A stretch of 64,000 nt of DNA from Macrostomum lignano (lineage: Eukaryota): contig NIVC01002094.1 of NCBI GenBank assembly GCA_002269645.1, positions 124,001-188,000 of the forward strand, read 5' to 3'. The notes beneath the pieces are model-generated. The model was not told the origin of the DNA. It searched no databases and saw nothing but the letters and a program-made list of their open reading frames with translations. Each line of letters begins with the position of its first letter. The stretch's first letter is position 1. Below, in pieces: positions 1-64,000 of this stretch. Both the position numbers and the translations under genes were made by a program.

Positions 1-20
1 TTTTCAAAACCCATCAACCA

Positions 21-1521
21 AAGGTCTGGGAGGCTGGTCCAGAAATTGAGGATCTGGGAGGCTGGCTCAGCAACTGAGGATCTGGGAGGCTGGTCCAGAA
101 ACTGGGGATCTGGGAGGCTGGCTCAGCAACTGAGGATCTGGGAGGCTGGCTCAGCAGCTGACACCATGAGAGGATGGCCCAGCAACTGGGGATCTGGGAG
201 GCTGGCCCAGCAACTGGGGATCTGGGAGGCTGGCCCAGCAACTGAGGATCTGGGAGGCTGGCCCAGCAACTGGGGATCTGGGAGGCTGGCCCAGCAACTG
301 AGGATCTGGGAGGCTGGCCCAGCAACTGAGGATCTGGGAGGCTGGCCCAGCAACTGAGGATCTGGGAGGCTGGCCCAGCAACTGAGGATCTGGGAGGCTG
401 GCCCAGCAACTGGGGATCTGGGAGGCTGGCCCAGCAACTGACGATCTGGGAGGCTGGTCCAGCAACTGACGATCTAGGAGGCTGGCCCAGCAACTGAGGA
501 TCTGGGAGGCTGGCCCAGCAACTGAGGATCTGGGAAGCTGTGGCCCAGCAACTGAGGATCTAAGAGGCTGTGGCCCAGCAACTGAGGATCTAAGAGGCTG
601 CCTCAGCAACTGAGGATCTGGGAGGCTGGCTCAGCAGCTGACACCATGAGAGGCTGGCCCAGCAACTGGGGATCTGGGAGGCTGGCCCAGCAACTGAGGA
701 TCTGGGAGGCTGGCCCAGCAACAGGGGATCTGGGAGGCTGGCCCAGCAACTGAGGATCTGGGAGGCTGGCCCAGCAACTGAGGATCTGGGAGGCTGGTGA
801 CCCAGCAACTGAGGATCTGGGAGGCTGGCCCAGCAACTGGGGATCTGGGAGGCTGGCCCAGCAACTGACGATCTGGGAGGCTGGTCCAGCAACTGACGAT
901 CTGGGAGGCTGGCCCAGCAACTGAGGATCTGGGAGGCTGGCCCAGCAACTGAGGATCTGGGAAGCTGTGGCCCAGCAACTGAGGATCTAAGAGGCTGTGG
1001 CCCAGCAACTGAGGATCTAAGAGGCTGCCTCAGCAACTGGGGATCTGGGAGGCTGGCCCAGCAACTGAGGATCTAAGAGGCTGCCTCAGCAACTGAGGAT
1101 CTGGGAGGCTGGCCCAGCAACTGAGGATCTGGGAGGCTGGCCCAGCAACTGAGGATCTGGGAGGCTGGCCCAGCAACTGACACTATGGGAGGCTGTGGCC
1201 CAGCAACTGAGGATCTAAGAGGCTGCGTCAGCAACTGAGGATCTGGGAGGCTGGCCCAGCAACTGAGGATCTGGGAGGCTGGCCCAGCAACTGACACTAT
1301 GGGAGGCTGTGGCCCAGCAACTGAGGATCTAAGAGGCTGCCTCAGCAACTGAGGATCTGGGAGGCTGCCTCAGCAACTGAGGATCTGGGAGGCTGCCTCA
1401 GCAACTGAGGATCTGGGAGGCTGGCCCAGAGACTGAAGATCTGGGAGGCTGGCCCAGAGACTGAAGATCTGGGAGGCTGGCCCAGAGACTGAGGATCTGG
1501 GAGGCTGGCCCAGCAACTGAG
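21..1521. repeat. 28-bp minisatellite (GAGGATCTGGGAGGCTGGCCCAGCAACT)n
   Basis: Tandem units read directly; the 28-aa periodicity of the spurious ORFs (3 x 28 nt) agrees. The same unit recurs at about 37410-38080. Confidence 0.95.
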
Positions 1522-2000
1522 GCGTGCTGTTGGCACAGAAGTCAACGTGAGCTCGTCAGTTATTGAAATTCTTAGTGCAGTTAATTACTACATAAAGTCA
1601 TGGGTGGCCAAAGCCCCCTAAGGCTATCATCCACTTCGCTCAACGCCGCCCCCCGCTGTGAGAAGTGGCCACAGCAAGAAGCCAGTGAATAAGAGTATGT
1701 GAGCTCCGCATTAATAAGCCTTGACAACAAAGCTCATTAGCTCCTTGACTCGAGAAAGTTAGCAGACAAAAAGCATCAGAGAAAACTCGGACAGATGAAA
1801 TCCAGCAGTGCCACTAATGAGACATGCCCGTGACAGGTAAGGACGACGATGCAGCGAGGTTAAGGTCACACAGACGCAGGAAAGGACTGAGGCGTTGTAA
1901 TTGTGTATACGCGAATGTGATTCTGGTAAAGAGTAAAACTAATAAAAAGATGAGAATTTGTAATGCTGTTAATTGAGAGAAGTGCAAAAATTTTTGAAAA

Positions 2001-3330
2001 GACAGTTAGACAGAGAGTGAGAGGGAGACAGAGAGTGAGAGGGGAGACAGTGAGACAGAGGGTGAGAGGGAGACAGTGAGACAGAGAGTGAGAGGGAGAC
2101 AGTGAGACAGAGAGTGAGAGGGAGACAGTGAGACAGAGGGTGAGAGGGAGACAGTGAGACAGAGGGTGAGAGGGAGACAGTGAGACAGAGGGTGAGAGGG
2201 AGACAGTGAGACAGAGAGTGAGAAGGAGACAGAGAGTGAGAGGGGAGACAGTGAGACAGAGGGTGAGAGGGAGACAGCGAGACAGAGAGTGAGAGGGAGA
2301 CAGTGAGACAGAGAGTGAGAGGGAGACAGTGAGACAGAGGGTGAGAGGGAGACAGTGAGACAGAGGGTGAGAGGGAGACAGTGAGACAGAGGGTGAGAGG
2401 GAGACAGTGAGACAGAGAGTGAGAGGGAGACAGTGAGACAGAGAGTGAGAGGGAGACAGTGAGACAGAGGGTGAGAGGGAGACAGTGAGACAGAGGGTGA
2501 GAGGGAGACAGTGAGACAGAGAGTGAGAGGGGAGACAGTGAGACAGAGAGTGAGAGGGAGACAGTGAGACAGAGGGTGAGAGGGAGACAGTGAGACAGAG
2601 AGTGAGAGGGGAGACAGTGAGACAGAGGGTGAGAGGGAGACAGTGAGACAGAGAGTGAGAAGGGAGACAGTGAGACAGAGGGTGAGAGGGAGACAGTGAG
2701 ACAGAGAGTGAGAGGGAGACAGTGAGACAGAGAGTGAGAGGGAGACAGTGAGACAGAGGGTGAGAGGGGAGACAGTGAGACAGAGAGTGAGAAGGAGACA
2801 GAGAGTGAGAGGGGAGACAGTGAGACAGAGGGTGAGAGGGAGACAGTGAGACAGAGAGTGAGAGGGAGACAGTGAGACAGAGGGTGAGAGGGAGACAGTG
2901 AGACAGAGGGTGAGAGGGAGACAGTGAGACAGAGAGTGAGAGGGGAGACAGTGAGACAGAGGGTGAGAGGGAGACAGTGAGACAGAGAGTGAGAGGGGAG
3001 ACAGTGAGACAGAGAGTGAGAGGGGAGACAGTGAGACAGAGAGTGAGAGGGAGACAGTGAGACAGAGGGTGAGAGGGAGACAGTGAGACAGAGGGTGAGA
3101 GGGAGACAGTGAGACAGAGAGTGAGAGGGAGACAGTGAGACAGAGAGTGAGAGGGAGACAGTGAGACAGAGGGTGAGAGGTAGACAGTGAGACAGAGAGT
3201 GAGAGGGAGACAGTGAGACAGAGAGTGAGAGGGAGACAGTGAGACAGAGGGTGAGAGGGAGACAGTGAGACAGAGGGTGAGAGGGAGACAGTGAGACAGA
3301 GGGTGAGAGGGGAGACAGTGAGACAGAGGA
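2001..3330. repeat. GA-rich 26-28 bp minisatellite (GAGACAGTGAGACAGAGGGTGAGAGG)n
   Basis: Tandem units read directly. Confidence 0.95.
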
Positions 3331-3571
3331 CGAGAAAGCCGTTTTAATAATAGTTTTATCAAGAGCGGCAATCTCATATATTCTTTAAATTCAAGGTTCA
3401 AATAAAAAATGCCTTAGAAACACAGTTTTATTCAGTCTGTAAGTCATAGGTTATCAACTAATTAGCAGGTGACCGACAGGTGACCAAATTGCAAAGTGAA
3501 TTATTATATTAGTTCCAATTGAATGGGACAAACAAACAAGCAGTGTTCAGAGCTACAGTTGGACAAACTAA

Positions 3572-4109
3572 TCAAGGATAGTACTTCTGCCGGTAGAGCC
3601 GATAGTCCCATGGTGAATGGCGCCTCACGTGATAGGGCTCGTAAGGATCATCCGGGTACCAACGCGGCCGGCAGATGTCCTTGCTGAGCAGATTCTTAAC
3701 CAAATAATTCTCATTAGTAGAGCAGAACACGTGCTGTTGCAGTCTGTTCACGTAGGCCTCCGGCTTCCTGTGCACTTTGGTGTTCCTGCCAGGCAGGGCG
3801 TGGATCACGGCACCATTGTTCATCACTTTGAACCGTTTCACAGCGGCTGGGACAGCCAGATCGGAGTTGCCCTCCTCGTCAAGGTAGTACTTTCTGTGCT
3901 GACGCGGCCACCTCAGCGGGTTCTCCATGACCGTGTCGGTTTTGAAGATGGGCGGTGAAGGGTGCAGCTTGGTGCGCCAGCGGGTGTGGAAGCGCAGAAG
4001 CTCGTCGGCGCGTCTGATAGCCTGGAGGGGTCGGGGTGGCTTGACTCTTGACTGCTGGACAGCCTCATGATGGCGGCTGCTATTGGATTGAGCTAACTTG
4101 GGGGGGAGC
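3572..4109 (-). CDS. MRPL35: Mitochondrial ribosomal protein L35 (bL35m), last coding exon; 5' exon(s) not resolved
   Basis: Translation AAVKRFKVMNNGAVIHALPGRNTKVHRK..LQQHVFC..WYPDDPYEPYH matches the metazoan mRpL35 pattern (KAVxxRF..HVF.N..DDPY..YH). A pyrimidine-rich acceptor ..CCTGTCTCAG lies at 4110-4111 and the stop at 3572-3574. Confidence 0.8.
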
Positions 4110-4124
4110 CTGAGACAGGTGCAA

Positions 4125-5165
4125 AAGGAGAGTGAGAGACTGAGATGGAGAATGGGGAGGGGAGTTGGAGGGAGAGTGAGAAGAGTGTGAGAGGGAGGAG
4201 GGAGTATGGGAGAGGGAAAGTCGGAGAAGAGTGAGAGGGAGTGTGAGAGAGGGAGAGTCGGAGAGGGTGTGAGAGGGAGACTGGGAGAGGGAGAGTGTGG
4301 GAGAGGGAGTGTGGGAGAGGGAGAGTGTGAGAGGGAGTCGGAGAGGGAGAGTGGGAGGGGGAGAGTGTGGGAGGGAGTCGGAGAGGGAGAGTGGGAGAGG
4401 GAGAGTGGGAGAGGGAGAGTGTGGGAGGGAGTCGGAGAGGGAGAGTGGGAGAGGGAGAGTGGGAGAGGGTGTGAGAGGGAGAGTGGGAGAGGGAGAGTGT
4501 GGGAGGGAGTCGGAGAGGGAGAGTGGGAGAGGGAGAGTGGGAGAGGGTGTGAGAGGGAGAGTGGGGGAGGAGGGAGTGTGAGAGAGGGAGAGTGGGAGAG
4601 GGTAGAGTGTGAGAGGGAGTCGGAGAGGGAGAGTGGGAGAGGGAGAGTGTGGGAGGGAGTCGGAGAGGGAGAGTGGGAGAGGGAGAGTGTGGGAGGGAGT
4701 CGGAGAGGGAGAGTGGGAGAGGGAGAGTGTGGGAGGGAGTCGGAGAGGGAGAGTGTGGGAGGGAGTCGGAGAGGGAGAGTGGGAGTGGGAGAGTGTGGGA
4801 GGGAGTCGGAGAGGGAGAGGGAGAGTGTGGGAGGGAGTCGGAGAGGGAGAGGGAGAGTGTGGGAGGGAGTCGGAGAGGGAGAGGGAGAGTGTGGGAGGGA
4901 GTCGGAGAGGGAGAGTGGGAGAGGGAGAGTGTGGGAGGGAGTCGGAGAGGGAGAGTGGGAGTGGGAGAGTGTGGGAGGGAGTCGGAGAGGGAGAGTGGGA
5001 GAGGGAGAGTGTGGGAGGGAGTCGGAGAGGGAGAGGGAGAGTGTGGGAGGGAGTCGGAGAGGGAGAGTGGGAGAGGGAGAGTGTGGGAGGGAGTCGGAGA
5101 GGGAGAGGGAGAGTGTGGGAGGGAGTCGGAGAGGGAGAGTGGGAGTGGGAGAGTGTGGGAGACAG
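4125..5165. repeat. GA-rich low-complexity tandem repeat (GGGAGAGGGAGAGTGTGGGAGGGAGTCGGAGA-type), probably intronic to MRPL35
   Basis: Read directly; almost purely G/A on the plus strand. Confidence 0.9.
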
Positions 5166-5866
5166 GATGAGGCAGTGGGACAGCGACAGCAGAGCTGACA
5201 GGAAGTGAAGAGGTGCAGCCCAACAAAGCCGCTAGCACAGCAATTCCAAAAAAAAGAATCAAAACAAAGCCTGAATGAAACTGAATTAAAAAAAGCAGAT
5301 TGAAAACCAAATCGAAATTCGCATATTAATATAATCCTCAAGAAGATAAAGAGAATTAAACGGATGCGGTGAAAGCCACATTAATTCAACCAGCAGCACC
5401 CCATGCCCAACAGTTCTCTCCCAACTCTCTCTATCCTCAAATTAGTGCGTCATTCAAGCTGCCTGTCACCCAATCTGAAACCACGCGCCCTCAGACAGGC
5501 AGGCAGGCAGCTCTCTGACGGGATGCAGCCGGGTGGACACTGGGAATAGCTACTGCCAATCTTCCCCACTCCCCTCTCCCGTTCTATAGCATCGGGGCCA
5601 CACACCTTGCTGACACCCCCGCCCCACTCGGCAGCTCTATAAGCCTCTTGATTCCTTCAAACAGGGGCTCTCCGAGGAGTTACAGACAGACAGACAGGTG
5701 TCTGTCACATGGACGGGGGCCTATATAGGAATGAATGAATGAATAAGGGATATGTGAACTGCGGGGTTACTGGGATACAGGTAGAGGGCGACGACACAAA
5801 TTGCGACTTAAACTGCAAGATGGCGGGGGTTGCGCCCAGAGACCTTCTTTAATTGAATAATGCTTT

Positions 5867-6520
5867 AGTCAGTCAGTCAGTCAGTCAGTCAGTCAGTCAG
5901 TCAGTCAGTCAGTCAGTCAGTCAGTCAGTCAGTCAGTCAGTCAGTCAGTCAGTCAGTCAGTCAGTCAGTCAGTCAGTCAGTCAGTCAGTCAGTCAGTCAG
6001 TCAGTCAGTCAGTCAGTCAGTCAGTCAGTCAGTCAGTCAGTCAGTCAGTCAGTCAGTCAGTCAGTCAGTCAGTCAGTCAGTCAGTCAGTCAGTCAGTCAG
6101 TCAGTCAGTCAGTCAGTCAGTCAGTCAGTCAGTCAGTCAGTCAGTCAGTCAGTCAGTCAGTCAGTCAGTCAGTCAGTCAGTCAGTCAGTCAGTCAGTCAG
6201 TCAGTCAGTCAGTCAGTCAGTCAGTCAGTCAGTCAGTCAGTCAGTCAGTCAGTCAGTCAGTCAGTCAGTCAGTCAGTCAGTCAGTCAGTCAGTCAGTCAG
6301 TCAGTCAGTCAGTCAGTCAGTCAGTCAGTCAGTCAGTCAGTCAGTCAGTCAGTCAGTCAGTCAGTCAGTCAGTCAGTCAGTCAGTCAGTCAGTCAGTCAG
6401 TCAGTCAGTCAGTCAGTCAGTCAGTCAGTCAGTCAGTCAGTCAGTCAGTCAGTCAGTCAGTCAGTCAGTCAGTCAGTCAGTCAGTCAGTCAGTCAGTCAG
6501 TCAGTCAGTCAGTCAGTCAG
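5867..6520. repeat. (TCAG)n microsatellite, about 163 units
   Basis: Uninterrupted run of about 654 bp. Confidence 0.98.
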
Positions 6521-6754
6521 AAAAAGCCACCGCCCGTTGAGACTACTTAAAAAACAAAATTAGTAGTAGTTTTTAAAGAAACAGACGACCTTTTTTTGAC
6601 ATTATAAACGGAAACAGCTAAAAGATATAAATAAGAAAACTAAACAAGCGATTATTACTCGTAATTTGCAGATTATTTACAGCAATATATTTCCTAAGAA
6701 TTCACTTTACTGATCTTCTGCAGATTACAGGCAATGATTCTCGGAAAATGGGAA

Positions 6755-8450
6755 TTTGGATTCTAAGAATGGGGATTGTTTTGGGATTCTAAGAATGGGG
6801 ATTGTTTTGGGATTCTAAGAATGGGGATTGTTTTGGGATTCTAAGAATGGGGATTGTTTTGGGATTCTTAGAATGGGGATTGTTTTGGGATTCAAAGAAT
6901 GGGGATTGTTTTGTGATTCTTAGAATGGGGATTGTTTTGGGATTCTTAGAATGGGGATTGTTTTGGGATTCTTAGAACGGGGATTGTTTTGGGATTCTTA
7001 GAATGGGGATTGTTTTGGGATTCTTAGAATGGGGATTGTTTTGGGATTCTTAGAATGGGGATTGTTTTGGGATTCTTAGAATGGGGATTGTTTTGGGATT
7101 CTTAGAACGGGGATTGTTTTGGGATTCTTAGAATGGGGATTGTTTTGGGATTCTTAGAATGGGGATTGTTTTGGGATTCTTAGAATGGGGATTGTTTTGG
7201 GATTCTTAGAATGGGGATTGTTTTGGGATTCTTAGAATGGGGATTGTTTTGGGATTCTTAGAATGGGGATTGTTTTGGGATTCTTAGAATGGGGATTGTT
7301 TTGGGATTCTTAGAATGGGGATTGTTTTGGGATTCTTAGAATGGGGATTGTTTTGGGATTCTTAGAATGGGGATTGTTTTGGGATTCTTAGAATGGGGAT
7401 TGTTTTGGGATTCTTAGAATGGGGATTGTTTTGGGATTCTTAGAATGGGGATTGTTTTGGGATTCTTAGAACGGGGATTGTTTTGGGATTCTTAGAATGG
7501 GGATTGTTTTGGGATTCTTAGAATGGGGATTGTTTTGTGATTCTTAGAATGGGGATTGTTTTGGGATTCTTAGAACGGGGACTGTTTTGGGATTCTTAGA
7601 ATGGGGATTGTTTTGGGATTCTTAGAATGGGGATTGTTTAGGGATTCTTAGAATGGGGATTGTTTTGGGATTCTTAGAACGGGGATTGTTTTGAGATTCT
7701 TAGAATGGGGATTGTTTTGGGATTCTTAGAATGGGGATTGTTTTGGGATTCTTAGAATGGGGATTGTTTTGGGATTCTTAGAATGGGGATTGTTTTGGGA
7801 TTCTTAGAATGGGGATTGTTTTGTGATTCTTAGAATGGGGATTGTTTTGGGATTCTTAGAATGGGGATTGTTTTGGGATTCTTAGAATGGGGATTGCTTT
7901 GGGATTCTTAGAATGGGGATTGTTTTGGGATTCTTAGAATGGGGATTGTTTTGGGATTCTTAGAACGGGGATTGTTTTGGGATTCTTAGAATGGGGATTG
8001 TTTTGGGATTCTTAGAATGGGGATTGTTTTGGGATTCTTAGAATGGGGATTGTTTTGTGATTCTTAGAATGGGGATTGTTTTGGGATTCTTAGAATGGGG
8101 ATTGTTTTGGGATTCTTAGAATGGGGATTGTTTTGGGATTCTTAGAACGGGGATTGTTTTGGGATTCTTAGAATGGGGATTGTTTTGGGATTCTTAGAAT
8201 GGGTATTGTTTTGGGATTCTTAGAATGGGTATTGTTTTGGGATTCTTAGAATGGGGATTGTTTTGGGATTCTTAGAATGGGGATTGTTTTGAGATTCTTA
8301 GAATGGGGATTGTTTTGGGATTCTTAGAATGGGGATTGGGATTCTAAGAATTGCGATTGGGATTCTAAGAATGGGGATTGAGATTTTAAGAATGGGGATT
8401 TTCGGGTTTCTCAGAACGGGGATTGGGATTCTTAGAATGCGGATTGGTAT
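6755..8450. repeat. 26-bp minisatellite (GAATGGGGATTGTTTTGGGATTCTTA)n
   Basis: Tandem units read directly; the right end is degenerate. Confidence 0.95.
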
Positions 8451-8588
8451 TTAAAAACGAAATTGGGGGATGTTAATTGCAGTGAGGAAATGTACTAACA
8501 TGCAAATAGAACAATTTAAAAATGCACAGGAAAGGTCCGCACAGCTACATATACAATTATTGACAGAGCTGTCAGTCATATTTAGATT

Positions 8589-9122
8589 TTAAGGAAACAG
8601 ATGCCGCCTCTTATTGGGCAACAAAGACTGGCCGTCCCGTCGACTCAGCAACCGTTCAGCCTCTCGAATATGCCTCGGCTGCAGCGGGCCCACATCGCCA
8701 AGTCGCTGGCGAACATTCAGAGCCTCTTCAACAATTTCACCAACGTAGACTTTGGCTATGCCGGCCACGGCTATGACGACATTCTGGGACACCTGGCTGA
8801 CACCCGAGGCCTGCGTGATGAGCCGCTTAACCGAGGCCTTCGCGAAGGCTGCCCGCCTGTACTTCTCAAATCGGTTGAGCTGCTCCTCTGAGAAGTGCGA
8901 GATCAGCGCTTGAAGCCGCTTGCGCTCCTCAGCTTTGGCCTCGTCATCTTCGACTCCCAGCGGCTCCGGCAGGTCCGTCTCCGCGTCCGGCTCGACGTCC
9001 GGCTCCGTGTCCGGCTCTGCGTCTGGAGCCAGATCGGCGCCAGAACCGGACGGCTCTTCGTCAATGGCGCCAGCGTCTGCGGAAGCGGCGGCGGCCGCTG
9101 CTGATCCGGCTAAGTCTGACAT
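8589..9122 (-). CDS. TAF11: TFIID subunit 11 (histone-fold TAF11), single coding exon, 177 aa
   Basis: [60 protein letters not shown] matches the conserved TAFII28 histone fold; the N-terminus is acidic. An acceptor-like TTTGCAG lies 4 nt before the ATG. Confidence 0.93.
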
Positions 9123-9269
9123 TTTGCTGCAAACTCAGCGATAGTGGGGAGGGGGAGCGTTGACTGTAAAATTGAAAACAGATACATGAATTAAAACTAA
9201 CTTTTTTTTACTTTTATGCTTCAGTTAGAAGATTTTTAAATACTTAATGCAAAGCTAATATTCTAACAA

Positions 9270-10010
9270 AGATTCGGGGATTCAGAATCAGCTTTGGGGA
9301 ATTAATTTGGGATTCTGAGGATGGAGACTGGGATTCTAAAAATAAGTATCGGGATTCTAAGAAAGGGGATTGGGATTCTTAGAAGTGGGATTAAGATCTT
9401 AGAATTGGGATTCGGAATCTAAGAATGGGAATTGGGATTCTTAGAAGTGGGATTAAGATCTTAGAATTGGGATTGGGAATCTAAGAATGGGAATTGGGAT
9501 TCTAAGAATGGGGATTGAGATTTCAAGAATGGGGGGTCAGGATTCTAAGATTATGGATTGTTGGGATTCTAATAACGGGGATTGTTGGCATTCTTAGAAT
9601 GGAGATTTTTGCGATTCTAAGAATGGAGATTGTTGGGATTCTAAGAATGGGGATTGTTGGGATTCTAAGAATGGGGATTGTTGGGATTCTAAGAATGGAG
9701 ATTTTTGCGATTATAAGAATGGGGATTGTTTGGATTCTAAGAATGGGGATTGTTTGGATTTTAAGAATGGGAATTGTTTGGATTCTTAGAATGGGGATTG
9801 TTTGGATTTTAAGAATGGGAATTGTTTGGATTCTAAGAATGGGGATTGTTGGGATTCTAAGAATGGGGATTGAGATTTTGAGAATGGAGATTGGGATTCT
9901 GATAATGGGGATTGGGATTCTGAGAATGGAGATTGGGATTCTGAGAATGGGGATTGGTATTCTAAGAATTGGGATCGGCATTCTAAGAATGGGTATTGAG
10001 ACTCTTACTA
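9270..10010. repeat. Degenerate 19-26 bp GGGATTCTAAGAATGGGGATT-family minisatellite
   Basis: Same core as the 6755-8450 array. Confidence 0.9.
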
Positions 10011-10604
10011 ATGGTAATTGGGGAAGCAAAAGGCAAACATAATGCTTAGTAACTATATGAAAAATAAGATGTACATTTCATGAAAAACACAGAATACGAT
10101 GGCTTTAAGCTGAAAAATAGAAGGCAGCAAGAAGTTGTTGTGTAAGTCAGAATCCAGATATAAAAACATTCAGTCAGAAAAAATACATCTAATTGGCCAA
10201 GTTTGGAAGGCAAATTGTTTGAAAAAGGCATTCCTGATCACATAGCACTGCGCGATAAAAAGCGCGATAAAAATAAAAAAAATCGCCGAAACTTTAATTG
10301 GAAACTACACGAAGGGAATGAGGCTGAGTTTGTGAAGAGTAAAACGGCGCATGCCAAAAATAACTAAAAATAGAGCGTGTACACTGCTGGTACTACTAAC
10401 GAAACTATAATCTATTCATTCATTTAGAGGAAACAAAATTTGGCAAAAATACGAATTGAGAACAGCTGTTGAGCATCAGGGTTGGGAAGAATCGAAATAA
10501 AAAGTCATAATCATAATTTCACTTAAAGCTAGGAATCGCAATTCTTAAACAGCTTAATCCTCATGCTAGGATAAATATAGTTCTTTACGTATGAAACATA
10601 TTTT

Positions 10605-12630
10605 TCATTCTAGGAATTCCCAATCCTCATTCTAGGAATCCACAATGATCCCCACTCTAGGAATTCACAATCTTATTCTAGGAACCACAATCCTGACTCT
10701 AGGAATCATAATCCTCATTCTAGGAATCACAATCCTTATTCTAGGAATCCCAATCCCTCATTCTAGGAATCATAATCCTCATTCTAGGAACCACAATCCT
10801 GATTCTAGGAATCATAATCCTCATTCTAGGAATCACAATCCTTATTCTAGGAATCCCAATCCCTCATTCTAGGAATCATAATCCTCATTCTAGGAATCAC
10901 AATCCTTATTCTAGGAATCCCAATCCCTCATTCTAGGAATCATAATCCTCATTCTAGGAATCACAATCCTTATTCTAGGAATCCCAATCCCTCATTCTAG
11001 GAATCTAAATCCCTCATTCTAGGAATCCCAATCCCTCATTCTAGGAATCTAAATCCCTCATTCTAGGAATCCCAATCCCTCATTCTAGGAATCTAAATCC
11101 CTCATTCTAGGAATCTAAATCCCTCATTCTAGGAATCACAATCCCTCATTCTAGGAATCCCAATCCCTCATTCTAGGAATCCCAATCCCTCATTCTAGGA
11201 ATCTAAATCCCTCATTCTAGGAATCCAAATCCCTCATTCTAGGAATCCAAATCCCTCATTCTAGGAATCCAAATCCCTCATTCTAGGAATCCAAATCCCT
11301 CATTCTAGGAATCTATATCCCTCATTCTAGGAACCCAAATCCCTCGTTCTAGGAATCCAAATCCCTCATTCTAGGAATCCAAATCCCTCATTCTAGGAAT
11401 CCAAATCCCTCATTCTAGGAATCCAAATCCCTCATTCTAGGAACCCAAATCCCTCGTTCTAGGAATCCAAATCCCTCATTCTAGGAATCCCGAATTCTCG
11501 TTCTAGGAATCCCAATCCCTCATTCTAGGAATCCAAATCCCTCATTCTAGGAATCCAAATCCCTCATTCTAGGAATCCAAATCCCTCGTTCTAGGAATCC
11601 CAATCCCGAATTCTAGGAATCCCGAATTCTCGTTCTAGGAATCCAAATCCCTCATTCTAGGAATCCAAATTCCTCGTTCTAGGAATCCAAATCCCTCCTT
11701 CTAGGAATCCAAACTCCTCGTTCTAGGAATCCAAATCCCTCATTCTAGGAATCCCGAATTCTCGTTCTAGGAATCCAAATCCCTCATTCTAGGAACCCCA
11801 ATCCTCAATCTAGGAATCACAATCTTCATTCTAGGAACCCCAAGCCTCATTCTAGAAATCCACAATGATCCTCAATCTAGGAATCCTAATACTGATTCCA
11901 GGAACACCAATCCTCATTCTAGGAATCCACAATGATCCTCAATCTAGGAATCCTAATACTGATTCCAGGAACACCAATCCTCATTCTAGGAACCCCAATC
12001 CTCATTTTAGGAACCCCAATACTGATTCCAGGAACCCCAATCCTCATTCTAGGAATCCCAAGCCTCATTCTAGGAATCCACAATGATCCTCAATCTAGGA
12101 ATCCCAATACTGATTCCAGGAACACCAATCCTCATTCTAGGAACCCCAATCCTCATTTTAGGAACCCCAATACTGATTCCAGGAACCCCAATCCTCATTC
12201 TAGGAACCCCAAGCCTCATTCTAGGAATCCACAATGATCCTCAATCTAGGAATCCCAATACTGATTCCAGGAACACCAATCCTCATTCTAGGAACCCCAA
12301 TCCTCATTTTAGGAACCCCAATACTGATTCCAGGAACCCCAATCCTCATTCTAGGAATCCCAAGCCTCATTCTAGGAATCCACAATGATCCTCAATCTAG
12401 GAACCCCAATCCTCATTCTAGGAATCCCAAGCCTCATTCTAGGAATCCACAATGATCCTCAATCTAGGAATCCCAATCCTCATTCTAGAAATCACAATCT
12501 TCATTCTAGGAATCCACAATGATCCTCATTCTAGGAATCCACAATGATCCTCAATCTAGGAATCCACCATGATCTTCATTTTAGGAATCCCAAGCCTCTT
12601 TTCTAGGAATCCCTAATCTAGGAATTAAAG
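10605..12630. repeat. (TCTAGGAATCCCAATCCCTCAT)-family minisatellite in opposite orientation, with 151-bp higher-order units at about 11.9-12.4 kb
   Basis: The reverse complement (ATGAGGGATTGGGATTCCTAGA) resembles the 6.7-10 kb arrays. ORF-track duplicates at 11932, 12083 and 12234 are 151 bp apart. Confidence 0.9.
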
Positions 12631-12802
12631 GTTTTCAGAGTCAAGAAACAAGTAACAACATAGATTTGTGCACAGCAAAATCTAAATTTAAAGAACAAAT
12701 GTCTAGAAAATAATCTATAAAAATAATTAACTGATGCTCTTGTGAACTTGGCTGAAAAATTAACTAATAAAAAAGATCAGAGGTTCAGACAAGCTGCATC
12801 CA

Positions 12803-13585
12803 TCAGCCCCAGCGCCTCAGACAGAACTTGGCACCGAACCACAGGACCGAACCGGCGACAGCGCAGAAGACGGTGTTCAGTGCGACGCTGCTCACAAAAA
12901 TGGTTCGAGTTCGCTGCTGAAACTCGGCCGCATCGTTAACTCTGGGAAACGGCACCCCGGGCACAGGCACGCCCAGGAACTGGCACAGCGGCTCCCAGCC
13001 TTCGGCCACTCGAAACACCAGCAGACGCTCCTTTGGAATGTTTCGAATAACGTCCTCAACGTGACGATCAAATATCCTGATAAGCTCTTCGTCAGTAGCG
13101 TCGAGGTCAAGTCGCAGTCGCTGATCGAACAGCACCTCCTTCAGCTTGACAATGTAGTACAGTCCAATCAGGTGAAGCAGTGGGGTCAGCACCATCTGGA
13201 TCACCTTGGCTAGTCGCAGAACTGTGCCTCTCATGCTAGTTGCCCATCGTTTAGGATCGCGCACGCTCAGCACAAACCTCGCATCCGGATAGATCCTGGC
13301 CAAGTCTTTGTAGAACAAGCAAGCTGGAAAATCTGCGGTAGCTTGGAAACCGCAGAATATTTTGTCAGCCAATTCTCTGGTCAAGCCGTTAGTTGAGGCC
13401 TGGTACCACAGCTTCAGATGCGAACGATTCTCGTGTAGAATATAGTCCATATGGTAGCACCTGCCACCCAACAGGATCTCGAATGCTTTCATCTGCGAGT
13501 TGGTGCCAGTGCGCATCAGGCCTACACTGATCACCTGAAGATTGCTGCGATCCGCGTCCTCAAACTGACGCCTAGTTGACGTCAT
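12803..13585 (-). CDS. Sulfotransferase (Sulfotransfer_4 / SULT-OR-like) copy 1, tail-anchored
   Basis: Contains GLMRTGTNSQMKAFE..CYHM (5'-PAPS loop), ADFP, VRDPKRW..S (3'-phosphate binding) and RLLVFRVAEGWEPLCQFL, then a C-terminal hydrophobic helix followed by RR. Confidence 0.88.
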   Translation of the reverse strand: MTSTRRQFEDADRSNLQVISVGLMRTGTNSQMKAFEILLGGRCYHMDYILHENRSHLKLWYQASTNGLTRELADKIFCGFQATADFPACLFYKDLARIYPDARFVLSVRDPKRWATSMRGTVLRLAKVIQMVLTPLLHLIGLYYIVKLKEVLFDQRLRLDLDATDEELIRIFDRHVEDVIRNIPKERLLVFRVAEGWEPLCQFLGVPVPGVPFPRVNDAAEFQQRTRTIFVSSVALNTVFCAVAGSVLWFGAKFCLRRWG

Positions 13586-14886
13586 GCTCAGTCAGTTTGA
13601 CTGGATGCGAAATCTGAAAGACAGGTTAAAACAGGTCTGTGATAACACTAGTAGATATTGTTCCTGTTTGGACTATAGCTTGTGTTGTTTTTTTGTTTTA
13701 ATTTGCTGACTTCAACTCGAGTTCTAAGGAGTTGAGAACGGCAGAGTGCTCTCCAGAAATGATGCATTAATTAAAAGTCAAAATGTGAATAACCAAATAA
13801 AGAACAAAACAAGCTATACACATATACAATATTTGAGGTATTTTGTCAACTAGATGAACTTTAAACTTTGCTCAAAGGAGTCGGGTTTGAAGAATTGCCT
13901 CAAGAAGATCGCAAAGGCGGTCATGGGTGCGAGAGCTGGACTCTGGGGGGAGAAAAGTATGGAGACACTCACAGAGTTTGAAATGAAATTTTACAGAAGA
14001 ATGCCCACGGCCATGTCGAAATCTTATAAAATCTTACAACCTTGATAATACAATCGAATGCTCATTCTGTTGAGTTAAAAGCCCCGAATTCGAGCCAACT
14101 ACTCGTAGTTCCGATCGCTAGAGTTTGAACAGTAGTAGTAGTATATTAAGCTTTACACTAGACATTTGTGCACTATGAAAATCAAAATCAAAACCAAAAT
14201 CAATTCAAAATAGTCTCGGAATATTAATAAGTTTATTTATCACAAATACAAGCTTCGTAAAAAAGGTTTATATAAATATATACGCTACTAATTCTATTAA
14301 GTGATTATTTATTTAGTAATAAAATTAATCTGAAAATTTAATAAAAATCCACTATACTAAAAATTATAAATCTAAGTCACAACCCATTGTCCTAGAATGC
14401 TTTAATCAAGATAAATTTGTGATATAAAAAATCGATTGATCACAAAAGACCATTAAAACGTTCTACAGTGAAAGCAACAAGGTGTAAAACTTGGATTCAA
14501 CAATATTGAAAAGTCTCAATCTTTGCGAGTGACGCAACTCAGCTACGCCGCGACAGACTTGCGTTGAGGAATGAAGTGGGGGAGCTGTGTGCGAGGGTTG
14601 GACGGATTACGAGAGCTACCCCAATCAGTTTTCTCGTAGATTTTATTTCAGATTAGTCCAAAGAGAAATTGCACTGGCGCATAGAGTGGCGACTTTTCAA
14701 TGTTGCTGAATCTATTATTTAGAAGGCACCTTGTGATTGTCTAAAACTAAATAAAAAGTTGTAACGCCATATAATTCGATGTCTAATATTGAGAAGACAT
14801 AAAAGTGGTAACTCGGAGATTTCTTCCTGCTTTCCGTTTGATTTTATACTTGGCAGCCTGGAATTGAAACCTACAAGTCAAGAAGA

Positions 14887-15675
14887 CTACAGCTGAAGAC
14901 AGCGCTTTACACTGAACCAGACCGCAGCGCCAACAGCAGTACAGAAGGCCACATTCAGAACTGATCCGAAAAGTATAAATGAACCAATTTTACGTTGAAA
15001 TTCTTTGGTATCATTCACGCACGGGAATGGCACGTCCGGCACCGGTACATTCAAGAATTTGCACAAAGGTTCCCAGCCGTCGGTGACTCTGAACACTAAC
15101 AGGCGCTCCTTAGGAATAGTCCGAATCACGGCTTCAGTGTGCCGATCAAAAGCGACAGCAAGTTCCTGGTCAGACACGCCTGGATTCATTCCCATTCTAG
15201 GGAACATTGCAGTTTGCAATTTGTCCATGTAATTGAAGCCAATTAGCCAGGCTATTGGGGGCAGGATGTGTTTGCCAGCCGATTGAGCCTTGTAAACTGT
15301 AGCCCGGACACTCTGCACCCAGCGTTCGGGCTCGCGCAGGCTAAGAATAAATTTGGCTTCAGGATAAATCTGCATCAACTCCGAATAGAAGTGAGCAGCT
15401 GGAAAGTCTGTGCAAGCTCGAAATTCGCTTAACATTTCGTCTGCGAGTTCTTTTGTGAGACCTTCTGTAGCGGCTTTGAGCCACAGTTTCAAATGATGTC
15501 GCTTCTCCTCTATGATCACTTCCATATGGTAGCAGCGGCCGCCAAGCAGAATCTCTAGCGCCTTCATCTGCGAATTGGTGCCAGTTCGCATCAGGCCAGC
15601 ACCAATCACTATGGGGCCTGTTGAAGTTTTCGATGCCATGCAAAATAGCGTTGAAGGCTTTGAGTTGTTAAACAT
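14887..15675 (-). CDS. Sulfotransferase (SULT-OR-like) copy 2, tail-anchored
   Basis: Same motifs (VIGAGLMRTGTNS, CTDFP, LREPERW, GWEPLCKFL); intronless; hydrophobic C-tail. Confidence 0.88.
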   Translation of the reverse strand: MFNNSKPSTLFCMASKTSTGPIVIGAGLMRTGTNSQMKALEILLGGRCYHMEVIIEEKRHHLKLWLKAATEGLTKELADEMLSEFRACTDFPAAHFYSELMQIYPEAKFILSLREPERWVQSVRATVYKAQSAGKHILPPIAWLIGFNYMDKLQTAMFPRMGMNPGVSDQELAVAFDRHTEAVIRTIPKERLLVFRVTDGWEPLCKFLNVPVPDVPFPCVNDTKEFQRKIGSFILFGSVLNVAFCTAVGAAVWFSVKRCLQL

Positions 15676-15714
15676 GCTCTAGTCCCGTTAGCCAAGGCCA
15701 AGGCTAGCACAAAT

Positions 15715-15890
15715 TAGTGCTGGGGTCCTCAGTGTAGGATGAGGCTAATTGGTGTTGGGGTCCTCAGTGTAGGATGAGGCTAATTGGTGTTGGGGTCCTC
15801 AGTGTAGGATGAGGCTAATTGGTGTTGGGGTCCTCAGTGTAGGATGAGGCTAATTGGTGTTGGGGTCCTCAGTGTAGGATGTGGGTCATT
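15715..15890. repeat. 35-bp tandem repeat, 4-5 copies, just upstream of sulfotransferase copy 2
   Basis: Unit AATTGGTGTTGGGGTCCTCAGTGTAGGATGAGGCT. Confidence 0.9.
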
Positions 15891-16882
15891 AGTGTAGACT
15901 GTGGGCGCTTGCAAATTTCTTAACTACCCTAAAAGAAACAAAATTTAACAAGTTTAAAAAAGACTGCAAATAAATATAATAAATAGTTTAATGTATTGAA
16001 CAGAGTGTCTATCTGTGTTAAAACGGACGCTAAAAAACTCTCTGAGTTAAACGGCATCATTCAAACAAAATTGCTAAAATCAGTTAACCATGCATAAAAA
16101 TAAGCTCACTCCATCGAACGAATTTAAAACAATTTGCTAAATAAATAAATATATAGAAGTTTGTGCGAGTCTAATATAGAAGCAATGATAAAAAACAGAC
16201 TACAGACGAGAGTCTAAAAATCTTGTTAAACTTTAGCACAAGGACTACTCAAGCAAGGAATAGCAATTCTCTGTTGTCAGGACCAAAAAAATCATGAATT
16301 CCACCTCTCTACAAAATTCCAAAATTATATAAAAACTTGGCATATGTAGCAGATAATTTATTTGATTCATTAAATAGCCAATTAATTTGCAAACTCTAAT
16401 TCATGGTCTGAGTCCAAATCGACAAAAAAAATTGTCAGATTGGCGTACTATAAACGTAGAGTCGAGACACCCAAATCTAGGTAATTTTCTTTGAGCTTTA
16501 ATGGAATATCAGACTAGCTTTGATAATTCTGTTATTTTGTTAAATCACCTTGACAATGAAACTGTGACCTGGAGTCATTTCATAGCACAATCTTTCTAAC
16601 TTGTTTGTGCGATTGTCATCAAATGTAATCAACCAAACGCATATGAATCCTCTTATGTACATATTCAATAACTCCACGACTCAAACTCTTCTCTTCTAGT
16701 ATCACATAGTTTTTATCCGACTGTACCGACACGTTATCAATGGTAGTCAAAAAAGTCAAAAATCAAAGTCTACCCAGATGGCGAAACAACCTCGGACCCA
16801 GCGCAGGTTGGTTTCAAATCAAATCGTCTACAAGTCCAGAAGTTGAGGACGGAAACTTCAGATAAATCGGAAGCCGCTTAAC

Positions 16883-17671
16883 TTAAAAATACTTTCTCAG
16901 GCAGTATTTGGCCCCAAACCAAGCAGCAGAGCCGACAGCGGCATAAAAGCCGGCATTGAGTACAACGCCAGCAACTCGAACAATCTGAGTCCTGCGTCGG
17001 AACTGCTTCGTGTCGTTCACATTCGGAAACGGCACATCCGGCACGGGCAAGCCTAAAAACTTGCACAATGGTTCCCAACCGTCAGACACTTGAAATACCA
17101 ACAGTCTGTCCTTAGGAATTGTCTGCTTGACAGCTTCAACGTGTCATTCGTACGCAGCGATCATCTCTTGCTCGGACATGTCAAACCGGAAGCCCAGACG
17201 CTGCTCAAGGATCAAGTCAATGACAGGTACAGAGGAAGACATGCCTAGGAGCCAATCTACTGGTTTCGGAATCTTCAGCTGTACACTTCTCAGCTCGGCA
17301 ATGGTGCTGCGAACGCTTACAACCCAACGTTTGGGATCTCGAATGCTGAGTACAAACTTTGCGTTGGGATAAATCTTCATCAATTCTGGATAGAAGTGAG
17401 CAGCTGGAAAGTCTGTCGAAGCTCGAAAATCGCCCAGAATCTTTTCAGCAAGCTCTTTGGTTAAACCACCCTTGGCGGCCTGGTACCAAAGCTTCAGATC
17501 ATTTCTTCGCTCTTTCGCAATCACCTCCATATGGTAGCAGCGGCCGCCAAGCAGAATCTCCAGCGCCTTCATCTGCGAATTGGTGCCAGTTCGCATTAGG
17601 CCGGCGCCAATCACTACGGGGCCTGAGGCAGCCTGCTCCTGCGGTGCGCCAGCTCGAAGCATATTAGACAT
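16883..17671 (-). pseudogene. Sulfotransferase copy 3 with an in-frame nonsense codon (TGA at 17144-17146)
   Basis: The reading YE*HVEAVKQTIPKDRLLVFQVSDGWEPL continues in frame to a normal tail anchor. All paralogues have Arg (xRH) at this position, consistent with CGA>TGA. It could be a null allele or a base error. Confidence 0.8.
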
Positions 17672-18777
17672 TCCAATCGAATCAGGAATGCAGTCAAATT
17701 TAGCCAAATAACCGTTGTGACAAAAAATACCGTTCTATAAATAATAAGTTTCAGTCCTTTTAGAAAACAAGTGTTTCCATCCGGGTACTTCTTATTTTAT
17801 TAATTATCAAGTGCTTCACAGGTGCCTAATGTCTGCGCATAGGGCAAGGACTACTCAAATAGGACAGGAAACAACGTTTTCCTGGAAAATTTCCGAAGGC
17901 AGATTTTTCAGAAAAAAATGCATTACGAAGATAAGAGGTTTTCATTTTTTCAGCACAAGAATCGTTATTGCTTTTGATATGTTGTGCCTTTATTATATGT
18001 CTATTGATAGTCAATTTAAAGCCTTTTTTAAGAAAATTATGATTCCATGTTAATTTTTTATTTTACGTACATTCTATATATTAAGAATGAAAAAATGCAT
18101 GGCACAGCTCGGCTCATTGGTTTTATCAATCTATTTTAACATCTCTGTTACACATTGTTACAGTCAGCTAAGAATGACAAGTACGCTTTCTTATTTTTAG
18201 GAACTGGATGGACATGTAATTAGGCTAAAAATTAACATAGAACCTTAATCTCCTTAACTAAAAGCTTTATGAATACCAATAGAGCTATAAGAAAGGCAAA
18301 GCATATCAAAAGATGAACACTGGGCCTGCCTACTATCAAAAGCAATAACACAATTTTTACGCTAGAAAACGTCAAACCCTTACCTATAACTGTAATATAT
18401 TTTGGTCGGTAACTGGTCGGTAATATTATATTATATTATATATAATGGTCAGTTACCGACACACTTATTGGGCTTTAACTTAGTGCAAAAAAGAGAAAGA
18501 AAACGCCTAATGTGACAAAGTTATGAAAGGCAAATTTATTGAAATTGTAATAAAACTCGCAACAGGTCAGCTGTGCAAATAATTTTCGCTAGTTGTAAAA
18601 TTTCGTTACATAATCTAAAATTGTTGTGAAATTTGTTAAAATTAAACAAAATGAAAAGCGTTCAAATAAAACTACAAGAAAACTTTTTAAGAGAGTTCTT
18701 TTCAACCGTAAGTTTCGAAATCTATACTTTTAGCAATGTAAAATCACATTTATTGAGAGTTAATAAATTAGCTTAAG

Positions 18778-21700
18778 AAGCCTTCTATTGTATCGGTCAA
18801 GCAAACCTACGCAGACAGCACTTCACACCGAACCAGCAGCCTTCTATTGTATAGGTCAGGCAAACCTACGCAGACAGCACTTCACACCGAACCAGCAGCC
18901 TTCTATTGTATAGGTCAAGCAAACCTACGCAGACAGCACTTCAGACCAAACCAGCAGCCTTCTATTGTATAGGTCAAGCAAACCTACGCAGACAGCACTT
19001 CAGACCAAACCAGCAGCCTTCTATTGTATAGGTCAAGCAAACCTACGCAGACAGCACTTCACACCGAACCAGCAGCCTTCTATTGTATAGGTCAAGCAAA
19101 CCTACGCAGACAGCACTTCAGACCAAACCAGCAGCCTTCTATTGTATCGGTCAAGCAAACCTACGCAGACAGCACTTCAGACCAAACCAGCAGCCTTCTA
19201 TTGTATCGGTCAAGCAAACCTACGCAGACAGCACTTCAGACCGAACCAGCAGCCTTCTATTGTATAGGTCAAGCAAACCTACGCAGACAGCACTTCACAC
19301 CGAACCAGCAGCCTTCTATTGTATAGGTCAGGCAAACCTACGCAGACAGCACTTCACACCGAACCAGCAGCCTTCTATTGTATAGGTCAGGCAAACCTAC
19401 GCAGACAGCACTTCAGACCAAACCAGCAGCCTTCTATTGTATAGGTCAAGCAAACCTACGCAGACAGCACTTCACACCGAACCAGCAGCCTTCTATTGTA
19501 TAGGTCAAGCAAACCTACGCAGACAGCACTTCAGACCAAACCAGCAGCCTTCTATTGTATAGGTCAAGCAAACCTACGCAGACAGCACTTCAGACCAAAC
19601 CAGCAGCCTTCTATTGTATAGGTCAAGCAAACCTACGCAGACAGCACTTCAGACCAAACCAGCAGCCTTCTATTGTATAGGTCAAGCAAACCTACGCAGA
19701 CAGCACTTCAGACCAAACCAGCAGCCTTCATATTGTATCGGTCAAGCAAACCTACGCAGACAGCACTTCACACCGAACCAGCAGCCTTCTATTGTATAGG
19801 TCAAGCAAACCTACGCAGACAGCACTTCAGACCAAACAAGCAGCCTTCTATTGTATAGGTCAAGCAAACCTACGCAGACAGCACTTCAGACCAAACCAGC
19901 AGCCTTCTATTGTATAGGTCAGGCAAACCTACGCAGACAGCACTTCACACCGAACCAGCAGCCTTCTATTGTATAGGTCAGGCAAACCTACGCAGACAGC
20001 ACTTCAGACCAAACCAGCAGCCTTCTATTGTATAGGTCAAGCAAACCTACGCAGACAGCACTTCACACCGAACCAGCAGCCTTCTATTGTATAGGTCAAG
20101 CAAACCTACGCAGACAGCACTTCAGACCAAACCAGCAGCCTTCTATTGTATAGGTCAAGCAAACCTACGCAGACAGCACTTCAGACCAAACCAGCAGCCT
20201 TCTATTGTATAGGTCAAGCAAACCTACGCAGACAGCACTTCAGACCAAACCAGCAGCCTTCTATTGTATAGGTCAAGCAAACCTACGCAGACAGCACTTC
20301 AGACCAAACCAGCAGCCTTCATATTGTATCGGTCAAGCAAACCTACGCAGACAGCACTTCACACCGAACCAGCAGCCTTCTATTGTATAGGTCAAGCAAA
20401 CCTACGCAGACAGCACTTCAGACCAAACCAGCAGCCTTCTATTGTATAGGTCAAGCAAACCTACGCAGACAGCACTTCAGACCAAACCAGCAGCCTTCTA
20501 TTGTATAGGTCAGGCAAACCTACGCAGACAGCACTTCACACCGAACCAGCAGCCTTCTATTGTATAGGTCAGGCAAACCTACGCAGACAGCACTTCAGAC
20601 CAAACCAGCAGCCTTCTATTGTATAGGTCAAGCAAACCTACGCAGACAGCACTTCAGACCAAACCAGCAGCCTTCTATTGTATAGGTCAAGCAAACCTAC
20701 GCAGACAGCACTTCAGACCAAACCAGCAGCCTTCTATTGTATAGGTCAAGCAAACCTACGCAGACAGCACTTCAGACCAAACCAGCAGCCTTCTATTGTA
20801 TAGGTCAAGCAAACCTACGCAGACAGCACTTCAGACCAAACCAGCAGCCTTCATATTGTATCGGTCAAGCAAACCTACGCAGACAGCACTTCACACCGAA
20901 CCAGCAGCCTTCTATTGTATAGGTCAAGCAAACCTACGCAGACAGCACTTCAGACCAAACCAGCAGCCTTCTATTGTATAGGTCAAGCAAACCTACGCAG
21001 ACAGCACTTCAGACCAAACCAGCAGCCTTCTATTGTATAGGTCAAGCAAACCTACGCAGACAGCACTTCACACCGAACCAGCAGCCTTCTATTGTATAGG
21101 TCAAGCAAACCTACGCAGACAGCACTTCACACCGAACCAGCAGCCTTCTATTGTATAGGTCAAGCAAACCTACGCAGACAGCACTTCAGACCAAACCAGC
21201 AGCCTTCTATTGTATAGGTCAAGCAAACCTACGCAGACAGCACTTCACACCGAACCAGCAGCCTTCTATTGTATAGGTCAAGCAAACCTACGCAGACAGC
21301 ACTTCACACCGAACCAGCAGCCTTCTATTGTATCGGTCAAGCAAACCTACGCAGACAGCACTTCAGACCGAACCAGCAGCCTTCTATTGTATAGGTCAGG
21401 CAAACCTACGCAGACAGCACTTCAGACCGAACCAGCAGCCTTCTATTGTATAGGTCAGGCAAACCTACGCAGACAGCACTTCAGACCAAACCAGCAGCCT
21501 TCTATTGTATAGGTCAAGCAAACCTACGCAGACAGCACTTCAGACCAAACCAGCAGCCTTCTATTGTATAGGTCAAGCAAACCTACGCAGACAGCACTTC
21601 AGACCGAACCAGCAGCCTTCTATTGTATAGGTCAAGCAAACCTACGCAGACAGCACTTCAGACCAAACCAGCAGCCTTCTATTGTATAGGTCAAGCAAAC

Positions 21701-21848
21701 CTACGCAGACAGCACTTCAGACCAAACCAGCAGCCTTCTATTGTATAGGTCAAGCAAACCTACGCAGACAGCACTTCAGACCGAACCAGCAGCATTCATA
21801 TTGTATCGGTCAAGCAAATCTACGCAGACAGCACTTCAGACCAAACCA
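18778..21848. repeat. 59-bp minisatellite, about 52 copies, derived from the 3' end of sulfotransferase copy 4
   Basis: The minus-strand unit reads TGG TTT GGT CTG AAG TGC TGT CTG CGT AGG TTT GCT TGA plus about 20 nt, i.e. WFGLKCCLRRFA*. The last unit is the gene's own C-terminus. Confidence 0.95.
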
Positions 21849-22586
21849 GACAGCAAGGCCCACAGCCGAGCAGAAGCCGAAATTAGCAAGAGCACTAATT
21901 GTGTAAAAGCCAATGGCTTTCTTCTGAAATTCAGCAGTATCATTCACATTTGGAAACGGTACATCGGGTACCGGCAGCTCCAGGAAGTTGCACAATGGTT
22001 CCCAACCATCCGAAACTCGAAACACTAACAGTCGCTCTTTGGGAATAGTTCGAATCACCGCCTCGGTGTGACGGTTAAACGCTTCAATCAATTCTTTGTC
22101 TGTCATGTCCACTCGAATACCCAATCGCGAGTCGAAGATGTTGTGATGCAACGGCAGAAAGTAGGTCAGATTGAGAAGCCACAACGATGGGGCCAGCATA
22201 CAACCCATAGCCTTCATACCCTTAAAGATGGTACTGCGAACGCTCTCAACCCATCGTTGGGGATCGCGAACGCTCAGCACAAACTTGGCATTGGGATAAA
22301 TCTTGAGTAGCTCAGGATAGAAAGCCGCTACAGGAAAGTCTGTTGTAGCAACAAAACCGTCAAAGATTTGGTCAGCCAGCTGTTTTGTTAAACCCTCTTT
22401 GGCAGCCTGATTCCACAGCTTCAAGTGGTGTCGCTTCTGTTTCATGATTACGAACATATGGTAGCACCGGCCGCCAAGCAGAATCTCCAGCGCCTTCATC
22501 TGCGAGTTGGTGCCAGTTCGCATCAGGCCAACACCAAACACCAATGGACCCGTAGTGGACTGTTGCAACTTGCTATCAAGAGACAT
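21810..22586 (-). CDS. Sulfotransferase (SULT-OR-like) copy 4, tail-anchored, 258 aa
   Basis: The first in-frame ATG is at 22586 (MSLDSKLQQSTTGPLVFGVGLMRTGTNS); the ORF track's start at 22688 is a non-ATG codon. All motifs are present. Confidence 0.88.
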   Translation of the reverse strand: MSLDSKLQQSTTGPLVFGVGLMRTGTNSQMKALEILLGGRCYHMFVIMKQKRHHLKLWNQAAKEGLTKQLADQIFDGFVATTDFPVAAFYPELLKIYPNAKFVLSVRDPQRWVESVRSTIFKGMKAMGCMLAPSLWLLNLTYFLPLHHNIFDSRLGIRVDMTDKELIEAFNRHTEAVIRTIPKERLLVFRVSDGWEPLCNFLELPVPDVPFPNVNDTAEFQKKAIGFYTISALANFGFCSAVGLAVWFGLKCCLRRFA

Positions 22587-23677
22587 TGCGCTTGCTTGCG
22601 ATTCAGTTGATGTTAAACAATAAAAAACGATAGCAGAAATAATTGCGCAAAGGTTACGCTTAGCTCTGAGGCACTGTGGTGGTCGCAACTCACACCCACG
22701 GATACTAGAATAACTAGACTAGATGGGCCACTCAGCAAATTTGCGTGTAAGCTACTTTCAGTTCAGTAGCAAGTTACAGGGAAGAATTTTAATGTATTTT
22801 AAAAGACAAGGTTTATTTATTGTCTCTTACACCCCCAAGCTTAAACCCTCAAACTCCACACGGAACCTCTACCCCCGTCCCACCGCCCAATTTTTATTAC
22901 CCTACTCGGTTGTTCCAATCTAAAGCTGCCATGTACATATCAGTGGACTGGCTAATGTACATTATGGCTGAACCAATTAGCAAGCTGTTTACGCCTGCAA
23001 GCTTGGGCTTCTAAACTTATCGAAGTCATTTCAGCTGCCATTATTTTTATAAAATAACGTACGTATTCTTTATTGCTACTGAACTGAAAGTAGAAAGCTG
23101 TTTTACCAAGTATATATGACTGAGTGGCCCATTTAGTTATTCTAGTATCTGTGCTCACACCCAAAAAATTAATTTTCAACTTTTGGAGATAAAAACGTTC
23201 AAGTACGAATGCACTCGTACCAGACTTTTCAAAATCCATTTTTACTTTTATGAAGATTCTAAGATATACAGCTACATTTGAGCTGGGTGACGAACTTGCT
23301 TAAACCCTCGTAACTAACCAAGGCCAACTGTGCTTAACTTAATTCGCTAACACATGGAGGAACAAAACTTCAATGCAAAATGAGTGCTAGCTTGAAAAAA
23401 ATTAGCAAAGAAATAACAAACAGACTAAAGATACACGTTTTATTAGTTTCCATTAGTAACTAGAAATAAAATGGACACGCTGTACTTTTTTTGCAAATTG
23501 TAAACTAAAATAATAACAGTATAGAATGGTATAATACCGTGACTAGGTATAGCAATGGAAATGAATAAATATTAACATATCTAGTGATAAAGAAATGCGC
23601 TAATTATATTGTGGTTTCTTTAAAATAGATTGTAACTATTCAGATTTTTACCGCGTAAAGTATTATTGGTTATTGGG

Positions 23678-24815
23678 ATATTCCTGAAGGATGGTTTATG
23701 GGATATTCCTGAAGGATGGTTTATGGGAGAATCCTGAAGGATGGTTTATGGGAGATTTTTGAAGGATGGTTTATGGGAGAATCCTGAAGGATGGTTTATG
23801 GGAGAATCCTAAAGGATGGTTTATGGGAGAATCCTGAAGGATGGTTTATGGGAGATTTTTGAAGGATGGTTTATGGGATATTCCTGAAGGATGGTTTATG
23901 GGAGATTTTTGAAGGATGATTTATGGGAGAATCCTGAAGGATGGTTTATGGGAGATTTTTGAAGGATGGTTTATGGGAGAATCCTGAAGGATGGTTTATG
24001 GGAGATTTTTGAAGGATGGTTTATGGGAGAATCCTGAAGGATGGTTTATGGGAGATTTTTGAAGGATGGTTTATGGGAGAATCCTGAAGGATGATTTATG
24101 GGAGAATCCTGAAGGATTGTTTATGGGAGATTTTTGAAGGATGATTTATGGGAGAATCCTGAAGGATGATTTATGGGAGAATCCTGAAGGATGGTTTATG
24201 GGAGATTTTTGAAGGATGGTTTATGGGAGAATCCTGAAGGATGATTTATGGGAGAATCCTGAAGGATTGTTTATGGGAGATTTTTGAAAAATGATTTATG
24301 GGAGAATCCTGAAGGATGGTTTATGGGAGAATCCTGAAGGATGGTTTATGGGAGATTTTTGAAGGATGGTTTATGGGAGAATCCTGAAGGATGGTTTATG
24401 GGAGATTTTTGAAGGATGATTTATGGGAGAATCCTGAAGGATGGTTTATGGGAGATTTTTGAAGGATGGTTTATGGGATATTCCTGAAGGATGGTTTATG
24501 GGAGATTTTTGAAGGATGATTTATGGGAGAATCCTGAAGGATGGTTTATGGGAGATTTTTGAAGGATGGTTTATGGGAGAATCCTAAAGGATGGTTTATG
24601 GGAGAATCCTGAAGGATGGTTTATGGGAGATTTTTGAAGGATGGTTTATGGGAGAATCCTGAAGGATTGTTTATGGGAGATTTTTGAAGGATGGTTTATG
24701 GGAGAATCCTAAAGGATGGTTTATGGGAGAATCCTGAAGGATGGTTTATGGGAGATTTTTGAAGGATGGTTTATGGGAGAATCCTGAAGGATGGTTTATG
24801 GGAGAATCATGAAGG
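23678..24815. repeat. 25-bp minisatellite (GAAGGATGGTTTATGGGAGAATCCT / ..GAGATTTTT)n
   Basis: Two alternating unit variants read directly. Confidence 0.95.
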
Positions 24816-24909
24816 ATGACTTATAGTAGATTCTTAAGCCGACAAAGCCAAAAAGAGAGGCAATGCACTTAAGTCGTGAACTTATTGATAAAAAAATATT
24901 TTGCAACTG

Positions 24910-25689
24910 TCAACCAAACCGACGCAGAGCGAACTTCAACCCGAACCAGACAATCGCCCCAGCAACCGAGCAGACAGCCAAATTAGTAGTGACACTGGCC
25001 ATATCGATGAAGTGAGCAAAGAACACAAACTCATTAGTGTCTTTAATATGTGGAAACGGTCGATCGGGCACAGGTACACCCAGGTAGCTGCACAGAGGCT
25101 CCCAACCATCGGTGACTCGATAGATCAACAGTCGATCTTTAGGAATCGTTCTTTGTACAGCTTCAGCATGCCGTTCAAAAGCAGCGGTCATCTCCTCTTC
25201 AGTCATGTCAAAATTAAACACGAATCTAGATTGAAATATAGCATCGTGTAACAGTTGGAAGTAGCTGAGATCCCACAGCCACCGAGTCAAAGGTAACATC
25301 CGGCCCACAGCTCGATAGACACGACCAATAGTGAGTTTCATGCTATTCGACCAACGCTTGGGATCGCGAAGGCTTAAAATGAACTTCGCCTCGGGATAAA
25401 TCTGCGCCAACTCGGCGTAAAACATTGCCGTAGGAAAATCTGCTGCCGCAACAAAACCGTCAAATATTTGATCGGCTAGTTCTTTAGTCAGGCCCTGAGT
25501 AGCGGCTTTGTGCCACAGTTTGAAATGATCCCGCCTCTCAGACATTATCACCTGCATGTGATAGCAACGACCGTTTAGAAGTCTCTCCAAGGCTTTCATC
25601 TGCGAATTGGTGCCAGTTCGCATCAGGCCTGTGCATATCACTTTTGGCCCACCCTGCGACTGCTCACTTTGAGTATCCGGTTCTGTCAT
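24910..25689 (-). CDS. Sulfotransferase (SULT-OR-like) copy 5, tail-anchored
   Basis: Contains GLMRTGTNSQMKALE, AADFP, LRDPKRW and GWEPLCSYL, and a hydrophobic C-tail followed by RR. Confidence 0.88.
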   Translation of the reverse strand: MTEPDTQSEQSQGGPKVICTGLMRTGTNSQMKALERLLNGRCYHMQVIMSERRDHFKLWHKAATQGLTKELADQIFDGFVAAADFPTAMFYAELAQIYPEAKFILSLRDPKRWSNSMKLTIGRVYRAVGRMLPLTRWLWDLSYFQLLHDAIFQSRFVFNFDMTEEEMTAAFERHAEAVQRTIPKDRLLIYRVTDGWEPLCSYLGVPVPDRPFPHIKDTNEFVFFAHFIDMASVTTNLAVCSVAGAIVWFGLKFALRRFG

Positions 25690-25879
25690 GAGTAGTTTCG
25701 ATTTTTTTATTGCTGGTCTGCTTTTGATTTGCTGAAATAGAGGTTTATATATTGTTTAGGGAATTTTGTGAAGAAACAAAAAAGACCATCCTTTATGAAC
25801 AAAAATAAATGGTAATTAGACTCTTGTGGGAAATTAGACGATACTTTTGAGGGAAATAAGAGACTCTTTATGGCGAATT

Positions 25880-26610
25880 AGAGGACACTATTGAGGGGAG
25901 TTAGAGGAGACTCTTGAAGGGAATTAGAGGAGACTCTTGAGGGGAATTAGAGGAGACTCTTGAAGGGAATTAGAGGAGACTCTTGAGGAGAATTAGAGGA
26001 CACTATTGATGGGAATTAGAGGAGACTCTTGAGGAGAATTAGAGGACACTATTGATGGGAATTAGAGGAGACTCTTGAGAGGAATTAGAGGAGACTCTTG
26101 AGGGGAATTAGAGGAGACTCTTAAGGAGAATTAGATGAGAATCTTGAGGGGAATTAGAGGAGACTCTTGAGGAGAATTAGAGGACACCATTGAGGGGAAT
26201 TAGAGGAGACTCTTGGGAGGAATTAGAGGAGACTCTTGAGGGGAATTAGAGGAGACTCTTAAGGAGAATTAGATGAGAATCTTGAGGGGAATTAGAGGAG
26301 ACTCTTGATGGGAATTAGAAGAATCTCTTGAGGGGAATTAGAGGACACTATTTAGGGGAATTAGAGGAGACTCTTGAGGGGAATTAGAGGACACTATTGA
26401 TGGGAATTAGAGGAGACTCTTGAGGGGAATTAGAGGACACTATTGATGGGAATTAGAGGAGACTCTTGAGGGGAATTAGAGGAGAATCTTGAGAGGAATT
26501 AGACGGCACTATTTAGGGGAATTAGAGGAGACTCTTGAGGGAAATTAGGAAACTTTCAAGGAGAATTAGAGGAGGCTCTTAAATGAATTAGAGACACTAG
26601 AGAGGAATTA
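25880..26610. repeat. 23-bp minisatellite (GAGGGGAATTAGAGGAGACTCTT)n
   Basis: Tandem units read directly. Confidence 0.92.
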
Positions 26611-26828
26611 TGAATGTCCATCGATGGAAATCAGAGGATTGACATAGTGAAAATACTAAAATAATGTTTACAATAATAAAGCTCATATGTTATCGACGTG
26701 ATAAAGGCTGTTGAAAAATTATTTATTCAAAAAAATAATCAGTTAAGATTTTAAAACTCCTATCAATAACTATAAAAAATGAATAATTATTGCATTGAGT
26801 TAATTGCACAAAAATTCAATTGAGATTG

Positions 26829-27623
26829 CTAGCTCTGAGCACAGGTAGAGGACCGCAGCAAGTATTTAACACCAACCCAGACACCTCCAAAGACAGCTGA
26901 ACAAACTGCTAAATTAAGCAGAGGCCCGACAATCTTGAGCCCGACAATTGTTTCTAAGAATCGTTTCGTATCGTTCAGATGAGGAAACGGTTCGTTCGAA
27001 GGCACGGGCAGCTCCAGGAACTTACACAACGGTTCCCAACCGTCTGACACTCGAAATATCAACAGTCTCTCCTTCGGTATGGTTCGAATCACTGTCTCAT
27101 TGTGACGGTTGAATGCTTCGATCATTTCCGCATCAGACATGTCAAAATTGAAGCCCAAACGAGAGCCCAGCACAGCGTCACTCAGAGGCAAGTAGTGAGA
27201 CAGCCCCAGAAGCCATCGCACTGGCGGTAGCATGTACTCAACTGTCAATTTAGACTGCAGAATGGTAGCCCGGACACTTCTCACCCAATCAATTGGATCG
27301 CGAATGCTCAGTACAAACTTGGCGTCAGGATAAATCTGCATCAATTCTTTGTAGAAATGAGCAGCTGGAAAGTCTGTACAAGCCAGAAAGTCGTCAAATA
27401 TTTCCTCAGCCAATTCTTTGCTCAAGCCTTGGATAGCAGCTCGATGCCACAGCTGCAGATGTGACAGCTTCTCTTCCATCACAATGTCCATATGATAGCA
27501 GCGGCCGCCAAGCAGCATCTCCAGCGCCTTCATCTGCGAATTGGTGCCAGTTCGCATCAGGCCAGCGCCAATCACACGAAGACCAGCTGAAGATTTGTTT
27601 TTCCTACTAGCAGCAGAAGACAT
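26829..27623 (-). CDS. Sulfotransferase (SULT-OR-like) copy 6, tail-anchored
   Basis: Contains VIGAGLMRTGTNSQMKALE, CTDFP, IRDPIDW and GWEPLCKFL, and a hydrophobic C-tail. Confidence 0.88.
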   Translation of the reverse strand: MSSAASRKNKSSAGLRVIGAGLMRTGTNSQMKALEMLLGGRCYHMDIVMEEKLSHLQLWHRAAIQGLSKELAEEIFDDFLACTDFPAAHFYKELMQIYPDAKFVLSIRDPIDWVRSVRATILQSKLTVEYMLPPVRWLLGLSHYLPLSDAVLGSRLGFNFDMSDAEMIEAFNRHNETVIRTIPKERLLIFRVSDGWEPLCKFLELPVPSNEPFPHLNDTKRFLETIVGLKIVGPLLNLAVCSAVFGGVWVGVKYLLRSSTCAQS

Positions 27624-28154
27624 CAGTTTTGCCTGATTTAATGTTCTTTTTCAGAAACTGTAATTTGAGATTTTTTGTCGCTATTGGTGTTAAAATTTCA
27701 CGTGAAGTTGGTGAATTTCGAATCGTGTTAGATGGGATCGCTCACTAAACTTCTCAGTACATAAATTATGTATTTCAATTTCAAGTCCCTTTTTCTGGAT
27801 GGGGTATTACTTCAGAATTGAAACTTAACAAAGTTATTGCTAATAACCTATAAAGAGTCTTGCAGAAGGCATAATGTGGCAGAAATATTAGATATAATTG
27901 CTCTCAAATGAATATTTAATTTTGTTTTCTCTGTTATTCTGGAAAAAGTACGATATGGCTGCAACTACAAAAGTATCATCAACTAACTACTAACGAGTTT
28001 GTGTAGTACATGGATTGTAATAATTAAATGTTACTCATTACCTTGTATATCATCAATAAATGCCTGTACAATGACTTGAACTGAGTATGGATAAACTAGA
28101 ATAAAAATTTCTATTTATTGGATAGATAGAAATTGACCCACTCGGAACAATTTA

Positions 28155-28370
28155 TGTCCTTGAGCAAGACACTTAACTCTGCATTGCTTCAGTTCACTCA
28201 GCTGTAAAATGGGTGCAAAACTGGGCGACCCCCCCCCCCCCAGTCCTTGGATTGAACAGCCGTACGCAGCCTTCAGATGCGCCGCGCAACAGCTGCGGCT
28301 GAGCTGTCGGTTGCAAACTTGCCCATCAAGACAGGTGTAATCTGTTATTATTATAATTATAATTGTTATT
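28155..28370 (+). mobile_element. 5'-truncated SINE fragment with a CORE/MIR-like central domain and (TTA)n tail
   Basis: CCTTGAGCAAGACACTTAAC..CAGTT..TCAGCTGTAAAATGGG resembles the CORE-SINE consensus as recalled, and the element ends in TTATTATTATAATT. No tRNA head is visible. Confidence 0.5.
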
Positions 28371-29324
28371 TTTATCTATTAGATTCTAAAAAATAGTAAT
28401 AATAGCATCTAAAATCAGATTTCATCACTGAATGTCTACTTCACGTGGACAGTGACCCTTAATTGGTTTTGAACTTGTTATAGAAAAATTGGACAAGTGG
28501 ATAAGTTATCTAATCTATCACTAAATCAATCAATCAAAATAAAGGAAAATAAGCGCAAGTCAAATAAAAGAGAAAACAGAAAAGTGATGCATATTTTTTT
28601 ATTTTTAGATGCAAATAAACTACACCTAATTCTATAACACATATATATATATTATCCAATGGGTAATTATACAATTATTACACAGGTAAAGACAGTCACG
28701 TGTTAGTAAATTCATAGCTCCTCTAGTTTAGTTTTAAAGATAGAATAAGGAGAAACAGCAAAACACTTAGTCAAGATAATAATATAGATATAGCCTAAAC
28801 TAAGGTCGATTTTTTTACACAAGAAATACTTTTGCCCCAAAATAAAAACTCTACTAATAGTAATGGTATCATCGCGTGTTACTATTCAAATTAAATTAAT
28901 TCCTGTTACACGTAGATCGGGGGGGGATTTCACAGCAGCCACTTGTCGACTGGCTCTCATGGACCAGCTGGGAACCAACAATCGAAATCCAGCGTTTGTT
29001 TTATTTTGAGTCGCCCCAGAGTAGTTTCGGAGTCGTTACAGGTAACATAGGTAAACTAGGAAAGAAGCGACTCTAGACGACTCTGGGGACCGTAGGGTCG
29101 GTATCGAAGGCGTGCCAGAGTCTATAACAACTCTATTTAGAGTACAATTGGATTTAGTAGAAAGTTGAGCGCCAACCCAGACTTAAGCATCTAGGTTATT
29201 TATTATTTTTTAAAAATCTGAGACTACCCTTGCAGCTAAAACCAACAAAACACGCATGCTAAAGTCCACCCTAAAATATTGTTTTTAGTATCGTATTTTC
29301 AGTTTTAAAACTCTTTTTTTAAGT

Positions 29325-32300
29325 TCAGTGCCGACCAGAAGCGGCTGCAGACTGGCTGCTTCCGGTTTTGGTGCTATTTTTAGCAGCAAATTCGGCCATT
29401 CTCCGCTCCAGTTCCGGCCGGAAGTGCCGGATGAGGCCCTGGGCTGGCCAAGCGGCTCCGTCCCCAAGGGCGCAGATTGTGTGGCCTTCAATCTGCTTGG
29501 ACACCTCCCACAGCAGGTCGATCTCCTCCGGGCGGGCGTCCCCGGTGACAAAGCGATTGGTTAATCGCATCATCCAGCCGGTGCCCTCCCGGCAGGGTGT
29601 GCATTGGCCGCAGCTCTCGTGCTTGTAGAAGTCCATCAGGCGGGCGATGCATTTCACAACATCAGCCTGCTTGTTCATCACGATTAGGGCGGCTGTGCCT
29701 GCGGGGGGGGGCAGTTCACGTTGGTTAGGATTAGGGATAATTTTACAATGATGATTAGTGACGATTCTTAGGGTGGATTAGTGACGATTCTTAGGGTGGA
29801 TTAGTGACGATTCTTAGGGTGGATTAGTGACGATTCTTAGGTGGATTAGTGACGATTCTTAGGGTGGATTAGTGACGATTCTTAGGGTGGATTAGTGACG
29901 ATTCTTATGGTGGATTAGTGACGATTCTTATGGTGGATTAGTGACGATTCTTATAAGGGGTGGATTAGTGACGATTCTTATAAGGGGTGGATTAGTGACG
30001 ATTCTTATAAAAGGCGGATTAACAACAATCCCGAGAGGTGGATTAACGACAATCCTGAGAAGCGGATTAACGACAATCCTGAGTGGCGGATTAACGACAA
30101 TCCTGAGGCGGATTGGCGACAATCCTGAGAGGCGCCTCAAAGACGCACCAATGCACCGTGAACGTGAACTCACCCAGAGCAGTCTGAGCCTGAACCAGCG
30201 AGTCGAAGTCCATCAGCACAGTGTCGCACACATTCTTAGGAATCAGCGGAGTGGAGCTGCCGCCCGGGATCACGGCCAGCAGGTTGTCCCAGCCGCCAAT
30301 GACGCCACCGGCGTGCCGCTCGATCAGCTCCTTCATGGTGATGGACATCTCCTCCTCCACTGTGCAGGGATTGTTGACGTGCCCGGAGATGTTGAACAGT
30401 TTCGTGCCGCGATTGCGATCCCGACCGAAGCTGGCGAACCAGGCGCCCCCGCGTCGGCAGACGGTCGGCGCCGCGGCGATGGTCTCGACGTTGTTTACCG
30501 TGGTCGGACAGCCGAACACGCCGACATCGGCTGGAAACGGCGGCTTCAGACGCGGCTTGCCGGCTTTGCCTTCCAGAGATTCAATCAGCGAAGTCTCCTC
30601 GCCGCAGATGTAGGCGCCGGCGCCGCGGTGCACGTAGATGTCGTAGTCATAGCCGCTGCCGCAGGCGTTCTTGCCGAGGAAGCCGGCGTCGTAGGCTTCG
30701 TTGATGGCGGCCTGGGGAAAAGGTTGAGACGGAAGGGTTGATCACTCTATCAATTCGTCTATTGATCACTCTATCAATTCGTCTATTGATCACTCTATCA
30801 ATTCGTCTATTGATCACTCTATCAATTCGTCTATTGATCACTCTATCAATTCGTCTATTGATCACTCTATCAATTCGTCTATTGATCAATCTATCAATTC
30901 GTCTATTGATCACTCTATCAATTCGTCTATTAATCACTCTATCAATTCGTCTATTGATCAATCTATCAATTCGTCTATTGATCACTCTATCAATTCATCT
31001 ATTGATCAATCTATCAATTCGTCTATTGATCACTCTATCAATTCATCCATTCATCAATCTATCAATTCATCTATTGATCAATCTATCAATCAATTCGTCT
31101 ATAAATCAATCTATCAATTCGTCTATTGATCACTTTATCAATTCATCCATTCATCAATCTATCAATTCATCTATTGATCAATCTATCAATCAATTCGTCT
31201 ATAAATCAATCTATCAATTCGTCTATTGATCACTCCATCAATTCGTCTATTGATCAATCTATCAATTCGTCTATTAATAAATCTATCAATTCATCTATTT
31301 ATCAATCTATCAATTCATCTATTGATCAATCTATCAATTCATCTATTTATCACTCTATCAATTCGTCTATTGATCACTCTATCAATTCGTCTATTGATCA
31401 CTCTATCAATTCGTCTATTGATCAATCTATCAATTCGTCTATTGATCACTCTATCAATTCATCTATTGATCAATCTATCAATTCGTCTATTGATCACTCT
31501 ATCAATTCGTCTATTGATCACTCTATCAATTCGTCTATTGATCACTCTATCAATTCGTCTATTGATCACTCTATCAATTCGTCTATTGATCACTCTATTA
31601 ATTCGTCTATTGATCACTCTATCAATTCGTCTATTGATCACTCTATCAATTCGTCTATTGATCACTCTATTAATTCGTTTATTGATCACTCTATCAATTC
31701 GTCTATTGATCACTCTATCAATTCGTCTATTGATCAATCTATCAATTCGTCTATTGATCAATCTATCAATTCGTCTATTGATCACTCTATCAATTCGTCT
31801 ATTGATCACTCTATCAATTCGTCTATTGATCACTCTATCAATTCGTCTATTGATCAATCTATCAATTCGTCTATGGATCACTCTATCAATTCGTCTATTG
31901 ATCAATCTATCAATTCGTCTATTGATCAATCTATCAATTCGTCTATTGATCACTCTATTAATTCGTCTATTGATCACTCTATCAATTCGTCTATTGATCA
32001 CTCTATCAATTCGTCTATTGATCACTCTATCAATTCGTCTATTGATCACTCTATCAATTCGTCTATTGATCACTCTATCAATTCGTCTATTGATCACTCT
32101 ATCAATTCGTCTATTGATCACTCTATCAATTAGTCTATTGATCACTCTATCAATTCGTCTATTGATCACTCTATTAATTCGTCTATTGATCACTCTATCA
32201 ATTCGTCTATTGATCAATCTATCAATTCGTCTATTGATCAATCTATCAATTCGTCTATTGATCACTCTATCAATTCGTCTATTGATCAATCTATCAATTC

Positions 32301-33520
32301 GTCTATTGATCACTCTATTAATTCGTCTATTGATCACTCTATCAATTCGTCTATTGATCACTCTATCAATTAGTCTATTGATCACTCTATCAATTCGTCT
32401 ATTGATCAATCTATCAATTCGTCTATTGATCACTCTATCAATTCGTCTATTGATCACTCTATCAATTCGTCTATTGATCAATCTATCAATTCGTCTATTG
32501 ATCAATCTATTAATTCGTCTATTGATCACTCTATCAATTCGTCTATTGATCACTCTATCAATTCATCTATTGATCACTCTATCAATTCGTCTATTGATCA
32601 ATCTATCAATTCGGCTATTGATCAATCTATCAATCAATTCGTCTATTGATCAATCTATCAATTCGTCTATTGATAAATCTATCAATTCGTCTATTGATCA
32701 CTCTATCAATCAATTCGTCTATAAATCAATCTATCAATTCGTCTATTGATAAATCTATCAATTCGTCTATTGATAAATCTATCAATTCTTTAGTCGACTG
32801 ATCAATCTATCAATTCTTTAGTCGATTGATCAATCTAGACTATCAATTCATCCATTCATCAATCTAACAATTCATCTAATGATCAATCTATCAATTCTCT
32901 AGTTGATTGATCAATCTATCAATGTATCTATTGATCACTACTAATACAACGGAATCTGTTCCAATCAATTAATTAGTTAATAATCTCACCTGCAGAGTGC
33001 AGGCCTCCCTATAGAACTCGCCCCGAATGTAGATATAAGCCGCCCTGGCTCCCATAGCAACGCCGGAAACGAGGCAGCCCTCAACCAGAGTGTGCGGATC
33101 GTGCCGCATGATCTCCCGGTCTTTGCAGGTGCCAGGCTCTCCCTCATCAGCATTGACAACCAGATACCTGGGCCGGCCATCGTCCGGCTTGTGCATAAAC
33201 GACCATTTCAAACCGGTTGGAAAGCCGGCTCCGCCCCGGCCGCGCATGCCGCTAACCTTCATCTCGTTAGTAATCCAGTCCCGGCCCTTCAGCACAATCT
33301 CTTTAGTCTTGTACCAGTGCCCGCGAGACATGGCCGCCTTCAGGCGCCAGTCGTGCCGACCGTACAGATTAGTGAAGATTCGATCCTCGTCTTTCAGCGG
33401 ACCGAACACCGTCTTCTCTTGCTTTGGCGGCGGCGGAGGCGGTGCTGCCGCGCCTGCCGACAGCTGACGGAGAGGCAGGCGCATCAACGAAGATGAAGAC
33501 GCTTGGAAGCTGCGAAGCAT
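29325..33520 (-). CDS. NDUFV1: Complex I 51-kDa flavoprotein subunit, 480 aa; exons 33520-32990, 30711-30174, 29698-29325
   Basis: Contains [47 protein letters not shown] and the Fe-S motif [24 protein letters not shown] junctions give consistent phases (0, 1). Confidence 0.97.
29752..30130. repeat. 23-24 bp minisatellite filling NDUFV1 intron 2 (GGATTAGTGACGATTCTTAGGGT)
   Basis: Read directly. Confidence 0.9.
30737..32940. repeat. 24-bp minisatellite filling NDUFV1 intron 1 (ATCAATTCGTCTATTGATCACTCT)n
   Basis: About 90 units; begins about 25 bp from the acceptor. Confidence 0.96.
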
Positions 33521-33594
33521 ATTCTTGCTGTTGACTAAAGCACAATTTAACAATTAATTTCTTTTAAATATAGGCGATAACTCGCATAAATGAA

Positions 33595-33805
33595 GACATT
33601 GTCAGGGTGGCGATTCTCCATGGCATTGTCAGGTGGCGATTCTTAATGGCATTGTCAGGTGGCGATTCTTAATGGCATTGTCAGGGTGGGGATTTTCAAT
33701 GACATTGTCAGGGTGGCGATTCTCAATGGCATTGTCAGGTGCCGATTCTTAATGGCATTGTCAGGGTGGCGATTCTCAATGGCATTGTCAGGGTGGCGAT
33801 TCCTA
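33595..33805. repeat. 27-bp tandem repeat upstream of NDUFV1 (GTCAGGGTGGCGATTCTTAATGGCATT)
   Basis: About 7-8 units read directly. Confidence 0.9.
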
Positions 33806-35011
33806 AATATAGAGCTATTTAGAGACTGTTTTGGGGGCGATTTCACAAGCGGAGGTGTAAACAAATCTTCAATTAAAAAACAAAAGAAACACGGGAATTT
33901 CAAACAGATTAATAATGAAGGCTAAACTATAAAAGGTCAATAAGGTTGTAAATCATATCTTATCGCTTTTTTAGCATGAATACACAGCCAAAGGAATGAA
34001 TTTACAGATTAGATCATATCGTACAGAATTACAGGAATACAGTGAAATTTCCTACTAAAATATAAGCTAATATTAATTATTTTGATTTGAATTTAAACAC
34101 GCCATAAAAGCCGGAGATATGGTATGCACTAAGCAAAGTAGATATTTAAAGGAGCTTCAAGTGCTACTACGAGATACCCCTAGCAACCTGAAAGTTGATT
34201 GAAAGACATTGTACTTTCGTTTTATGGATACTTAAACAGTAGAAATTCTGTAATATTTTACGTATAAAATTAAAAATAATCCTAATTTATTAGTTACACT
34301 ACTTATAGTAGAAATATAAGAAAAATATTGGGTAATTAATAATAAAAACAATGCAAATACTTGATACTATCTACTAGTAGTAAAACTATTAGTTCAATGT
34401 TATTATATTTTTTACAATTTTTCAGCTGTAGACTTTTGCCTACATACCATACCTCCAGCGTTACTTCTTGACAAATCAGAATTAAAAATCGACAATAAAA
34501 ATGGTAAATATAGTGAGTTAGGACATTAAAGTCCAAGCAATTCAATCATATCGTAACAGCCTCATTTACGCATGTATATATTGGTAAGAAATACATCAAT
34601 AAATATGTTTGTATATAATATAATAAAACATGGTCAATAATAAAAATATGTAATTAATATTACATACAACGCAATCGGTCCAAGTGGAATGGAAGAGCTT
34701 AATTTAAAAAAGGAATTGAAGCATTTTGGATTTGGTAAAAATTCGATGTAAAAAGGACAGAGCTTTTTTTATAATAACAAACTTGGTCGCGAATGAAACA
34801 ACAGAAAAAACACGGTTTTACTGAATGAAACAGACAAATACTACTTGAAGTAGTGCTTTTTAGAGCCGCGTTGGAAAACACCGTTTCCAATGGTTTGTTA
34901 AAACGAAAACAAATTTAAAAAACCAGTAAACTTAAAAACACAAAAAATGTTCCTGGAAGACACGTAAACACTGTAAAGGCTCATTCGCCTAAATATAACA
35001 TCATAGTTGCC

Positions 35012-38000
35012 TCAGATCACTAAATAGTTGAGCATCTTCTGCGGATCCAAAGCCTCGTAGATGTAAAGTGGATCTCGATGACCGTTGCGTGATTTAACTG
35101 TAGCGCTGGCCCTGGCCAATTCGTCTTTGAATCTGGAAAAAAAATCGGAGTAATATTGTTTTCATCTACTGTAAGTAGAAATATAAGTAAAAAGCAACTA
35201 TAAAAATTCCAGACAGAAAATTTTACTTTTAACATTGTTTTCATCTACTGTAAGTAGAAATATAAGTAAAAAGCAGCTATAAAAATTCCAGACAGAAAAT
35301 TTTACTTTTAACATTGTTTTCATCTACTGTAAGTAGAAATATAAGTAAAAAGAGGCGAAACTCTTACTCTTGCAGGATTTGCATCGAGGCCTGATCGTGG
35401 CTATATTGTAGCTCGTATTCGCCAAGCGGCTGTTCGCCTTTCTGTCGCTGGCAAAGACGGAACGATAGCACGGTGTCGATGAACTCGCGACGGCAGGGTA
35501 GCGATTGCAGACTGGCCTCAAGAGGCTGCTCTTCCTTTAGGTGGTAAAGCAGCATTGGAGTATTGAAGTATATGTTAGTTTAGTGGTAGTTCAGGAGTGA
35601 TTGTAAGGGTAGTTCAGGGGTGATTGTAAAGGTAGTTCAGGGTGATTGTAAGGGTAGTTCAGGGGTGATTGTAAGGGTAGTACAGGAGTGATCGTGGGGG
35701 TAGTTCAGGGGTGATTGTAAAGGTAGTTCAGGGGTGATTGTAAGGGTAGTTCAAGGGTGATTGTAAGGGTAGTTCAGGAGTGATCGTGGGGGTAGTTCAG
35801 GGGTGATTGTAAGGGTAGTTCAGGAGTGATCGTGGGGGTAGTTCAGGGGTGATTGTAAAGGTAGTTCAGGGTGATTGTAAGGGTAGTTCAGGGGTGATTG
35901 TAAGGGTAGTTCAGGAGTGATCGTGGGGGTAGTTCAGGGGTGATTGTAAAGGTAGTTCAGGGGTGATTGTAAGGGTAGTTCAGGGGTGATTGTAAGGGTA
36001 GTTCAGGGATGATTGTAAGTGTAGTTCAGGGGTGACTGTAAAGGTAGTTCAGGGTGATTGTAAGGGTAGTTCAGGAGTGATCGTGGGGGTAGTTCAGGGG
36101 TGATTGTAAGGGTAGTTCAGGAGTGATTGTAAGAATAGTTCAGGCGGATTTTGAGAGTAGTTCAGGAGTGATTGTAAGGGTAGTTCAGGAGTGATTGTAA
36201 GGGAAGTTCAGGGTTACAGCAATACAGCAAGGGTAGTTCAGGGGTGATTGTATGGGTAGTTCAGGAGTGATTGTAAGGGTAGTTCAGGGATGATTGTAAG
36301 GGTAGTTCAGGGGTGATTGTAAGGGTAGTTCAGGGATGATTGTAAGGGTAGTTCAGGGGTGATTGTAAGGGTAGTTCAGGGATGATTGTAAGGGTAGTTC
36401 AGGAGTGATTGTAAGGGAAGCTCAGGGTTACAGCAATACAGCAAGGGTAGTTCAGGGGTGATTGTATGGGTAGTTCAGGAGTGATTGTAAGGGTAGTTCA
36501 GGGGTGATTGTATGGGTAGTTCAGGAGTGATTGTAAGGGTAGTTCAGGGATGATTGTAAGGGTAGTTCAGGGGTGATTGTAAGGGTAGTTCAGGGATGAT
36601 TGTAAGGGTAGTTCAGGGGTGATTGTAAGGGTAGTTCAGGGATGATTGTAAGGGTAGTTCAGGAGTGATTGTAAGGGAAGCTCAGGGTTACAGCAATACA
36701 GCAAGGGTAGTTCAGGGGTGATTGTATGGGTAGTTCAGGAGTGATTGTAAGGGTAGTTCAGGAGTGATTGTAAGGGTAGTTCAGGAGTGATTGTATGGGT
36801 AGTTCAGGCGGATTTTAAGAGTAGTTCAGGGGCTATTATCTAGGACATTAGGTAAGGACAATTACTATATTATAGAGTTACAAATTCAGTGATTAGATTA
36901 ATTGAAGATAGTTTCAACCCGACTGTGATAGCAGATGATGAATGTATTGGGGAATTTCTAAAAACTCTCTAAGCATACTATAGCACATGTACAAACGCAA
37001 ACCTGCGGATCCTGAGGCAGGCAGCCGTGCAGAGCCAGAGGATAGTTAGGCGGGAAGCCGTACTCATCGAACTGGGGCTGCCAGGCAGCAGAGCCGTGCA
37101 CACAGATCATGTACATCAGATTAGTGAGCAGCGGGATCAGCTCGTCAACGTGCTGAATGCCGGATTTGCCAGGCAAGCCTTTCAATCCGAGGCCGCCCTT
37201 CTCCAACGGGTTGGTCATCTCCGCCCACCAGCCCTGCAGCTCGATGTCCTCCATCAGCTTGCGCTTCATCGCCTCCATGGGATTGGCGTAGTACAGACGG
37301 GCCGCCTTGTCGCAGTGGCCAGCGATGGCCTTGTAGATCAGCATGGCGTCCTCACTGCGGGAAGGGGAGTTCCGTGATGAGACTGATGATCTTGGGGGGA
37401 GGGGGGGCTGCCAAGCAACTGAATATTTGGGAGGCTGGCTTAGCAACTGAGGATCTGGGAGGCTGGCCCAGCAACTGAATATTTGGGAGGCTGGCCCAGC
37501 AACTGAGGATCTGAGAGGCTGGCCCAGCAACTGAGGATCTGAGAGGCTGGCCCAGCAACTGGATATTTGGGAGGCTGGCCCAGCAACTGCGGATCTGGGA
37601 GGCTGGCAAAGCAACTGAATATTTGGGAGGCTGGCCAAGCAACTGCGGATCTGGGAGGCTGGCCCAGCAACTGAGGATCTGGGAGGCTGGCAAAGCAACT
37701 GAATATTTGGGAGGCTGGCCCAGCAACTGAATATTTGGGAGGCTGGCTCAGCAACTGAATATTTGGGAGGCTGGCCCAGCAACTGCGGATCTGGGAGACT
37801 GGCCCAGCAACTGAAGATCTGGGAGGCTGGCCCAGCAACTGAGGATCTGGGAGGCTGGCCCAGCAACTGAGGATCTGGGAGGCTGGCCCAGCAACTGAGG
37901 ATCTGGGAGACTGGCCCAGCAACTGAGGATCTGAGAGGCTGGCCCAGCAACTGAGGATCTGAGAGGCTGGCCCAGCAACTGGATATTTGGGAGGCTGGCC

Positions 38001-41000
38001 CAGCAACTGCGGATCTGGTAGGCTGGTCCAGCAACTGAATATTTGGGAGGCTGGCCCAGCAACTGAGGATCTGGGAGGCGGGAACAACTATCAGTTACGA
38101 TATTACAGGTTTGTCAACAAAAGTTATATGTTATAGCTAAAAAGTGAGCCTTGCACTCACCGATAAGGGTAACCGGGCAGCACATTTGAGTCGTACACGC
38201 CGCGGTTCTCCAGCTCTCTGTAGATGTTAATCTGCTGATCAAATCGCCAGGCTTTAAAAGCCTTCTTCAACAGCTGCCGGATGCCCTTCCTAGACAGCTG
38301 AATGTTCTGAGCAATCCAGCCGCTATCGCTGAAGAACCACTCCTTCAGCTTGGCATTGACAGCCAGCAGGTGACGGAAGTGCGGAGCTAGCATCTGGTAG
38401 AGCGGATGCGACTGCGACAGATTCTTGCGCATAGTAACGTAGATACCCTCAAGGATGAGGTGATGCAGCAGGCGGTTAGCAACCAGGTGATAGCAGGCAT
38501 CCGTGAGGTTAAACCATAGCTTAGCCTGCAGCCAGGCGTGAGGACTATCGCTAGGCATGATCGGCGCGCCCTCCTCCATGCGCTGGTTGAGCTGAATTGC
38601 CAGAGGAACCAGTTGCAATCGTTCGGTCCAGAAGAACAGAGCAATTGGAGAGCAGAACTGCCTGCCATTCTTGCACTCGACTCCCTCCATGATGCTGTAG
38701 TCAACTATAAACAGGCGCCTGGCGTCCAGGATGTGCTGCAGAGTCCAGCCTTCCAAATAGGGCTTCAACCATTCAACGGCTACGCCGAAATTCTCCGGGA
38801 TAGATTTGCAGACTTTGATTACGAACGGATTGCAGCCTTTGAGGCGTTGGGCACCGAACACGAGGTCGTGCTCAGGGCCGCTAGGATTGGCTGGCCAGCG
38901 CTGCACATACAGCGGCTCCGTTATGCTGTGCGCACGGTAGTAAGTGGTCAGATCGTCAAAGCTGGTGAAGTGATCCACGCTGGCATAGTCCACGTCCAGG
39001 CCTTTGTTGTAGATGATCTCGTCCTTGGTCTTCTCGATGTTCCAGCGGGTGTCCTAGGAGAGATTTTGGGCGATTCTGTCAGGGTAAGATTCTGGGCGAT
39101 TCTCTCAGGGTGAGATCCAGGGCGATTCTCTCACGGTGAGATCCAGGGCGATTCTCTCACGGTGAGATCCAGGGCGATTCTCTCACGGTGAGATCCAGGG
39201 CGATTCTCTCACGGTGAGATCCAGGGCGATTCTCTCACGGTGAGATCCAGGGCGATTCTCTCACGGTGAGATCCAGGGCGATTCTCTCAGGGTGAGATTA
39301 TGGGCGATTCTTTCAGGGTGAGATTATGGGCGATTCTCTCAGGGTGAGATCCAGGGCGATTCTCTTACGGTGAGATCCAGGGCGATTCTCTCAGGGTGAG
39401 ACCCAGGGCGATTATGGGCGATTATCTCAGGGTGAGATTATGGCAATTCTCTCAGGGTGAGATTAGTATGGGCGATTCTCTCAGGGTGAGATTAGTATGG
39501 GCGATTCTCTCAGGGTGAGACAATGAGCGATTCACCTAAAATGAGATTAATGCGATATCTCAAGGTGAGATCATAGGCGATTTTTAAAGACATTCTATTC
39601 TCTGGGGTAGAAAATGAGCAGTTTCTCAGGAAAGTATAATTGCAATACGGGAATCTTACAAACTGAGAATATAAATAGGCATTTACACTAAATTAAACTG
39701 TTACCAACCTGGGAGAAAATTTCTTCGGCTGGCAAAGCCTGCAATTCCAGCGGCAGTCCGTTGGCACGCTGATAGAACAGGAGATTGTTTCTGCGCTCGG
39801 ATATCTCAGCGATGCGCTCGTCCGGCATGGGGTCGGCGGAAGGCAGCGACACCTGTGGAGTGGTGCAGTGCATGCGTGCGTTTGAAATAATCAAGGGAGC
39901 TTTGAGCTTGAAGGGCGATTCTGAAGGGAGCTTTGAAGGGCGATTCTGAATGGAGATTCTGAAGGGAGCTCTGAAGGGCAATTCTGAAGGGAGCTCTGAA
40001 GGGCGATTCTGAAAGGAGCTTTGAAAGGCGATTCTGAAGGGAGCTTTGAAAGGCAATTCTGAAGGACGATTCTGAAGGACGATTCTGAAGGGAGCTCTGA
40101 AGGGCGATTCTGAAAGGAGCTTTGAAGGGCAATTCTGAAGGGAGCTCTGAAGGGCGATTCTGAAAGGAGCTTTGAAGGGCAATTCTGAAGGGAGCTCTGA
40201 AGGGCGATTCTGAAAGGAGCTTTGAAGGGCAATTCTGAAGGGAGCTCTGAAGGGCGATTCTGAAGGGAGCTCTGAAGGGCGATTCTGAAAGGAGCTTTGA
40301 AAGGCAATTCTGAAGGGAGCTCTGAAGGGCGATTCTGAAAGGAGCTTTGAAAGGCAATTCTGAAGGACGATTCTGAAAGGAGCTCTGAAGGGCGATTCTG
40401 AAGGGAGCTTTGAGAGGCAATTCTGAAGGACGATTCTGAAGGGAGCTCTGAAGGGCGATTCTGAAAGGAGCTTTGAAGGGCAATTCTGAAGGGAGCTCTG
40501 AAGGGCGATTCTGAAGGACGATTCTGAAGGGAGCTCTGAATGGTAATTCTAAAGCCGATAAAACGACATGAAACCTGACAGTTGGAAATGCTTGCCGACT
40601 TACCTGACAGTCAAATGAATAGTAGTGCCTATCGGGATGAATCCATCTGTGCACAGGAAAGTACGAATAGAGCCACTTTCCGCCCAGGCCTTTGCGCCTG
40701 TCCCTAATGATAACTTTCTCGCAGAACCAATCGTAATTCACATATTCTACTCCAGGTTCCACTGAACGCCAGAATTCAATTTTTTGCACCTTGCCGAAAC
40801 CCTTCTTGCACCAGCTGGCCAGCGGTATGGTGAATTTGTCCCTAATGCTGCCGTCCTCCTCTTGGAAGAAAGCGTTGCTCAGAGTGAAAGCTGGGGAGGC
40901 GTTACCATCTCGATCATACAGGTGCAGCGTGATGGTGGGGCCCTGTTCGGCCACTTTGTAGTCGCCAGTCACTGAGCAGATTTCGAAAGCAATTTTCGAC

Positions 41001-41014
41001 GATTTGGCACCCAT
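35012..41014 (-). CDS. Lipoxygenase-fold protein (PLAT + LOX domain), 695 aa, iron ligands degenerate; exons 41014-40604, 39852-39709, 39053-38161, 37354-37003, 35534-35368, 35132-35012
   Basis: N-terminal PLAT-like domain (WFCEKVIIRD..YFPVHRW), then LVPLAIQL, AWLQAKLWF, HPLYQMLAPHFR, GYPYREDA, ELQGWWAEM, QPQFDEYGFPPNYP and a C-terminus LDPQKMLNYLVI. All five introns are GT-AG with consistent phases. Confidence 0.88.
35155..35350. repeat. 79-bp tandem duplication (about 2.4 copies) in LOX intron 5
   Basis: TTCATCTACTGTAAGTAG recurs at 35161, 35240 and 35319. Confidence 0.9.
35590..36830. repeat. 23-bp minisatellite in LOX intron 4 (GGGTAGTTCAGGGGTGATTGTAA)n
   Basis: Read directly. Confidence 0.93.
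37410..38080. repeat. 28-bp minisatellite in LOX intron 3, same family as 21-1521
   Basis: Unit GAGGATCTGGGAGGCTGGCCCAGCAACT with GAATATTT variants. Confidence 0.93.
39060..39560. repeat. 26-bp minisatellite in LOX intron 2 (AGGGCGATTCTCTCACGGTGAGATCC)n
   Basis: Read directly. Confidence 0.92.
39895..40550. repeat. About 25-bp minisatellite in LOX intron 1 (GAAGGGCGATTCTGAAGGGAGCTCT)n
   Basis: Read directly. Confidence 0.92.
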
Positions 41015-43047
41015 GTTCTGATCTTAAAAAAGCATCAATATTTGTGTTTTGTTATCTAGCATCATGCATATATTAAAATGCTGTTTTCTTTGAAGTCAAG
41101 ATTAAGCATTAGATTTTCTAGAACTCTTTGAAAACATTAGCAACTATTACTGGTCTCATTGTCTCATGTAATAAAAATTAAAAATAAAAAGTATGTTTAC
41201 GTTTATATGGTTACAGATGTTGCTATAAATATATAGGGCACATTAAAAACTGATAACTTATTTTGACAAAACTTGATAACAAATTTTAGATCTTTAACTC
41301 TGTTTTTAAGACAAGTCACAAATGTAAGTAGCATATTCAATAACAATTAAGTTGCATGGATTATGTAATTGCAAAAGTATGTCATGCAGATCAGAATCCC
41401 ATCTAGTTGCCACTTGCAATTATGCTTAATATTTTAAATTACAAAACACATAATTTTTTTGATTATTCTAAATATGACATAAGTTTCTTGTCATTTATTA
41501 ATTAATAAGTGATAATAAAAGATAGTAAATTAAATTGTTTTATTTAAAATGCAACTTAAAATTATCACTTATGAGTAAATAGACTTTGCATAATTTTCAA
41601 GGTAGAAATATGGCATGCTTTAAAACTAATTAAAAGTGATGTAATCACAAGTGTAAGACTAAGAGCACAGGATAGACAGCTATGCATTTATGCCCAGAGC
41701 TAACTAAGATGTGTATGTTATATAAGGCTGGCATAGTGAAATTAAACATCTTAGTTGACAACAAAATACCAAGCCATTTTTTCTTCAATCAAACTACCAA
41801 GTAGAAATCTCTTGACAATTTTTTTCTACATAGGAATAAAGCAAAACATGCATATAAAACTATTATATAAATATATTTGATACTACAACTTAGTGATATA
41901 GAGCACCTCCTGGTTTATGTACTTGTATTTCTATGGTTTGCAAAATATCAGTTCTTTCTTAGAAATTTGCAAATTTTTAATTCTGCTAATTTATTTGTTT
42001 AGCCATTGTGTTTTCTAAAAATATTCTATATGTAAAATTTGTTTAAAAATTTTCTGAATTTAATATAAACAAAACATCTAAAAGGCAAAAGAAAGCAACC
42101 ATTTACAAACTCAATTTATTTTTATGTTCAATATTTTAGTTCTTCCATTTTGAAAAGTATTTAGTCTAAATCACTTTGATAGTTTCCAACCAGGCTTATT
42201 CATTTCTCTAAGGACTAGAAACCTCAAATTAGGATTATTGAAATCCACTGAAAGTGGGAATCATCTTAATGCAGTAACTTACCTTAGAGCAATAAAAATG
42301 CTCAGAAGATGTGGCCCTCTGATCCTACGAATGCCTAGGACTAGGGATATTAATTCCCCAGAAAATTTGCACCCCAGGGACCTAGGGATTTGGTCCCTAG
42401 TAAAGAATAGATATAGATATAAAAATATAGTTACCTAAAGTTCAAAAGCAAAATAAAGCTGAAATAAGCTAATAAAGCATTATTTCAACATTAAGCAATA
42501 GACTAATGTGAATTTTGTTTAAAAACTTTTCAAAACAAATAATTTTACTTTCGTTATTTTTTAGGTCCCCAAATGACCTTGGCCTAAACCCTAAAGGTCA
42601 AAATCAAAAACTTTTTCAGTTTCCCCAGGGAAAATGGTAATGGTACCAACTAAACTATAAAAATGGATACAGATATAGAAAGGATTTGCATACTAATATG
42701 CAGATATGGATTACTATTTTGCAGAATCAATGTGGATATAAATATATTAATGCAAAAAACTGCAGTTCTGGATGAAATACATATTTTGTTAATTGAGTTT
42801 TTACTAATAAAATTTATCAATATTATGATAAGATCTATTAAATTTATACCCAAGTTCATTTAAAATTGTAAAGATACCAATTTTTTTTACATGTTGTCTA
42901 ATGAAATAAAGGCTAAATTTTCTCATGGCACTACTTAATTAATTTAGTATCATGCAAATACAATCAGATTCAATCAGATAGTATCAGAGACTACTTCTTG
43001 GCAGTCTCTGATTGGTAGATAGCAAATTGTGATAACAAGGGGATAAT

Positions 43048-45577
43048 CAGGGACTAGTCAAACATCGGGACGGGAAACTAGGCAAATCATGGCGAAGTTT
43101 TTACGAGGCTGGTTTGTTAGCAGCTGACGAGGCTGGCTGGCTTATTTGTATAGAGCGATACTTTGTTGTCTATGGTTATTTTCTATTATTTGAAGCTTGT
43201 GATACCGTTATTTCCACTGCAGTCTAGCAGGGGATGCTTGCATTATATTATAGCAGCTAAGTTTCTGGCAGACGCGCAGGACAAGCTCAATTTTTCTGCT
43301 TGTGTTGTTGGCATCAATGCGAAGAAAGTGCAGCGTTGTTGGCTGCAAGTCAAATTACGAGTCCGAACAATTGGCTACGAAAGTCCATCTGTTTCCGAAG
43401 GACTCGGTTGAGCGAGAGCGATGTAAAAAGGCCCTGCCGAACATCCTAGAGGTAGGCGCTATTTACTATTAAGGTAAATTGTGCCAATATATATGCAAAT
43501 TTTTTCTTTATTGGCAAGTGTTTTTTCTTTTATTCCGCCTTTCAGTCCATAACAGATCACATGGGAATCTGCGCCAAACACTGGCCACCGGACACAACAA
43601 TGGTGAAAAAGCGACGATTTGAGTCACCAAAGGATCCGCCTTCTATTTTCAATGGTGTTCCTCCGTCTTGCCTGGTCCAGAACCAAGGTATGACTATACT
43701 TTGAATACCTATTTGTACTTTAGACTTTAGCATTTGGTTCATATAATCTAAAATTTCTCAAGGTTCCCACCATAAATGTTTTTACATTTTAGAATGCAAT
43801 AGGTATGTGAAGACAAGAGGTGTTCTCTCTGACGCACGAGGTGGCTTAGCAGATGAATTAGAGGAGTTTCAGCTGAGCGACACTATATCTTTGTGGAATG
43901 GTTTCTGTGACTCCGTACAGGACTCTGAAATAGTCAAACGCCACTCCTTTGTGGTTACATTTCTTCAGCAGGATTTATATATGTTTTCATTGGACTCCAA
44001 AGGCGACATGCTTGTTCGATTATTTATTTCGCCAAATTTTGCTGTTTGCGCCTACATAATGCACACGCCAGTTAATGTTCGCGACCTACTTGGATTTCAA
44101 CCCACGCTGAAGTTTTGGTCGCAACTGGATGCAATTATCGTACGATGCAACAACTCTGAGTTTTCAGTTGAGAACGAGATTTCGTATTTCATGAAAAGCA
44201 ACATATTAGCCATTGACAGCGCAGCGCTAGAGATTTCGAATCCAACTATTAAATTCTTGCTTGAAGAGTTAAAGCTAACACTGGACTCACCAACTGCTCG
44301 CAGATATAGCACTACTATCATCCGGAAGTCGGCCTTACTTTACCTGATCAGTAGCTCCGCCTATTCATATATTAGAACACTCATTCCGTTGCCTCATCAG
44401 CGCACGCTACGACATCAACTCGCAGGAATGGGAGAGGTGGGCACGGAGGATGATGCACTCAAAATTACGCGATCGGTTTTTTCAAAGATTTCTGGTCCTC
44501 AGTGAAATTGCATTCTGATGTTTGATGAAATGTACGTACAACCTTCCATTCAATATCGGTGCAAACATCTGATGGGACGTGCTAGCGACGATCCCAGTCA
44601 GGCTGCACGAACAGTCCTAGCCATCATGGTAAAGCCTCTTTTTGGTGGAAAGCCGTTTGTGATGCGATTAGTGCCCATTTTTCTTCTGGCTGCAGACTTT
44701 CTTCGACATCAGCTAAGTCACTGCATAGGCATCATCAACAGTCAAGGCAGTCGCGTAATTGCACTGGTTTGTGATAACCATCCTGTGAATCGAAAGTGTT
44801 TTTCTCTTTTTCGTGACAACCTTCATATCAAGCCCTGGATTGGCAGAGATCCCTCACAGGAGTCTGTTTTCTATATGATAAACGACTCAGTGCATCTGTT
44901 GAAATGCCTTAGAAACAATTGGCAAATGGAAAAAAACTGGAATACTCACACTCCATGTACCAAGCAGTGGCCAGACTATATTGGCAAAGTGGAACGATTT
45001 GATCAGAGTATACAAAAGCGAAGAAAATCATGTTGTAAAGCGATCTGGTCTAACCTTCGAAGCTTGCTACCTATCCAGCATTAAAAAACTAAAGTAAGTC
45101 TAGCTTAGTAAACTAGTAAGTAAGGACCAGACAAGTTCACATCTACTGAAAATTCCCGACTATTCAATGCTTAAATTTGTTAAATATTTTTTTGCATTTG
45201 TTCATTTTCTCGTCTATGTATATATATGTTCAAACTTCACATATTTTAATGCTCACATCCACTGTGTGAGTTAACTTTTTATTGTTCGTCTGTTCTATGT
45301 TCACTATTCACCCCTTACAAATAGCCCTCAATGTTACCTTATATGTTTTATGAACTATTTTTCCAGTGCACTTTCAAGTAAATATACACAGTTCATAAAA
45401 GCACCTGAATATTAAAATTCACAGATATACTCATAATAAAATATAAAATTTATTGAAGATTTATTGAAATATTGAAATAGCTACTGCTGCATTGGCACGG
45501 CCATAGATTTAACCAGCCTTGTAAAAACTTCGCCATGATTTGCCTAGTTTCCCGTCCCGATGTTTGAGTAGTCCCTG
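43048..45577 (+). mobile_element. P-element/THAP9-superfamily DNA transposon, internally deleted and defective
   Basis: 67-bp TIRs (43048-43114 and 45511-45577, starting CAGGGACTA, 2 mismatches) and a perfect 8-bp TSD GGGATAAT on both sides. It encodes a spliced THAP domain and P-type transposase motifs (CILMFDEM, DSVHLLKCLRNNW). Confidence 0.92.
43317..45100 (+). pseudogene. THAP-domain P-type transposase remnant; exons 43317-43451, 43546-43687, 43793 onward; TGA at 44503-44505, later frameshift and truncation
   Basis: MRRKCSVVGCKSNY..HLFPKD / GICAKHW..PPSIF is a C2CH THAP domain. GT-AG introns are in phase 0 and 1. The in-frame stop precedes the first catalytic Asp. Confidence 0.82.
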
Positions 45578-46075
45578 GGGATAATGAGCTACAACTTGGT
45601 AATGACAAGCAATGACTTATCATCATTAGCTTGTTGACACTGCTGATTTGTTTCTTTCTAACAAGAAACAATTTTCCATCATTATTCACAATAATTTTGA
45701 ATGAGAACAAATTTATCTAAAAATAAACAGAAACAAAAATATAACAAAATACTTAATCAATGTTTTGACAAAACTAAATCTGAAGATTTTCAACATTTGC
45801 AATTTATATCCACATTGATTCTACAAAATAGAAATCCACCTCCATATCAGCATGCATTTTCATAGTTTAGTTGGTACCTAGGGAGGATTTTTCAGGGTTA
45901 ATATCCCTATCTAAGACTGAGAATATTCCCTAGAAGAGTAAATTAGAAATATAGGAATTAGGATAGAAGATAATGCCATAAGACCATTCAGGCTGGTAGA
46001 TAAATACATATTATTATACCTTTTTACTTTCAATTCTGAAATATCTACACTCAATATTGACATTTTTACATTCAA

Positions 46076-47914
46076 TTTTGACTGTTTATGGTATTGCTTG
46101 TTAAAATGTTCAACCTATTTTGATAAACTCAAATGCAATAATGACACTTTTCAAACCAAAAAATGATAAACTCCAACTTTTATTAACAATTTGCTAGCAG
46201 ATTGGAGTAATTTACATTCAATTTTGATATCAGCCCTAATGGGAAAAGTGAAATTTTCCCAGACATGCATACAGCATGTTTTTTAAATTTCAGGTCGGCG
46301 CAACGGCTGTGGCCAGGTTGCAGTGCAACGTGGCACAGTCGTGCGGCATGGTGCGGTGGCACAGCGCAGCAGAGCATGGGAGGTATTGCGCGCGCAGCGC
46401 GGTGGTGCAACGTGGCGCAGTGCAGGAGGTTGTGCGCACGGTGCGGCACAGCAGTGCAATGTGGCGCAGCACGGAGCAGCATAGTGCAATGCAACAAGAA
46501 AATATCTATGCAGCATGACGTAGAGCAACTTTTAGGGCTAAATTTTTGGCCTTGGCGCACTTTAAAGCTAAAGACTATTGCTTCTTGGCATGCATCCGAG
46601 CAGTTTGTGCAAAAATTCCAATAGAGGATATTAGGATACAAAACAGTGACTTTGCCTTACCATCTATAGAATAAAATTGCTTATGTGCATGCATTTTGAT
46701 AGACAGCATCATAAAATTACACATTATATTATTAGCACACATTGAAACATTATTTTGAAGTCATATTATATTCTGTATAGTAGCAGGTCTACAATTCTAA
46801 ATACAAAGTTAGCAACAATAAGAGGCAATTTATTATTGACTATAAGAATGATGACAACTTTTTTTACCTGGCTGATGCCTTAGGGATCACAAAAACCATA
46901 GCATGTCTTTATTAGCAATCAATATTAATATAAAGCTATCAAAAAGTTCAAACATTCACATGAGTTAATTAAGATTAAAACATGTTAGAATTCATAGAGA
47001 ACTCAATTGATCCTAGTATTATTCTGGCTAGGAGCCATAGTTCAGATTATGAATTAGTGTATACTAGGTTTAATGATAGAAAAAATGATGAGACCTTGTT
47101 TGTATACCAAGTATGCACACTAATATAAAAAATTGTCATTGACACAATGTTTTTGCTATGTTATATACACTAGGATATATCTTGATCTATGCTAAAAATA
47201 GTAAATACCTTATATCCTAGCATATATGTTGCCTTCCAAACTATAGCCTGGGAGTGCCAAGTGATACCAGTGATTAGCAAACACTCTTCAAAGCAATGAA
47301 TTCTTGCTAGATCAGTCAGGGTACATATGTCTAGCTAGAATTAAGATCTAAGCTATAATTGTCACTTTTAAATTATTATATTAATTATAATATTATATTA
47401 ATTATATTATTATATTATATTAGTATCATTATATAATACTAATTATTATTATATAGCCCTTAGACATCAAGTGGTTCTTAACCTATAGGTTGTGACCCTT
47501 AATACTAATGGTCAATGGGGTTGCATGGCTATTTTCTAGGGGTTACAGCATAGTAAATATAAGTATCCCATACATAATAATATATTATATAGATTTTAAG
47601 AGGTTGCAAACATTAAAAAATGATGCAAGTGAATAAATTGGATCTGCCTAGCAAAACTAAATCAAAAAGGTTAAGAACCACTGCCTTAGGCCTAGTCTAT
47701 AAAAATTTATGTATATCTACAAGTTTTGTTCCATAGATAAGGGGACAAAGGCCCTATTTTGTACCACTATCAAAATTGAATACACACTCAAAATTATTAG
47801 CAACTTGTTAATTAAGGTTAGAGTTTGTCATTTTTGGTTGAAAATTGTTATTGTTACATTTGAGTTTGTCAAAATAGGTTGAACATTTTAACAAGCAATA
47901 CTGGACTGTCAAAA
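46076..47914. mobile_element. Old foldback/MITE-like element with about 120-bp imperfect inverted arms (46076-46196 and 47798-47914)
   Basis: GTATTGCTTGTTAAAATGTTCAACCTATTTTGA.AAACTCAAATG is present in reverse complement at about 47860-47900. The element encloses a GC-rich patch at 46290-46500. Confidence 0.55.
47468..47683. mobile_element. hAT (Charlie-like) MITE
   Basis: Termini (CA)AGTGGTTCTTAACC..GGTTAAGAACCACTG; flanks CCTTAGAC and CCTTAGGC resemble an 8-bp TSD. Confidence 0.6.
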
Positions 47915-49649
47915 TCAAAATATATCACAATTATTATTAAAATAAATCACAAATAAATCAATAGTAACTGCAGATTTTTCAAAATAGAAAATAAAAAGAT
48001 ATAATAGATAAATTATAAATACATATATTACCAGAAGACAAGTATATATTCATGCACTACCACGGCATAAACATGTATAATATCTATAAAAGTACATAAA
48101 AAAATATAAAAGCAACCCCTAAGGCTAGGACATTACATCATTAAGCTTTATTATAAATGTAACTTTCTATGAATAACAGACTGCAAACATTACATAATTT
48201 GATTTTTCACATTTATAAAATTATGAAGCATCAATCAACTCACTCATAGGCCTAGGCATGCTTTTTGTCTTGGGCATTGCCCGTTGGGCCAAGGCATGAA
48301 ATGTTTTGTATCTGTCTGTAATAGGCCACCTGTATTAACAATCAAGAAGAATTAAACTATCTAGTAACCTAGTGTCAATTTCAGTTGTTTTACTTATTGA
48401 AGAACATGTATATTTGATGGTACATATATTGTTTATAGCAATTATAATAATCTAGAATCTAGATATTGATATACACGTTACATCCATGTCCAATAGGCCT
48501 ATGATAATATCACATAAATGGAATCAGAAATAAAAATGTTGAGTATGTCTTAATGTGTGACAAATTATATAGTAAGTAGTAGTAAGTAAGTAAGTAGTAA
48601 GTAGTAGTAAATTTGGCTCAGGCTTAAGGAGCCTGTTTTGCCAGTATAATCCGATGTATTTAGTATTAGTTCAAAAGGTTAAATTTTTACACGAGTTACG
48701 ATACGAGTTACGATATTTGTGAAAGTAAGGTATTTGAAAGAGCGTCTAGAATTTTTTAAAACGGTTTTCCAACTTCGTTAGCTTCTCATTTTAAAAATAT
48801 TTCTTCCTTGATAATAATATATTAACAAAACTTTTAGAGTTATGGTCTACTACTTGTTTCTACTTTGCTATAGAACCACCATGCTTTGACAACAATTTTT
48901 CTAAACTAATGATTGCACGTGTCCTTGGACAAAATAAAAAGTATTTAATATTTCGTGGCTATCACACCTGTGTAAGCTCTTTCAAGACTTCTTCGCGTAC
49001 TTCGGACCTCAAAACCTGGTGTCTGTAATTCAACCAGAGTGTAAGAACAGTCGAGAACGAGGGCAAATACTAGTAGAATAGCTCCCCTTTTCTACTAGTA
49101 TTTCGACTGAAAGGGCAAAATCCACTAGAGAATTATAGTTTATCACAGTTTATGCTGGTCGTTATTTACTCATTTTAGCGCCGCAGGCAGGCACTAATTG
49201 CCTCGATACGGTTTTGTCAAGCCTCAAAGTTTCGTCAGCACGTCGACCAAGCGTGTCCGCATCAGCTCCGACTTCCCTCGGTGGTGTCACCCGCCTCATC
49301 CAGGCGGAGCTGCTTCTGGACCTTCAACAGGTGGAATTAGGTGCATATAGTAGTAGGTGCAGCCGCGAGTAGCAAAGCTCGCATTCTTATAGCTTTCCTC
49401 TTCGTCCAGTACATGCATGTACGTATACCATGCACTTCTGGCATTTCGGTAAATTAAGTAAGTTACGCGATAAAATCGTAAATCAGGTAATTTTTCAGGT
49501 GGATTTTTACTAGATATAAGCTTTGTTTTTCTGGCATTTTTAAAAGACGATTAAAAGAAGATTTTTTGCGTTGTTTTTTCGACAAGACTCTCATTTATAT
49601 AGGTAGGTTTTCTCGGCGAATTCTGCATTGAAAATTAGAATTTTTTTAT

Positions 49650-52600
49650 CTAGCGTGGAAATTCAGTTGAGCAGCCAATTAAAAGCAAGCAGGCAGCCAA
49701 ACCAATGGCAGCTACAGCCGAGACGCTGCCTTCTCTATTGGCCGAGTTGCACTTGTCAGAATTGCATGAGCTGCAGGTGTACATAGTGATGAACTTCTTA
49801 ACTTCAGATAATCCATCCAGCTCACAATTTCCACTACCTCCTTTAACCTGAAAAAATGAGGTAAATGACTGTCCCTAGATGAAGTTCTGTTTACTCATTC
49901 TTGGCAGATCTGTTCTTACTTAAATTTCTTAACAGATCTGTTAATTTTTGTTAACACATTCTTAACAGATCTGTTCTTACTTAAATCTCTTAGCAGATCT
50001 GTATCTGCTTTTGTCTTACAAGATCTTACAAATCTTTGCAAGCCATTTTTTATTGTTTGGTACGTAAAAAACATTCGTGATTTTTTAGAAAATACTTATG
50101 AGGTAAAGAGAAAACAAAATTTCTAACTGTATATCAGAAAAAAGACTTTCGTATATTTTCACATTTCTCTGCTGGATCTTGTCAGATCAGTTCTTGCAGA
50201 TCTGTACAGACCAGTTTTGAAAGGTGTCTAAATTGTTTTTTTCCACAAAATATTTAACATAATAGTAATTACGTTTTTTTAATGATTTGTATTTATTTTA
50301 CTTGTTCTTCTGGCAGCCAACAGTAAATGAATTTGTTTAAATATTCTTTCCGCAGTTCTGAACATAGTGGACCCTTATTGTTTGAATTCTCGCTCTTGCA
50401 ATATCCATCATCTCAGTTCTTTCTTTTGACTTAGCCGAATACGTAATTTTTAATTCCTTAAATTGTTTCATAGTGTAGTATCACTATTTTTTACTTTTTT
50501 AGCCATAATAACTTTTTTGATTAAGTATAGCTATGGCTTTAAATGAAGAGCAGATCGCGTCATCAATTAAAAAAATTTGACATAATTGACAGACTGACTA
50601 TAAAATGTATGATATGCTATATATATATATCTATATCATATATATATCTAGGCTTGTTTCCTACTCCCAGGCCTATAAGTATGAGTAGGCCTAGGCCTAT
50701 GACTTTGTTCTATGCTTTAATAGAAACAGAATGCATGTCTAGACCTAGTGATGTTGTCCATTAATAATTCATTAATCCATTAATAATTCAGAAATTCAGT
50801 TACATACATAGATCAGTATTTTTGTAGGGCCTAGTCTTTTGCATTTCATTATATTATATTTATATATACATACCTAGTTCTAGCCCCTAGGCTAGGGCTA
50901 GGCTAGTTCTAGTGACCTAGCTAGTAAGTAAATCTTAATTAAATAGGTCTATTCTGTTTTTGTTTGTTTTATATATGCTTATCTAGATTTATAAATAGGT
51001 AGACTGACATATCTGTAAAACTTGGTTTTAATCCCTCCTTGATTTTAAACACTTAGGTTAAGAATGTAATGTCTATTTTTAGTAAATAGTGTTATAACTA
51101 GGCTTATCATTTTAATTTTAAAATAAAATAGGCCCTACTCTACTAAAAATTGTAATTGCTATATAGGGTATAGTTTTTCTGAATTAGAATTAAACCTGGA
51201 TGCTTAAATATAGGCTTGTGGTTGTTAGAAAGTTATCTTAAGCCTTGACCTACTATTTGAAGAATATAGATAGGCATAGCAAAATCTAAAATTATTTATA
51301 CTAGATAAGCCTAGATAAATAATATGAAAAATATAGAATAGAAGAAAAACAGGTCTAAATTTAATTAGACCAAAGAACTTTTACAAAAGTTATTACTCTG
51401 ACTATTTAAAAACATAACAATGATATTTGTTTTATGTTTTAGTTATTTTGAATTGAATATTAATGTTTAAAATCCCAGAACTTTACTACAATTTTCCCTT
51501 TCATTGCAGCTACTTTACATGGTCAATATGGCATCGCTACTTATGGGTTCCAAGCTTGTCTTTATACAAATGATTGCTAAAAGTGGCAAGCATCCTATGA
51601 TTGCTAAAAGAAAAAATGAAGCCAGCCTAAAGTAAAAATGCAACATGATAAAGAGCCCTAAAGTATTACTAAGAGCTCTTATAGACCTACTTTTATTGAT
51701 AACAAAGTAAGCTTTCTAGCAATATTGACTTTAAAATCTTTCAGTACTGGACTCTTTCAGTTTCAATTATTTGCAAACCAATTTAATTGTACATTGTAGT
51801 AAAAGATGCACCTGGTTTTTTTCAAATGTTTCTGCTTCTATTTTTTAGTTTCTAAAAGTATTGCTCACCCTAATTTTATTAGTCCATTGTACCATTAGTA
51901 TTTTTTTCTATTGAATGTGTGCTTAACTTTTGTTTTGAAGTTGACTTATTTTTTGCTTGTGCTATTTCCCTTGTGCATACAAGTTTTATTTCATGAGCAT
52001 ATATGTGTATTTGTTTACATTTTCACAAATAAATATGTCTACTTTATTTTAATTGTTCAATGGCATTTGCTTTTGTTCTGGCAGCTTACTAGCACAATAC
52101 TAAAAGTGCAGAATCAAATAAGAAAGTCCTGTCATAACTCGTGTTCTTTATTGGAATTAAATTAGTGCATTAGGGTTTTATAAATGGATTACTAAACAGA
52201 TCTTGGAAGATTTGATAAGACGGACAATGCATTCAATTGGTAAAGCTTAATACATCTTACAAGATCTGCCCAGATCTCCTAAGATCTGCTCGTGCAGACA
52301 GTGCAAGATCTTCCTGCAGATCTTGTAAGTTCTGCCTATACATTTTAATAGTGCAGATCTGTTACGTTCTTGCAAGAACGTAGCGAGAAGCTCCAGACAG
52401 ATCTGCTAAGAAATGGCATGACGATTTCATCTAGGGTGTTAACTGGAGTCCTACCAAATGCTCAGGAAATCCGCCAGACTCAGTGGTGCGCATCTGACTC
52501 ACGATATATTTGCCATCCGCATAGCCGTGAAGTCGAAAACATTCTTATAAATTTTGTTTTCGTAATCTTTATGTTAATGCTTAACAATGGATTATTAATA

Positions 52601-52875
52601 TTATTATTATTGATTTTGTTATTGTTCGTATCGCAGTCAACAGTAGTAGAGGTGTTAGTCTTGTCACCAGTGTAATCATAGCACTCTATACTGTTGGTCA
52701 TGGCTGTAACAGACAAATTAATAAATTACACTGTGAGTGTATAAATGCAATAGTTCGCGTAATTGTATGAAAGTACAGTTTTGCATATAGTCGGGATGCT
52801 CAATTAGCTTACCAAAGCACGCAAACAGTACGATGGCAGTAGAGGAATTGTTCTTTTCAAGGCGTTAAGTGGCAT
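49650..52875 (-). CDS. Ly6/uPAR (three-finger) GPI-anchored protein, possibly damaged; coding segments about 52875/52852-52813, 52703-about 52620, 52543-52503, 49847-49650
   Basis: Hand translation gives a signal-like NNSSTAIVLFACFAMTNS, then IECYDY..STTVDC, ECFRLHGYADGKYI, VKGGSGNC..MYTCSSCNSDKCN, and a small-residue/hydrophobic GPI-type tail (SANREGSVSAVAAIGLAACLLLIGCSTEFPR*). Donors are GTAAG (52812) and GTGAG (52502); acceptors are at 52704 and 49848. The start codon and one internal donor are not cleanly resolved. Confidence 0.65.
49873..52436. mobile_element. Non-autonomous TIR element inserted in the Ly6-like gene intron
   Basis: Termini CCCTAGATGAA..TTCATCTAGGG, with about 40 bp of imperfect TIR and AGATCT-rich subterminal repeats; TGT flanks both ends (putative 3-bp TSD). 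Confidence 0.6.
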
Positions 52876-53515
52876 TATTAATCCGCACGGTTTCGAAATT
52901 CGTTTAAATTGATTTTATTATGATTTATGCTTCTTTGGACGGTAAGACAAGGAATTATAAATCTAGTAGGATTTAGAGATTTTTAACCAGCTAGCCACTT
53001 CGCCCATAGAGATAGTCGCAGTTGTTAAAGTTTTAAAGTGTTAAAGTATATGGGTAAGAAATTTTAAAGTGACCCAAAAATAGAAGATCTATAAGTTTTG
53101 CTCATAGACTATTTGAAGACTCCGAAAGTAGACGTCCTGTTTTAATGCAGAGCTATTAATAACTGGCGCTTTTTTGATCGAAGAAGCTTTAGCATTGATA
53201 GCAATTGCCCATTCTCCTCTGCCCGCGCCAGCCCCCTGCCTGCCAGTCAGACTGTCCTTAAACGCATTCGCTCCCTGCTATGTTTGGCTGCACAATCCAG
53301 ATTGTAGTAGTGTCTACTCTTGGCCCCGTGTCATCCTACATACGATTTAATTCTGCTGCCGCTGCCAATTCTCGGGTCTGGAGTGGCTCGGACGCCAGCA
53401 GCTGGCACAAATGTTTAGCAGCCAACAATCCGTGTGCCGGCAACGATTGCCATACCAGTGACAGCACCGCCGTCGGCAGTCTCATCATCTGTAACAGCGG
53501 CAACCACCGCCCTCG

Positions 53516-61541
<8,026 letters not shown>

Positions 61542-61589
61542 GTAAGCTGGCCTGGCCCTCTCCACCTTGCCCTCTACCTTCTCCGCCTT

Positions 61590-62050
61590 TCTATCTACCA
61601 ATCTCGGCTTTACCCTCTACCAATCTCCGCTTTACCCTCTATCAATCTCCGCTTTACCCTCTACCAATCTCCGCTTTACCCTCTATCAATCTCCGCTTTA
61701 CCCTCTACCAATCTCCGCTTTACCCTCTATCATCTCCGCTTTACCCTCTACCAATCTCCGCTTTACCCTCTATCAATCTCCGCTTTACCCTCTATCAATC
61801 TCCGCTTTACCCTCTATCAATCTCCGCTTTACCCTCTACCAATCTCCGCTTTACCCTCTATCAATCTCCGCTTTACCCTCTACCAATCTCCGCTTTACCC
61901 TCTATCAATCTCCGCTTTACCCTCTACCAATCTCCGCTTTGCCCTCTACCAATCTCCGCTTTACCCTCTACCAATCTCCGCTTTACCCTCTACCAATCTC
62001 CGCTTTGCTCTCTACCATCTCCGCTTTACCCTCTACCAATATCCGCTTTG
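61590..62050. repeat. 22-bp minisatellite in nAChR intron 6 (ACCAATCTCCGCTTTACCCTCT)n
   Basis: Read directly. Confidence 0.93.
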
Positions 62051-62824
62051 CCCTCTACCCTCTCCTCCCCGCCAATCTCTCACAGAGCTCACATCAAAAA
62101 TGTTTTCAACAAGTTTTCTTCTCCAGACAAAAGTCCCAACCCAGATTTTAAAGCCCCATTGCAACAAAAAACTCCCTTTTGAATCAACGAAATTAGTCAG
62201 ACTTTTCACTACTTCATTTCTTTATCTCACATCCTACAGCAACTTCCCGACCCCAGCTACACAATAAATTATTTAAAGAGTTTTTTCCTACTGCATTTGA
62301 GCTGCTCACGCTCTGAGAACCAAGCCTGGAATGGCAGGCTGCCTCATTAGCCTCACAGCGCGGGTTAGCGGACATCGAAAGGGGAAGATAGATAGAAAGA
62401 TAGATAGGAAGACTCTGCCAAGAGTTTGATCGATAAATTTACTTCCCAGGCATTGCAGCTCCCCCAACCCCCAGCCCAGCTGCTTCAAAGCCTCATCTAC
62501 TTTGGGCTTGCCTGGATAAGAGAGGCAAGGAGAAGAGGAAGAGATCGAACTCAGAGCCCCGGCTTTACCCGGGCGATTGAGCACAGAAGAGCTGTCTCTC
62601 TGTGTGCTCCAAGGAGTTTTTTTCCTAGGCTGAGTGGGGAATTCGAATTTTCCCAGTTCTTCTCAGTGTAGTAGCTAGCTTTTCACTTTATTGTGCTCTA
62701 CCCTTATAGCTGGGTTTCACTGCCACTGCTAGAGCCAGCTGCGAAATACAAAAGTACAAGCAATCTCCATTGATTAACTGACTGCAGTTGAAAAAAAACA
62801 AAAAAACTATGCTCACTAATAGTC

Positions 62825-64000
62825 CCTGACACCTCATTGTCTTTTCTGACACTTTATTGTCAATCCTGACACACCTCACTGTCAATCCTGACACACCTCA
62901 CTGACCATCCTGACACACCCCATTGACAATCCTGACACATCTCACTGTCGATCCTGACACACCTCACTGACAATCCTGACACACCTCACTGACCATCCTG
63001 ACACACCCCATTGACAATCCTGACACATCTCACTGTCGATCCTGACACACCTCACTGACAATCCTGACACACCTCACTGACCATATCCTGACACATCTCA
63101 CTGACAATCCTGACACACCCCATTGACAATCCTGACACATCTCACTGTCAATCCTGACACACCTCATTGACAATCCTGACACATCTCACTGTCAATCCTG
63201 ACACACCTCACTGACCATATCCTGACACACCTCACTAACAATCCTGACAACTCACTGACAATCCTGACACCTCACTGACAATCCTGACACACCTCACTAA
63301 CAATCCTGACACACCTCACTGACAATCCTGACACACCTCACTGACCATATCCTGACACATCTCACTGACCACCCTGACACACCCCATTGACAATCCTGAC
63401 ACATCTCACTGTCGATCCTGACACACCTCATTGCCGTTCCTGACACGCCTCACTGCCCATCCTGACACACCTCACTGACCATCCTGACACACCTCACTGT
63501 CGATCCTGACACATCTCACTGCCCATCCTGACACACCCCATTGACAATCCTGACACACCTCACTGACAATCCTGACACACCTCACTGACAATCCTGACAC
63601 ACCTCACTGACAATCCTGACACACCTCACTGACAATCCTGACACACCTCACTGACAATCCTGACACACCTCACTGACAATCCTGACACACCTCACTGACC
63701 ATATCCTGACACATCTCCCTGACCACCCTGACACACCCCATTGACAATCCTGACACATCTCACTGTCGATCCTGACACACCTCATTGCCGTTCCTGACAC
63801 GCCTCACTGCCCATCCTGACACACCTCACTGACCATCCTGACACACCTCACTGTCGATCCTGACACATCTCACTGCCCATCCTGACACACCCCATTGACA
63901 ATTCGTACACATCTCACTGCCCATCCTGACACATCTCACTGTCAATCCTAACACACCTCACTGTCGATCCTGACACGCCTCACTGACCATCCTGACACAC
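62825..64000. repeat. About 22-bp minisatellite (CCTGACACACCTCACTGACAAT)n running off the window
   Basis: Read directly. Confidence 0.93.

What the first reader, a model, noticed from the sequence alone, without database searches (positions are those of the whole stretch)
12803..27623. Tandem array of six intronless SULT-OR-like sulfotransferases
Seen: six same-strand paralogues of about 260 aa in 15 kb. All have G-L-M-R-T-G-T-N-S-Q-M, CYHM, a conserved Asp (xDFP), RDP..W..S and GWEPLC.FL. Established: this motif set matches the Sulfotransfer_4-type fold of the Schistosoma enzyme SULT-OR that activates oxamniquine (its loop, as recalled, reads GLPRTGTKSLK), not the classical cytosolic SULT1/2 family. 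Inference: this is a local expansion of a detoxification or small-molecule/lipid sulfation system with an unusual invariant N-S-Q-M loop. Its natural substrates are unknown.
Basis: partly seen in the sequence, partly recalled or inferred. Interest (0 to 1): 0.75.

Follow-up and report, generated by a model that had tools for sequence, protein, structure and literature searches.

The report
Flatworm tandem array of SULT-OR-type sulfotransferases
A free-living flatworm (Macrostomum lignano) carries six intron-free, side-by-side genes, one broken by a stop codon, for the enzyme family that activates the drug oxamniquine in schistosomes; this is an ordinary new member of a known family, notable only for a membrane-anchor tail and an altered cofactor loop.

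Summary
Six minus-strand paralogues of 258-264 codons lie at 12803-27623, and all match Pfam Sulfotransfer_4 (PF17784) over its full length (E 1e-36 to 1e-64). Their best solved relatives are the schistosome sulfotransferases, including SmSULT-OR (4MUA), and bacterial Cpz8 and SgdX2.

Corrections:
- Copy 3 has an in-frame TGA at codon 176, so there are five intact genes plus one null copy.
- Two of the "all have" motifs have single-residue exceptions.

The window is Macrostomum lignano contig NIVC01002094.1. A duplicate contig carries the same array with seven copies. The cofactor loop (R-T-G-T-x-S), the R-[DE]-P-x-x-W-x-x-S motif and the catalytic Asp (SmSULT D91) are invariant. The segment that forms the drug pocket in SmSULT is the most variable.

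Unlike the schistosome enzymes, every copy ends in an uncharged 19-21-residue hydrophobic helix followed by basic residues, which looks like a tail anchor. The loop changes G to M and K to M at normally conserved positions.

The copies are old (48-61% identity, synonymous sites saturated) and under purifying selection. They form one clade (100/100 bootstraps), so this expansion is separate from the known seven-gene S. mansoni SULT-OR locus.

Verdict: a real but ordinary new member of a known kind. Substrates are unknown.

The parts
12803..13585 (-). c1, intact 260-aa Sulfotransfer_4 gene with a C-terminal hydrophobic tail
   Evidence: PF17784 E 8.6e-61, profile positions 1-215. 98.5% identical to GenBank BOX15_Mlig032859g2 on the sister contig. 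dN/dS against the sister copy is 0.15.
14887..15675 (-). c2, intact 262-aa gene (R-E-P variant of the 3'-phosphate motif)
   Evidence: PF17784 E 1.5e-63. PDB hits 9kf1, 5tiv and 4mua at E 1e-33 to 1e-36. AlphaFold2 model pLDDT 93.8 with a C-terminal helix at 223-261.
16883..17671 (-). c3, full-length copy interrupted by an in-frame TGA at 17146-17144 (codon 176); a null allele or young pseudogene
   Evidence: The sister contig has CGA (Arg) at that codon but loses homology and its ATG upstream of codon 17. dN/dS over the shared 246 codons is 0.12. No gene is called on either contig.
21810..22586 (-). c4, intact 258-aa gene
   Evidence: PF17784 E 7.9e-64. Identical to P0002 and to the c4a copy on the sister contig.
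24910..25689 (-). c5, intact 259-aa gene (GWEPLCSYL variant)
   Evidence: PF17784 E 3.2e-62. 99.2% identical to BOX15_Mlig019790g2. dN/dS 0.12.
26829..27623 (-). c6, intact 264-aa gene
   Evidence: PF17784 E 4.4e-61. 98.5% identical to BOX15_Mlig019790g1. dN/dS 0.17.
18779..21854 (.). 59-bp minisatellite (52 units) downstream of c4 and overlapping its last ~45 nt. Each unit repeats about 40 nt of the c4 3' end (WFGLKCCLRRFA*) plus about 20 nt of flank.
   Evidence: TRF and direct comparison: 30 exact copies of a 33-nt string that differs from the c4 CDS end by one base. The same array follows both c4 copies on the sister contig.
8589..9122 (-). Flanking eukaryotic gene TAF11 (TAFII28 domain), downstream of c1
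   Evidence: PF04719 E 5e-33. Same neighbour on both contigs.
29325..30633 (-). Flanking NDUFV1 (complex I 51 kDa) exons, upstream of c6
   Evidence: ORF translations. Called gene with PF01512 and PF10589 at the same relative place on the sister contig.

Best explanation
This is a lineage-specific tandem family of PAPS-dependent small-molecule O-sulfotransferases of the Sulfotransfer_4 / SULT-OR type in the flatworm Macrostomum lignano. There are five intact genes and one copy with a fresh nonsense codon. Shown here: family membership, the fold, and conservation of the catalytic and cofactor residues. Inferred mechanism: the loop G-L-M-R-T-G-T-N-S holds the 5'-phosphosulfate of PAPS. Arg114 and Ser122 (c2 numbering, R-[DE]-P-x-x-W-x-x-S) hold the 3'-phosphate. 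The invariant Asp90, equivalent to the catalytic D91 of SmSULT, deprotonates the acceptor hydroxyl. The acceptor pocket is built from helices that are the least conserved part among the paralogues, so the copies probably act on different acceptors, as a small phase-II-like battery. An uncharged 19-21-residue C-terminal helix followed by K/R residues, with no N-terminal signal, probably tail-anchors each enzyme. That would put the catalytic domain in the cytosol, where PAPS is made, and favour lipophilic, membrane-partitioned substrates. The array arose by old duplications within the Macrostomum lineage and is kept by purifying selection.
For: Pfam PF17784 full length, E 1e-61 to 1e-64 for the five intact copies and 1.3e-35 for the truncated c3 ORF. 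PDB sequence hits to SmSULT-OR, ShSULT, SjSULT, Cpz8 and SgdX2. AlphaFold2 pLDDT 93.8 and Foldseek top hits to the same structures, followed by TPST and heparan sulfotransferases. R30, T31, T33, D90, W119 and S122 are invariant in 115 homologues and in all six copies. Mapping onto SmSULT numbering: R17, T18, G19, T20, S22, C35, D91, R115, W120, S123 and P225 are all conserved. D91 is called catalytic in PMC7167500 and PMC8193065. Mean pairwise identity among paralogues is 0.82-0.94 across the loop/CYHM block but about 0.30 across c2 residues 121-170, which align with the SmSULT 127-157 drug-contact region. Contact positions F39, I42, T157, L236 and T237 differ between copies. Tail: Eisenberg mean hydrophobicity 0.64-0.71, hydrophobic moment 0.05-0.15, no charged residue in the best segment in five copies (one Lys in c5), and 4-13 basic-rich residues after it. 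It is modelled as a continuous helix. Similar tails occur in most close homologues but not in Schistosoma. Selection: dN/dS against the duplicate contig is 0-0.41; among paralogues pS is 0.60-0.83 (saturated) and dN 0.30-0.46. Macrostomum clade monophyly 100/100. Eukaryotic context: NDUFV1 and TAF11 flank the array on a 205-kb contig.
Against: No biochemical or expression data were available. Exact-protein look-ups that might have found transcript assemblies returned nothing. The Lys conserved in 83% of the family (SmSULT K24) is Met here, and the loop Gly (84%) is Met; I could not establish what those residues do, so altered cofactor handling is possible. The tail is only moderately hydrophobic and no localisation was tested. 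Alignment in the variable lid region is uncertain, so residue-by-residue pocket mapping there is approximate. The natural substrate is unknown even for SmSULT-OR (PMC7405262).
Confidence: 0.75

Rival explanations
1. The proteins are 'activating' sulfotransferases in an endogenous biosynthetic pathway. The sulfate would be installed as a leaving group or a transferable donor rather than for detoxification or solubilisation.
For: The closest solved non-schistosome relatives are Cpz8 from caprazamycin biosynthesis (TM 0.90 on the target) and SgdX2, deposited as a 'bacterial activating sulfotransferase'. SULT-OR itself activates oxamniquine by making an unstable sulfate ester (PMC4618941).
Against: No biosynthetic partner genes lie in the array; the flanks are NDUFV1 and TAF11. 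Six diverged paralogues with a variable pocket fit a broad-acceptor battery better than one pathway step.
Confidence: 0.12
2. The proteins are mainly structural or regulatory membrane or lipid-droplet proteins, like the Aspergillus oryzae Sulfotransfer_4 proteins LdrG and LdrH. Sulfotransfer would be secondary or lost.
For: LdrG and LdrH carry PF17784, sit on ER and lipid droplets, and affect droplet number and size (bioRxiv 10.1101/2022.11.24.517872). The copies here have a hydrophobic tail, and the conserved Lys is replaced by Met.
Against: Every residue known or expected to be needed for catalysis and PAPS binding is invariant in all copies despite saturated synonymous divergence. LdrG binds through amphipathic helices, whereas the tail here has a very low hydrophobic moment.
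Confidence: 0.08
3. The array is decaying or unexpressed duplicated DNA, or a bacterial contaminant or recent horizontal transfer, suggested by the lack of introns and the many bacterial homologues.
For: The copies have no introns in a genome averaging about 5 introns per gene (PMC5730564). c3 carries a nonsense codon, and its sister copy lacks a start. Many homologues at about 40% identity are bacterial.
Against: dN/dS is 0-0.41 between duplicate contigs and about 0.2 among paralogues. The array is embedded between intron-bearing animal genes on two contigs of 205 and 281 kb. The intergenic minisatellites are of the tandem-repeat kind that is abundant in this genome. The nearest named relatives are trematode proteins.
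Confidence: 0.05

Closest known systems
Schistosoma mansoni SULT-OR (Smp_089320; PDB 4MUA/4MUB) and its six paralogues on chromosome 6
   Same: Same Pfam family and fold. Same R-T-G-T-x-S loop, catalytic Asp, R-D-x-x-x-W-x-x-S and GWEPLC motifs. It also lies in a multi-copy locus in a flatworm (PMC7405262), and its natural substrate is also unknown.
   Different: About 32-33% identity over the structural alignment. The Macrostomum copies form their own clade, so they are not orthologues of SULT-OR. SULT-OR has two coding exons, whereas these have one. SULT-OR is soluble with a polar C-terminus, whereas these have a hydrophobic tail. The loop reads P16/L23/K24 in SmSULT and M/Q/M here. The host is free-living, not parasitic.
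Tail-bearing Sulfotransfer_4 proteins of other trematodes (Paragonimus, Clonorchis, Fasciolopsis) and of protists and bacteria
   Same: Domain followed by about 35-45 residues containing a hydrophobic C-terminal helix. 35-42% identity to c2.
   Different: They keep the family-typical G and K in the loop (G-[FLI]-G-R-T-G-T-x-S-L-K). None is characterised.
Bacterial Cpz8 (9KF1/9KF2) and SgdX2 (8Y9P)
   Same: Best structural superposition of the core (TM 0.89-0.90 on the target, rmsd 2.1-2.5 A, 34-37% identity). Cpz8 was crystallised in complex with PAP (9KF2).
   Different: Soluble enzymes of natural-product gene clusters, not in tandem arrays, and without a tail.
Aspergillus oryzae LdrG/LdrH
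   Same: PF17784 proteins associated with the ER and lipid-droplet surface.
   Different: They bind through amphipathic helices, and their catalytic activity has not been examined. Their relation to the present clade was not tested here.

Membership tests
Pfam PF17784 Sulfotransfer_4 (SULT-OR-type sulfotransferases) | Profile HMM match above the gathering score over the whole domain | tested here: met
   205.9-215.9 bits against a cutoff of 22.8, profile positions 1-215, for the five intact copies; 123.6 bits for the truncated c3 ORF.
Pfam PF17784 Sulfotransfer_4 (SULT-OR-type sulfotransferases) | 5'-phosphosulfate loop G-x-x-R-T-G-T-x-S | tested here: met
   G-L-M-R-T-G-T-N-S in all six copies. 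R, T and T are invariant in 115 homologues.
Pfam PF17784 Sulfotransfer_4 (SULT-OR-type sulfotransferases) | 3'-phosphate motif R-[DE]-x-x-x-W-x-x-S | tested here: met
   Present in all six (c2 has R-E-P). W and S are invariant in the family.
Pfam PF17784 Sulfotransfer_4 (SULT-OR-type sulfotransferases) | Catalytic Asp equivalent to SmSULT D91 / ShSULT D100 / SjSULT D87 | tested here: met
   D90 (c2 numbering) aligns with D91. It is invariant in all six copies and in the 118 database homologues of that alignment. Its catalytic role is stated in PMC7167500 and PMC8193065.
Pfam PF17784 Sulfotransfer_4 (SULT-OR-type sulfotransferases) | Fold of the solved family members | tested here: met
   Model pLDDT 93.8. 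Foldseek E 4e-17 to 5e-15 against 5TIV, 4MUA, 9KF1 and 8Y9P; the next best hits are TPST at about 1e-4.
Pfam PF17784 Sulfotransfer_4 (SULT-OR-type sulfotransferases) | Loop-helix Lys (SmSULT K24; K in 83% of homologues) | tested here: not met
   Met in all six copies and Gln in the nearest unnamed relatives. This residue is not universal in the family (Q 10%, R 4%), so it does not exclude membership.
Pfam PF17784 Sulfotransfer_4 (SULT-OR-type sulfotransferases) | PAPS binding and sulfotransfer activity | not testable with these tools
   Needs recombinant protein.
Orthologue of SULT-OR itself (oxamniquine-activating enzyme) | Groups with Schistosoma SULT-OR inside the trematode clade | tested here: not met
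   Macrostomum copies are monophyletic 100/100 and trematodes 82/100. A joint flatworm clade has only 24/100 support.
Orthologue of SULT-OR itself (oxamniquine-activating enzyme) | Conserved oxamniquine-contact residues (P16, F39, I42, L92, V127, D144, T157, M233, L236, T237) | tested here: not met
   Most differ, and they vary between copies: P16 to M; F39 to D/E/E/F/Q/D; T157 to K/Q/I/H/H/S; the D144 region is gapped.
Classical cytosolic SULT1/2 (PF00685 Sulfotransfer_1) | HMM match | tested here: not met
   No PF00685 hit at E<=0.01. There are only sub-threshold or marginal PF13469 hits.
Tail-anchored membrane proteins | Single hydrophobic helix within about 30-40 residues of the C-terminus, no N-terminal signal or anchor | tested here: met
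   A 19-21-residue best segment, uncharged in five copies (one Lys in c5), mean hydrophobicity 0.64-0.71, moment <=0.15, followed by 4-13 residues rich in K/R. The N-termini are polar. The tail is helical in the model.
Tail-anchored membrane proteins | Post-translational membrane insertion and localisation | not testable with these tools
   Needs a localisation experiment.

The most novel reading that the evidence does not exclude
The Macrostomum enzymes may represent the ancestral flatworm state of the SULT-OR family: cytosol-facing, tail-anchored membrane sulfotransferases. This topology differs from both soluble cytosolic SULTs and Golgi type-II sulfotransferases. Their re-wired cofactor loop (Gly to Met, Lys to Met) would act on membrane lipids or lipophilic dietary toxins. 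The soluble schistosome SULT-OR would then be a derived form that lost the anchor.
Probability: 0.3. Interest if true: 0.5.

Novelty: new member of a known kind. Interest (0 to 1): 0.3.

Why it matters
The natural role of SULT-OR, the enzyme behind oxamniquine action and resistance, is still unknown (PMC7405262). A free-living flatworm with established transgenesis (PMC5730564) that has its own five- to seven-gene array of the family offers a harmless model for asking what these enzymes do, where they sit in the cell and which acceptors they take. The tail anchor and the loop variant are concrete, testable differences. Otherwise this is an expected gene-family expansion. The proteins are already in GenBank as hypothetical proteins.

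Tried and rejected
- Exact-sequence look-ups of c1 and c6, aimed at finding transcript assemblies as evidence of expression, returned nothing.
- The nearest non-Macrostomum relatives (P0007, P0008 and P0010) were not identified. P0007 and P0008 come from the Logan sample DRR639838 of unknown organism; P0010 was not looked up.
- A flatworm-wide clade joining Macrostomum and trematodes appears in the NJ tree but has only 24/100 bootstrap support. I therefore do not claim vertical inheritance from a common flatworm array.
- Valentim 2013 and Taylor 2017 are not in the held library, so the role of SmSULT K24 could not be checked.
- No paper mentions the Mlig gene identifiers, and no relevant paper links Macrostomum with sulfotransferases.
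- Rfam found nothing in the window.
- No TATA or poly(A) pattern is shared among the copies' flanks.
- My first residue mapping with mafft --keeplength dropped six SmSULT residues and shifted the numbering. I redid it correctly.
- Contamination or horizontal transfer was considered and rejected on context and selection evidence.
- I considered that the spliced leader's terminal ATG could rescue the sister-contig c3, which has an in-frame AG upstream of codon 17. This was not tested, and the leader sequence comes from my memory only.


Full report
**What is there**

The minus strand of 12803-27623 carries six paralogous ORFs:

| Copy | Coordinates | Length |
|---|---|---|
| c1 | 12803-13585 | 260 aa |
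| c2 | 14887-15675 | 262 aa |
| c3 | 16883-17671 | 262 codons |
| c4 | 21810-22586 | 258 aa from the first ATG |
| c5 | 24910-25689 | 259 aa |
| c6 | 26829-27623 | 264 aa |

- tblastn with all six proteins finds no seventh copy in the window.
- Each copy is a single ORF spanning Pfam PF17784 (Sulfotransfer_4) positions 1-215. Scores are 206-216 bits against a cutoff of 22.8. The coding regions therefore have no introns, and the pattern is far beyond chance.
- c3 is not intact. It has an in-frame TGA at 17146-17144 (codon 176), where the other copies have the Arg of F-[DNE]-R-H.
c2 has R-E-P instead of R-D-P, and c5 has GWEPLCSYL instead of GWEPLC.FL.

**Whose genome**

- The copies match GenBank proteins of Macrostomum lignano (BOX15_Mlig019790g1, BOX15_Mlig019790g2 and BOX15_Mlig032859g2) at 98-99% identity.
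- The c2 product is encoded on contig NIVC01002094.1 (205 kb) of assembly GCA_002269645.1, which is the window's source.
- A second contig, NIVC01001483.1 (281 kb), carries the same array between the same neighbours: NDUFV1 upstream of c6 and TAF11 downstream of c1.
- This redundancy is expected. [quoted passage not shown]
- The host is therefore a free-living flatworm, in the same phylum as Schistosoma.

**Family and fold**

- phmmer against PDB sequences gives E 1e-33 to 1e-36 to Streptomyces Cpz8 (9KF1), SgdX2 (8Y9P), the S. haematobium and S. japonicum sulfotransferases, and SmSULT-OR (4MUA).
- An AlphaFold2 model of c2, built on a 120-sequence alignment, has mean pLDDT 93.8.
- Foldseek places the same structures on top (E 4e-17 to 5e-15). 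Tyrosylprotein and heparan sulfotransferases follow at about 1e-4, and P-loop kinases only at about 1e-2.
- No copy hits the classical PF00685 family.

**Catalytic and cofactor residues**

- In an alignment with 115 homologues, R30, T31, T33, D90, W119, S122, W201, P203, L204 and C205 (c2 numbering) are invariant. The same residues are present in all six window copies.
- I took the SmSULT sequence from the PDB alignment and checked its numbering against 23 published residue identities.
- Conserved SmSULT positions are R17, T18, G19, T20, S22, C35 (site of the C35R resistance mutation), D91, R115, W120, S123 and P225.
- D91 is the catalytic aspartate (PMC7167500, PMC8193065). It hydrogen-bonds the acceptor hydroxyl (PMC4618941).
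- The proteins therefore have what the family needs for PAPS-dependent O-sulfonation. Activity itself is inferred, not shown.

**What is unusual**

1. The cofactor loop.
   - The family consensus is G-[FL]-G-R-T-G-T-x-S-L-K. The Macrostomum copies read G-L-M-R-T-G-T-N-S-Q-M-K.
   - N and S are common. The rare residues are M29 (Gly in 84% of homologues; aligned with the oxamniquine contact P16 of SmSULT), Q36 (Leu in 70%) and M37 (Lys in 83%).
   - The nearest unnamed relatives (P0007, P0008 and P0010; the first two traced to Logan sample DRR639838) share G-L-M-R-T-G-T-N-S but continue with L-Q-[LV].
   - I could not find what the Lys does in the solved structures.
2. The C-terminal tail.
   - After the domain, each copy has 40-46 more residues. 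They include a 19-21-residue best hydrophobic segment, uncharged in five copies (c5 has one Lys).
   - Eisenberg mean hydrophobicity is 0.64-0.71 and the hydrophobic moment is 0.05-0.15, so the segment is not amphipathic.
   - It is followed by 4-13 residues rich in K/R. The N-termini are polar.
   - The model makes residues 223-261 one helix.
   - This is the signature of a tail-anchored protein with a cytosolic catalytic domain.
   - Such tails are common among the closer homologues, including Paragonimus, Clonorchis and Fasciolopsis. The three Schistosoma proteins examined lack them.
   - Membrane association of the family has a precedent in the Aspergillus oryzae proteins LdrG and LdrH, although those bind by amphipathic helices.

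**Evolution**

- The paralogues are 48-61% identical.
- Synonymous sites are saturated (pS 0.60-0.83) and dN is 0.30-0.46, so the duplications are old.
- Against the duplicate contig, dN/dS is 0.15 (c1), 0.41 (c2), 0 and 0.24 (the two c4 copies), 0.12 (c5) and 0.17 (c6). This is purifying selection.
- Conservation is uneven. Mean pairwise identity is 0.82-0.94 over the loop/CYHM block and about 0.8 over GWEPLC. It falls to about 0.30 over c2 residues 121-170 and 219-248.
- The first variable block aligns with SmSULT residues 127-157, which line the drug pocket. Mapped contact positions differ among copies. This supports divergence in acceptor specificity, but it is an inference, and the alignment there is uncertain.
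- In NJ trees the Macrostomum copies are monophyletic in 100/100 bootstraps and the trematodes in 82/100. A joint flatworm clade has only 24/100 support.
- The expansion is therefore independent of the one in trematodes.

**The c3 copy**

- The window has TGA where the sister contig has CGA.
- The sister copy loses homology, and any in-frame ATG, just upstream of codon 17.
- Neither copy is called as a gene.
- Over the shared 246 codons there are 7 synonymous and 3 non-synonymous differences plus the nonsense change, giving dN/dS 0.12.
- The lesion is therefore recent, a segregating null allele, or an assembly error.

**Comparison with what is known**

- S. mansoni SULT-OR lies in a multi-copy locus with six paralogues. 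It has two coding exons, belongs to a family expanded in trematodes, and has no known natural function. Its planarian homologue is an intestinal marker (PMC7405262).
- The present array is the same kind of thing in a free-living flatworm. It is not orthologous to SULT-OR, has no coding introns (the genome averages about 5 introns per gene), and has a tail and a modified loop.
- The proteins are already deposited as hypothetical proteins.
- No relevant paper in the searchable library links Macrostomum with sulfotransferases, and none mentions the Mlig gene identifiers.

**Verdict**

This is a real, functional-looking, lineage-specific expansion of a known enzyme family, so I rate it a new member of a known kind with modest interest. 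The tail anchor and the loop variant are the parts worth an experiment.

Noticed in passing
window 18779-21854 (also L001 15053-16723 and 19319-20801; L002 1730-3563): The 59-bp minisatellite downstream of c4 is built from the gene's own 3' end. Each unit repeats about 40 nt encoding WFGLKCCLRRFA-stop (one base different from the true CDS end) plus about 20 nt of flank, 52 times here.
   Followed up: yes
L001 14321-15097 and 18587-19363 (sister contig NIVC01001483.1): The duplicate contig has seven copies. c4 together with its minisatellite is duplicated as a unit of about 4.27 kb (c4a 100% and c4b 96.9% identical to the window's c4). This may be copy-number variation between the duplicated genome blocks or an assembly difference.
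   Followed up: partly
window 17144-17146; L002 about 4200-4251: c3 is damaged differently on the two contigs: a nonsense codon here, and loss of the 5' end and ATG there. An AG lies just upstream of codon 17 on the sister contig, so a spliced leader ending in ATG might supply an in-frame start. This was not tested.
   Followed up: partly
L002 7895-8692: On the sister contig the c2 stop codon reads as Trp (the C-terminus reads ...CLQLW), and the called gene ends a few codons further on.
   Followed up: no
window 22587-22688: The c4 ORF continues in frame upstream of its first ATG and encodes a hydrophobic stretch (LCAIISAIVFYCLTS), but there is no ATG. This may be chance or an unrecognised 5' exon or trans-spliced start.
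   Followed up: no
window 36958-41014, minus strand: Exons of a lipoxygenase gene (PLAT domain at 39806-41014; Lipoxygenase domain at 38157-38993 and 36958-38034) lie about 10 kb upstream of the array, beyond NDUFV1. No functional link to the sulfotransferases was tested.
   Followed up: no
window 43807-45084, plus strand: Two adjacent ORFs have weak matches to P-element / THAP9-like transposase domains (Tnp_P_element HTH and TNP-like RNase H N-terminal). This is probably a decayed transposon.
   Followed up: no
window 8000-12618, 15712-15895, 23667-24818, 25818-26580, 29753-32000: Nearly every intergenic space in and around the array is filled with 20-35-bp minisatellites, which create long spurious ORFs on both strands. 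Several share a GGGATTCT(A/T)AGAAT core. Simple and tandem repeats make up 15% of this genome.
   Followed up: partly
window 1-6000 and 59000-62300: These are GC-rich stretches with strong strand skew (GC skew up to 0.54) and overlapping long ORFs. One has a weak mitochondrial ribosomal L35 match (3572-5341, minus strand) and another a weak Cys-loop receptor ligand-binding-domain match (59729-61222, plus strand).
   Followed up: no
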